A stretch of 64,000 bases of DNA. Origin: Anthoceros angustus (lineage: Eukaryota > Plantae > Anthocerotophyta). A model generated the notes under the pieces. It searched no databases, had not been told where the DNA came from, and saw only the letters and a program-made list of their open reading frames with translations. Every line of letters starts with the position of its first letter. The stretch's first letter is position 1. Location of the stretch: the NCBI GenBank assembly GCA_010909165.1, contig MU008183.1, forward strand, positions 496,001-560,000, read 5' to 3'. Positions 1-64,000 of this stretch are shown in pieces. The position numbers and the translations under genes were made by a program.

Positions 1-105
1 GGCATTGAACAGCTCCACGCCCGGGTCCCAGGACCCCGTCACTGTGAACCTGGCATCGGTGCAAGGACCCAACTTCAGGTTCGTCCTGCGCGCCAGAGGA
101 GATAG
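1..105 (+). pseudogene. 5' part of a beta-trefoil (fascin/lectin-like) gene, interrupted by copia-1
   Basis: Reads ALNSSTPGSQDPVTVNLASVQGPNFRFVLRARGD, which resembles SVSLSNPVTDAGRFVLVAKGDD of the paralog at 30252. It continues after the copia LTR at 27155. Confidence 0.7.
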
Positions 106-252
106 TGACAAAGCAAAAGTCGTACGAGACTTGCACAAGATGCTTTGCATAATTAAAGTAAGTAGAAATACAAACAAAACTGTCTTATGTCTTTCACGAA
201 ACGTCGCTAAAACCCTTTGCCTCTTTTAGTGGGCTAGAGTTGCACTCTTTCA
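106..252 (-). repeat. 3' LTR of copia-1
   Basis: Direct repeat of 27008-27154. The adjacent 253-263 (cactcccactc) is a polypurine tract on the minus strand. Confidence 0.93.
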
Positions 253-382
253 CACTCCCACTCAGCTCTAGGCTCACTAAGGTTGCTTAAAGGACTCCTA
301 AGTGACTTGACGATCGGATCTAATTCAGATTAGCTTCATCCACTCTCGCCACTTGGCAGCTCCTACTTAAGCTTGGAAAGTA

Positions 383-664
383 CTATTTTGTCGTTGACTT
401 GGCCTCCTCAGCTGCTAAAGTGATGATATCACTACCATCAACTACTCCAAGTCCTTCCTTATGTTTGTTGTGTTTATGAGTCGGAAGAGACTTAGTAAAA
501 ATATCTGCAGTATTATCCTCGGTATTTACATAAGCCACTACCACCACTCCTCGTGAAGTAACATCAAGTATATAATGGTGATATAGCTCAATGTGCTTAG
601 TACGAACATGATAACGAGGATTAGCGACTAAAGCTATAGCGGACATGTTATCACAATTGAGCAA
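383..664 (-). CDS. copia-1 RNase H C-terminal part
   Basis: CDNMSAIALVANPRYHVRTKHIELYHH...ADIFTKSL, the copia RNase H signature. Confidence 0.9.
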   Translation of the reverse strand: MLNCDNMSAIALVANPRYHVRTKHIELYHHYILDVTSRGVVVVAYVNTEDNTADIFTKSLPTHKHNKHKEGLGVVDGSDIITLAAEEAKSTTK

Positions 665-905
665 TGTAGGTCGAGGTCAGCCATTTTATATCACTTAGAA
701 GTGAACGCCCCACTCACCTCTTTACCGCTTCAAGAAGAGCTTTATACTCCGCCTCTGTCGAACTCAAGGCCAGACTTGTTTGCTTCTTACATCTCCAGCT
801 TACGGAGGCGCCAGCTAACATAAAACAATATGCGGAAATACTTTTCCGCGTGTCGGCATCAGAGGCCCAATCGGCATCTACATATCCCGATAGCTCGAAC
901 TCTTT

Positions 906-2069
906 TCAACCTATGGAAGTGTAGCAGATGCCATATGTTGAGGTACCACTCACATACCTCAGGATCCTCTTCACTGCTATCCAGTGCTTCCTGCCCGGAT
1001 TTTGAAGGTATTGAGCAGCAGCATTAACAACATACATGATATCGGGCCTAGTCCAATTAGCTAAATAGAAGAGACAACCCACACAAGCAGCATAAGGGAT
1101 AGTAAGCATATCCTCACGCTCAGCATCAGATTGTGGGCAATCCTCAGAAGATAGCCGAATACCAACTGCCCCTGGAGTAGATACGGGCCTAGCTGTTTGC
1201 ATATTAAAACGGGTTAAGATTTCTCTTACATATTTTTGTTGATGCATAATATTCGCCATTAGGTCGATCTCAAGAATTTGAATCCCGAGACACCATCGAA
1301 GAACCCCAATATCCTTCATATCAAATTCAGCCCGAAGCATATCCTTAATAGAGTTAATTAACTTCATACTAGTGCCAAACATACATATGTCATCAACATA
1401 TAAAGCTAAAATGATAAAGTTGGAGCCGTCAGCTAGATAATAAACAATACTATCAGCATGGCTTTGAGTAAAGCCAATAAACTTAAGACGACCATCACAC
1501 TTATAAAACCATTTATTAGCACTTTGTTTTAAACCATAAAGGCACTTTAGCAGCTTACAAACCAACTCCGCATTAACATCTTCATAACCCTCCGGTTGCC
1601 GCATATATATTTCCTCCTCGAGTTCTCCATACAAGAATGCGGTACAAACATCCATCTGATGGATTTCTAAGTTCAACTCTGCGGCTAAAGCTAAAAGGAC
1701 CCTTAAGGATTGGATCTTAACTACCGGCGAGAAAGTCTCCTGGTAATCGACGCCAGCTACCTGGCTATAGCCCTTAGCAACTAGCCTAGCTTTATAACGT
1801 TCAATAGAACCATCAGCATTTAATTTGGTCTTAAAGACCCACTTGCAAAGTATGGGTTTACGACCAGGAGGAAGTGGAACTAAATCCCATATATGATTTT
1901 TAAGCAAAGAATTATACTCACTTGCTATTGCCTCTTTCCACGCAAAGACCATTAGGTCCATCCAAGGCCTCTCGATAGTAGTAGGTTCACCATCAACCGT
2001 CAAGAGCATATGCAAGGAGAGCCCTAAGATCAGTTGAAGGTGAATTAGTGAAAGCAGAAAAATCAGCAC
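906..2069 (-). CDS. copia-1 reverse transcriptase (RVT_2-type)
   Basis: WDLVPLPPGRKPILCKWVFKTK, YKARLVAKGYSQ, QMDVCTAFLYG, LYGLKQS, LYVDD. Confidence 0.95.
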   Translation of the reverse strand: MLIFLLSLIHLQLILGLSLHMLLTVDGEPTTIERPWMDLMVFAWKEAIASEYNSLLKNHIWDLVPLPPGRKPILCKWVFKTKLNADGSIERYKARLVAKGYSQVAGVDYQETFSPVVKIQSLRVLLALAAELNLEIHQMDVCTAFLYGELEEEIYMRQPEGYEDVNAELVCKLLKCLYGLKQSANKWFYKCDGRLKFIGFTQSHADSIVYYLADGSNFIILALYVDDICMFGTSMKLINSIKDMLRAEFDMKDIGVLRWCLGIQILEIDLMANIMHQQKYVREILTRFNMQTARPVSTPGAVGIRLSSEDCPQSDAEREDMLTIPYAACVGCLFYLANWTRPDIMYVVNAAAQYLQNPGRKHWIAVKRILRYVSGTSTYGICYTSIG

Positions 2070-2892
2070 GAATAGAATTATCTTCTATATTTTCTTCAGC
2101 CATTTCTGCATTATCGGGCATATTTCCAGCATTAGTATTAGCTAAAATATCCGTAAGTGCCCGTAATGCACGTAATGCTCGATACGGAGGTTCGTGACAC
2201 GGACGGAGCCCCACGCTCCGTGTAGATGAGCGACGGGAGGCACCGCCCAACCACATCTTCACCAAGGCTTCATCCCGGCCCAAGTTCCACATTATCCTGC
2301 TTCACCCGCTTTTCCATGTTATGTTTAACCCGCTCACTCACTGCGCCACCACTTGCTCGCACCGGATCGCCGCCAATCCATGATCGGGACCGCCACACCA
2401 TTTTCGAGGGCTGGCATGGCCAGCCGGAGGTGAGCTGAGCCCAGCGGAGCCTCGCATGGTCTGCCCCTCGGGGGATCGCGGCGCCCTCGCACTCCAATCC
2501 CCGCGCACGCCAAAGGAAGCATCAGCACGCTGCAATCCCTGTCAGCATTCTGTGTTCCTTCAGATTGAGAGCCCGGCTGCCTATGGGAAGGACGCAGGCC
2601 TTCTACAGGCCATCCCTGGCCATGGTCGACTCCCTGCCCGTGATTGTGATGCAGGTCTTGTCCTGCACGCACGGGAGCAGGGGGCAAATGTGGCCATGCT
2701 GCAATGTCTTGCAGCTCCTCCTCACCGTCTGCATAATCTGCTGGCGCATTGGCGAGGGGGTATAGGCCTATGTTGCGATGTCCTGGGTCACGGCTGTGAT
2801 CAATGTACGCAGGTTGAGAACCTGAGAACACTCCTGGAGTTGGCAGTTGAAAACCAGCATTGGGATCAGGAGGGTCGTCCTCATCATTATCG

Positions 2893-3960
2893 TCATCTGG
2901 GTATGTGTGTGAACTGCCATCTCCAAAGTTCACCGCGTGAACTGCCACCTCCAAAGTCCGGATTGCTCATAGTTGATTCTGTGAGGCCTCGACGGTTCCA
3001 TGTGTCAGAGACTCCCATCGCCTCCCATCGCCCGCTCAATGATGAGCTTGAAGACAACACTCCTGCATATGTCGGTTGGCGGGTGGAGGGTGAATACAGT
3101 CTATAACCCTTCACCTGATCTCCATAACCGACGAATATATGTTGGGTTGCCCTGTCAGCTAGCTTAGGCCTGCCCTGAAGGGGAACAAGGGCCCAAGCTG
3201 GACATCCAAAGACTCTGAGGTGTGCCACTCCATGTTTTCTCTTGTACCATAACTCGAATGGTGTTGTTCCTGACGATATGGCTGATGTGTGCATCTTGTT
3301 CATCGTAGGTGGTCAGGATCGCACTCACCCCAAGAGGGGCTTTGGAAGATTGGAGGCATGGAGCATCGCCCTGCAAAGACTTGCTATGTCCCCAATTTTC
3401 TTCCTGCCACCCCATTTGGGATGTGTAAGGTAAAGTGTATTGACGCATAATCCCTAGAGCCTTACACCAGTCCTTGAATTCATTTGAACTGAACTCTCCC
3501 CCGTTGTCTGTCCGCAAGCAGCGAACCTTGGACCCTGTCTGAGATTCAGCAATTATTTTATAGTCTTGGAAGGTACTGAATGCATCACTTTTCCTCTTCA
3601 GTGGATACGTGTGTGTGAACCTGCTGTAGTCATCAACAATGACCAGGTAATATAGTGCTCCACCAAGGGAGGGTACACTTAATGGCCCACATATATCTGC
3701 ATGCAGCAATTCTAACAAACTGGTTGCCCGTGTAGGGTTGGTGTTAGTGAAGGGTAGCTTCTTGTGCTTTCCCATGACACAAGCCTCACAAACTTGCATT
3801 GCTTTCCTAGTTTAGGAGTCCTTCACCGTTCTAAAATAATCAACCTGTGTGACGCAGGTTTAGGGAGATTCATGTGGCCAAACGCATGCCACAAGAGAGT
3901 TCTTGAGGAGATAGAGTTCCGCCACGCAAGCAACCCTACTTCCACTCGGCTGAGCTAATG
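2893..3960 (-). pseudogene. copia-1 integrase (frameshifted) with GAG-pre-integrase region
   Basis: LWHMRFGH, CEACVMGK, LLHADICGP, VDDYSR, LRTDNGGEF, HLRVFGCPAW. Confidence 0.9.
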
Positions 3961-6447
3961 AAGAGCCTACAGGTAAGAGCTCTAGAACATACAGGTCATC
4001 CTGCGCTGTTCCTTCTGCTATGCACTGATCAGTTACGTCACCCTGGAATAACCTGCAGCCCTTCCTCGTGAACAGGAAAGTGACATTGTTATTAGTGGTA
4101 AGGGCCTTCACTGAAACCAGATTCTTAGTCATACAGGGGACATAAAGGACATCTCTCAAGTGTATATCATTTCCTGTATATGCAAGATCACGGTCCCTTT
4201 TCCTTTCACGAATCGACGGCCATCACCACAACAACAACTTGCCCTAAGGAATCAAGAAATGTTGTGAAGCAACTCCTATTGTTGCATATGTGCAGATGCT
4301 CCGAGTCCAAGTACCACAAGGAAGGTGATGTTCGAGTGGAAAGGAAGCATCTGTCATGATTGAAGGTACACCGCTTGTTGATTCAAGAACATGTGTCTCA
4401 TGAGGCTTGGTTTTGGGGTTCGCCGCCTTTCTTACGGCATCCGCTCCCAATGCCCTTCAAGTTGACACCGATTACAAGCTCCCTTCCTTTCTTCTTATCA
4501 CCTTTGTTAGAAGCACTGTGCTTGCCCGCCTCCTTTCTTATTCCATCTTGGCTTCTTTTCCGCCATGAGAATCTTGTCGAATTTGCGAGAAGATGATGCT
4601 ATGTTCACTCTTCTCCTGGCCTCTTCTTGCAGCATTGAAGCGGAGAGAGCTGCAACTGCGAGTGTTGAAGCTCCACCAGTTGCAACTGCAGCCGAAGCTG
4701 TCTGGAGAGGGCCCGTTTTGTTGTGAAGCAAAACTCTCCCAGCTTTGAGGGAGACTGGCCAGCAATTGTGCGACTGCATCCAACTCGGTCATCTTAGACC
4801 CAAGGAGTGATAGCTGTGAACGAAGATACCTGAATTTGCCTAGGTGTCAAACACTCTCTTTTTTCAATCGCAAGGACTGAAAATTCATCCTTGCTTCTAC
4901 AAGGGTCATGACGTTACTTGATAGAGATTAGCCGTGCCATCCCATTTCCGGGATGTGCAGCGGAAGAAGTGTGTTAATACACCGCTTGTGCTTTCCCATG
5001 ACACAAGCCTCACAAACTTGCAGCTGTTTCCCTAGTTTAGGGAGTCCTTCACCTGTTCTAAAATAATCAACCTGTGTGTGACGCAGAAGTTTAGGGAGAT
5101 TCATGTGGCCAAAACGCATATGCCACAAGAGAGTTCTTGAGGAGATAGAGTCTGCCACGCAAGCAACCCTACTTCCACTCGGCTGAGCTAATGAAGAGCC
5201 TACAGGTAAGAGCTCTAGAACATACAGGTCATCCTGCGCTGTTCCTTCTGCTATGCACTGATCAGTTACGTCACCCTGGAATAACCTGCAGCCCTTCCTC
5301 GTGAACAGGAAAGTGACATTGTTATTAGTGGTAAGGGCCTTCAACAAACCAGATTCTTAGTCATGGGACATAAAGGACATCTCTCAAGTGTATATCTGTT
5401 CTCTGATATGCAAGATCACACCTTTTCCTTTCACGAATCGACGGCCATCACCACAACAACAACTTGCCCTAAGGAATCAAGAAATGTTGTGAAGCAACTC
5501 CTATTGTTGCATATGTGCAGATGCTCGAGTCCAAGTACCACAAGGAAGGTGATGTTCGAGTGGAAAGGAAGCGGTTGTCATGATTGAAGGTACACGCTTG
5601 TTGATTCAAGAACATGTGTCTCATGAGGCTTGGTTTTGGGGTTCGCCGCCTTTCTTACGGTCCGCTCCCAATGCCCTTCAAGTTGACACCGATTACAAGC
5701 TCCCTTCCTTTTCTTCTTATCACCTTTGTTAGAAGCCTTCACTGGCGCTTGCCCGCCTCCTTTCTTATTCCATCTTGGCTTCTTTTACGCCATGAGAATC
5801 TTGTCAATTTGCGAGAAGATGATGCTATGTTCACTCTTCTCCGGCCTCTTCTTGCAAGATTGAAGCGGAGAGAGCTGCAGCTGAGTGTTGAAGCTCCACC
5901 GATTAACTCGCAAGTATCTGAGGCCCGTTTGTTGTGAAGCAAAACTCTCCCAGCTTTGAGGAGATCACAGCAATTGTGCGATCGCATCCAACTCGGTCAT
6001 CTTAGACCCAAGGAGTGATAGTGAACGAAGATACCGAATTTGCCTAGGTGTCAAACACTCTTTTTCTTTCAATCGCAAGGACTGAAAATTCATCCTTGCT
6101 TCTACAAGGGTCATGACGTTCTGTACTTGATAGAGATTAGCCAGGCCATCCCAGATTTCCCGGGATGTGCAGCGGAAGAAGTGTGTTAATACCTGCTCTG
6201 TTGTGCCTGTAGGTGGACTGTGGGAATTATGATTCTCACAGCACCGGCTACAGCAACAACCTTCTAGGTATTTTAAGCTTCACATGAAGTCAATTCACCA
6301 CCAATAGACGTGACCTTCTCTAGCGGGTGTGTCTTGTGGCTCCAAACGATGCAGCATTTAAGTTTTACCGTTTTAGTTTTTAGGTGGTGGAGGCGTCTGT
6401 GGCCTCCGAACATTTAGGGTTTCCTCCCTCGGTTGCTGCAGGCTCTC
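3960..6447 (-). pseudogene. copia-1 gag/protease, degenerate; ~1.2-kb block present twice (~3770-4920 and ~4980-6130)
   Basis: DVLYVPCMTKNLVSV (protease end) and AQLLASLPQSWESF (UBN2-type gag). The gag N-terminus continues across element A into 26520-26990 (INARIDAVISMLE|SLQQPREE). Confidence 0.8.
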
Positions 6448-6479
6448 AACAAGGTCTCCTAAGAAGTAGAGACGGCTCC
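6448..6479 (+). repeat. Left TIR of element A
   Basis: aacaaggtctcctaagaagtagagacggctcc is the reverse complement of 26487-26519 with a 1-nt gap. Confidence 0.9.
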
Positions 6480-7099
6480 TCGTCTCTAATTTTGAGGGTG
6501 TGAAAACGGGGGTTTGTTTTCGGAAAACCGTGTATTAGGCTCTTTTAAAATTCTACTTAAAATGATGTATGAAGAATGAAGAGTTTTCAAATGAAACCGC
6601 AGTGCATTTCAAGGTTTGTTTACTAATTTTCCTTTTCCTCTATACTATATGACCTACCCTTAAAAACACGCAAGATTTGAAGATAACACCGATGGGGTCC
6701 GCTTTGCACATTTTCACACCACCAAGATTTCAATAAGCGCTCACATAAGCGCTCACATAATAAATAGGAAAGTGTTTAAGCCGCTCACATCGTAAATAGG
6801 AAAGTGGTGGAACGATTCAATAATGAAACGACTCGACCGGACATCCGCGAGCGCCGCACTGCTCCAGGAGTCAAAAGGGTTTTGATTTAAATATCCGGAC
6901 ACGGTGCAAACGCTACCGCACGCGGTATGATGCCTGGTGCTTGAGCGAATCGTGCCTTTCCCGCCGTGGGACATGGCTGCCCCGCCATTGGCCGTTGAAT
7001 AGCACGAATGTATTCACCCCATCGCCTCGGCCATCCAAAGTGCTTCCGTGGTCCGCACAACCGGTCTTGTTCGATGGGGTTTGGATGCAAAGCCATTCC

Positions 7100-7924
7100 G
7101 CTACAATTGCACCATGCTCCACAACGCGGAGATTTGGAATGGCCGCCTCAAGGATTTGGTTCACCATCATGTGTCCGCACGACAATGTGCCGCATATGGG
7201 TAAACAAGGAATGAGTAAAAGGATCACCGCAGCGGTGGTCATCCACCCGTTTCGATTTACCAATCACCGCTTTGATTGTCAATGAGCAAATGTTTCAAAG
7301 ATCCCTCGTGAAGAGTGCCAATGCTCAAACATGAATCTTTGGAGGGCTAGCAACAAGGGCCAGCGTGGATAGCAGACAGCGCAGACCGCTATCCGGTGTC
7401 GAGGTTGGTGCCGACATGTATGCCTCACTACAAGTCAAAGCACAACTGTTCTTCACGAGTCCAACAAGTAAAACGCAACTATGCTTGTCAATCGGGTCCT
7501 CCACGCACATCCCCACCAAACGATTCGATGCTAGATATTGTTTTCGCTGTCCACCCATGCGGGAGTCCACCGTGGATCATACTTCTCGGTCAACGACTCA
7601 ATGGGAGCCCGCTTTCCCCATCATCGTGCCCAAATGCGAGTGCCGCACCTGTGTCATCGCTCGCACGCGTCGCCCATGACGCCTCGCAGCTTTTCTCACC
7701 ATCCGCCAATGCACCGCACACATCTCCCACAACACCAAACATCGGGGCTCTATCACATCTCCGGATGTGGCTCTCTTGCCGAATGCACGCCGCCTTGAGC
7801 CACAAATCGCCGCCACCGCCGCTGAGTTCACCATCGGCTCTTTGCTAAACGCCTTGGGTCCCGTGATAGCCTTGATCTCTCCCACCTCCTCCTCCTCGCT
7901 CGGCCAAAGGCCCAAATTATTCAT
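7100..7924 (-). pseudogene. Possible degenerate SET-like domain at the C-terminus of the element A ParB-MTase gene
   Basis: Across frames: RAFGKRATSGDVIEPRCLVLWEMCGAL, TVDSRMGG, LALFTRDL and IPCLPICGTLSCGHMM resemble SET and post-SET motifs in the right order. Confidence 0.3.
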
Positions 7925-10900
7925 CGTAGATCCATGAACCGAATCGCCTGGGATCCACGTCTATTGAAATGACATCGCCTGCACTTGATAGCCGCAACCA
8001 TTCTCACCTAGCGCACACCCGCCTAAGACCCACTCGCCTTCCATATCAGTATAGCTCAATGAGCTTCTTCAACAACTGATGGGCTTTTGATATGGGCATA
8101 CCACCCTATCATCTGGCGTGTTATAACACGACTTATGTTCTTGCCTTCTCAAAAGCAAGATGTCAACCCTTTCCATCTTTCATAATACTGAAAGACCGAG
8201 AGAGAAATGTTGCGCCGACAATCCCGCTTGAGGGCGCCGCCCGTGGTGATGTAATCACCGCATCATACAACTTGTCCGCTCCAGCCACATTGGTTTTGTG
8301 CGGAAGCACGAATCGACACCTCCTTTACATGTTGCAAGCAATACATCCCGGACCATTGACATATCATCCGGCGAATGAAATACCACGATTCTAAATACCT
8401 CGACGCCAGATGCCTCGAACGCATGATGACGTTTTCAAACTCAAGGCGATTGAACGCGTGTCATACTCTCGAGTTAGCATCCACCCAACCCTCTTGGCAA
8501 GTCCAAGCAACATAGCATACGGTCGGGGTTCCACAAGCTGGGCCATCCTCACGATGTTCCCACATATTATGCCTACCTTTGGATCTCCGTGTCATACTCT
8601 CGAGTTAGCATCCAGACCCAACCCTCTTGGCAAGTCCAGAAGCAACATAGCATACGGTCGGGGTTCCACAAGCTGGGCCATCCTCACGATGTTCCCACAT
8701 ATTATGCCTACCTTCTTTGGATCTCCGGTGTCATCTCTCGAATGTCTTTAACTTGTCGGGACTTATGGTCTCCAACAACCGCGTTGCTCATCCTCCATTA
8801 TTTTCCATGCTTTGGCCTTCATAACGTGTTCCTTGAAATTGTCCGGGAGTGCACTCCACTCAAGACAAGCATTCGCCGCACAAAGGGCAAAGCACCATCA
8901 TAGACAAGAACATCGCGGCAAGTGAAGCAAGCCCAAAGCCACCAAGCGTTCATACACATGAAATGATCTCAAATGCACCGGCCGTCTGGTGTGGAACAGT
9001 CGTGCAAGCTGACCAGCTACTGACCATAGTTTTGAACGCTGGCTAGAAGTTGCTGATCTGCTCGACAGTACTATATTGAGGGTAGCGCTCCCTAACCTGC
9101 TCAAAGGTCTCACAGTTCAGGTTCTTTGCAAGTGTGACGTGGATGAGGTTCAATTTTTTGGCCTTCTCCAGCCACCCTTGCATTTGCCTCAAACTCATTT
9201 CTCCGCATGTAACCTTCATACATGCTTTTAAGGTTGTTGTTGCCCGCAGTGTAATGTTCGACACCGGAAACACTTCCACACTCTCACTCGCACATCCGCT
9301 TCTTTAACCTCAATGACCACAAGGTCTCTCACAGCTGTAGGTGTGTTCCGCGTCCTCCTCGTGGCCTTTGTCTGCTTTTGCTAAGGCGCATCCACTGCTC
9401 CAGAATCGCTTACATTCCCACTTCTCAAATATCTCGTCCACATACCTCCAGACTTCTTCATCAACTTTTGCCACACAATAGTCTGGTGTTCTGTTGTCCA
9501 CAAGCCTGTGATACCGCACTTGGGGCCATGCTTTGTTGCATCCCACTTTGGGATCCCGCCCAGCGCATACACATCCAGCTTCCGCCCACGCCGACTTCAA
9601 ACCTTTCGATCTCCTAGATAGCAACTCACTTCTAATGTAACGTACTCAGTCCATGAAAGTAAATGTCTTTCTTGCATCTGCGATCGTGTTGTGGTCCGTG
9701 GCTACAATCCTCATCTCGTCCTCTGTGAGTCCGGCTAGGACATATGCATCCATCCACTTGTACTCTTCCTTGGAGTGCGAGATGGGGCAGACGGACCTTG
9801 CTCGAAAGAATGATTACCCCAAGACGAAAAACCCGTACACCTTGGTCCACCTTCTCAACGCCGAAATTGCTTTTGTCGACACGTGAAGGATCGACTATCA
9901 CAACCATTGGTAGCACACCACCACCCAGGATGTGTTTCATCTTTTGCATCAAAGCCTCCACCCAAGCGAGATCCAGCTTCTCACCGCCGCCTCACAGTTC
10001 CTCGTGGTTTGCAACACTTGATTGGCAGCTTCAAAGTAGACTCCCAAACTCGTTTGATAGCAATACCATCCCTTTCGTCCGGTTTGCATCGCTCTTATTG
10101 CGAGCTGTCATCGTTAGTAGCGGCCGTGCATCCTTAGCTTTCTCCACAAACAGGCGGTTCATCCTCCTCTTCTTCTTCGTTCTCCTCCACAATTGCAGGC
10201 TTCCTTGTTTCCCTTTGATTTCTTGGCTTTCCCATTCTTTGTTGTGCACCACCCGCTCGAACTGCTTTTGCCAACAAAAGCTCCTCCTCTCTTCCTTCCC
10301 TTGGCGGACTTCACGGCGATGGGGACTCTGCTTACCCTTCTACGATCCAACACGCTCGTTAGACCTCCAGACTTCTTCATCAACTTTTGCCACAGAGTCC
10401 GGTTCTGTTGTCCACAAGCCCGTGATACTGCACCTTGGGGCCATGCTTTGTTGCATCCCACTTTGGGATCCCGCCCAGCGCATACACATCCAGCTTCCGC
10501 CCACGCCGACTTCAAACCTTTCGATCTCCTAGATAGCAACTCACTTCTAATGTAACGTACTCGGTCCATGAAAGTAAATGTCTTTCTTGCATCTGCGATC
10601 GTGTTGTGGTCCGTAGCTACAATCCTCATCTCGTCCTCTGTGAGTCCAGCTAGGACATATGCATCCATCCACTTGTACTCTTCCTTCAGTGGGTACAGAT
10701 GAGACAGACGGGACCTTGCCTGGAAAGAATGATTACCCCCCAAGACGAAAAACCTGTACACACCTTGGTCCACCTTCTCAACGTCGAAATTCGTTTTGTC
10801 AGCACACTGTGAAGGATCGACTATCACAACCATTGGCAGCACACCAGCCACCCAGGGACAGTGTTTCATCTTTTGCATCAAAGCCTCCACCCAAGCGAGA

Positions 10901-11568
10901 TCCAGTTTCCTCACCCTGGCTGCCTCACACAGTTCCTCTGGTGGTTTGCAACACTTGATTGGCAGCTTCAAAGTAGACTCCCAAACTCTTTTGATAGCAA
11001 TACCGTCCCTTTCTACGTCCCGGTTTGCATCTGCTCTTATTGCAGCGAGCCTGTCATCGTTAGTAGCGACCGCGCTGTCCTTAGCTTTCTCCACAAACAG
11101 GCGGTTCATCCTCCTCTTCTTCTTCGTTCTCCTCCACAATTGCAGCTTCCTTGTTTCCCTTTGATTTCTTGGCTTTCCCATTCTTTGTTGTGCACCACCC
11201 GCTCGAACTGCTTTTGCCAACAAAAGCTCCTCCTCTCTTCCTTCCTTCCCTTGGCACTTCGATGGGGACTCGCTTGTACCCTTCTACGATCCAACACAGC
11301 TCGTTAGACCTCTGTGAGCAATCACGGGATGGGGACAGAACCTCGAGATCGTCTTCTTTGCCGGCTGCCAAGCCTTCTCCTCTTAAATGCAGCCACCTTC
11401 TGCATCCTGATCGTCTTCCGACTCGTCCGGCAAAATACCATCCGGAAATGCCTCATTGTCCTCACCGTCGTCCCTGGTGTCCTCGTCGTACCCGGTTAGG
11501 CTTCCTTCCCTTTGCTGCGCGGATGAGTTATGCGCATGGGGGTCACCAAGTCCGCTGGCTCCGCTCAA
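7925..11568 (-). CDS. Element A ParB/Srx-domain + beta-class amino-DNA-methyltransferase fusion (frameshifted, partly duplicated)
   Basis: Acidic/basic N-terminus, then ParB-like VLPMVVIVDP...VLGGNHS...ATDHN (10159-11223). Then IICGNIVRMAQLVEPRPYAMLLLDLPRG (DLPRG at 8622-8636, duplicate at 8489-8503), VCPYQKP..LLKKLIELY (8050-8100), EGEWVLGGCA (8010-8040) and VISIDVDP (~7950-7975). Confidence 0.75.
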
Positions 11569-12645
11569 AACCCGGACGTCCGGTGCTGGTCGGGCACATC
11601 TGGGGCATCACCAGCTCGGGTGCGGACACGATGAGACGCAAATGCGTCGGGCTCACCGCCATGACCTACAGACCGATTAGCCAACGGCGAAACATTTGCA
11701 GAATCTTTATTCCTTGGATGCTTTCTAAGCAGTGGATTGCTGGGTTGTTTCTCAGCGTATGCACTGGTGGGTTGTTTCCCAATATTTGCACTCGTAGTAA
11801 GCATACCATCTTCTCCATTGCTGGGCTGCATCCTTGCAGATGCCCTTGTTGGTTGCTTCTCAGCAGCTGGTAATTGCTTCGTGGCAGATGAACTGGTGGG
11901 TTGCTTCGCACCGGCAGATGCATTTCTACCGGTACGGTCCACATGAGTATCCCGCCGTGGATGCACCCGGCCTTGGCCTTCCTGGGTGGCGACCGGAAGT
12001 CGAGCATGCTTTAGCTCCACTAACGGTTTGCCTCACTCCTTCTAAACAAATTTGGTGTATAACCTTGTGGAACACAATGTACCCATCATTGGCTCTCAAC
12101 CCCTGCAGCAGTTCCTCACGGACACCCTCCGGCTGGCAAGACACAGTGTCAAAAGTCTTGATCGCAGCTGAGTAGACGCGAACGACATTGGGGTCGTTTG
12201 GCGTGTCGTCTTGATGCAGGAAAATTACGTACCCACGGTCATTCTTCTCAACGAATCGCGTGAATGTAATCGCTCCGGACATGAAGACTTTGAATCGGAC
12301 CGTGGTGCACCCATAATGTACACATACACCAATTGGCGGCGGGGTTCGCACGATCCAGTCTTGTCCGAGATGTCGAACGGAGAGTGCTCCATAAACAACT
12401 TTCTGAACATATCGATTTCCGCTTCCTTGTAAGGACTTTGAAACGATGCTCTGGTTGGAGTTGATGTGGTGGGGCGGGGTCACTACTGTCGTGTTCTGCA
12501 TGCTGGGGGTCTTCGGGTCTGGACTCGTAGCAGTTTCCATCTGGGCCTGCGAATCAACGGCCTTACGCCGTGCCCGTTTTTTGTCCGCCGCTGGCACTCC
12601 TTCTCCATCAGGAGCATTGTTCCGCTTCTTCTTTAGAGGGGCCAT
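11565..12645 (-). CDS. Element A orphan gene X (basic NLS-like N-terminus, KQPT-repeat C-terminus)
   Basis: Starts MAPLKKKRNN...KKRARRK. The core PYKEAEIDMFRKLFMEHSPFDISDKTW...AN..LWV aligns with gene X of element B. Confidence 0.55.
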
Positions 12646-15600
12646 CTGTACAAATTGAGCAAGCAGCTGTTCACTGCTCAAGGGTCTATGAGCACCTAAT
12701 CGGGAATGCAATGGTGAATCAAGAGCAAGAAACAACCTCTCCACTGCCGACCCGATGTCCGGCGACACCAACGGACGATGTACCACCCCGCCAACACACT
12801 CCTATGGTTCGCATGCGGACAACAATACTATGAGAATGTGCCTCTATACCCGCCAGATTTAATCCATTTTGGCGCCAAATTCAGTCTTCCGCGCAATAGG
12901 CAGCGCATGATGGCTCATGGCAACTAGATCGCGTGGTGGCATGTGCAGACTCGCATGAATCGCGCACATCGATTGCGTCACGGGGTGGGGCGCGCATTTT
13001 GCCAAGTTTAGCCGGGTCAGTGGCTCAACTGTCACAACAAGGAATACAGCATACTTCCACAAATATTCTGGGTTTTGCCATCGGCCAAAATCAGTTTCGC
13101 CATTTGCATAACATCTGACGTCTCGATTATGGCAATCATTTGTGGCATTTAACGGTCTTCAGCCGCCATGAGCTGTAGCCGCAAATCTCACATCCGTGTT
13201 TACTGACGTCGGTCATTGCGGTCCAGCATCCGAGATATTTAGTAGTCACATCTTAGAAACCGACGATTGCGTGTCTTCGACTCGAGCACATTCGACCATC
13301 ACCGCTGGCTTGTCTCGGTAGCACGCGATGGCTAACGACCTAAGCGCAGGAGGAGGAGTTCTTTGATTTGGTAAGCAGCGAATAGTTCCGGTGATGCGGA
13401 TCTCGGACATGTGTCCGAGTCCGAGATAGTGGACTTGGCGGTGGCCTCGACAGACTTCCATGTCGACGACCTCGCACCGTGTCGATTCCATCTTAGTAGA
13501 CATTGCTGCGGTGCACCGAGTAGACGCGAACGACATTGGGGTCGTCGTGTCGCGGTCGCCTTCGCAGTGCACAGGAAAATTACGTACCCCTGGTCATTCT
13601 TCTCAACGAACTGCGTGAACAGAACTGCTCCCAGACATGAAGACTTTGAACTGGACCGTGGTGCACCCATAATGTACACATACACCAATTGGCCAGCAGG
13701 ACGTTGCTGCATAGTCCAGGTCTTGTCCGAGATGTCGAACGGAGAGTGCTCCATAAACAACTTTCTGAACATATCGATTTCCGCTTCCTTGTAAGGACTT
13801 TGAAACGATGCTCTGGTTGGAGTTGATGTGGTGGGGCGGGGTCACCACCGCCGTGTTCTCGCATCGGGGTCTTGGTCGACTCGTAGCGCTTCCATCCGGG
13901 CTCGAATCAACGGCCTTACGCCGCCTGCTTTTTGTCCGGCACTCCTTCTCCATCGTGAGCATTGTTCCGCTTCTTCTTTAGAGGGCCATCTGTACAAATT
14001 GAGCAAGCATGGTCAGCTCAAGGGTCTATGAGCACCTAATCGGAATGCAATGGTGAATCAAGAGCAAGAAACAACCTCTCCACCGACCCCGATGTCCGGC
14101 AATGACACCAACTTCGTGACGATGTACCACCCGCCAACACACTCCTATGGTTCTCGCATGCGGACAACAATACTATGAGAATGTGCCTCTATACCCGCCA
14201 GATTTAATCCATTTTGGCGCCAAATTCAGTCTTCCGCGCAATAATCGCATGATGGCTCATGGCAACTAGATCGCGATCGGCATGTGCAGACTCGCATGAA
14301 TCGCGATACGGCCGAATTGCAAGGTGGTGGGGCGCATTTTGCCAAGTTTAGCCGGTCGTGGCTCAACTGTCACAACAAGGAATACAAGATACTTCCACAA
14401 ATATTCGGTTTTGCCACAAAATCGCCACATTTGCATAACATCCGACGCCTCGATCATGGCAATCATTTGTGGCATTTAACGCCTTCATTATGAGCCGCAA
14501 ATCTCACGTCCGTGTTTACCGACGTCGGTCATTGCGGCCCAGCATCCGAGATATTTAGTCACATCTTAGAAAACCTGACCAGTTGCGTGTCTTCGACTCT
14601 GAGCACATTGCGACCATCACTGTTGGCTTGTCTCTGGTAGCACGCGATGGCTAACGACCTAAGCGCAGAGGAGGAGTTCTTTGATTTGGTAAACGACAGA
14701 ATAGTTCCAGCTGATGCAGATCTCGGACATGTGTCTGAGTCCGAGATAGTGGACTTGGCGGCGGTGGCCTCGGCACAGGACTTCCATGTCGACGACCTCG
14801 GCACTGTGTCAGATTCCATCTTAGTAGACATTGCCGCACGCATCACCGAGTTGAACCCGGACGTCCGGTGATGGCTTGCCCGTGTTACGGAGGCGAACGA
14901 GAGTGCTCCATAAACAACTTTCGAACATATCGATTTCCGCTTCCTTGTAAGGACTTTGAAACGATGCTCGTTGGAGTTGATGTGGTGGGGCGGGGTCACC
15001 ACCGCCGTGTTCTCGCATGCCGGGGTCTTGGTCGACTCGTAGCGCTTCCATCCGGGCTCGCGAATCAACGCCTTACGCCGCCTGCTTTTTGTCCGGCACT
15101 CCTTCTCCATCGTGAGCATTGTTCCGCTTCTTCTTTAGAGGGCCATCTGTACAAATTGAGCAATGTCACCGTCATCTATGAGCACCTAATCGGAATGCAA
15201 TGGTGAATCAAGAGCAAGAAACAACCTCTCCACTGTCAATTCGATGTCCGGCAATGACACCAACTTCGTGACGATGTACCACCCCGCCACACACTCCTAT
15301 GGTTCTCGCATGCGACAACAATACTATGAGAATGTGCCTCTATACCCGCCAGATTTAATCCATTTTGGCGCCAAATTCAGTCTTCCCAAGAATATTTAAT
15401 CGCATGATGGCTCATGGCAACTAGATCGCGATCGCATGTGCAGACTCGCATGAATCGCGATACGTCGAAATTGCAAGGTGGTGGGGCGCGCATTTTGCCA
15501 AGTTTAGCCGGTCGGCTCAACTGTCACAACAAGGAATACAAGATACTTCCACAAATATTCTGGTTTTGCCAAAATCGCCACATTTGCATAACATCTGACG

Positions 15601-17040
15601 TCTCGATTATGGCAATCATTTGTGGCATTTAACGGTCTTCAGCCGCCATGAGCTGTAGCCGCAAATCTCACATCCGTGTTTACTGACGTCGGTCATTGCG
15701 GTCCAGCATCCGAGATATTTAGTAGTCACATCTTAGAAACCCTGACCAGTTGCGTGTCGTCGACTCTGAGCACATTGCGACCATCACTGTTGGCTTGTCT
15801 CTGGTAGCACGCGATGGCTAACGACCTAAGCGCAGAGGAGGAGTTCTTTGATTTGGTAAGCAGCGAATAGTTCCGGTGATGCGGATCTCGGACATGTGTC
15901 CGAGTCCGAGATGTCGAACGAGAGTGCTCCATAAACAACTTTCTCAACATATCGATTTCCGCTTCCTTGTAAGGACTTTGAAACGATGCTCGGTTGGAGT
16001 TGATGTGGTGGGGCGGGGTCACCACCGCCGTGGTTCGCATGCCGGGGTCTTCGACTCGAGCGCTTCCATCCGGGCTCATAATCAACGCCTTACGCCGCCT
16101 GCTTTTTGTCCGGCACTCCTTCTCCATCGAGCATTGTTCCGCTTCTTCTTTAGAGGGCCATCTGTATAAATTGAGCAAGCACGCTCAAGGGTCTATGAGC
16201 ACCTAATCGGGAATGCAATGGTGAATCAAGAGCAAGAAACAACCTCTCCACCTGTCGACCCCGATGTCCTGCAGCGACACCAACTTCAGGACGATGTACC
16301 ACCCCGCCAGTCACACACCTATGGTTCTGCATGCGCACAACAATACTATGAGAATGTGCCCTCTATACCCGCCAGGATGAATCCATTTTTGGCGCCAAAT
16401 TCAGTCTTCCCGCGCACTAGACGACTGCATGATGGCTCATGGCAACTAGATCGTGACCGGCATGTGCAGACTCGCATGAATCGCGATACGGCCGAATTGC
16501 AAGGTGGTGGGCGCGCATTTTGCCAAGTTTAGCCAGGTCAGTGGCTCAACTGTCACAACAAGGAATACAAGATACTTCCACAATATTCGGTTTTGCCAAA
16601 ATCGCCGCCATTTGCATAACATCGACGCCTCGATCATGGCAATCATTTGTGGCATTTAACGGTCTTCACCGCCATGAGTCAGAAGCCGCAAATCTCACAT
16701 CCGTGTTTATCGACGGTCATTGCGGTCCAAAGATCCGAGATATTTAGAAGTCACATCTTAGAAACCCCGACCGCTATGTCGTCGACTCGAGCACATTCGA
16801 CCATCACCGCTGGCTTGTCTCGTAGCACGCGATGGCTAACGACCCAAGCGCAGAGGAGGAGTTCTTTGATTTGGTAAACGATGTAATAGTTCCAATGATG
16901 CGGATCTCGGACATGTGTTTGAGTCCGAGATAGTGGACTTGGCGGCGGTGGCCTCGGCACAGGACTTCCATGTCGACGACCTCGGCACTGTGTCAGATTC
17001 CATCTTAGTAGACATTGCTGCAGCTGCACCAGCCGAGTTG
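12200..17040. repeat. About four imperfect tandem copies (~1.1-1.3 kb) of gene X 5' end + divergent promoter + transposase 5' end
   Basis: gagggccatctgtacaaattgagcaagc recurs at ~12637, 13981, 15137 and 16153. atggctaacgacc recurs at ~13328, 14647, 15815 and 16832. Confidence 0.85.
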
Positions 17041-20000
17041 AACCCCGGACGTCCGGTGATGGCTTGCCCGTGTTACCGGGAGCAGAACCAGAGCACGACA
17101 TGGCCTTAGATGAAACGGACCTGCAGGGTGATACATCGGACGTGGCCGCAAGCGATGGAGATTTGCTCTTGTTTGATCCTGGATGGACACCAGAACGGGC
17201 CAGGCGGGATCAAGAAGAAATCGCGGCCCATGTGGACCGGGTGGCCCGCGCCCGGCGCCGTCATCTGGAGAGGCCTCGATATCCACATCCTGACGACGCA
17301 ATCTGGGCCCGCCTCGGCCTGCCCCGCATGTACCCGGGTTTGTTCAAGTCACCAGGAGCGAAGAAATTGGCCAGGATGTTCTGTTCGATCCAAGTCCGCG
17401 GTCGAAGCGGATTTCTCCGGGGCGCCCAGCTGGAGACAAGGTGGCGCCAACAACAAACCCATTTTGTGCGTCGCAGGAGTACTATCAACCATGCGTCACA
17501 CCAGGAACCACTCATGAGAACAGCACGGATTCTGAATCAGAGAGTATTGCTGAGTCTCCGGATTGTGGTGAGATTGTGCATGAGATCGTGGATTTTGGAT
17601 TGCAATATGCACTGGTGGGTCATGAAGGCACTAGTAGAGGAAGGACACAGAGATCACATCTGGTACGCGACCCAATTGCACTGTTCGGAGATGTGAAATC
17701 ACCTGACCACAGGTTACATTTGCGAAATGCTGCCTCCTGCTAATCCTAAGTCTAAAGGGCTGGAGTTGCATTCCGTGGCAGGGCAGGTGTGTTCCACCAA
17801 GAACCGCGCAGCAAGAGTTAAGCTGGATCACGTTCTGACGAAGCACTGTAATCGGACGAAGCTATGTGCAGACCTGAGAAGGCAGTGCTGCGGGAAAAAG
17901 TGCTTAGGCCGGCTGGGAAGTGGCAAACTCAAGTCGATCCGTGTGTCCTTTTTTTCCATGACGCAAGGGGAGCAGGAACAGCATTTACAAGACCTTATTG
18001 ATATGGTGGAGGACGAGGAAACGGGTGTGGTGACCGGATGGGTGAACAAGGTACCACATGGGAAGGTTCCGATATGTGTCGGCATTCACGGTGTTGCATT
18101 GGAGCAACTGTGATCGAATGCTCAAACCCGAGTACAAAAGGGAACCAGGTTTGCTGCTGAGGCAAGGCTTGGAAGAATCCCAACTTCATATGGTCTACAA
18201 GCTATGATGTGGATGGATACATTTTTCAAAGGAAATGTGGAGAGACTACCCAACAGAGAAGTATTCAATCTGACTGATACATTCACAAAGGAGGAGATTT
18301 TCATAGAGTATGCGAGAAGCTAGAACAATTACCACACATGTATGTTACTATTTCATGGCGATCGCCACTTTCGGTCGGTGAAGAATCCACGATGCAACCG
18401 TTTTTCAATATGTGCTGACTGTGAGGGGAGCAAGGTGAAGGCCGTGCATCCATCTTAGATATGTGGTTAAACAACGAGATGTCCGGTGATTGGCAGCTGT
18501 CCTTTATGGGCAACCCAAAAGCCCGTTTTAGGGTTTTGTACAAATATTTGCTCTTCCTGCAGTCCCAAGGAACGTTTGCCTTCGACCCCGGACTTGTACT
18601 CATGGTGCGCCTCGTCTTGTATGTGCAGACAGACACCGAGAGCTCCTTAATTACCACCGCGATCAACAACAGAAGGAGCGGGCGAAGATGGCGAAGCATC
18701 GCGGCAAGTGTATGGCTCAACCGACCAAGTACATTGGAATGGCGATAGATGGTATGGATCAAAAACCGAGTTGCCTCATTTCCGTAGAGTGCCCAAGGAT
18801 GTCGAATCGCCCTTGTCTCTTCATGTGCTTGGGGTTTTGGTGTTTAGCAAATACATGCGGACTTCTGTGTACCTAAGCTTCCCCAATATTTGGAATGATC
18901 CCAACGGGACAATAGCTGTGGTCCAGCATGTTATTAACAATTGGGAAGGCCACTTGCCTAAAATTCTATACCTCCAGATGGACAATACTGCGGCCCAGAA
19001 TAAGAATCAAGAGGTGTTGGCGTAGTGCGATGTTAGTGTCCAAGGGTATTTTCAAGAAGGTTAAAGTGGGCTTTTTAATTGTTGGCCATACCCATGATCA
19101 GATTGATCAAATGTTCTCCCGTTTTTCTGTTGTGCTGAATCTAAAGGAGGCCTACACCTTGCCAGAGCTGATCGCTTGCCTGCAGAGAGCGTATACTCCA
19201 TCACCGAATGTCTTCCTCATGAAGGAAGTGCCAGACTTCAAGAAATATCTGTGGCCACCTGGTGGTCCCTCAGCAACATTCAGACTGCACAATCACAGCT
19301 TTCAACATCAGTTTAAGATAACTCGAGAAGAGTTGCCTAGTCACGAGTATGTTACAGTGTTGAGGTGCAAGCAATTTTCCACAGCTGGACCCCAGATGGT
19401 GGTGTGCATGCTATGGATGGAGTACCAGAGGGAGATTGTGGCGTGAGCTGGTGCCATTGCATGTGAGGCGAAAGGCAAAGGGCAAAAGGAACATGCGGAT
19501 GCCTCGCATGTCAGCGGGAGTGGAGGACAATAGGCAGCGTTTAAAAACGTCGACAGATGTTTTTAATGATCAACAACTCTGTTGGTGGGAAGCTTTCTGG
19601 GAGGAGCAACTAGCAATAGCGGGTGTGGTAGCCTCTGGTGCTCTCCCTCCACTGGAAACTGCATGGACATGGTATAATAGAGGAGAGCAGCACCCACAGC
19701 CCGAACCAAGATCCAGATGAAGTGGTAGTAGATGCTGCATTAGCAAGACGCATATTCGGACAAGAGCGAGAGATTTACAGTGCACAGGACTCGCTAGACG
19801 ACAACGTCTGGAACAACAGCACACAGGGTCTATTGCAGAGATTGAAGCAGGCATGATGCTTGCGGTACAGGCAGCGGATGACCCGGAGGGCCGTCCTTTC
19901 TGGCTGGGTAAGGTTGTGGCGGTTGACCATGATGGTGTTGAACCGATAGCACAAGTGCATTGGTGGCGGACTGAAAACCAAAATGCACTGGACGGAAGGT

Positions 20001-20150
20001 ACTCGGAAGAGTGGGTGCCATGCACTAGCGGCCGGAGGAAAGGAGGCGGCGGAACCCTTTGAAGAGGCATGTGCAACCCATCAATCTAATGGAGACAACA
20101 ATTATGGGTTATGATTTTGAGCTAACGAGCAGGACTTTGAGCAAAGACAC
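16832..20150 (+). CDS. Element A transposase (DDD/E, DUF7869/Sola-like), copy 1, frameshifted, with an intron at ~18435-18628
   Basis: MANDLSAEEEFF start, CCGKKCL motif, CxxC. YIGMAIDGMDQK, LYLQMDNTAAQNKN and VGFLIVGHTHDQIDQMFS supply the putative catalytic Asp residues. C-terminal RPFWLGKV...VHWW. Confidence 0.8.
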
Positions 20151-20154
20151 AAGG

Positions 20155-22300
20155 AAATGTGGAGAGACTACCCAATGTAGAAGTATTCAATCACTGATAC
20201 ATTCACAAAGGAGGAGATTTTCATAGAGTATGCATAAAGCTAGAACAATTACCACACATGTATGTTACTATTTCGCAAGTGGATACGCCACTTCGGTCGG
20301 TGAAGATTCCACGATGCAACTGCTTTTCAATATGTGTGAGAAACCAAGCGAAAATAAAAATGCGGGAACGGGAGCAAGGTGAAGGCCGTGCATCCATCTT
20401 AGATATGTGGTTAAACAACGGATGTCCGGTGATTGGCAGTCCTTTATGGGCAACCCAAAGCCCGTTTTAGGGTTTTGTACAAATATTTGCTCTTCCTGCG
20501 GTCCCAAGGAACGTTTGCCTTGACCCGGACTTGTACTCATGGTGCGCCTGCCTTGTATGTGCAGACCGAGAGCTCCTTAATTACCACCGCGATCAACAAC
20601 AAGGAGCGAAGATGGCGAAGCATCGCAAGTGTATGGCTCAACCGACCAAGTACATTGGAATGGCGATAGATGGTATGGATCAAAAACCGAGTTGCCTCAT
20701 TTCCGTAGAGTGCCCAAGGATGTCGATAATGCAGCCCTTGTCTCTTCATGTGCTTGGGGTTTTGGTGTTTAGCAAATACATGCGGACTTGTACCTAAGCT
20801 TCCCCAATATTCTAATGATCCCAACGGGACAATAGTGTGGTCCAGCATGTTATTAACAATTGGGAAGGCCACTTGCCTAAAATTCTATACCTCCGGATGG
20901 ACAATCTGCCCGTAATAAGAATCAAGAGGTGTTGACAGCGATGTTAGTGTCCAAGGGTATTTTCAAGAAGGTTAAAGTGGGCTTTTAATTGTTGGCCATA
21001 CCCATGATCGATTGATCAAATGTTCTCCGCTTTTCACAGTCAATCTAAAGGAGGCCTACACCTTGCGAGCCGATCGCTTGCCCGCAGAGAGCGTATACTC
21101 CATCACCGAATGTCTTCCTCATGAAGGAAGTGCCGACTTCAAGAAATATCTGGCCACCGGTGGTCCTCATATTCGCACAATCACTTTCAACATCGCTTTA
21201 AGATAACTCGAGAAGAGTTGCCTAGTCACGAGTATGTTACAGTGTTGAGGTGCAAGCAATTTTCCACAGCCGCACACTGGACCCCGGATGGTGGTGTGCA
21301 CTGCTATGGATGGAGTACCGAGAGGGAGATTGTGGCGTGAGCTGGTGCCATTGCATGTGAGGCGAAAGGCAAAGGGCAAAAGGAACATGCGATCCGCCTG
21401 CATGTCAGCGGGAGTGGAGGACAATAGGCAGCGTTTAAAAACGCCGATGATGTTTTAATGATCAACAACTCGTTGGTGGGAAGCTCGGGAGGAGCAACTA
21501 GCAATAGCGGGTGTGGTAGCCTGCGGTGCTCTCCCTCCACTGGAAACTGCATGGACATGGTATAATAGAGGAGAGCAGCACCCACAGCCCGAACCAGAAG
21601 ATCCAGATGAAGTGGTAGTAGATGCTGCATTAGCAAGACGCATATTCGGACAAGAGCGAGAGATTTACACAGGTGCACACAGGACTACTGCTAGACGACA
21701 ACGTCTGGAACAACAGCACAGAGGGTCTATTGCAGAGATTGAAGCAGGCATGATGCTTGCGGTACAGGCAGCGGATGACCCGGAGGGCCGTCCTTTCTGG
21801 CTGGGTAAGGTTGTGGCGGTTGACCATGATGGTGTTGAACCGATAGCACAAGTGCATTGGTGGCGGACTGAAAACCAAAATGCACTGGACGGAAGGTACT
21901 CGGAAGAGTGGGTGCCATGCACCCCAACAGCAAGCCGGAGGAAAGGGAGATGGCGGAACCCTTTGAAGAGGCATGTGCAACCCATCAATCTAATGGAGAC
22001 AACAATTGTGGTTTATGATTTTGAGCTAACGAGGAACAGGACTTTGAGCAAAGACACAGTGGAAATGTTGAAGAGAAAGATCTTTGAGCTCGAGGAGCCA
22101 AGTGAGGAACACGCTTTGCTTCCTCCGATTGATCTGCAGAAGTGGTGACGAACGGATTGATTCCGATGATCTCGACAATGTTGAATCTTCGATGCATCCG
22201 TTGATTATTTGGTGGACTTGCTTGAAGGTGTGGACTCGTGAGGAGCCGGATCGCAACCCACCGATTCTAAATTTTGAGGTTGGCCAGATAGAATCATGAA
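20155..22300 (+). repeat. Second copy of the element A transposase core and C-terminus (ORF end 22148)
   Basis: Near-identical to 18220-20150 with scattered 1-nt indels. ORF 21513-22148 gives the intact C-terminus. Confidence 0.85.
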
Positions 22301-22369
22301 GTCTCGAGACTTAGCAAGGATGTAACCAAAGGTTTTTGTCCGGTTGAAGGTGCACCGGACGTGCGGGTT

Positions 22370-24330
22370 TTTGTCCGGTTGATCTTTGGACGGATGTCCG
22401 GTGATTGGCAGTCCTTTATGGGCAACCCAAAGCCCGTTTTAGGGTTTTGTACAAATATTTGCTCTTCCTGCATCCCAAGGAACGCTTTGACCCGGACTTG
22501 TACTCATGGTGCGCCTGCCTTGTATGTGCGCATGACACCGAGAGCTCCTTAATTACCACCGCGATCAACAATGAAGGAGCGAAGATGGCAAGCATCGCGG
22601 CAAGTGTATGGCTCAACCGACCAAGTACATTGGAATGGCGATAGATGGTATGGATCAAAAACCGAGTTGCCTCATTTCCGTAGAGTGCCCAAGGATGTCG
22701 ATAATGCAGCCCTTGTCTCTGTTCATGTGCTTGGGGTTTTGGTGTTTAGCAAATACATGCGGACTTCTGTGTACCTAAGCTTCCCCAATATTTGGAATGA
22801 TCCCAACGGGACAATAGCTGTGGTCCAGCATGTTATTAACAATTGGGAAGGCCACTTGCCTAAAATTCTATACCTCCAGATGGACAATACTGCGGCCCAG
22901 AATAAGAATCAAGAGGTGTTGGCGACAGCGATGTTAGTGTCCAAGGGTATTTTCAAGAAGGTTAAAGTGGGCTTTTAATTGTTGGCCATACCCATGATCG
23001 ATTGATCAAATGTTCTCCGTTTTCATTGTCTGAATCTAAAGGAGGCCTACACCTTGCGAGCTGATCGCTTGCCCGCAGAGCGTATACTCCATCACCGAAT
23101 GTCTTCCTCGTGAAGGAAGTGCCAGACTTCAAGAAATATCTGGCCACCGGTGGTCCCTCAACATTCAGCACAATCACTTTCAACATCGTTTAAGATAACT
23201 CGAGAAGAGTTGCCTAGTCACGAGTATGTTACGTGTTGAGGTGCAAGCAATTTTCCACACCTGGACCCCGGATGGTGGTGTGCACTGCGGGATGGAGTAC
23301 CAGAGGGAGATTGTGGCGTGAGCTGGTGCCATTGCATGTGAGGCGAAAGGCAAAGGGCAAAAGGAACATGCGACCGCCTCGTTGTCGCGGAGTGGAGGAC
23401 AATAGGCAGCGTTTAAAAACGCCGATGATGTTTTAATGATCAACAACTCTGGTGGGAAGCTCGGGAGGAGCAACTAGCAATAGCGGGTGTGGTAGCCTCG
23501 GTGCTCTCCCTCCACCGGAAACCGCATGGACATGGTATAATAGAGGAGAGCAGCACCCAGCCCGAACCAAGATCCGGATGAAGTGGTAGTAGATGCATTA
23601 GCAAGGCGCATATTCGGACAAGAGCGAGAGATTTACAGTGCACAGGACTCGCTAGACGACAACGTCGGAACAACAAGACAGGGTCTATTGCGAGATTGAA
23701 GCGGGCATGATGCTTGCGAGGTTGCAGTGCAGCGGATGACCGGAGGCCGTCCTTTGGCTGGGTAAGGTTGTGGCGGTTGACCATGATGGTGTTGAACTGA
23801 TAGCACAAGTGCATTGGTGGCGGTGAAAACCAAAATGCACCGGACGGAAGGTACTCGGAAGAGTGGGTGCCATGCACTAGCGGCCGGAGGAAAGGAGGCG
23901 GCGGAACCCTTTGAAGAGGCATGTGCAACCCATCAATCTAATGGAGACAACAATTATGGGTTATGATTTTGAGCTAACGAGCAGGACTTTGAGCAAAGAC
24001 ACAATGGAAATGTTGAAGAGAAAGATCTTTGAGCTCGAGGAGCCAAGTGAGGAACACGCTTTGCTTCCTCCGATTGATCTGCAGAAGTGGTGACGAACGG
24101 ATTGATTCCGATGATCTCGACAATGTTGAATCTTTTGATGCATCCGTTGATTATTTGGTGGACTTGCTTGAAGGTGTGGACTCGGTGAGGAGCCGGATCG
24201 CAACCCACCGATTCTAAATTTTGAGGTTGGCCAGATAGAATCATGAAGTCTCGAGACTTAGCAAGGATGTAACCAAAGGTTTTTGTCCGGGGTTGAAGGT
24301 GCACTGGACGTGCGGGTTTTTGTCTGGTTG
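22370..24330 (+). repeat. Third copy of the element A transposase core and C-terminus
   Basis: The DGMDQK, MDNTAAQNKN, GHTHD and ...PPIDLQKW segments are repeated again. Confidence 0.85.
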
Positions 24331-26486
24331 ATCTTTGGACGGATGTCCGGTTGTTTGTTGGTTCTCAATGTATGGAAGGCATGATTCCTGTTCACCGGTA
24401 TAGCTTGTTTGGCAGTTGATGGGAACGGGGAACCACGATCGGGGTTGAAGCAGAAACCACGATCGAGTTCGGGCCAGCAGTTTGGATGCAGAGGGGAGCT
24501 GGTGTGAAGGGAGGTTGATTAAACCCCAAACCGAAGCATGGTTCTGTCCCCTTACTCTCCTCCTACTCTCCAATTACTTCCCATGTTCCTGTCCACCTTT
24601 ACGGCCGGTTTATGCTTGAGTGTGAAACCCTGTTGCCTCCGGTGCGCGTTTCTACTGGAGGTGAGGCGGTTGCTGGGTAATAAATCCAGGAAGGGGCTTC
24701 TTCGCGAGCAAGTGACGGTGTTGCGCAAGGGGCTGACAGCAAGACGACTGGTGGTGCAAGGCACGCTTTCTTTTCCTGGAATCCAGGTGAGTGCATGGGA
24801 GTTGCACACATGGCATGTTGCAATTGCCTTTTCCTCCACTACTTTGCTTGTCTACTCGAGTTGGCCATCCTAGTTGCTATTGGTAGCCGGGCCCGTCTTT
24901 GGCGAGTTATGGCGGAGGTGTCTTCTTGAGCCCACTATCACCGCAGGCGAGGCATGTGCGCTATCGTGCTTTTCGTGTGTTGGTGTTCGTGCTTGCGAGG
25001 TTGCACCGTGAATAATGAGGACGAGGAGTGGTTCAGATACGGTCCTGGTAGGCGGATATCCAGGCAAAGAGGGCCAGGAGGAGGTCCTCGACGCAGGTGC
25101 GGCGTGTGTTGGCAAGAGGGGAGGAATCCTCCGTTGGAGGAAACCACCTTTCGTGGCACCGTTTTCATCCGCCGCTTGGTTTTCAAGGGAGGTGGGGATC
25201 CGAGTTCTTGTCGCGAGCACAGAGTGGACACCTCCTGAGAACCCGACAGATGAGGAACCGCGAGATATCTCTCGTGTCCCATGATGGTCGGGAGGAGCCG
25301 TGGCGGCGAGAGGAGCCTTCGCGGCAGCCCTACCTCGCGATGAAGGCTGAAAATCGGAGCTTTCCCGAGGAGAAGGAGGCCAAGATGCGTGTGGTGCGGC
25401 GGCGGCGAGGAGCTGGCCCTTGTGATGGCAGCAGCAGAAACTGCTGCCAAAGCACTGGCAGCAGTGGAAGGAGCTTCCGTGAAGACTGAGCCACAGTGAT
25501 CATGTGCCACACAGGCATGCTGCAATTTTTTCCTCCTCTGGATGCCTTTGTATGCTTGCGCCATTGGTCTTGTGTATGATGTGCTGACAAGTGCATTGGT
25601 GTATGCAGATCAGTGTGTTCAGGACGGGGAGGTGTACAGCGTAGATTAGGATTTTCGGATAAGTTTTGGGTAGGCACATGAGACATTTTAAAGCTTTCCT
25701 TTTGTTCACATAGGAACTTTCTTAGTTATGTGGGACTGAGTTGAGGGTGAGCTCAAGGAGCTCCATGGACGGTTATGTTCACGTCTCTCGGATTGTGTGT
25801 GAGGTTAAGCTTGGGATGTTTGGATCACCATGCATTCGATACTTGTCTGTCATGGGGAATTAGACGGGTTGCTTATCAGACAGATCGTGAAGCAGCGTGA
25901 GCAGCGGTTTACAAGTGGATAAGTAAGCCTTTCTGGAAGGCAAGAGGAGGGTCGTGGCGCCGGACGTCCGGTGCCAGCGATTCAGAAAGCGGATATTACT
26001 TCCTTGCTCCTTGCGTTTTCTATTCCATACGATTCGAGTGTGTACAAGTGGATATGTTGGTTTGAAATTACTAGGATATTTATACTCAGTTAGTCGGTTC
26101 CTTGGAACACGATTTTTCTAAATAGCATTGGCGGTATGTCGACTTGCCTAAACCGATGTATAAAATAGCCTTCATCATTATTGTTGGTCAAGGGGGGTTT
26201 GGAGCAGGCATATATTGATTACTAACGGTACAAATGTGTCGATTAAAATAAATTGCCCGATGTGGCTGGATTTCGTTAAAAACAAAAAGGCTTTTTTCAA
26301 CCAGTTCAATCCCAAGGAGCTTGACAGGTCCATTGGCATGAGGAACCAAGAAAGGTGCTTTTCACAAAGGTGGGCCCATCGAAGAGTGTGTTTTTGGGTC
26401 TTGTTTGGGTGCAAACCCTTAAAAGAGGGTTCCGTTTTCATTTTAGAGGTCACAGTTGGCCTAAACGACCTCGGTCTCTAAAAAGT

Positions 26487-26519
26487 GGAGCCTGTCTCTA
26501 CTTCTTAGGAGACCTTGTT
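26487..26519 (-). repeat. Right TIR of element A
   Basis: ggagcctgtctctacttcttaggagaccttgtt followed by the TSD tctc. Confidence 0.9.
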
Positions 26520-26994
26520 TCTCAAGCATAGAGATTACAGCATCGATCCTTGCATTGATCTCATTGAAACAATGAACCATTACTCTGGGATTGATATAGG
26601 GAGGCGCATCTCCTTGCCTGGGCAAGGTAAGGCCATGTTGTTCCCGTGCTGCAATTTGGTTGTTAGGATTCTCCCAACGCAGACACTATCTTCTTTCACT
26701 AAGAATTTCAGAGAGACCTGTCCTGCCCTGTTCCCTAGCACGGGGTACCCAATTTCGATGGGTAGTGACCCTCCCTTGATCACGCTGTGGAGGCACCCAA
26801 TTCCTGTGAGCATTGTTCTGGGATTGTTCCCTTGGCACCTGTGAAATGGGAGGGGCCACGCACCGTGCGCTTCTCCGTCTCCTAGGCATTTTTAAGTCGG
26901 TTGGAAGCGGGCAAGCGCTGCGATGCAGCATCATAGGCATTGGTAGATCATGCATCCAGAGATCATGGACATTCAGAGCCCATACATCTGCCTA

Positions 26995-27005
26995 CTCTGA
27001 TACCA
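26995..27005 (-). other. Primer-binding site (tRNA-iMet) of copia-1
   Basis: The minus strand reads TGGTATCAGAG, 2 nt from the 5' LTR. Confidence 0.9.
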
Positions 27006-27007
27006 AG

Positions 27008-27154
27008 TGACAAAGCAAAAGTCGTACGAGACTTGCACAAGATGCTTTGCATAATTAAAGTTAGTAGAAATACAAACAAAACTGTCTTATGTCTTTCACG
27101 AAACGTCGCTAAAACCCTTTGCCTAATTTAGTGGGCTATAGTTGCACTCTTTCA
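27008..27154 (-). repeat. 5' LTR of copia-1
   Basis: 143/147 identical to 106-252. Confidence 0.93.
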
Positions 27155-27473
27155 TAAAGATGAGGTCTACAGCATCCAGTCGGTGGAACATCCCGACTAC
27201 TTCCTCAGCCTGGACGCCACTGACGTGACCAAATTCTCGGCCCCGCCACATTCTGGCGGCCGGAAGGTGTCTCGCCACCAAGAACATTGACGACGCGATT
27301 GCCAAGTTCAAGATTGGCCCGAACGACAAGCTTGGGGAACGCCCTCGGGAGGCTGGCCAGATCGCCTTCCTGCGCTGGATGGCGCGGGTGCGGTGGAAGG
27401 AGGGATCGTGAACGCCGTAACTATGCGCGAGTACGAGGCGCTCAATTTTGTCTACTTCCCGCAGACGGCGTGA
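27155..27473 (+). pseudogene. 3' part of the interrupted beta-trefoil gene
   Basis: KDEVYSIQSVEHPDYFLSLDATDVTKF...LDG..AVEGGIVNAVTMREYEALNFVYFPQTA* parallels the 30252-30811 paralog. Confidence 0.72.
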
Positions 27474-27867
27474 GCTCCGTCCGCTGCCCATCCGCTCGTG
27501 AGGCCTGGCAAATGAAGATAAAAACGTTGCTCTGCCTGGGGTCTTTAACCTTAGTTGTGTGAACACTCACAATGATTGCACGGCTAGACAACTTTGAATT
27601 CACCTATATGGACCGTGTATCGATGTTGTTTTTTTTTCTCTCAGCAATTCATCTAGAATATAAGGTTTTATTCTCGTATGAAGAGGGAGGGTTGGGTTTT
27701 TCTAAGACTGCGGAATTTTGTAGCCATAAGCCTAAGCCCGCTGCATATTTCTAAGAAACCATGAGCTTATAAATATGAGCAATATAATTGTTATTATAAT
27801 TAAATATATATTTATCTTTACTCCCTATAGACTAAACAAAAATGTTAGCATTCATATGAATACTCAG

Positions 27868-29151
27868 TCATGCACTTACTTTAGAATCCCTAAGTGAAGG
27901 TAAAGTACTTGCACTTCCATCCTCAAGTGAAGGCAAAGCGCTTACATCTGAATCCTCCAGTGAAGGCAAAGCGCTTACATCTGAATCCTCAAGTGAAGGC
28001 AAAGCACTTACATTTGAATCTCCAAGTGAAGGCAAAGCACTTACATTTGAATCTCCAAGTGAAGGCAAAGCACTTACATTTGAATCTCCAAGTGAAGGCA
28101 AAGCATTAATATTTGAATCCTCAAGTGAAGGCAAAGCAGCTTCAAGCTTGGGTAGCAAAGCTCCAATTATGCCTCTAAAAATAATGGAGTCTGTGGAAAG
28201 TCGACCTATAGCCCAAGCATAGCTTCTGTAAGTCTCCAAAATTTCCTCTCTTAAACTATGAAAGTGAAAACAAATAAAAGGTTCAAAATGTTTTGGTGGA
28301 CTGTTCAATATGAACAACAACATCTTCAAGCTCATCAACGTAGTCATTTCACCAAATTCTTGAACACTTCCTGGACTCCCAATATTTTCGTGATCACTGT
28401 CAACAAAGAATGGCCCTCCTACCATAATCCAACAATGTAAGGAATACAGCAAATCTTGGATAGTCAGTGCTCCAGGAATAAGAATCTCTATTCCAGTATC
28501 ACCCAACCACTTAGTGTTGATAATGTCCAGCTTTGAAAGAGTCTTGGAGTCACTTAAGGCATAAATTCCGGGATAATTGTGATAGAAAAAAATGCGAGCA
28601 TTTTCCTGACAAACGAACAAAAAATATAAGTTAGACAAACTAGAATACCTAAGGAAGAATGCTCATACAATGTCAAATTGAAAAGGGAGGAGTTATCATA
28701 CCAATGGAAATTTACTCGAAAGGTGGATGTCAAAGACAAATGGTGCATAAGCAAAAGGTGTTCCAGATAGTCCTAATATCATGACTCGAAGCAAATCAAG
28801 ACGCCCTTTGTAAAATCGCATGAAGATATTGTTGGGCAAGTTTTCAACTTTGAAGAAAGATTGGAAAAGAGCAGCTCTTCGACGAGTCTGTGGCCTAAAT
28901 GTATGAGATAGGTGTGGATCAAATGAGCTTCCATAAAAGTGGTCAAACACATTGAAGACATAGTACACTTGACGCTGTACAGCATACTTGTTCAAGTGCC
29001 CTCTAGAGCTAGCTATCCAACTACTCATGCTAGCATTGAACACTATAGGAATTGAAGCACCCTTCAAAGTACTATGCATCTCAATAGGTAAAGAATTCTC
29101 AACTTTCTCCTCTTTCAACTCAACATCACAAGACAAATTGGTTGTCCCCAT
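27868..29151 (-). CDS. Divergent UBC23/UBC24(PHO2)-like E2 ubiquitin-conjugating protein (fragmentary or possible pseudogene)
   Basis: NLPNNIFMRFYKGRLDLLRVMILGLSGTPF..FVFDIHL, TIQDLLYSL..GPFF, LFILNSPPKHFEPFICFHF. Confidence 0.65.
27880..28140 (-). repeat. 30-bp tandem repeat encoding about 8 copies of SNVSALPSLG/ED
   Basis: caagtgaaggcaaagcacttacatttgaatctc units in the C-terminus of the UBC-like ORF. Confidence 0.9.
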
Positions 29152-29242
29152 TTTGGATTTAAAATCTCACATGATCTTACTTACATATATAGGCTACAAA
29201 AGTTAAATATCCCGATAATTTCTCTTAATATCTCGAGGTGCC

Positions 29243-29435
29243 ATAAGTGAACTTGAATATTAAATCCATTCTAGTTAATTGTTGTTGACTATACTTGCTC
29301 TCATTATCTCGCACATAAGTTAACTTGAATGTTAAATCCATTCTATTTAATTGTTGTTAACTATACTTACTCTGATTATCTCGCTCACGAGTAAGCTTGA
29401 ATATTAAATCCATTCTAGTTAATTATAGTTAACTG
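29243..29435. repeat. AT-rich ~72-bp tandem repeat, about 2.7 copies
   Basis: cttgaatattaaatccattctagttaatt recurs at ~29252, 29324 and 29396. Confidence 0.8.
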
Positions 29436-29963
29436 GATACATGTAAGTTCAATATATCTAAAATTATATTTTTTTAAATAAATATTAAATATAAAATAAA
29501 TTATTATAGAAAATATCTAGCAAAATCCTGCCTCAAACAAGCTCTAGGTACTTTATGTGAAGTCCCAATTTCTCTAGAGTACCTAGCCCTTTTTACCTGT
29601 GTGAAACTTCAGGGTGCGAAACCGCTGCTTTCAGTTCTTTGAGTTCAACAACGTGCACAACCAAGTGAGGGGCATGCCGATGCCTATGGATATCTGACTG
29701 GCCTCCACCAGGTAGTGAATGGTACATTCATGAACGATTCATGAATGTGTACTACTACACTCTTTACACCTTTACCGTCATGCGTGAGGAACCGGCCTGG
29801 TCGTGGTCAGACATCCTTGAAGAAACCAAATATGCATGTAGCTACAGTGATCAGACGCGTCTGGCCCTGATGAGTCCAACCTGTAAACTGCAGGACTCTG
29901 AGCTGCCTGCGTCGAGCACTAACCCTGGTGGCAGGCCAGGCCTGCAACAAATGGCCACCTTCA

Positions 29964-30130
29964 CACATGGCTGATTGAAACCAGTCACATGAATGGATCT
30001 TTTCAGAGTTCACAAGGACTTCACATGGCTGATTGAAACCAGTCACATGAATGGATCTTTTCGGAGTTCATAAGGACATGAATGTGCGCACTCAGCCTTC
30101 ACATCACCACCAGGTCCATGTGTATATAAA
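29964..30130 (+). promoter_or_regulatory. Duplicated ~58-bp element plus TATA box upstream of the beta-trefoil gene
   Basis: cacatggctgattgaaaccagtcacatgaatggatctttt occurs twice (29964 and 30022). TATATAAA is at 30123-30130, ~120 bp before the ATG at 30252. Confidence 0.55.
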
Positions 30131-30251
30131 AGGCCCTTGAATGCCATCTCTGCAACAACGCAACTGGAGTTCTCTCTTGCAAACATCCTAGCAGCTTGCT
30201 GAATCCTAGCTGCAGCGCTCTGTCCAGGTTTGGTTGTGGGCGGATCCAGAA

Positions 30252-30811
30252 ATGGCGCTCCCGTTTTCGATCGAGTCGAGGGAGTTCCCGGAGTGTTTCT
30301 CCAGGTGTCCGAGCCCGACAAGGGCACCAAGCCCAGCAGCGTGAGCCTGAGCAACCCCGTGACCGACGCCGGCAGGTTCGTGCTGGTGGCCAAGGGCGAC
30401 GACGTGGGCCATCCAGTCTGTGAGGTTTCCCGGGTTCTTCCTCTTCCTGGACGGCATCCAGGTTGCGGACGTCCCCAAAGGCACCTACCCACGGGCGCCG
30501 GGAAGGTGTGGGTGTCCGACGCCCTCAACCATTTCGCCAACTTCCAGCTCGTTCCAAATCGCCTCCACGGTGGCTACAACATCCAGTCCGCGACCACCGC
30601 CCAGTCCTTCCTCCGCCTCGACGGCAAAACCGTCCAGCAGAACGGCCTGCCTGGAGGAATCATCAACGTGCAGAACTATGCCGGCCGATACGAGGCTTTC
30701 AACATCGCCTACTTCCCAGCCGGAGCTTACCACATCACTACGACTACTGTTACTACTACTACTACTGCAACTGAGTCTGAGACACCTGAGAAATCCTCCG
30801 ACAAATCCTAG
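30252..30811 (+). CDS. Intronless beta-trefoil (fascin/lectin-like) protein with a Thr-rich tail (two apparent 1-nt frameshifts)
   Basis: Three internal repeats: FSIESREFPGVFLQV, IQSVRFPGFFLFLDG and YNIQSATTAQSFLRLDG...GGIINVQNY..YEAF. Confidence 0.65.
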
Positions 30812-31869
30812 GGTGCTGGAGGCTGGCTTCAATGCATCCAGATCCTCCAAGTACAGCTTGTATGTAGGGACATGTGCAGGCAGATCAGGCAATTTGATCA
30901 CAACGAACGTTGCCACCATTTCACCACTTGGGATCTTCCAAATGCTGCATCCTTCCTTCCTTGTTTGCATCTTCAGAGGGCAATAACATGTGCATGGCTT
31001 TGTGTTGTGTGCAATCTGGCATGCCACAGTGTTACGCTATGTTCCTCAGTAAAGAGCTTGTTGTTGTTCGGAATCGAGGTTTGCGTTTGCTCTTCACCCG
31101 GTCTGCGTCTCAGTTTAATCGGTAAGCCTATTAAATGAAGCGAAACGGGTTTGTAAGGGAACAAAAAGAGAGGGCGGGAAAGAGAGGCTCCGAAGGAACG
31201 AAACGCATGTCTTTCCCAGGCCCAGGAAATCGGAAACCCTCCCGGGGCTTCGTGGCTTGCTTCCGCGGTGGCCGCCGGGCGAGGTGATCGTTTCGAACTT
31301 CCAAGGGGAGACGAGCATTTCCGGCGCGGCTGGATTGGCACTAGCATCCGTAATACGATCGCTGTTGCTGATGCGTGTGCGGGGTCGATTGGCGCTCTGA
31401 GGGCCAGAGGTGGTGCGGAAGGGGAGAGGGGAGGACCGGAATTTTGCGCTCTCAAGCGTTGGTGGCGGATTCCGGGGCTCGGGGGTAAGGGATGGGACCG
31501 ATCAAGCGTGCTGGCGTGCCACCGAAAGCAATCCCCGAACCTCCTCACCGGGCTTCTCCACATCACACTCCACATCACACACCAAGCCAGGAAAACGATC
31601 ACACACCACACAACAGCCTCCTCTTCCACAATCCATGACCGCTTCTCACTTAAAAGAAGAATTTTCCCGACCGCATTGCGCAGCATCGAGTACAGCCAAA
31701 CTGCTCTCAATTCCCGTCCACGCCGCAGCCAAAGCTCACCAAAAGACACATCCAAGCCTCAGCATTCATCTACCACCTGCAAACCTAATTTCCGCACAAT
31801 CTCAAGCTTCGATCCCTTAGCACAGACGCACTCCGCCGCAAAATTCAGCTCCCGAACACCGCCTCCAGT

Positions 31870-32400
31870 TCCGTTCTCCAACTCCTTCCCCTACTTTCGG
31901 TGCCAAAACTGAAATCACATGGCGTGCATCTTCGAGTTCACCACACTCTGCATACATGTCCGCCACGCAGGTGCCCAACACTACGTGATCCATCAGTCCT
32001 CGTTTTACAATCTGTGAGTGCAGCTGCCTGCCCTTCTGTATTATGGCACCGGTGCTTCCACAGGCCTTCAGGAAGGCAAGGAAAAGTAACATGGTGAGCC
32101 AAAATGCGGCCCTCCTGCTCCATCTGTCCATACACAAGAAGCACCTCCATGTCCGAGCCCTCGCTGCGCATACCCAGCTATTAGGGCATTCCATGTCACC
32201 ACATTCTTTGTCCTCATGGTGTCAAAAACCTGGCGTGCATCTTTCAGTTCGCCACATTTTCCATACATGTCCACCAGGAAGGTGCCAGCAAACAAGCCAG
32301 GGGGAATGCCACTGTGCAATACATCAAAGTGCACTGGTGCAGATGTGTGCGAGTGCAATGATACAGTGAGCCCATGTAGGAACATACAAGGCTGATGTTA
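31870..32400 (-). pseudogene. PLS-class pentatricopeptide repeat fragment
   Basis: LVDMYGKCGELKDARQVFDTMRTKNVVTWNALIAGYAQRG and QLHSQIVKRG...DMYAECGELEDA; frameshifted. Confidence 0.8.
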
Positions 32401-32785
32401 GACATGGAGAGCGAGCAGTACAAGCTTCCAGCCAACATGGGCAGCACATACGGGTATGTGGAAAGCAGGAGATCGTATATTTGTAACATACGGTAGCCAG
32501 AAAACGTGATATATCCGGGGATGAGGTGATGGGGTTCTCTATCCATATGTCTACGAATACGAGAGTAGTTGTGATGCTCCAGTAGGGTTTTTTATTCGGC
32601 AGTAACTCTGGCTGTGGTTCAATGTGATATTTTCCCTTTTAGGAGGATAAATATGAGATTAAGCTAGGTGCTGTTTGTCGCAACAGGTGCATCCCCTGTG
32701 GCACACACTGGCTCCGGGACTCGTTGATGAAGCTTGTCCCTGTCCTTTTCCTTTGCTTTCCTCGGGCTCTCCTTCCTGAGAGGGA

Positions 32786-34096
32786 ATGGCTTCACTGAGC
32801 TTGCTACCTTCTCCCTGCCATTTGGTGTCGTCCCCGTTCTCGTCGCTGTCATTTCGCCTAGTGCGTGTGGCCAGCCGGTCTTTCTCCAGTGCCGGTTCCG
32901 GCATTGGTGCGGGATCTGTTGCTGAGCTTCAGAAATGGCCCCGTCGCCGTGTTCTGGCCTCTGGGGTGGTGCTCACCCTAGCCACGGTGCGTGTTAGCAG
33001 TTTTGAAGGCAATGCTTTTTTGGAAGCTGCATTGCACAGGAAAGTCTGAATGTGAGGTAGGCGGTGGTGACTTCCAGGCAAGTGGCAGCTCGGAAGCAGC
33101 GAAGCCTGAGAGCAGTTCCTCTCCTGCGAGTACAGGCATAGAGACTGTGTTTGTAGCAGGTGCTGCTGGGAACACTGGAAACCGCGTCGTGAAGGAACTG
33201 CTGAACAAAGGGTTCAAAGTGCGAGCCGGTGTGCGGGATATCACGAAAGCCAGGGAAATCCTGCCGACCAACAGCAATATCGAATTTGTAAGCTGCTTTC
33301 GTCCTCCACTGAATGTTTACCAGGCTCGGTATGCGTTTTGGTCACAGCAATCACAGGCCACCATGTAATTGTGTTTTAGGTGCTGGCAGATGTGACAGAG
33401 GGTCCAGAAAAACTAGCTGCTGTCATCGGCAATGTGGATGCAGTAATCGTTGCTACAGGCTTCAGGCCAAGCTTGTTTGACCCCTTTGCTTCTTGGAAGG
33501 TAAAAGGGTATTTCTGATGCATTGTGTTTAATATCCAAGCCTGGTGATGTACTGATAGATTGCTACTCTTGGGACAGGTGGACAACCTGGGTACCGTGCA
33601 TTTGGTAGACGCATGTAAGAAGAATGGAGTAAACCGATTTGTACTTGTCAGCTCGATTTTGACAAATGGAGCTGCAGCTGGCCAAATACTGAATCCAGCC
33701 TACATCATTCTGAATGTCATTGGCCTCACTCTAATTGCAAAACTGCAAGCAGAACAATACATTCGGCAATCTGGAATCAACTATACCATAGTGAGACCTG
33801 GAGGACTGAAGAGTGACCCTCCCAACGGTAACATTATTTTATCTGGAGAGGTGCGTTCCACTTTGGCTTTCTTGCTCTCCGAATGTCATTTTGTCTCGAA
33901 GAGTGTGTGCACCCTGACACCATTCGGTTGTTTGGTACAGGATACCCTGTTTGCGGGGTCAATCTCCCGTGACTACGTTGCGCAAGTGGCTGTCGAGGCC
34001 CTTACTCTGCCAGAGGCGTCGTATAAGGTAGTGGAAATTATTTCTAGTCCTGATGCACCGAAGAAGTCCTTCCAGGAATTATTCGCAGGTGTGTAG
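32786..34096 (+). CDS. Chloroplast-targeted NAD(P)-binding Rossmann-fold (NAD_binding_10/TIC62-like family) protein, 4 exons
   Basis: Ser-rich transit peptide, VFVAGAAGNTG, VDNLGT..LVDACKK, YTIVRPGGL, GSISRDYVA. GT-AG introns at 33288-33379, 33500-33577 and 33851-33940. One indel in exon 1. Confidence 0.9.
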
Positions 34097-34773
34097 CGAA
34101 CGAATAACACGAGAGACGACTCTGCACTTTTCGCAATCTCTGATGGAAACACTGTTCAAACAAGCATTTCATAATTCGATAGCGCAGATCTAAAAAAATT
34201 GATTCATCTGATTCCTGTGGTGTCCAAGTGCTGGAGACCAAAGCTTTTGAGACAGACACAATTGTCTCCGCTTGAAACGACAGGTTACCAAAGTCGTCAA
34301 CTTCTACACTATGCACAGTAGCTTGGTCAGCTTGTGGCCCTTTATTGTCGATAATAGTAGAAAGTCTTGTCATCTGGAGAGGGTAGACATCAAAATGGTC
34401 ATCATAAACTTCAGTTATCGTAAGGGTCAGCCGGTACAGATACAAAACAAAGGTGTTCACTCTTCTATGTTTCTTTCCTTACGGGAAAATACGGCGACTA
34501 TTTGTAGCTTGAAAGGTGAGGAATATAATATAAGTTACCTTGCAATTCATTAAATTCAAAGACTGACCTTTAGACACAGGTTTGAACTTCTGCATACCTC
34601 TTCCTGACGAAACCCAAGGTGAGCAGTATCCTTCTGCCTGGAACGAAGGGGTTCAGTCTAGTATACATCGTTGTCAGCGTGTTTTACACGAGTGACATAA
34701 GCCACTGAGGTTAGTAAAGTCTTTCTACGGATTTCAAAAGCATGAATGGTGGGTTAGCTGTAAAAAAATGGCA

Positions 34774-37589
34774 TCATGTCATTGGAGCCACATCGACTGA
34801 CGTATTTGCTGGGGGAGTTTGAGGATGTGGCGATCCCTCCTCACCAATACCAAATTCCGTTGGATTAAACTTCACCGCTTCCTCCCACATGATACTCGAG
34901 GCTTTTGGACGTCAAGGTAAACCACCTGGTAGCTGCAGTCAGAAGGCCAATTCTAATGTCTATCTCCAATCTATAAAAACAGTGTCACCTATGATGTGGA
35001 ATTTGATGAAGGATACAATCAGTTCCCCACATGTCAGTGAGGCTGACACCAGCATCAGAGAGTAGCCAATAATCAGAATCCGCCTGCAGCCAAAACGCTT
35101 CAGAAGTCAGTGGACTGTCTATCGTATCCTTAGTTTGACAAAGAGGAAGAAGAACAACAGAAGAACTGTAGTCATCTGACTACAGTTCTCCGCAGACAAA
35201 CAGAAAAACGAGGAAACTTACATTCACTTCTGGTGTTATTCTCATGATACCACCAACAAAGTCATGTGGACTACTTGGTTCATGGCCTGGCAACGCTGCT
35301 TCATGGTTCTCAGGTCTTAAATCATCCTCACCCAGGGGCATTGCCACACTGTTCTGCAACTGTGAAGATGGTGGCACAGAAGGGTGAACCAAATCCAGAG
35401 CAGCATTTGCTGTGTTCATATCCTCAAACTTTTCTTCGAAACGGCTGTAATATGGGGCATCCCCACACTCATCAGAGTGTGCAGGCACAAGCCAGACAGA
35501 CAGACGACTGTTTGGAAGAACAGAAATTAGACTACCACACAACTACCACTTACCTCACCAAGTAGACATCAATAGGGCCCATGGTGCTTCGTAGAAGTAT
35601 CTGATAGCGCCTGTGCGGGTACTCCACAGCCTGCTCCAGACACTCACACATGACAAGGTTTGGAGGTGTCAATTTTCCATACAGAAAAGGAGACCAGATA
35701 TTCAGATTTGATGGTGGACTACATGTCACACCTGCACATCATTGTGATGAAAGCTTGGGAAGTAAAAGAGAGAGAATTACAAATCTCAGGTCCTAGGTAT
35801 CATGCCATAAGAGTCTGCATGAAGTAGCACACCACAGATACCAAGAGAAGAGACCTGCACATAGCTTATCCTCATGAAATTGGGCAGACAACTACCTCAT
35901 CTGGGTCCGGAACCTCAAGTGTTGTGCCGTGTGGGGCCTTGATAGCTATCAAAGTCTCATTCTGATCAAAAAGAAGCACATTAGCAGACAGGTACACCAC
36001 ATACAAAACCCTAGGCTCAAGTTTTGGCTGTAGCTACAAACTCAAGGCCACCTGAAAGCATGGTAGACTCTTGATGTCATCTTCAGTTACATAAAGCCAT
36101 CTAGCTTCCAGTTAAGGAGGGACCACCACTGCGTGGCCAAACTTCAGCTGGGGGTTAACAAAATCAAGTCCAACACACGCAACTGGATAGCGCATGTAGG
36201 ATACTGCTTATTGTGTTCGTCTTCGCTCAGAGATTTCAATTTATCTCGCATATCCCTGAGAAAAAAAAGTCATTCAGCAGGAAGAACGACAGGAGTCACC
36301 AAAAACAACCTGGCCAATCTCAGTTCTTAACCTATCCTTGATGAAACTGTTCAATGACAGGAGACAGACCCATAGCATAGCATGATTACAAAACGAGCTG
36401 ATGAGAGGAATGGTTGGAAACAAACAGACCTGATGGTCTCATCGAGCCTTCGCTCTTCCATGTGCATGTTTTCGACCTCTGACTACAAAATGCAAAACAG
36501 AGTCAACAGTGACAGAGATAAACAGCGATACATAACCAGTAATAAAACAAACCATCCGTGCACTTGCAGGGGTTCTGTACGGGAGCTCTCTGTACCTGAA
36601 GCAATGCAACGTCATCCTTTGGTTCACCACTTCGGGAAACACCAAGACCTCTGTCAGAAGCCACCAAACATCAGCAAGTGATGAAAACGAGTCTGCCATA
36701 CTATACGCTCGAACCACATTGCTGTCAACTTTCCAATGAGCAAGGTCACAGAGACGAGCACAGGAGCTTACTTCCATCTTATCCTGTTCTTTAACTTCTT
36801 TTCAATAAGTCCAATCCCCTCAAGCACATTTGTAATGTCGTAGATTCTTCTTTTCTGGACCTGAATCATGAGGGAGACCACAGGGGCCTAAAAAAGGAGA
36901 ACGAAGGGATGGCCAGACGTTGCCATTCACTTCTCACAGCACAATCCAAGCTACAGTACAAATTTTACAAGGCCTATGGCTTAGTCCCTCCTTTACAAAA
37001 TCCTTAAAAAAAACAATTCCTTAAGTTCTCAATCTGAAACACTTCCTAGACCCGCAGAGTTTCTGTCACCAACATTAAGTGTGTCCGCGGCCTTATTGAG
37101 ATCAAGAACGCCATCATCCGCTTGCTTGATGAGATCAATGAACTTTTTTGTCAACAGACCTGCAGGATCACCCCTTCACATCACACACCACTCACGGCCA
37201 AGCAAACCAAACAGAATTCCGAGCAACGTCACCTAACAAAGGCAGGTCAAGATTCTCACCAAGAGAGCTGTCGTACCGACAGGTGCTGTTCGGGGTGGGC
37301 GCACTGGTGGTGGGCGATCCTGAATACAGGCACGCACGTGAGCAGCGAACTAATTCACGAAAAGCTGGGAGCCTGGAATCTAGAACCATTCCCAGCCCAA
37401 GCAAGAAGGCCGCCCCATCCAGGCGGCACGGCAGCCGACGGGGCATTGGCAGCAAGCCCTGGTACAGCTTGGACCATTTTGAAGGTGGATTTTGGCGGGG
37501 CGTGAGCAGCAGTCAGAGTCCGGCTCACCTCCCCGGATGCGGCACTGCAAATTGGACATGGGTCGAGCTTGACTCCTCAAATCCGCCAT
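34774..37589 (-). CDS. E2F: Canonical E2F transcription factor (E2Fa/b-like), multi-exon
   Basis: CRYDSSLG|[85 protein letters not shown], and the Rb-binding DYWLLSD..SLTDMW. Confidence 0.93.
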
Positions 37590-37634
37590 GGCCGGGGCTG
37601 CAAAGGCGTCGCAAGAGCGCGTGAAATCATCGGA

Positions 37635-37643
37635 GGCGGGAAA
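37635..37643 (-). promoter_or_regulatory. E2F-binding consensus TTTCCCGCC in the E2F/LSm2 bidirectional promoter
   Basis: The plus strand reads ggcgggaaa, 46 bp upstream of the E2F ATG. Related TTCCCGCC/TTTCGCCG motifs lie at ~37840-37890. Confidence 0.55.
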
Positions 37644-37982
37644 TGGCGCGTGCGTGCGTCACCTGCCTCCCGGCGCCGACGCTCCGCGCTTCAGTGGCGG
37701 TCCAGGCACCAGCCTCTTTCGTTCTCTTGCGTTGCGTTGCGTCGCGTTGCGTAGCTTTGCAGGCGCTTTAATCTCCCGCCCTCCGCTCCACACCCTCGCG
37801 TTTGCGGACCCTTTCGCCACTTTAGCGCCAATTTCTGACCCCTTTTCGCCGCGGCGAAACCCTCCCGCTCATTCCCGCCCGTCGTTTCGCGTCCAAATCG
37901 ATACATATTTTCTAGGTCACACGCACCGCTGCCGTAGTGTGGCGAATTTCTCTGCTGCTGGAGCTGCGCAATTCCGAGCATC

Positions 37983-38478
37983 ATGGTGAGGTCGGATGCA
38001 ATGTTGCTGTGCTGACAGAAAGCGGATTTGCGATCGGCCTGGATGTTTGTTGAGCTGATTTGTGGTGGAATGGCAAATTTGCGTGCAGTTGTTCTTCTCC
38101 TACTTCAAGGAGCTCGTAGGGAAAGAGGTTACAGTGGAGCTGAAGAATGATTTGGCGATTAGAGGCACGTTGCACTCAGTAGATCAGTACTTGAATATTA
38201 AGCTGGAGAACACACGGGTTGTCGATGAAGCCAAGTATCCACACATGGTGTGTTGCCTGTCAAACTTCTTGTTTCCAGCTCTCTTGCGGAACATGCTATC
38301 TCGCTTTCTGGGAATTGGTCGAATTCATGTCACACTGACGGGAGATTCGGATGTGCAGCTTTCAGTGAAAAATTGCTTCATCAGAGGTTCGGTGGTGCGG
38401 TATGTGCAACTGCCTCCGGACGGGGTGGACGTTGATATTCTACACGACGCAACTCGACGAGAGGCTCGGGGAGCTTGA
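37983..38478 (+). CDS. LSM2: U6 snRNA-associated Sm-like protein LSm2, 3 exons (37983-37985, 38089-38247, 38359-38478)
   Basis: M|LFFSYFKELVGKEVTVELKNDLAIRGTLHSVDQYLNIKL...HM|LSVKNCFIRGSVVRYVQLP, with GT-AG introns. Confidence 0.95.
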
Positions 38479-38877
38479 TACCTCTGGTCAGTGCGTTTCT
38501 TACTAGGTACCCCTAGAAAGAACTTCGGAACCGTGCGACTGAACTTTTCTCCTTAAATCGCCATTGAAAGATAACCTCCACTTAGGTTTGCTTCCTCAGT
38601 TCGTAAGGCTGCCTGCCCCATCGACGATTGATTAATTATGTTCCCGGCGGCAGCGATGTACATGGTATTATTGATCAAGCAGAGTTTAGGGTGAGCTTTT
38701 GTCTCCTTCCAGTGGATCACAGTGTTGCTGCATCGCAGTGTTGCTGGATCACAGTGTTGCTGCTTCCAGACTAGATATTGTTGGCCATGTGAGCTTACTC
38801 AGTTGGTGTCACGCGTCCACCAGTGGACAGCTTGAACCGCACTCAGGCGTGCAAAAAGACCGTTTCATCTAGTCACC

Positions 38878-40579
38878 TCAGTACTTCACAGAAAAGTGCC
38901 TGAGCCAAAGTTCATACATGATCATGTGAAATGCATCATACGCTTCAGGGGGTGTATGCCACTCGAAGTGTCGTCTTGCCTGCAAAAACAGGCCACAAGG
39001 TATCAGGGTTTTCATTCTTTCAGCCACAACCACAGCACAAGATTGATAACTGGACTAGTACTTCGTGAAGAAGAGTGTTGAGCACATTACACCTCAAGAA
39101 ATGAGCGGAAACAGCACAAAGCTCACCTGGCGAACACCAGCATGCAATGCAGCGAACTGGTCTGGAGTCACTGATTCAAGAATGGACCTGAGACTGTAGA
39201 CCTTGTGCTCCGGAAGAATGAGCGCATATTTGTGCCAGTTTATAACATCATTAAAGGGGAGATCATACCAATCAGACAATATGACTGTCACAGCAACACA
39301 AGTAGTCATGTTAGATGACGGAAAGGTGCTCAATCAAGCCCAACTACTGAACAAGAGAAATGCTTTAAGCGGTACAATAACTGAGGCAGCACGAACCTGG
39401 AACACAACCATAGTGGATGGAATCACCAATTCTAGCACTATTCACTTGGGATCCACCTGGGCAAATGCAGAATTTGGTCTTGTAGAAGGTGTTCTGGTAG
39501 ACATGCTCCCCAAGCTCTCGACTTATCCGGTTGTTGCTAATGGAGAGAACAGGATCATTTTGCCAAAGACGGGCTAACACAACTCGAATTTTGGAGTTCC
39601 GGTGCCCAGCCCAGAAACCAAGGAGTGTCCTGTTTGAACAGAAGAAGGTCATCATCCAATTCCAAGGACGACGAAGAAGGGCTGTACGCTTTACGTAGCT
39701 GGCACAAGGGCTGGAACTCACATACCTGTTAGATATATCATCCCCGCCAGGTGGGAGGGGGAAGGGTTGCAGAACCTGGGGCATTGCGACATCCTTGTGC
39801 GGGATGAAACTCCCGTTGTAACTCGGCGAGCATACCACTCGGATAGAATTCTTCACCAGGTGTGCCACATTGTTAGTTGCCCGCGCCCCGACATCATGAC
39901 ATGTCACAAAAAAATGGTCCGCTCCCAGAGTCCGATTCCAGTACGGGTACTTCCCTATCAAAAATTCCACATACTCCTGAACAATGCCTGCCATCTTCTC
40001 GTAGCTGATGCCCTGCATTTGAGGCACCAATTACCTCCTCGACCACTCCCGGCTCCAACCTCCAATTGTGCTCGCGTGCATGCACAAACTCACCTTGCCT
40101 CGCATTCTATGGCAGGAAATGGGGAGGAAGAAGAGGTCGGCCTCAGCAGCGTCCTGCGTCACAAACCGGCTCTCCATGATGTTCTTGAAGAAGTAGCCCT
40201 CGCTGGCGTACTTCCCCGTGAGCTTCCGGGGCGTCTGGAAGTAGGTGTCAGGGTCCCCGTCCGGATACACAAACACCTTGAACTTCTGCTCCATTTCCCT
40301 GTAGTTCCGCATGAACAAATCATGCGAGTGGTAGATGGAATTTTCATGCCCTGGTAGGATAATGGCCGCAGCTCCGGCCTCTTCCTCCTTGCTTTCGGAC
40401 AACTGCGAACTCCCGACATCGCATGCGCTTACGTTCTGTGAGTTGTGTAAGGCCGTCGTGTGCAGCTGGAAGCTGGTTGCGCGGGACCACCGCAGGAAAA
40501 CCAGGACCGCGCAGTAGACGAGACAAAACAGGCATACCGCCTGCAGTAGCCGGCCCCTACCGGAGGAAGCGCCCACCAT
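38878..40579 (-). CDS. Exostosin family glycosyltransferase (GT47), multi-exon
   Basis: N-terminal TM helix, KVFVYPDG..KYASEGYFF, GADHFFVTCHD, FCICPGGSQVNSARIGDSIHYGCVP, DLPFNDVINW, YELWLR. Confidence 0.92.
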
Positions 40580-42952
40580 TTCTGCCACCCCCGGCCCCGG
40601 CTTGTTTCATAATGTTCGGGTGCACATTTCGTTCCCGTGAAGGAGAAAAAAATTAGGAGCGCCCTTGAAGCGGGTTTATTTTACTAGGTACCGGTAGTCG
40701 GGCCTTGGGTTTCTCTCTTCGGTACCGGAAATAAGAAATTGTGAAGTGCTCTTATGTATGGCTGCACGCAATGGGTCAAGTCTAATGCACAAGACGCATT
40801 CAGGAGGCTTTCGTTGGAGAGAACGATTAACTGACGTAAGTGCTCATATTAGGACGATAACTAAAACTTCGAAGACTAGAGGAGGGCACTTGATCACAAC
40901 TTTGGACAAACACTTAGTTAGGTTAGTTGGCCTCAGCCCAATTGCATTTGGTCGTTAGGAAATGTGCACGATTAACACACCACAACAATTGTGATGCTTG
41001 ATTAGGTGAAGCAAGATGGCAAACCGGTCAACCAAAACACAAGTGAACAATATTAAGGACTTGTACCTGGAGCCCTGCTCTTGCACGAGGGTCTTGTCAT
41101 TTCATTATCAAGCCACCTTCTTATACTGTGGGGCATAAATTAATAGGTTACACCTTGCATGGTGCCAAAGGGCACTTTCGTTTTGGGCCTTCCGCTTCCT
41201 ATTTGCTGCCTTAGATCCTAGAAGACACACCTTCCAATACAACCTACTTGGCTATGCTAAAAATCTATACTATGTTTAAACTCACACTTCCACTTAATAG
41301 TATATAGACTTTACATTTTTGTTGTTATTGGACATAAGATATTCTTAGAGGAGATGAAGATTGTGCCACAATCATGCTTTGAGCTAATCACGAGGAGGTG
41401 TCTTGAGGCTTCTACCTTACCTTTCGCAATTCAGAGGATAAGGGATGGGAGAACCTCAGTGAAGGTGTTCCTTGAGCTGCTGCAAGATGTATCTTGGAAA
41501 AGTTGAGAGGATAAGGGACGGGAGGACTTAAGTGAAAGTGTTCCTTGGGCCGTTGCAAAATGTATCCGGAGGAATTTACAACTTTATGTATAAAGTGTGC
41601 ATTTTTTTAAATGAAACAAGTCCGTATTGGGGCTAATGCACTAGCAGCATACTCTTTGTTTTTTTGCAAAATTTTGAGACTTTATAAAGAAAAGGCATGA
41701 AGTACAAAAGTCCTTGTGAACGAAGATTGAGTAATTCTGTCAGGCAATGGAGCAAAACAAAAGGGCCCTTGCAGGGGCCAGGCTAGCAAAGAGGCAACAA
41801 TGTAAACCATGAAAAGCACACTCGGACCTAGCGGACTAGCGGCCTACTCAAGAGCACACGCGTCCCAAAACCACTTGGACAACCCTTCGACCTCGCAAGT
41901 GGGAGCAGGCGCATTCTCAACACATTGGAGCTCGGATACAACTTCCTATACATAGTCCAGCTCAAGCGATCTTTCGAGACGACTGTTTTCCACACTAGTG
42001 GAGCGCAGGATTCCGAAGTGAATATGCTCCTTCAGCTTTGCCTGTCTAGAGCACCTAGTCTGCTTCACACCATTCATAGTGACATTTGCGGCCCCATGTC
42101 AACTACATCATTTGGAGGGGCCTCATACTTTATAACTTTTATTGATGAATGGAGTCGTTACTACACTGTGTACACTCTTCATCATAAGAGTGAGGCACTG
42201 GCCTCTTTTCGTCATTATCTTACTATGTCTCAGAGGCAAACTGGACCAACTATCAAGATACTTCGAACAGATAACGATGGGGAATATGTCAGCCGTGCTT
42301 TCACTGAGTTCTATATTTCAGAGGGAGTTCAACACCAATTCATACCTGCCTTACACTCCTGCTCAAAATGCTTTCGCAGAAAGAAAAAATCGCACTCTAT
42401 AGGAGGCTACCTCATCTAGCCTTGTCTTTGTTGGGCTAGCTAGAGGTTATTGGGCAGAAGCCCTCATGGCGGCAAACTATGTGCAGAATAGACTGCCGAT
42501 TAAAGAGCTGGGCTTGACAACTCCTTATGAACGATGGACTGGTAAGAAGCCTCGAATATCACACTTGCGGATTTTTGGGGCTCTTGCATATGCTTTGGTT
42601 CCATCTTCCCTGCAAACCAAGTTAGACCCCAAGGCTGTGCGACGTATATTTGTTGGCTACTGCGATGCAGTGAAGGGTTACAAGCTCTTTGACCGTGGTA
42701 CTCGCCAACTTTCTTTCTCACGCAATGTGGTATTCCATGAAGCTGCCCTTCTCCGTCACCACCAATCCACTCTTTAACCTAAGGCTACAGCTCCTGCTTA
42801 TTCCGTTCATGGTGTAGATGACACTATTGATTTTTCGGATGATCCTGATGTTTCTATCTTTGACACAGATTTTTCTGAAGTTTCGCCTTCAACGGCTTCA
42901 GGGGGCGCCATCACTTCAGTTCCTGCATCCTCAACACCAAGTACATTTGTCA

Positions 42953-43177
42953 TGTTGGAGTAGAAACTCTGGCGCCACGGATTGGGCTTTAGCACCCAAG
43001 AGTTATAAGGGCACGTTTCGTGCATAGGTAGAGAAATGTTTTAGTTCTTGAAGAGCGATTACGGTAGTTACGCTAGCACTCGAGAGTGCGGTTACAACCG
43101 CATCTCGGACACTATATGCAGGCATTCTCGCTTAGCGTTCAATCATCATAGCTCAATCTAGCATCTTGCTCGCTTTA
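42953..43177 (+). repeat. 5' LTR of copia-2
   Basis: Direct repeat of 61116-61341, followed by a PBS. Confidence 0.9.
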
Positions 43178-43499
43178 TGGTATCGAGCCAAAGGGCCAAG
43201 CTGTCGGCATCGCCACGCCGCCACGCCACGCTACCGGTGTCGCAAGTTCACCGATGGCGCAGCAGCGGATGAGCAGCAATCCCGCATGCAGATCCTGAAA
43301 TCAGCAAGATGCCTAGAAGGCGCACCCCGGCCTCTTACTCTCCCTTGGGGAGAGCGCCTCCAGTGCGACAAGTTATTTGCGGGGACTGCATCAAAGAGAT
43401 GAGCCGCAACTTCGGTCTCAAGTCTCGTCCAGCATCGGTCCCCGCTCAGCCAACCAACCACACGGGATCCCACTCTCTTCCATCACGCCCTCCGGCTTC

Positions 43500-46400
43500 A
43501 CAGCGTTTTGCTAACCGCATGTCTGTAGATTCCGACCGCCTCCAGAGATACCGTCCAGCCAACCTGTTTCCAATCAGAGCCGTCATCACCCATGAAGACC
43601 TCAGCAACCAAATCACAGAGTTGGACTCACAAATCCAATCACTCCACTTTGCATTAGAGAAGATTTATCTTAGCATTAGGTACTAGAGTCGTTAGTACAT
43701 GCTTGCCTTCGATCCACTTAAATCGCACTTCAGAAAATTCAGGAAACTAATGGCAATGGGTACGGTTATCAATACAACGAAGATCGAGTTCCGCGACCGT
43801 GATCGCTTCACAGGAACCGACTTTGACGTGTGGGAAATGTGCATAACTGCGCTTCTCGAGGACCAAGATCTCATGGACATAACCAATGGGACACTCCCTA
43901 TACCCTCTGCTACAACAACCCTGTGGGGACTCCTGACCTGATAGCAACCTGGCAGAAGAAAGATAAGAAGGCCAGAAATTTTCTTATCTTAGCTTTAGAT
44001 AAAACCATGCTTTAGCATACACAGGGGCAGACCACAGCCCATGGGATTTGGAAGGCTTTCAAAGACATGTTCCAATCCCAAAGTTCCATGTCCCTTATAC
44101 ATGCAACAAGACATTTCTACACGCTGAAAATGAAGGAGAATGAGAGTGTGTAGGAGACACAACTTAGGTCCTCACGGGCGGGCTTGCGACCAGGCACAAG
44201 CATCGAGCTCTAGGGTCGCTGCAGAACGCTAACATCTCGCCTCGCCATACAGACGTCATAGCCTGCAACCTTGCCTGATAGTGCACTGTGCACTGAGCCA
44301 CGCCAACTTACACTTTCTCAGAAGTCGTTGGCGCACTCTTGGAGGAAGAATCCAGCCGCTCCAGCAATCCACGCACGAGTCAAGGTGCAAATCATGCCCT
44401 CTTTACTTCTCGAGGCCGAGGAGGAAGATGAGGCAGAGGCGGGGGGAGCTTCTCCGGCAGAAGATCCTCATACCAGCAGTCATCACCTGGAGGATTCAAC
44501 AACTCCAGCCAGCCTCATAAGAAGAACGGGAAGATGCAACTGGTGCCGCATTCCCGGGCACTATGAGCACAAATGCAGGAAGAAACAGTCAGGAGAACCC
44601 CGACGAGACTCACCCAGAAACGAGTCCAACGTGACTACATCAATCAAGTCACCCCCTGCAAGCTCAATTCTAGCCGTTTGCTTGACACTGACTAGAACGG
44701 ACAGCTGCAGATGGTTTTTAGATTCGGGCGCGACGACCCACATCTGTAGCAGTAAGGATATGTTCACATCCTACCATACGGTCAACTTCGACCAGCACGT
44801 CCTCCTCGGAGATGATAGTTCCCTACCAGTCGAAGGCACTGGTGAGGTACAGTTGCGGCTATCTAATGGAGAAACTCTCACCATCAACGCTGCCCTCCAC
44901 GTTCCTGCAATGACAAAGAATTTACTATCATTCCGCAAGCTAGCAACGGAGCACAATCTCATCATTACCTTTCAAGGCAACCATTGCTCCATCTATCATT
45001 CAGATGACAAGACTCAAACTGCTATAGCACATGGACTTCCCTTCAACGACCTGTACCTGCTCAATATTCAGTCGTCTTCAGCACTGGCTGTGGCCAGCTC
45101 CTCATTAGGCAACCTTGACAGCACCAGACTCTGGCATTGTCGAGCAGGGCATATCAAAGGAGGAGTTTTGGAATGATCCAGATCTGGAGTACGCACTAAC
45201 CTTCCAGTCGAAGTAGTGGGTGATGGGTTCCGATCCCTTGCGCCCCTTGTCCACCTTGTATGGGCCCTCGTCTTCATACGTAATGTTGGCAGACGCTTGT
45301 AAAGCGTGGCAAACGACACGATGCAAGCCATTGCAAGCGTAACCATGGATTGCACTGCCATTTCCCTCGCGATGTATCCTGTATCGGTGGCGTGGAAGCT
45401 GGTGTGTTGGAAGTTGGAGCAGGTACTGCCATATCTTTTTCCTTAGGCACAAGGACGAAGCACTCACATGTTTCCAGGAATTTGCCCTAGCAGCAGAAAG
45501 GAAAACTGGTTTACAGGTCAGCACACTCCGCACTGACAACGGAGGAGAGTACACAAGTTACGCCTTCCAGGACTTCTGCAAATCCAAAGGGATTTTCCGC
45601 CAACTCACAGTACCTCACACACCAGCCCGGAACCCATTTGCTGAGCGACTGAATCGCTCCCTTCTTGAGATGTCCAGATCCATACTCAAGCTTTCTGGGC
45701 TCACTCGAGGCTACTGGGCCGAGGCTGTAGCAACATCCAACTATCTGAAGAATAGATTACCCACAAAAGAGCTACCCAACATCACACCCTTTGAGCGCTG
45801 GACAGGGCACAAGCCCCGGATCTCCCATATCAGAATCTTCGGCAGTCCAGCATTTGCTCACATCCTTGACATTAGCAGACGCAAATGGGACGTCGACAAC
45901 AAGGGCAAAAAACTCCTCTTTGTCGGGTATTCAGATCAGGCCAAGGCATATCGCCTTTTTGACCTTTCCACCCGTGAGGTAATACTCTCCAGAAGTGTCC
46001 ACTTCCATGAATCCCTGCTGCTCAACTCCTATGTAGCCTCTTTGTCGTCCCCCCTCCCTGCTCCTAGCATGTCAGGTTTTCTCCACATGGATTCCCCTCT
46101 TTCTCTTGAGGGGGCCACACTCTACGACGACGACCAAGTCCAAGAGGAGAACCACTGCTTACTCGCCTCCAAGAGCCCAAGCACCACCACATGTTTCAGC
46201 CGCCATGTACTACCTGTACTACCTCCTCCACAACTACCGGGACCAACAGTTCTAGATCAGCCACACCATCATGTGATAGATAACCAAGACTTAGACATGA
46301 ATCATATCCCAGTAGTCGAGGTACCCGTGCCAGAACCTTAACCCCCTCCTCTAAGGCGTTCCACACGTAATAGACCGCCAAGCCATCTATGGAAAAATCC

Positions 46401-48215
46401 ACCCTCCGTCCCTAGAGATTCTTTTTCTCGTCAAGCAACCATTCCACCTGTAGAAGCACCAATTCACGCTCAAGCCCAGCCTGACTACGCAGACCCAGTC
46501 CAGCTTGCTCGCATCAAGCTCTTTCAAAGAATTGAAATGCAAGATGTACCGCAAGCATAGAAGAAGCCCTTAGTACGCCCGAGTGGAAGGCATATGTCCA
46601 AATTAACACGACTCCTTAATTGCCAATAATACCGGAAGCTCACCGACACACTGCACTCGCAAACCAATTTTTGTAAATGGACCTCGAAGAATAGATTACC
46701 CACAAAAGAGCTACCCAACATCACACCCTTTGGTATTTGGGACGGGGCTGAGCCCGGATCTCCCATATCGTAATCTTGGCAGTCGGCATTTGCTCACATC
46801 CTTGACATTAGCGCAAATGGGACGCCGACAAGGGCAAAACTCCTCTTTGTCGGGTATTCGGATCGAGCCAAGGCATATCGCCTTTTTGACCTTTCCACCC
46901 GTGAGGTAATACTCTAGAAGTGTCCACTTCCATGAATCCCTGCTGCTCAACTCCTATGTAGCCTCTTTGTCGTCCCCCTCCACGCTCCTAGCATGTCGTT
47001 TCTCCACATGGATTCCCTCTTGCTCTTGAGGGGCCACACTCTCTGACGGCGACCAAGTCCAAGAGGAGAACCCCGGTATTTCGCTCCAGTGGCCCAAGCA
47101 CCACCACATGTTTCAGCCGGCCAGTCTGACCCGTACTACCTCCTCCACAACTACACCAGTTCTAGATCACCACACCATCATGTGATAGATAACCAAGACT
47201 TAGACATGAATCATATCCCGATGGTCGAGGTACCGCAAAACCTTAACCCCCTCCTCTAAGGCGTTCCACGTAATAGACCGCTAAGCCATCTATGGAAAAA
47301 TCCACCCTCCGTCCCTAGAGATTCTTTTTCTCGTCAAGCAACCATTCCACCTGTAGAAGCACCAATTCACGCTCAAGCCCAGCCTGACTACGCAGACCCA
47401 GTCCAGCTTGCTCTGCATCAAGCTCTTTCAGCAATTGAAATGCAAGATGTACCTGCAAGCATAGAAGAAGCCCTTAGTACGCCCGAGTGGAAGGCATATG
47501 TCCAGTCTGAATACGACTCCTTAATTGCCAATAATACCTGGAAGCTCACCGACCTGCCTGCTGGACGCAAACCAATTTTTTGTAAATGGACCTTCGGAAG
47601 AAAACTCAACCCCGATGGGACTGTTTCAAGGTACAAGTCCAGACTGGTAGCCCATGGCTTCACCCAGGTACCAGGCTTTGATTATGAGGAGAACAGACTG
47701 TTCAGCCCTGTGGTGAAGGCAACCTCAATCAGGATACTGCTAGCCTTCGCAGCCCATCATCACCTGCACATCCACCAGGTAGATGTAAAAACGGCATTCT
47801 TGTATGGCACACTACACGAAGATATCTATATGCTTCAACCACCAGGCTTCATCAAGGACAGCAGAAAAGTGTGCAAACTACTCAAGTCTATTTACGGACT
47901 TAAGCAATCTGCACAAGTATGGAACGAAACTGTGGACACGTACCTAAAGAAGTGCGGTTTCATTCCCCTCATCTCCGACACCAGCGTCTACATTCTGAGA
48001 ACAAAGGACAAGTTCGCAATAGTCACACTGTACGTTGACGACAACTTCGTTTTTGGAGACAGTCCCGAGATTATCCAGTATGTGAAAGACCTCCTGTCAA
48101 AGGAGTATGACGTTGTAGACATGGGACCCCTACGGTATGCACTAGGGGTACAGTTCGAACACAACAAGGAGGACCACTCTTTCTTCATGCATCAAGAACA
48201 TTATGTAAATCAATT
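43500..48215 (+). pseudogene. copia-2 gag-pol 5' portion (degenerate; ~0.9-kb duplication at ~45760-46650 and ~46690-47560)
   Basis: FTGTDFDVWE (gag), CNWCRIPGHYEHKC (zinc knuckle), WFLDSGATTHIC (protease), LRTDNGGEY (IN), QVDVKTAFLYG and LYVDD (RT). Confidence 0.9.
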
Positions 48216-48250
48216 ATCAGTGTCTGGGTAGAAAGGGGTTTCTCCAGTAA
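48216..48250 (+). repeat. Left TIR of element B
   Basis: atcagtgtctgggtagaaaggggtttctccagtaa vs the reverse complement of the right end, aacagcgtctgggtagaaaggggtttctccggtaa. Confidence 0.92.
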
Positions 48251-48899
48251 CCCCTTCTTGCACATGTCTAGGGATGGACCCCTTTTTGCGCCATGCAAAA
48301 TCCGAACACAAATCGGCTAGTATGTAGCAAACCCTCGTGTTTTTCCTATAACTAAGAAGCAGTTGCGGACACATAATGTGTGTTATTGAAATGTACAGCA
48401 ATAATGACAGCATGAAACCATAGTCCACCTTGTGGACTTGTGTATATCAGGAAAAATATTACGGTTAAATGCGCAAACATGTGCGCGCCCTCTACACCAA
48501 TGCCTAATTTATGTTCACATTCTCAATCAGTTACTCCTCAAGCGTTTGTGTTTCGATCTCGGGACAATAATGTCATCGTTGATAGGCATGGCGAGGATCG
48601 TGAACCGCAAGATTTTGATCGATGGGTTTGCCCTATAAATCCGCCCATGCCAAGCGTCGTAAATCTTTGAATGTCCCAAGTGGGATCCTTCACCGCTGTT
48701 TCTTGCTCATCGACACGCTTCTTTGGTGTTTGATTCTTTCGTTGTTGCTTTCTCCTTTTTCTTACATGGTCCACAGGATTGACTCAAATCCACGAAGATC
48801 GATGGGAGCGGAAGTGCCATGAGTTAAATGAAGAAAGCGGCCTGGACTTGATAGACCTTCCGCTAACTCCTTTGCGAAAACCGGATGCCCTCGCTTATG

Positions 48900-51800
48900 T
48901 GGCTTGGTTGTCGGTTCTTCCTCATCACTGGGAAAACCTCATGCCCTTATCCGATCAATGAAAATGGTGCTTCTTTGCTCGGTCGATGGCGATGCAATTG
49001 CGGCCTTCCAATAATCTTTGCCAATATACGCCGCTCCGAGCACCCATCTATTACCCACTCCCTCTCTCCGTGAAAAGGTCATAGCGGAACCATAAGCCCT
49101 ATTGGTTTACGGTAAGGGTTTACAACATGTCCATCGTTTGACACATTCAAAAGTTTCTTCACGACGTGTCTAATGAAAGCGGGCATGGCTCAATCTCCCG
49201 ATGCCTTTGTTGCACGCATTTCCTCATATCTTGACGGTAGGGTGGACACCATACCCTCTTGTAAAATATTCACAATTCTCATATAGACCTTCATCGCAAT
49301 TAAATTATCTTTCTCCCACACCATGGTATAAACACCCCACAAGACACCATTTACGCGGCGCATTCGACGTCACGCATCGATCCGGACCATGCATAAATAC
49401 CACTCGAAAGGTTTTGCAGACCGTTACCGTCATGAACCCATCCATGATTTTTTCATAATCTTCGGATGTCATCTCCTCGATCCGTGATTCGACACATTCC
49501 CTCTTGGCAAATCAACAACCAGCTTTGTATTCCGCTTTCCAAGATAGCCGCCATTTCGCGAATATCACCGATAATTACTTGGTACGACTTTTCTGTTTGC
49601 TTTTTGGGACTTGGGCGTGGATAGTTTAGCATCATTGTCCTCCTCTGCTAATTCTCTCGAAGGTCTTCCACCCTCTTCCGGTTCCTTCTTTGCGTTGATA
49701 TGCTCTTTGAAGCTATCTCGAATGACTTTTCTTTGTACTCTTACACTGCTTCAAAAGTGCGAGTACCAAAAAGCATTGTGAAACTTGACAATGATGGGGA
49801 TGCGCAAACAAGTGCGCGCACCTAATCCATAGTACCCGATAGCGAGAATAACTTACGATGTGGTCGAAAACCGGTTGAAACTTTGCGATATCATCCGTGG
49901 TCAGTCGTGGGTACTCTCTCTCAACCTCGCAAATGACGACACCGTAAACCCGAGCTTTGTATCACATTTAACTTTTTGCCTTTATGATCCACGTCTTCAT
50001 GCCGCTCACGCTTAACTCTCCACGAATTACTTTCTCCGGTCGAGAGCATAATCCGTTCGCCTCTCCGAGGCATTCTCGAACACCCACTTGATTCGTCGCA
50101 TGCATTGGCTTTACAATAAGATTCGGATCTCGCTTCGTTCAGTTCGGGCACGCGTTTGATTTCCTCTTTGCTGCCTTTTTGCGGTTTCCTGCTCTGCTTC
50201 TTTCTCCCACACCATGGTATAAACACCCCACAAGACACCATTTACGCGGCGCATTCGACGTCCCGCATCCGATCCGGACCATGCATGAATACCACTCAAA
50301 GGTTTTGCGGTTCATCATGAACCCATCCATGATTTTTTCATAATCTTCGGATGTCATCTCCTGATCCCAGGATTCGACACATTCCCTCTTGGCAAATCAA
50401 CAACCAGCAGTTTGTATTCCCGCTTTCCAAGATAGCCGGCCATTTCGCGAATATCACCAGTAATTACTTGGTACCTGACTTTCTGTTTGCTTTTTGGGAC
50501 TTGGAACGTGGATAGTTTAGCATCATTGTCCTCCTCTGCTAATTCTCTCTGAAGGTCTTCCACCCTCTTCCGGTTCCTTCTTTGCGTTGATATGCTCTTT
50601 GAAGCTATCTCGAATGACTTTTCTTTGTACTCTTACGCTTCAAAGTCTGCGAGTACCAAAAAGCATTGTGAAATTTGACAATGATGGGGATGCGCAAACA
50701 AGTGCGCACCTAATCCATAATGCCGATAGCGAGAATAACTTACGATGTGGTCGAAAACCGGTTGAAACTTTGCGATATCATCCGCCGAAAGTGCCGTGGG
50801 TACTCTCTCAACCTCTCGCAAATGACGACACCGTAAACCCGAAGTCGTTTGTATCACATTTAACTTTTTGCCTTTATGATCCACGTCTTCATGCCGCTCA
50901 CGCTTAACTCTCCGAATTACTTTCTCCGGTCGAGAGCATAATCCGTTCGCCACCTCTCCGGAGGCATTCTCGAACACCCGCCATTCGTGCATTGGCTTTA
51001 CAATAAGATTCGGATCTCGTGATTCGAGTTCGAGGCACGTTTGGATTTCCTCTTTGCTGCCTTTTTGCCTTTCCTAGCTCACCTTTCTCCCAAAGGTCGA
51101 ATACTTCATCCACCCTATCCCAGACATGCGCCGGGACACTCGCAATGCAGAGCACAGCAGTTTTCTGGTCTACCAACCGCTGCATATCTTCACGGTCTGC
51201 GGCATCCCCGATCACGCCGAGCATCCTGTACAGATTGTATTTCCAGTCCATAGTAATGTTAACGCCATCCGCAGCCGCAATCTTCATCTCATCGTGGATG
51301 TATCGAACTTGCTCGATGAAAGACATCCGTTTCCTGAAATCGGCCTTTACATTGTGATCCGTTGCCAAACATCTCATCTCGGCTTGCGTCAACCCGGCAT
51401 AGATATGGGCTTCCATATATTGGTAGTGCGAATTCTCCGGGTCCTCGGCATATAGTCTCTGGAAAGCATAGAAGCTGTGATTTCCTCCTAAGACTCCCAT
51501 AGTGTATTGTTGTTTCTTCAGCTTATCCTTATCGTAGTCGTCGACTGTTGGGCACTCTCTTGGGTCTATCATACAAAGCAGGGGAAGTACTCCTTCTTGC
51601 ACTGGTCCCTTTTTTATTTCTCGGAGAAGATGTTTTCCCCAAGACTCATCTACTCTTCTGATTTGAGCATCTCGGGTTAAATAATCAGCGCTTCTCAGCT
51701 TGGTGATGGCAACCATGTCCGTGTGAGGGATGCATCTCTTCTTGTGTCTTGACTCCGGTTGGTTGAGAGGATCCCTTACTGCGCTCCACTCTATCGTTAT

Positions 51801-52418
51801 ACATCATCGCTTTTGTAATCACTCGCCCGATTGCGGACTATTGTCCTCGTCGGTATCGTAGCCCTCTTCACGCTTTTGCCCTTGCCTTTCTTTTCACAGT
51901 AGTGTCGAACAATTTCCTGAAGATCCTCCTCTGTGTCCTCGTCTTGGGTTACATTCGCCTTTCTTCGCCTTCTTCTCTTTCGTGATATATCCCTTTGCTC
52001 TTTCGCCTTGGATACAGCGGATGTTTTCTAGACTCTTCAATATTTGTTCTGCTGATGGCAAGAACAACTGATTTTTGGATGCATTTGAGGACCGTTTGGA
52101 TAGTCCCTCACTTTGGGTCTCCTCATTCCTATTCATCTCAGCTTGGGCGTTCAAACCCACGGCTTCAACATCCGCCTCCTCATCGTCTGCTCCCTCCTCT
52201 TCGCGATCCCCACTATCTGCTTCATCCTCAACCTCTCTATCCAGTGGCGCTTCATACCTTTCGGTATCTTGGTCCATGGAGTCTTCGTCGGATAGTTCTT
52301 CCTCCATAGCTGCAGACGACGGCGGCTTAGCAGATGTTGCAAATTGCAGCCGTCTTCCTTCCGCTGCCTTCTCCACAATAGGTTGACCACCCACAGCTTC
52401 GTCGGCCATCTTTGTCAT
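48900..52418 (-). CDS. Element B ParB/Srx + beta-class amino-DNA-methyltransferase fusion (frameshifted; ~49300-50050 duplicated at ~50200-50950)
   Basis: Acidic N-terminus MTKMADE...; ParB-like VLPLLCMIDP..VLGGNHS..ATDHN (50904-51716). YQVITGDIREMAGYLGKREYKLLVVDLPRG (DLPRG at 50384-50398 and 49499-49513), VVNPYRKPIGLM (~49095-49125), EWVIDGCSG (49034-49060) and GRNCIAID (48982-49005). Confidence 0.78.
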
Positions 52419-52544
52419 AATTAAGCCAACTACGATCTCTTTGCGGAGAAACGTCAGGGCATTCACAAACGTCTGTGAAGAAAAAACCAGAAGAGGATTA
52501 CCATCCCGCCGGCAAAAAATTGAACAATGGAACACAACTGCACA

Positions 52545-52965
52545 AGCACGGCGGCGGGATGGCGGTGCGCGCACATGTGCGCGCACCATGGGCCCCGGAG
52601 GCGGGATGGCGGTGCGCGCACATGGCGCGCGCACCATGGGCCCCGGAGGCGGTGCGCGCACGCGCGCGCGCGCACTTGTGCGCGCGCGCGCGCGCGCACA
52701 TGGCGCGCACTGCGCCGGCGGATGGCGGTGCGCGCACTTGTGCGCGCCGGAGGCGGGATGGCGGTGCGCGCGCATGCGCGCACCATGGGCGGCGCGCATG
52801 CGCGCACCATGGGCCCCGGAGGCGGGATGGCGGTGCGCGCATGCGCGCGCACGCGGCCCCGGAGGCGGTGCGGCGCACTTGTGCGCACCATGGGCCCCGG
52901 AGGCGGGATGGCGGGGAGGTGGGGGCGGGAGGTGGGGGCGGTGCGCGCGCATGTGCGCGCACCGG
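52545..52965. repeat. GC-rich minisatellite (GCGCACWTGTGCGC dyads, ccatgggccccggaggcgggatggcggt units)
   Basis: Directly visible. It lies between gene X and the ParB-MTase start. Confidence 0.9.
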
Positions 52966-53059
52966 CATAGAGGGGCCTTTGGTGCACAAGAGCGCCGAGG
53001 CGGCCTATCCTTCAAACCACTCAAAGTTAGACGAAAACATAGAATTAAGCTCACCTTGT

Positions 53060-53799
53060 CTAGTGTAAGAGCAACGTCAAGTCCACATCCTCGGTCCGTG
53101 TGTTGCGTCTACAATCAACTTGTCCGCTCAAGACAAGCATCCGATGACAATTAGAAGTCTTCATGTAAAACTTCTCTTTCATAGTGCAGATCAAAAGCTT
53201 CACTCTCACATTTGATCTGACTTCGTACTTCCAAGCCCATAGAATGTAGCCCACCACTATCTTCTGTGTCTTCAACACGTCCATGTATCCATTGACCCAT
53301 AACACTGGGATTGGATCAAAGTTGGCCTGAGTGGAATCAGTACCTTCTTCATGGATGCACCATTCCTTGTCAAGTAGACCTTGTTCAGGAAGATGCGCAC
53401 ATATCTCCTTCAAGGCAGTCCTTTCTCGCGAGGTGAAAGGGTTCTCGAGCGTAGTGCACGGAACAATGCCTAATTGTCAAACAATGTCCGGGTACTATCT
53501 TGACTAACCCGGATGCTCCCTTGACCTCTTCTTCCCTTCTGAAGCCCCTTGGGACGCTCCACTCTTCCCTTGGGAGTGCCCATGGCGGTGCGCACTTGTG
53601 CGCGCACCATGGGCCCTTGGGCGCGCCTTGAGGTTTCTGCACCACCTGTGCCATCACCCCCCTGTGCCTTCCCCCGTTTCCCAGCAGCCCTTGCCTCGGC
53701 CTGTGCATCGTTTCGCTTTCGCTTGGAGGGAGGTTGCTGTGGAGGATGGTCCACTACGTTGGCGTGCTTCGCACGGACTTTTCTCCCACTACTTGACAT
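53060..53799 (-). CDS. Element B orphan gene X
   Basis: MSSSGRKVRAK..PPSKRKR basic N-terminus. The core NPFTSREEDCLKEICAHLPEQGLLDKEWCIHE...ANFDPIPVLWVNG aligns with element A gene X. Confidence 0.55.
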
Positions 53800-54039
53800 A
53801 TCTGGAATCAAAAACACGCAGGAATGAAAATCGGCCACATGTTAGCAACTGTCCGTAGAGAATACAATTTAAGGGGCACCAACCTGCTATTTCGCAATTC
53901 TCAAGAAGGTGGGTGATGATTCTTGCAGAATCCTGCGAGAACACACGTTTCACACCCTCTCGATGGAGAGCCTCCGCCCTGTTTCCTGCAAATCACCAAA
54001 ACATTTTCATTGTATCAGATTATGAACGACGAATCATTC

Positions 54040-55780
54040 GGCATGCCCTTAGGCGCGCTTGTGGAAGCCCGAGGGCACGCCCTTCGGAGGAACATGTGGG
54101 CATGTCCTTCGGAACGCCATTGGGCGCGCCCTTGAGCACGACCTTGGGCGCGCCTGTGGGCACGCCCTTGGGCAGGCCCTTGGGCGCGCCCATGACCACG
54201 CCATGGGCACGCCCGCCCATGGCCGCCCATGGCGGCCCTGGGCGCGCCCATGGCCATGGCCATGGGCGCCCATGGGCACGCCATGGCACGCCATGGCCGC
54301 CCTCGGGCGCCCATGGCCATGGGCGCCCTGGGCGCGCCCAGCCATGGCACGCCATGGCGCCTGGCGCGCCATGGGCGCCCAGCCATGGCGCGCCCAGGCG
54401 CGCCCAGCCATGGCGCCCATGGGCGCGCACGCCCTTGGGCGCCCTGGGCGCCCATGGCACGCCTGGCGCCTGGGCACGCCCAGGCGCGCCCATGGCAGCC
54501 CTGGCGCCCGGGCGCCTGGCAGCCCTGGGCGCCCATGGCCGAGCCCTGGGCGCCATGGCACGCCTGGGCACGCCTGGCGAGCCCTGGGCGCCCATGGCAG
54601 CCATGGCCCTGGGCGCCTGGCGCGCCATGGCCATGGCGCCATGGGCGCGCCATGGCTGCCCTGGGCGCCATGGCACGCCATGGCGGGGCCATGGCGCCCA
54701 TGGCGAGCCCTTGGGAGTGCCCATGGCACGCCCTTGGGCGCAGGCGCGCCATGGCCGAGCCCTTGGGCACGCCATGGCCATGGCGCGCCCATGGCAGCCC
54801 TGGCGCCATGGCGCCCATGGCAGCCCTGGGCGCGCCCATGGCTGGGCGCCATGGCTGCGCCATGGGCACGCCATGGCGCGCCCATGGCGGCCCTGGGCGC
54901 CCATGGCGAGCCCTGGGCGCCCATGGCGAGCCCTGGGCGCCCATGGCGAGCCCTGGCGCCATGGCGCCTGGGCGCGCCCTGGGCGCCATGGCCAGCCCTG
55001 GCGCCCATGGCGCGCCCATGGCGGCCATGGGCGCCCATGGCGAGCCCTGGGCGCCCATGGCAGCCCTGGGCGCCTGGGCGCCCATGGCGCCTGGGCGCCA
55101 TGGCAGCCCTGGGCGCGCCCTGGGCGCCACGCGCCATGGCGCTCGGCGCCCATGGCGAGCCCTGGGCGCCCATGGCGAGCCCTGGCGCCCATGGCGAGCC
55201 CTGGGCGCCCATGGCGAGCCCTGGGCGCCCATGGCGAGCCCTGGCGCGCGCCCTGGGCGCCATGGCCAGCCCTGGCGCCATGGCGCCTGGGCGCGCCCAT
55301 GGCGCCTGGGCGCCTGGGCGCCCTTGGGCGCCATGGCGCGCCCATGGCAGCCCTGGGCGCCCATGGGCACGCCATGGCGAGCCCTGGGCGCGCCCATGGC
55401 AGCCCTGGGCGCGCCATGGCCATGGCCATGGCGCGCCCATGGCCGCCATGGGCCCTTGGGCCGCCCATGGCAGCCCTGGCGCCAGGCGCGCGCCATGGCG
55501 GCCCTGGGCGCCATGGCTGTGCCCTTGGGCCGCCCATGGCGGCGCCTCAGGCGCGCCTGGCGCCTGGCGCGCCCAGGCACGCCTGGCGCGCCATGGCACG
55601 CCTGGCACGCCATGGCTGGGCCTGGCGCCATGGCCATGGGCCCTTGGGCGCGCCATGACCACGCCATGGCCAGGCTCTCCGAGATTCAGAGGCTCACCGA
55701 GATTCAGAGGCGCTTGTGGAAGCCCGAGGCACGCCATGGCCATGGCGCCCATGGCGCCTGGGCGCCCTTGCCTCCAATCG
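54040..55780. repeat. ~1.75-kb extremely GC-rich cryptic satellite built from CCATGG, GGCGCC, GCGCGC and CCTGG words
   Basis: For example, (cccatggcgagccctgggcg)n at ~54890-54955 and ~55150-55245. It sits between the divergent gene X and transposase starts. Confidence 0.95.
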
Positions 55781-56142
55781 CAAATCCCAAATCCTGGATG
55801 CACACGGTGATATAAGACTGAGACTGCGCACCGCGCCCAAGGGCCCTTTGGAGCAAACCCTAAAAACGGGCTCTTCCCGTTTTTTTGGGTGCCATCGGTT
55901 AATATGGAACCATGGTTAATTAACTAGGCTTGAACCCTGACTGGTTTAACCAAGGGTTAAGTAACCTGGGGTTTACTATACTTTGCCGGCGTCGGGTTGC
56001 CGTTGCGAGAGTTTATTTTGTGGCGGCTGTCATCATGTCCAACCATGAAGTCCCCTAATTTGAACGTTCGGATTACGGGGCCACTATCCTTTTTCACATT
56101 CTCCTCTCATACCGTGTGGGCACCTTCATCTAGCATACAGCA

Positions 56143-59100
56143 ATGCAGAGCCCTTCGAAACATATGGCAAAATCGGGGGGGAAGCGGCATGGCATTCGGT
56201 TGCGGGCGACGCGGAATGTAGAAGACAGTTGCAGGAGCGGTTTCAAATCGCCTCGGGAGAGTGGGCATCGAGACATCGCGCACAGGTTCGCTGTTATGGA
56301 TACGACGCCTGATGCTTCTATTCCAAAACGGGTAATGGTCATGGATACGACTCCATTAGAGAATGACGGAAGTTCTTCTTTCCCAAGGCCTAATCTTTTT
56401 GACAGCATACCGGAACAAGGAAGTGGCCAGGACGTGGATCTCGCAGCCAGAGAAGATGCTCTCAAACGGCGCCGGCTATTCTCTGATGCGACAGACGAAG
56501 ACGTTTCCACTGTTCCATCGGAAGATTGCGACATCATTGACGGTGGTTTTGGAGGACTTCGAGCAAACTTCAATCCCAAAGCTTTGTCGGAGACTTTCGT
56601 GCAGGCCAGCCCTCAAAAACGTCGGCAATATCCCAGCAGACGGTGGAAGCGTGCGCAAAGGTTGTGTTCTACTGAGCAAGTTCAGAGTGCATGGTCGTCG
56701 CATTGTTGTAGCAAAGGATGTTTGCTGAAAGTTGGAAGGAAACATATAGAAAACCTCAGGTATCGCTTCTTGGGAATGGGTCGAGAAACAGAGGCGTATT
56801 TGGAAAGTCTGCTTGAGGCAGTCCAAGTCGATCTCGACACAACAAAGGTGATCAACTACCTTCCGGAGACCGAGAACGCAATGTTGTGTTCGAAGTTTTC
56901 GCAAGGTGTTCTGCATTGGATGGAGAAGGTATCACGATCTGACGAACAGGGTTCTCCGGAACACACCATGGTCATCAGAAATGAAGGTCCAAGCCCGTCC
57001 AAAGCAAGACCATGTGCTAGAATGCATTGCTTGGATGGACCAATTTTTTAAGATAACTGCAGAGCGCATGCCAAACGTTGCAGTGTTCAACCTGCCTGAC
57101 TCCTATACGAAGGGCGAGATCTTCCAAGACTACAAACGGGAGGTGGCACGGGCAGGGATGTCAAACGTATCTCACTCTCATTTTTGCGCATTATGGAAGA
57201 TGCACTTCCCGAATGTCAAGATCCCAAAGTGCAGCCGCTTTTCCAAATGTGTACAGTGTGAAACTATCAAGACGGCCATTGATTCTGACGGATCGGCGAG
57301 ACCAAGGTAGGTCAAGTGCGCGCAAGTGCGCGCAAGTGCGCGCAAGTGCGCGCAAGTGCGCGCAAGTGCGCGCACTTGCGGGCCGCGGAGGAGTGCGCGC
57401 AAGTGCGCGCGCAAGTGCGCGCAAGTGCGCGCGCAAGTGCGCGCAAGTGCGCGCGCGCAAGTGCGCGCAAGTGCGAGCAAGTGCGCGCCAGTGCGCGCGC
57501 AAGTGCGCGCAAGTGCGCGCAAGTGCGCGCAAGTGCGCGCAAGTGCGCGCAAGTGCGCGCGCGCGCGCGCGCGCAAGTGCGCGCAAGTGCGCGCCCCTCC
57601 TTGCGAAAGTGGGAGCCCTATCTGCGCGCACTTATTCTCCCGCTATGCAATATACGAATCTCACATCTTCATGGTTTCTTTGGCAGAACGTTTGGAGAGC
57701 GAACTGCGGTCGCACAGAGTTCAGTTAAAACAAGAGCGACTGAAGCTAGCGAAGCATCGGCTGAAGTGCGCGGGACAACCCAGCCGATATATTGGAATTG
57801 CTATAGATGGTATGGACCAGAGCAAGACCGAGCTCCCGCACTTCACAGGGCCTCCAAAAGATTTCGCCGATGGGTTAATTCGTGTTCATGTTGTTGGTTG
57901 TTTGGTATACAATAATGTGATGAAGACGAAGGTGTATGTCAACTATCCGAACATCCGCAATGATGCCAACCTGACGATACATATTATTCAAGATATTATA
58001 CTCAACTATGACGGTGTCTTGCCAAAGACACTTTACCTTCAATTGGACAACACCGCGAGAGAACAAGAATATCTTTGTTGTTTGCATATCGAGTATCTTT
58101 GGTGAAGAAGCGGGTATTCGAGAAGGTTAAAGTTGGATTCCTTCTTGTCGGGCACACCCATGATTCAGTGGATCAAATGTTCTCTTGTTTTTCAAAAAGT
58201 CTAAGACATAAGAAGGCAATGTCGCTACCAACTCTGATGACGCTTATTGAACAAGCGTATACCCCAAATCCAGAAGTGAAAGTGATTACCGGTGTTGCGG
58301 ATTTCCGAAGGTATGTATGGCCTTCTGGGATGGGTAAAAGGGGGGCACGGGATGCTGCAGTTGGACGTTTGAACAACCATAGTTATCAACATCAATTTAA
58401 AATCACGAGGAAGAACGCGCAGGCGGGGCCATGGTTGTAGTGCTTCGCGGCAAATATTTATCAACCACACCTCACTGGGAACCCGACGAGGGACTTGAGT
58501 TTCTTCGCCTCATCCCGAAACCCCATCTGGGGCACCTCTGTGCACTACAAGTACATGGGAAAGCTCCAGATCCCAACCCTCATAGATCATTGGATGGCAT
58601 CAGGAAGGCACTCGAAGAGCCGATGCAGAAATACCTTACCAGTGCCGACAAGATATGGTGGAACGGCTTTTGGGAGTCACAAGCGCTGATTTGTACAAAA
58701 ATCTCCAGTGGCGTCGACCATGAGCTAGAGATACCATGGCAGTGGTACAATCGGGTAGAGGCTGAGCGAAATAGCGATACCATCCTTGTGCCGGATGTTC
58801 TGCTTCTCTCGGGTCCAGTAGCAAGGACCGTAGGGCCAAGGCAAATGTACCTTGGTAATTATATCCCGAAGGCAGCAAGGGCAAGGGAAAGTGCACGGTT
58901 AGACGGAGATGTGACTGAGATCCAGCGTGGCCATATGATTGCCGTTGCATGTGAGGCGGATGACCAAAACAGGCCTTTTTGGGTTGCAGAGGTGGAGAAC
59001 CTAGATTTCGACTGTGACGAACCGTACCTAGTCGTGCAATGGTGGGTTACGAGAACAAGAATGCATTTGAAGGCCGATATATACCAAGAGATTTTGCCAC

Positions 59101-59567
59101 GTATGCGGACAAGAATGCTCTCGTCAAAGGCGGAAGCGTCAAAACATCTCGATTGCCTTGTGGTGGCGGAGACCTTTATTCTTTCATATGGGTTTGCCCC
59201 GACGCGAGAGAGCACGCTTTATGTGAGAACCCAAGAGCTCATAAAGACCAAGCTATTTGAACTCCACCATATGCAAATCGGGGAAGCTGGGAATAAGGAC
59301 AACGGCCCAGCCCACCACCTTGAGGCGCGAGGAGAAACGTTTCACCACACAGTCATGGTCAATGATATTAAAACCCAAGACCATGTTCGAGTTGAGGATG
59401 ATCCGCCAGTCCATGCTGGCCAAAGCATTAGTTCTGGACCAATTGCGAGACGGACACGCGGACGAGGTAATGGAGATCCTAACCCAGTCGGGGTTTTTGA
59501 AGGCATGTTTGAAGATAGCTCCCAACCAGGCGTCCGACGGACTAGAAGGAAAAAACGGGCAGCGTAA
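56143..59567 (+). CDS. Element B transposase (DDD/E, DUF7869/Sola-like) with a GT-AG intron at 57307-57686; frameshifted
   Basis: HCCSKGCL, RFSKCVQC, YIGIAIDGMDQSKTELPHF, LYLQLDNTARE, KVGFLLVGHTHDSVDQMFS, and C-terminal GHMIAV...RPFWVAEV...VVQWW. Confidence 0.85.
57314..57597 (+). repeat. (AAGTGCGCGC)n microsatellite inside the element B transposase intron
   Basis: More than 20 units of gcgcgcaagt directly after the CAAG|GTAGGT donor. Confidence 0.95.
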
Positions 59568-60075
59568 TGACCATGTTTGTCCTCTGTAATTGCGATCCCT
59601 CATGGTAGATGGAAGAGATGATCTTCCTGCACACCAGCCATTGAGTATCACCTACATTGGAATAATAGCGATTTTGCATTGCAGTTGATTTGCAAACTTC
59701 ATCTGTCCAATAATTTCATATGTTAATCATTCTCTGGATAGCAGACCCAATATATAATTCTGTGCATCATGAACGTTAGTGCACGCACTTGTGCGCGCAC
59801 TCATATCTGGATGCAAGCCGGCCGAGCAAACCCCACGTTCTGGATGACATGAAGACATGCTAAAAAACCTAGCAAAACACATATTTAATTTCATTCACAC
59901 CTCCTTAAATGGCTCTTTCACTGCCTAAATGGAGGTAATGGGGGCCGTAACATGCGTAATCGCACTCGAAGACATCACTGTATTCCAAGTCAAGTGCACA
60001 TGCTGAAAACCAGGAAAACATCCCGCCGGGGCGTTTTTGCCTAAAAAAAGACGGACTTTTTGCCTAAACCCCTTA

Positions 60076-60110
60076 TTACCGGAGAAACCCCTTTCTACCC
60101 AGACGCTGTT
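60076..60110 (-). repeat. Right TIR of element B
   Basis: ttaccggagaaacccctttctacccagacgctgtt followed by aatt. Confidence 0.92.
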
Positions 60111-60964
60111 AATTGCTGGAGAGATTCAACATGAAGGACGCGAAGTCGGTATCAACTCCAGTGGCATCAGGAGAGAAGGTATCTGCAGCAGACTGCCCCA
60201 GTACACGTGAAGAATCAATGGAGATGTCAGCCATCTCGTACAACGAGGCAGTAGGCAGCCTACTTTACCTCTCAATCTGGACAAGACCTGACGTTGCACA
60301 AGCTGTGAACGTGGTATCCAGATATTTATCGAACCCCGGGAAGGCTCACTGGACCTGCGTCAAGCGCATCCTTCGCTACCTAAAGAAGACCAAGTCCCTT
60401 GGACTCATCTACAGAGGTGACCGCTCTACCAAGCTCACTCTAATCTCCTTCTCAGACGCAGATTGGGCGGGAGATCCAGATGCGCGAAGACCTATAGCAG
60501 CCTACTGCACAGGCATCAACGTCTGTACAGTGTCATGGGCGTGCAAGAAGATGCAAACAATCTTTACCTCATCAACGGAAGCGGAGTACGCGGCAACAAC
60601 GTTGGCAGCCAAGGAGATTCTGTGGGTGAGGCAATTCCTGCACGATATAGGCGAGGACCAGGATCAGCCCACATAGCTATTCTGCAAGAATCTATCGGCC
60701 ATAGCCATGACACTCAACCCTGTGCTGCACGCAAGGACCAAGCACGTGGAGATCCAGCACCACTTCATTCGGTAAGTGGTGGCCAACAAGCAAGTCGCCT
60801 TAAGCTACATCAACATGAATGACAACACCGCCGATCTGCTGACAAAGGGCCTACCCAAGCCACTTCACGACAAGCATACTGAAGGCATCGGACTGGTGAG
60901 CAGAGAATCTTATCTGAGCATCCCCTTCGCAGCTGCCAGTGCACAGAAAGGGGGAGCTCCTTAG
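60111..60964 (+). pseudogene. copia-2 RT end and RNase H
   Basis: LLERFNMK, VGSLLYLSIWTRPD, FSDADWAGD, RTKHVEIQHHF, ADLLTKGLP. Confidence 0.9.
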
Positions 60965-61115
60965 CTCCGTCAGCACGACTCTGCTCCACCACTGCCAACA
61001 TCCTGCTTCTGCTACTTCGACCTTCCACCTCTGCACCTGGAAGATCGAGGACGAGGTTGAGATACGTGTGGGAGATCGACGCCATCACAAAGACCTTGGA
61101 ATCCGCGAGGGGAGT

Positions 61116-61341
61116 GTTGAGTAGAAACTCGCGCCACGATTGGACTTTAGCACCTAAGAGTTATTAGGGCACGTTTCGTGCATAGGTAGATAAATGTTTT
61201 AGTTGTCAAGAGCGATTACATTGGTTACGCTAGCACTCGACAGTAGTGTGGTTACAACCGCATCTCAGACACTAGATGTACAGCATTCTCGCTTAAGCAG
61301 TTCAATCATCATAGCTCAATCTAGCATCTTGCTTGGCTTTA
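61116..61341 (+). repeat. 3' LTR of copia-2
   Basis: Preceded by a PPT and followed by the TSD tgtca. Confidence 0.9.
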
Positions 61342-62729
61342 TGTCAGTCCAGCCAATGATCATCCCAGTGAGGGTCCGGAAGCTCCTGCATTAGAGACAG
61401 ATGAGTTCTCTTCACCTAATGTTTTGCCTGATGCAGTCTCTCGTGATTCGTTAGAACCCGTTGAACCAGAACCTCTTGATCCAAAAGCTCTTCATCCAGA
61501 ACCGCCTGATTCTCCTATCCTTTGTAGGTCTTCCCGTATTCGTCGACCTCTTAGTGATTGGGCTGACCAGTCATATGCTTACAACATAGCGTCTTCCTTG
61601 GGCGAACTTGCAACTTACCAAGAAGCAATTAGTGGGCCAGAGTCTGAACACTAAAAACGTGCCATAAAATTAGAATATGACTCTTTGATAGCGAATCAAA
61701 CTTGGACCCTTGTAGACCTACCTCCAGGACGCAAGCCTGTAGCTTACAAATGGGTGTTTAAGAAGAAATTAAACACTGATGGGAATGTAGGCAAGTACAA
61801 GGCCCGTTTAGTAGCCAAGGGCTACAGCCAGTGTACGTAGAAGGGTTAGATTACAATGAAACATACGCCCCAGTTGTTAAGTCGACCTCAGTGAGGATTC
61901 TTCCATCTCTGGCAGCTCAGTTTGGCCTTTTGGTTCACCAATTAGATGTGAAAACTGCTTTCCTGAATGGATCCTTAGAAGAAGATATATTTATGTGTCA
62001 ACCAGAAGGGTTTGTTATAGATGTTGACAAGGTGTGCAAGCTTTTAAAAACACTATATGGCTTGAAGCAGTCTTCAAGAGCCTGGAACGAGACTTTTCAT
62101 GCTCTACTCATTGAGCTAGGCTTCACTTGTTTAGCATCTGACACAAGTGTTTACATTTTACGTGACGGGGATGATTTCCTTATACTTACTGTTTACATAG
62201 ACGATAATTTCTTATTCTGCACATCAGCAGCTTTAATGGAGAGAATCAAGAAGATCTTACTATCTCGGTTTGAGATGATAGATTTGGGGCAACTCTCCGT
62301 TTCTCAGGGCAGCCAGTTTCACTTTCATGATGGGCATGTCATTGATATACACCAGGAACATTTCTTCAGGCAACTTCTCAAGAGATTTAATATGGAGGAT
62401 TGTCGTCCAGTCTCCACTCCTATGTCTACAGGCGAGAAGCTCTCCAGAGAGCATTATTCTACAACTGTAGAAGAGAAGGAGTCTATGTCGAAGAAGCCCT
62501 ACGGGCAGGCAGTGGGCTGCCTTATTTATATGGCAGCTTGGACTTGTTTGGATATCTCTCGAGCTGTTAGCGATGTCTCGCAGTTTTTGGAGAACCCTGG
62601 TGAGGTGCACTGGGCAGCAGTCGAGCATATTTTTAGATACTTGAAGGGCACAGCTAGGTGGGGACTTCGTTATGCAAGACAACATGGAGAATTGCAACTG
62701 ACATCATTTTGTGACGCTGACTGGGCAGG

Positions 62730-63058
62730 TGTCATGTCGTGTGATACTAATCTCTACACTTGGGTTCAGTGCTAATTAGTTTTAATTAATGCTAATCAAA
62801 CACTAAACCCAAGTGCAGAGATTAGTATCACACGACATGACAGCTGTCGCACGAGGTAAGCACTTGAATTCATATAAGCACTTCCTCGACAAACAACCAA
62901 GCAAAACAAATCTAATACGCAGATATATAGGTGCAAACCAATCCCCCCCTGATAATTGATAAACCCCTAAACCTATATATCTGCGTATTAGATTTGTTTT
63001 GCTTAGTTGTTTGTCGAGGAAGGGGTTATATGAATTCAAGTGCTTACCTCGTGCGACA
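62730..63058. mobile_element. 329-bp double-foldback (two tandem MITE-like hairpins) inserted in copia-3 RNase H
   Basis: Hairpin 1 at 62730-62842 and hairpin 2 at 62845-63058, each TGTC...GACA. TSD CAGG at 62726-62729 and 63059-63062. Removal restores DADWAG-DPDSRRS. Confidence 0.85.
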
Positions 63059-63530
63059 CAGGAGACCCAGATAGTCGACGTAGTGTTGCAGCTTATTGTA
63101 ACATGCTTGGTGGATCAGTGATTTCTTGGTCAAGTAAAAAGTTCATAACAATTTGCCTTTCATCCACCGAGGCAGGGTATGGAGCACTCTCTCAGGCTGC
63201 TAGGGAGATTATTTGAATACGGTCTTTTCTACGTGGACTTCAGCAACTTGGGCTTGGGGCTATGAGACTTTCGTGTGATAACCAGTTTGCGATTACAATT
63301 TCAAAGAACCTTGTTTTTCACGCCAGGAGTAAGCAGATTGAGATCACATACCATTTCATTTGCCAAGAGGTAGACACAGGTGAAGTGATAGTTGAGTATA
63401 TCCCAACTGGTGAGAACACAGTGGTTCTTTTAACTAAAGCTTAGCCCAAGTTACTACATCTGAAACATAGCCAGGCAACCGGATTGTGCGCTATTCCTCC
63501 AGCCTTAGAGGCTGAAACTGCACACTAGAC

Positions 63531-63962
63531 CTATTCCTCAACATGTCCATTTTGGCAGATAATCTGTCTCTTGCATTGTCTTCTTCCGTTGCTCGAGGAG
63601 TGTTGCCATCTTCCTTGTTTCTTGCAAGATAGTTGTTTCGAACAATTTGTCACAGACCCTTTCAAGTGACAAGTGTCAACAGGACTTGGCTGAAGCCTCA
63701 AGTGGATGAAGCTTAACTTACATGTAAGATTTGTGTCTTCCGTAGAATAGGTATTTTCCCATTCCTCTTCCTCTGTAGTACAAGTGCTATGAGGGAGTAT
63801 GTCGTTCCTTCTGGACGTTTGTTGCTCGCAACAATGTTTCTGTCTTCCCACATTAGCTTCCTGACTCTCTATTGTAATTTTGTATTCGTAGTAATAGTCG
63901 GATTCTCCGTCTTCCTTGGGTAGAGCATGCTTCATGATGGCTTGGTACTCTTGCTTGGTCAA
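63531..63962 (-). CDS. Hypothetical ORF at the window edge
   Basis: A 143-aa open frame with no recognised motif. Confidence 0.15.
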   Translation of the reverse strand: MTKQEYQAIMKHALPKEDGESDYYYEYKITIESQEANVGRQKHCCEQQTSRRNDILPHSTCTTEEEEWENTYSTEDTNLTCKLSFIHLRLQPSPVDTCHLKGSVTNCSKQLSCKKQGRWQHSSSNGRRQCKRQIICQNGHVEE

Positions 63963-64000
63963 TCATTTATGCTTTGTAGTATCACTTGGTGCGAATGATA

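Follow-up and report, generated by a model that had tools for sequence, protein, structure and literature searches.

A probable ParB–methyltransferase accessory gene, broken or mis-assembled, of a putative Sola1-like DNA transposon in Anthoceros angustus

The minus strand between about 7870 and 11280 of the window (the whole 64,000-nucleotide stretch of Anthoceros angustus contig MU008183.1 analysed here) very probably holds a non-functional or mis-assembled copy of an accessory gene of a cut-and-paste DNA transposon, element A, whose transposase is of the DUF7869 type (putatively Sola1-like). In intact relatives the gene encodes ParB/sulfiredoxin-fold, helical middle and beta-class methyltransferase parts. 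Our data support the presence on this strand of one intronless gene in which a beta-class amino-methyltransferase module comes after a ParB-like domain; at its low end the gene reaches slightly past the limit of 7925 given in a sequence-only reading of the same DNA. The fusion of these two parts, proposed by that reading, is supported by collinear hidden Markov model (HMM) matches and by alignments to the metagenome contigs L002 and L004, but this copy is not a working gene as assembled. A second, diverged copy lies in element B of the same window. The features of both elements are collected in Table 1.

Table 1. Positions of the ParB–methyltransferase and transposase features of elements A and B within the window.
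Feature	Position	Strand	Basis and remarks
N-terminal region and ParB/Srx-like domain (A)	10507–11280	−	One frame; upstream copy of tandem duplication; family HMM positions 17–242, E 1.5e-63
Downstream copy of 0.92-kb tandem duplication (A)	9444–10367	−	Self-BLAST; partner 10363–11312, 91% identity; ParB part split over three frames, HMM matches at 10073–9649
ParB domain end and helical middle domain (A)	9016–9831	−	One frame, stop-interrupted (9646–9648, 9310–9312, 9304–9306); HMM positions 182–394
Beta-class amino-methyltransferase-like half, fragmented (A)	7870–8900	−	HMMs, L004 alignment; seven or more frame changes, several stops
~135 bp tandem duplication repeating the motif IV region (A)	8457–8741	−	8457–8603 versus 8588–8741, 94% identity
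Transposase gene, DUF7869 (A)	17841–24351	+	PF25273, E 1.3e-27; divergent from ParB–methyltransferase gene
ParB–methyltransferase gene, second diverged copy (B)	48950–51803	−	Family HMMs; ParB ORF at 50907–51803
Transposase region, DUF7869 (B)	56771–59099	+	PF25273, E 6.6e-13; divergent from ParB–methyltransferase gene of B

The transposon context recurs outside the window. In five independent cases (elements A and B and the metagenome contigs L002, L006 and L008) the ParB–methyltransferase gene stands head-to-head with a DUF7869 transposase gene (PF25273, with the motifs DGMDQ, LQxDN and GHTHD), in the same divergent layout and at a distance of 6–7 kb. The presence of this DDE/DDD transposase beside the gene bears out the claim that the gene is transposon-borne. 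L002 carries an intact element, with 44-nt terminal inverted repeats at the contig ends, the DUF7869 transposase and a 789-aa ParB–methyltransferase ORF; its flanks are too short to show a target site duplication. Residues 17–248 of the L002 protein align to the N-terminal and ParB region of element A (E 1e-18), and the transposase of L002, together with the 385-aa ORF of that contig, corresponds to the transposase gene of element A. That gene consists of three tandem, indel-ridden copies and has a tblastx match to 57017–59099 of element B, while the ParB regions of A and B are 39% identical (E 1e-32). Element A has a candidate 26-nt perfect inverted repeat (6448–6473 and 26494–26519), at which we found neither matching 4-bp flanks nor a second copy for comparison; Sola1 transposons reportedly generate a 4-bp target site duplication. 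One copy in Chara had no transposase within 10 kb. The element A gene is embedded among copia elements.

As assembled, the element A copy makes no full-length protein: its reading frame changes seven times or more, stops interrupt it at several places, and it holds two tandem duplications, so that the working gene implied by the sequence-only reading is not what this copy is. The shorter duplication explains why ~128 bp are added between positions 35 and 60 of the methyltransferase-half HMM. Since the duplicates differ mostly by 1–3 bp indels, assembly error is a live alternative: there is an appreciable chance, although we do not favour it, that the actual genome carries an intact gene and that frameshifts, stops and duplications are artefacts, for example of overlapping long-read patches that were joined without polishing. 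At six loci of the window, some inside copia elements, seven pairs of tandem copies show 32–65 small indel events against 19–43 substitutions (32 against 25 for the 0.92-kb duplication), a ratio opposite to that of normal divergence. Within the gene, clean stretches also alternate with broken ones, 10507–11217 being in one frame and 9649–10073 in three. Consistent with error, a 236-nt short-read contig, probably from the source sample, differs from 8675–8897 by 2 substitutions and 3 indels, although it may derive from another copy of the family. In addition, the DNA run with 71% of the sampled words of 28000–37999 did not appear for the A stretch, a search with which gave no run above the threshold of one twentieth of words. 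Conversely, the ParB–methyltransferase gene of L004, an outside short-read contig, has one stop and one frameshift, demonstrating that real decay occurs in the family; the in-frame stops of element A, such as TGA for CGA at 9646–9648, resemble ordinary CpG decay; and no short-read contig spans the gene. Reads over 7601–10362 gave only short, diverged contigs, which left the frames uncorrected and in which no transcript was seen; RNA contigs from the same stretch were very small and dissimilar to it. With the window full of indel-ridden tandem duplications, broken ORFs here are unsafe as biology without accurate reads.

An exhaustive profile search identified 243 relatives. Family members are known from Chara, the fern Adiantum, Ginkgo, the liverwort Riccia, metagenome contigs and two marine invertebrates, so the earlier description of such eukaryotic enzymes as rarities was overstated. 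Intact relatives are single, intronless ORFs of about 700–980 aa, the long ones carry PF01555, and Chara has many paralogues. Word-indexed homologue searches found none for the 354-aa ORF of element A and only itself for the relative P0131. That we are dealing instead with a host gene, domesticated as in the case of Marchantia DN4MT1 or bdelloid N4CMT, or with bacterial or phage contamination, is very improbable. The methyltransferase fold does resemble N4CMT (Z 18.2) and there are weak matches to phage methyltransferases. However, the latter cover the methyltransferase half only, at 24–29% identity, and a host gene would not be expected from the layout shared by five elements, from a broken gene among copia elements or from the many Chara paralogues. 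DN4MT1, moreover, has TSPPY (bioRxiv 10.1101/2021.02.12.428880) as against DLPRG here. The Riccia relative (P0040) is a family member, but the half with motif IV is missing from it and it contains no TSPPY. We did not adopt membership of either the DN4MT1 or the N4CMT group, the common ground being class and fold only.

The methyltransferase half was detected by profiles that owe nothing to the window. When all of the window's stop-to-stop pieces (2,679) were searched with an HMM of this half, built from outside relatives only, the nine best matches were without exception minus-strand pieces of A and B, and they lay in collinear order. A full-length family HMM that excluded window rows traced the same path along both elements (11217 to 8075 in A, 51755 to 49091 in B), and the outside-relative profile gave no convincing match elsewhere in the window. 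The closest outside relative, the Logan contig L004, aligns to 8425–7874 (E 3.7e-18) and reads ...SPYQKP...EWVVDGCCGSGSG... where threading of element A gives CPYQKP...EGEWVLGGCA. Further upstream in the gene, another Logan relative (P0003) aligns to the end of the ParB domain and the helical middle domain over 289 aa (42% identity, E 1.8e-54). Against the PDB, the family profile matched M.BceJIV (8urk), M.RsrI, DpnA, MboIIA and CcrM with E values from 4e-13 to 3e-7.

All of the strings quoted in the sequence-only reading were recovered on the minus strand of element A where it had placed them: GGNHS (10726–10740), GNIVRMAQL (two occurrences, high ends 8696 and 8561), LLLDLPRG (high end 8645), CPYQKP (8081–8098), LLKKLIELY (high end 8075), the motif I remnant EGEWVLGGCA (8012–8041), AAIK (high end 7995) and the motif II remnant DVISIDVDP (7950–7976). 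Together with DLPRG at 8622–8636 (second copy at 8489–8503), they confirm the IV...X-I-II order of a beta-class methyltransferase. Element B likewise has DLPRG twice, through a tandem duplication, followed by NPYRKP...EREWVIDGC...GRNCIAIDRA. Passing from CPYQKP to DVISIDVDP in element A requires four frame changes in ~130 bp, and the strings by themselves therefore prove little. Pfam found nothing for the ParB ORFs of A and B or for ten short methyltransferase pieces; PF01555 matches the relatives P0002, P0015, P0020 and P0040 above the curated cut-off and gave no match to the window's own pieces, which are 28–92 aa long. Despite these frame changes and the invisibility of the pieces to Pfam, we rejected as vanishingly improbable that the motifs arose by chance from frame hopping downstream of a real ParB-like ORF, since outside-only profiles select these very pieces among 2,679–3,206, in the correct order and on the correct strand, do so in two elements that have no detectable DNA similarity to each other, and are joined by the alignment to L004.

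Evidence for the folds comes from a confident structure model of P0015 (pLDDT 79.5), an intact relative whose identity to the window is only about 30%, rather than from the window's own protein: the copy in element A is too broken to fold, and an AlphaFold model of the ParB ORF from a 3-row alignment was unusable (pLDDT 40). Residues 520–770 of P0015 match CcrM, M.BceJIV, MboIIA, RsrI, PvuII and bdelloid N4CMT at Z 18–22 by VIA-align (Z 22 for M.BceJIV and CcrM; Foldseek E 9e-12), so the expected Rossmann-type methyltransferase fold is present, in this relative. Residues 90–240 match the ParB-N domain of pNOB8 (Z 8.9), PadC (8.7), KorB (8.1), a serine kinase (7.3), sulfiredoxins (6.8 and 5.9) and Spo0J (5.1). 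Most non-methyltransferase matches over these residues have the ParB/sulfiredoxin fold, with Z scores of 5–9 that fall in the 'middling' range of the tool. The ParB model PF02195 gave no match at E up to 1 for the ParB ORFs of A or B, and no ParB chain appeared in the PDB search with the family profile. The arginine-rich nucleotide-binding motif is GERRxR in ParB and GGCHR in sulfiredoxin. The family motif is GG(N/Q)H(S/T); its form in both A and B is GGNHS, which has no arginine.

The catalytic motif of this lineage is unusual. Motif IV reads DLPRG rather than DPPY in A (twice), B (twice) and L004, none of which has the canonical (D/S/N)PP(Y/F/W), and most streptophyte members have D(L/F/I)P(R/H/Y)G (DIPHG in Ginkgo, DFPYG or DLPYG in Chara); DPPYG occurs in only some members, from metagenomes. 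The glycine loop for S-adenosylmethionine (SAM) is garbled by frame changes in element A (EGEWVLGGCALGENGCG) and intact in L004 (DGCCGSGSG). Because DLPRG has no base-stacking aromatic residue, catalysis is doubtful in the A/B/L004 lineage, and with it the earlier suggestion of 4mC/6mA marking by element A. Judging from the motifs, it is more likely that proteins of this branch bind SAM and DNA and that their catalysis is weak or altered than that they act as standard 6mA/4mC enzymes. It is conceivable, though we consider it a long shot, that the streptophyte branch kept its non-canonical motif (DLPRG in A/B/L004, DIPHG in Ginkgo) under selection, in which case the ParB–methyltransferase would be a new kind of protein that modifies DNA or senses SAM and so marks the element carrying it in land plants, or else the source from which plant hosts drew their genes for unusual DNA methylation. 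This conserved, odd catalytic motif is worth a biochemical test.

In intact relatives the gene is one intronless ORF of about 700–980 codons, transcribed divergently from the transposase, and its product combines a ParB/sulfiredoxin-fold domain with GG(N/Q)H(S/T), a middle domain of helices and the fold of a SAM-dependent DNA amino-methyltransferase of the beta class. We propose that the ParB-like part may direct the protein to repeats within the element that encodes it, where the methyltransferase part may mark or bind the DNA. Dam methylation couples transposition of IS10 and Tn5 to replication, and by analogy such a mark could couple transposition to replication here or, alternatively, could shield the element. 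A transposon that carries an enzyme for DNA modification could mark its own copies epigenetically, which bears on the timing of transposon movement, escape from silencing and the origin of the rare eukaryotic 4mC/6mA enzymes.

The pairing of a ParB–methyltransferase with a transposon is not new in kind. Sola1-1_Ec32 of the brown alga Ectocarpus carries such an accessory gene on the strand opposite its Sola1 transposase, and its authors propose that the protein binds and modifies its own element (Genome Biol 2025, PMC12477816). The five elements described here are similar to it in arrangement. The Ectocarpus element is 21.5 kb long with a 1104-aa protein, the lineage of the window has DLPRG in motif IV, and no Ectocarpus protein was among the matches inspected for the family. 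Related accessory genes are reported for green and red algae (PMC12477816; bioRxiv 10.1101/2025.02.11.637652). In the Plavaka elements of Bostrychia moritziana, the cargo genes PAG2 and PAG3 similarly encode a ParB-like domain or an N6-adenine methylase together with a DNA- or chromatin-modifying domain (bioRxiv 10.1101/2025.02.11.637652), and inverted-repeat arrays lie beside the ParB gene; there, however, the fusion partner of ParB is a 2OG oxygenase and that of the methylase a SET domain, in another transposon superfamily. Phage and prophage proteins that join ParB_N to N6_N4_Mtase (PF02195 and PF01555) share the two-domain order and the beta-class motif order, and predicted structures of their clusters align with the family across both domains. 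They are nevertheless prokaryotic and not on DDE transposons, resemble the family in sequence only over the methyltransferase half, and differ from it in that the family has an additional middle domain, helical and about 250 aa long. With the structurally solved beta-class enzymes M.BceJIV, CcrM, M.RsrI, M.MboIIA, M1.HpyAVI, M.PvuII and N4CMT the family shares the order IV...X-I-II, the fold (Z 18–22), the motif (C/N/S)PYQKP and a SAM loop with GSG; it departs from them in motif IV. Marchantia DN4MT1a/b are, like the gene described here, plant-lineage beta-class amino-methyltransferases of prokaryotic type; they are host genes, however, which are expressed, have TSPPY and are proven to make 4mC (bioRxiv 10.1101/2021.02.12.428880). 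The sequence-only reading was right that a ParB–methyltransferase sits on a plant-lineage transposon, and its novelty is reduced by the published Ectocarpus case (PMC12477816): the architecture is already published for algae, and elements A and B are a new plant-lineage record of it, not a new kind of element.

The ParB-methyltransferase fusion proposed for element A, a transposon with a plus-strand transposase gene, had been pieced together from motif strings in its minus-strand frames. All of these strings lie on the minus strand where the sequence-only reading had placed them, with GGNHS, at 10740, inside the ParB-like ORF. CPYQKP, LLKKLIELY, EGEWVLGGCA, AAIK and DVISIDVDP occupy 130 bp in three different frames, so that threading them takes four changes of frame. 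Neither a Pfam search with the ParB ORFs and short methyltransferase pieces of the window nor a word-indexed homologue search with the element A ORF gave a match. The window alone did not settle the claim.

A search of 1.84 billion representatives with a ParB-like domain profile recovered 243 proteins, the long ones matching PF01555 (N6_N4_Mtase) above its curated cut-off. These relatives carry CPYQKP or NPYQKP followed ∼23 residues on by (V/I)(L/V)DxxSGSG. Named hosts are Chara braunii (many paralogues), Riccia sorocarpa, Adiantum nelumboides and Ginkgo biloba in the plant lineage and the animals Ptychodera flava and Holothuria leucospilota, the remaining relatives coming from metagenomes or Logan contigs; the nearest to element A are only 42–52% identical. 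The metagenome contig L002 (8,915 bp) consists almost entirely of a single intact element that ends in 44-nt terminal inverted repeats. One strand carries a 580-aa DUF7869 transposase and an ORF of 385 aa, the other a 243-aa ORF and an unbroken 789-aa ParB-methyltransferase ORF. The metagenome contigs L006 and L008 share this divergent layout; no transposase was found in the 10 kb around one Chara copy. L002 also has recurring palindromic units, built on the core GACCGATAGCGATATACG and its complement; they are grouped close to the transposase ORFs and directly upstream of where the ParB-methyltransferase ORF starts, and may serve as binding or target sites.

An HMM representing the methyltransferase half, built from outside proteins only, was used to search each of the window's 2,679 stop-to-stop pieces. 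The nine top-scoring matches all fell, in collinear order, on the minus strand of element A and of element B, a second, diverged copy. A full-length family HMM built without window rows traced a path through both genes, its match spacing leaving no space for introns, and the L002 protein aligned collinearly to each. The closest outside relative, Logan contig L004, matched window positions 8425–7874 (E=3.7e-18) and carries the threaded motifs unbroken (SPYQKP...EWVVDGCCGSGSG). Less two internal duplications, the element A gene comes to ∼760 codons, compared with 789 in L002. The element B ParB ORF is 39% identical to that of element A (E=1e-32) and is followed by a matching motif series (...VVDLPRG..., NPYRKP, EREWVIDGC and GRNCIAIDRA). 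Comparison of the two regions by tblastx revealed a common plus-strand gene with DGMDQ, LQxDN and GHTHD motifs that matches Pfam DUF7869 (E=1.3e-27 in A, 6.6e-13 in B); both elements thus carry a DDE/DDD-type transposase head-to-head with the ParB gene.

Fold evidence comes from an AlphaFold model of the L002 protein (35-row family alignment, mean pLDDT 79.5), a relative ∼30% identical to the window protein, a window-only model being unusable. Residues 520–770 resemble beta-class DNA amino-methyltransferases (Z: M.BceJIV 22.1, CcrM 21.9, MboIIA 20.4, RsrI 19.0, PvuII 18.8, bdelloid N4CMT 18.2), and sequence comparison with the family profile picked out these enzymes too (E=4e-13 to 3e-7), PvuII at only 0.3. 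Residues 90–240 resemble ParB/Srx-fold proteins (pNOB8 ParB-N 8.9, PadC 8.7, KorB 8.1, serine kinase 7.3, sulfiredoxins 6.8 and 5.9, Spo0J 5.1). Structural alignment with phage ParB_N+N6_N4_Mtase clusters spans both domains, whereas BLAST matches to phage proteins are limited to the methyltransferase half.

Motif IV, the catalytic motif of beta-class methyltransferases, reads DLPRG twice in element A and twice in element B, through their duplications, and once in L004, a recurrence showing that it is real and conserved within this sub-lineage. The corresponding motif is DIPHG in Ginkgo, DAPYG in Adiantum, DFPYG or DLPYG in Chara, DPPYG in several metagenome members and DVPN- or DMPQ-like in invertebrate members. 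A canonical beta-class enzyme has an aromatic residue at the fourth position, which stacks on the flipped base. Because DLPRG has no such aromatic, standard methyltransferase catalysis is doubtful in the lineage of A, B and L004, judged from its motifs, the SAM loop being retained, as seen in L004. In family members from the hemichordate P. flava (P0085) and the sea cucumber H. leucospilota (P0101, P0160), motif IV is degenerate (VDVPN, LDMPQ) but QKP and the G(S/T)G SAM loop are retained.

Ty1/copia elements surround A and B. A perfect 26-nt inverted repeat, 20 kb apart and unique in the window, encloses all of element A and is a candidate terminal inverted repeat; matching 4-bp flanks were not found. 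Directly upstream of its ParB gene is an array of five or more 27-bp direct repeats, imperfect in sequence (unit like TGGTGGGTTGTTTC...CA). On the minus strand they translate as a 9-aa KQPT-type repeat within the ORF of 'orphan gene X', and they may represent either an array of binding sites or a repeat of coding sequence. Gene X, also upstream, has a homologue at L004 3–1296 (E=1e-6 to 4e-8), immediately upstream of the ParB-methyltransferase on the same strand, and may be an N-terminal extension of that gene rather than a separate one; the L002 243-aa ORF showed no similarity to it. Between the divergent genes of element B lies a 1.8-kb block (74% G+C) built from short repeats in which palindromic CCATGG/GGCGCC is abundant, and element B has (GCGCGCAAGT)n-like arrays as well; these may be the counterpart of the inverted-repeat arrays that algal transposons have next to their ParB cargo genes. 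At 28000–37999, ∼14% of sampled words occur in DNA runs of three other organisms and 25% in an RNA-type run from the source sample, pointing to a conserved, possibly expressed segment.

Coordinates of features in the window and in contig L002
Feature	Element	Positions	Strand
ParB-like ORF	A	10159-11223	minus
ParB ORF	B	50907-51716	minus
Full-length HMM path	A	11217-10507, 9774-9412, 9240-9046, 8852-8790, 8726-8610, 8401-8273, 8134-8075	minus
Full-length HMM path	B	51755-51051, 50563-50372, 49484-49380, 49165-49091	minus
Shared DUF7869 gene	A	18195-20020	plus
Shared DUF7869 gene	B	57017-59099	plus
Tandem duplication of ParB region	A	9444-10367, 10363-11312	
Tandem duplication	B	49308-50209, 50199-51092	
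In-frame stops	A	9646-9648, 9304-9312	
Frame changes	A	8900-7870	
Tandem duplication sets		3761-6192, 9444-11312, 12170-17093, 18229-24351, 45747-47593, 49308-51092	
26-nt inverted repeat	A	6448-6473, 26494-26519	
27-bp direct repeats	A	11709-11910	
Orphan gene X	A	12034-13811	
Repeat regions	B	52546-52914, 54000-55800, 57318-57594	
Palindromic units	L002	2254-2373, 3613-3642, 5660-5940	

As assembled, the element A gene is unable to make the protein. Its ParB region is tandemly duplicated (0.92 kb, 91% identity), a ∼135-bp duplication repeats the motif IV region, and the listed in-frame stops are joined by others in the methyltransferase half and by at least seven frame changes. The element B gene is similarly broken, with its own tandem duplication. 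We give about one chance in three to these breaks and duplications being an assembly artefact. Six tandem duplication sets (periods ∼0.9–2 kb, 86–93% identity) lie in unrelated elements, including inside copia elements and transposase genes, and in all seven copy pairs compared small-indel events of 1–3 bp (32–65) outnumber substitutions (19–43), a signature of long-read error rather than evolution. Such sets look like products of assembly or long-read error and would disrupt ORFs all along the window. A 236-nt short-read contig, from what is probably the source sample, differs from 8675–8897 by two substitutions and three indels, and the DNA run that accounts for 71% of the sampled words of 28000–37999 was not among the runs matching at least one twentieth of the words of the element A stretch. 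However, the short-read contigs aligned to this stretch may derive from other copies, and L004, itself a short-read relative, also has one stop and one frameshift.

The idea of a transposon-borne ParB-methyltransferase fusion was thus right in kind and overstated in novelty and function: element A represents a kind of element already known, in a copy that is either dead or mis-assembled. What is new is a host range in the plant lineage and a conserved motif variant, DLPRG. A survey of Ectocarpus transposons describes Sola1-1_Ec32, with a ParB-methyltransferase gene on the strand opposite its transposase (PMC12477816). In Bostrychia, Plavaka cargo genes that lie next to arrays of inverted repeats encode fusions of ParB with a 2OG oxygenase and of an N6A-methylase with SET (bioRxiv 10.1101/2025.02.11.637652). 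Iyer et al. (PMC4738411) list further eukaryotic methyltransferases that descend from phage ParB loci. Marchantia DN4MT1 is a host gene with the motif TSPPY (bioRxiv 10.1101/2021.02.12.428880).
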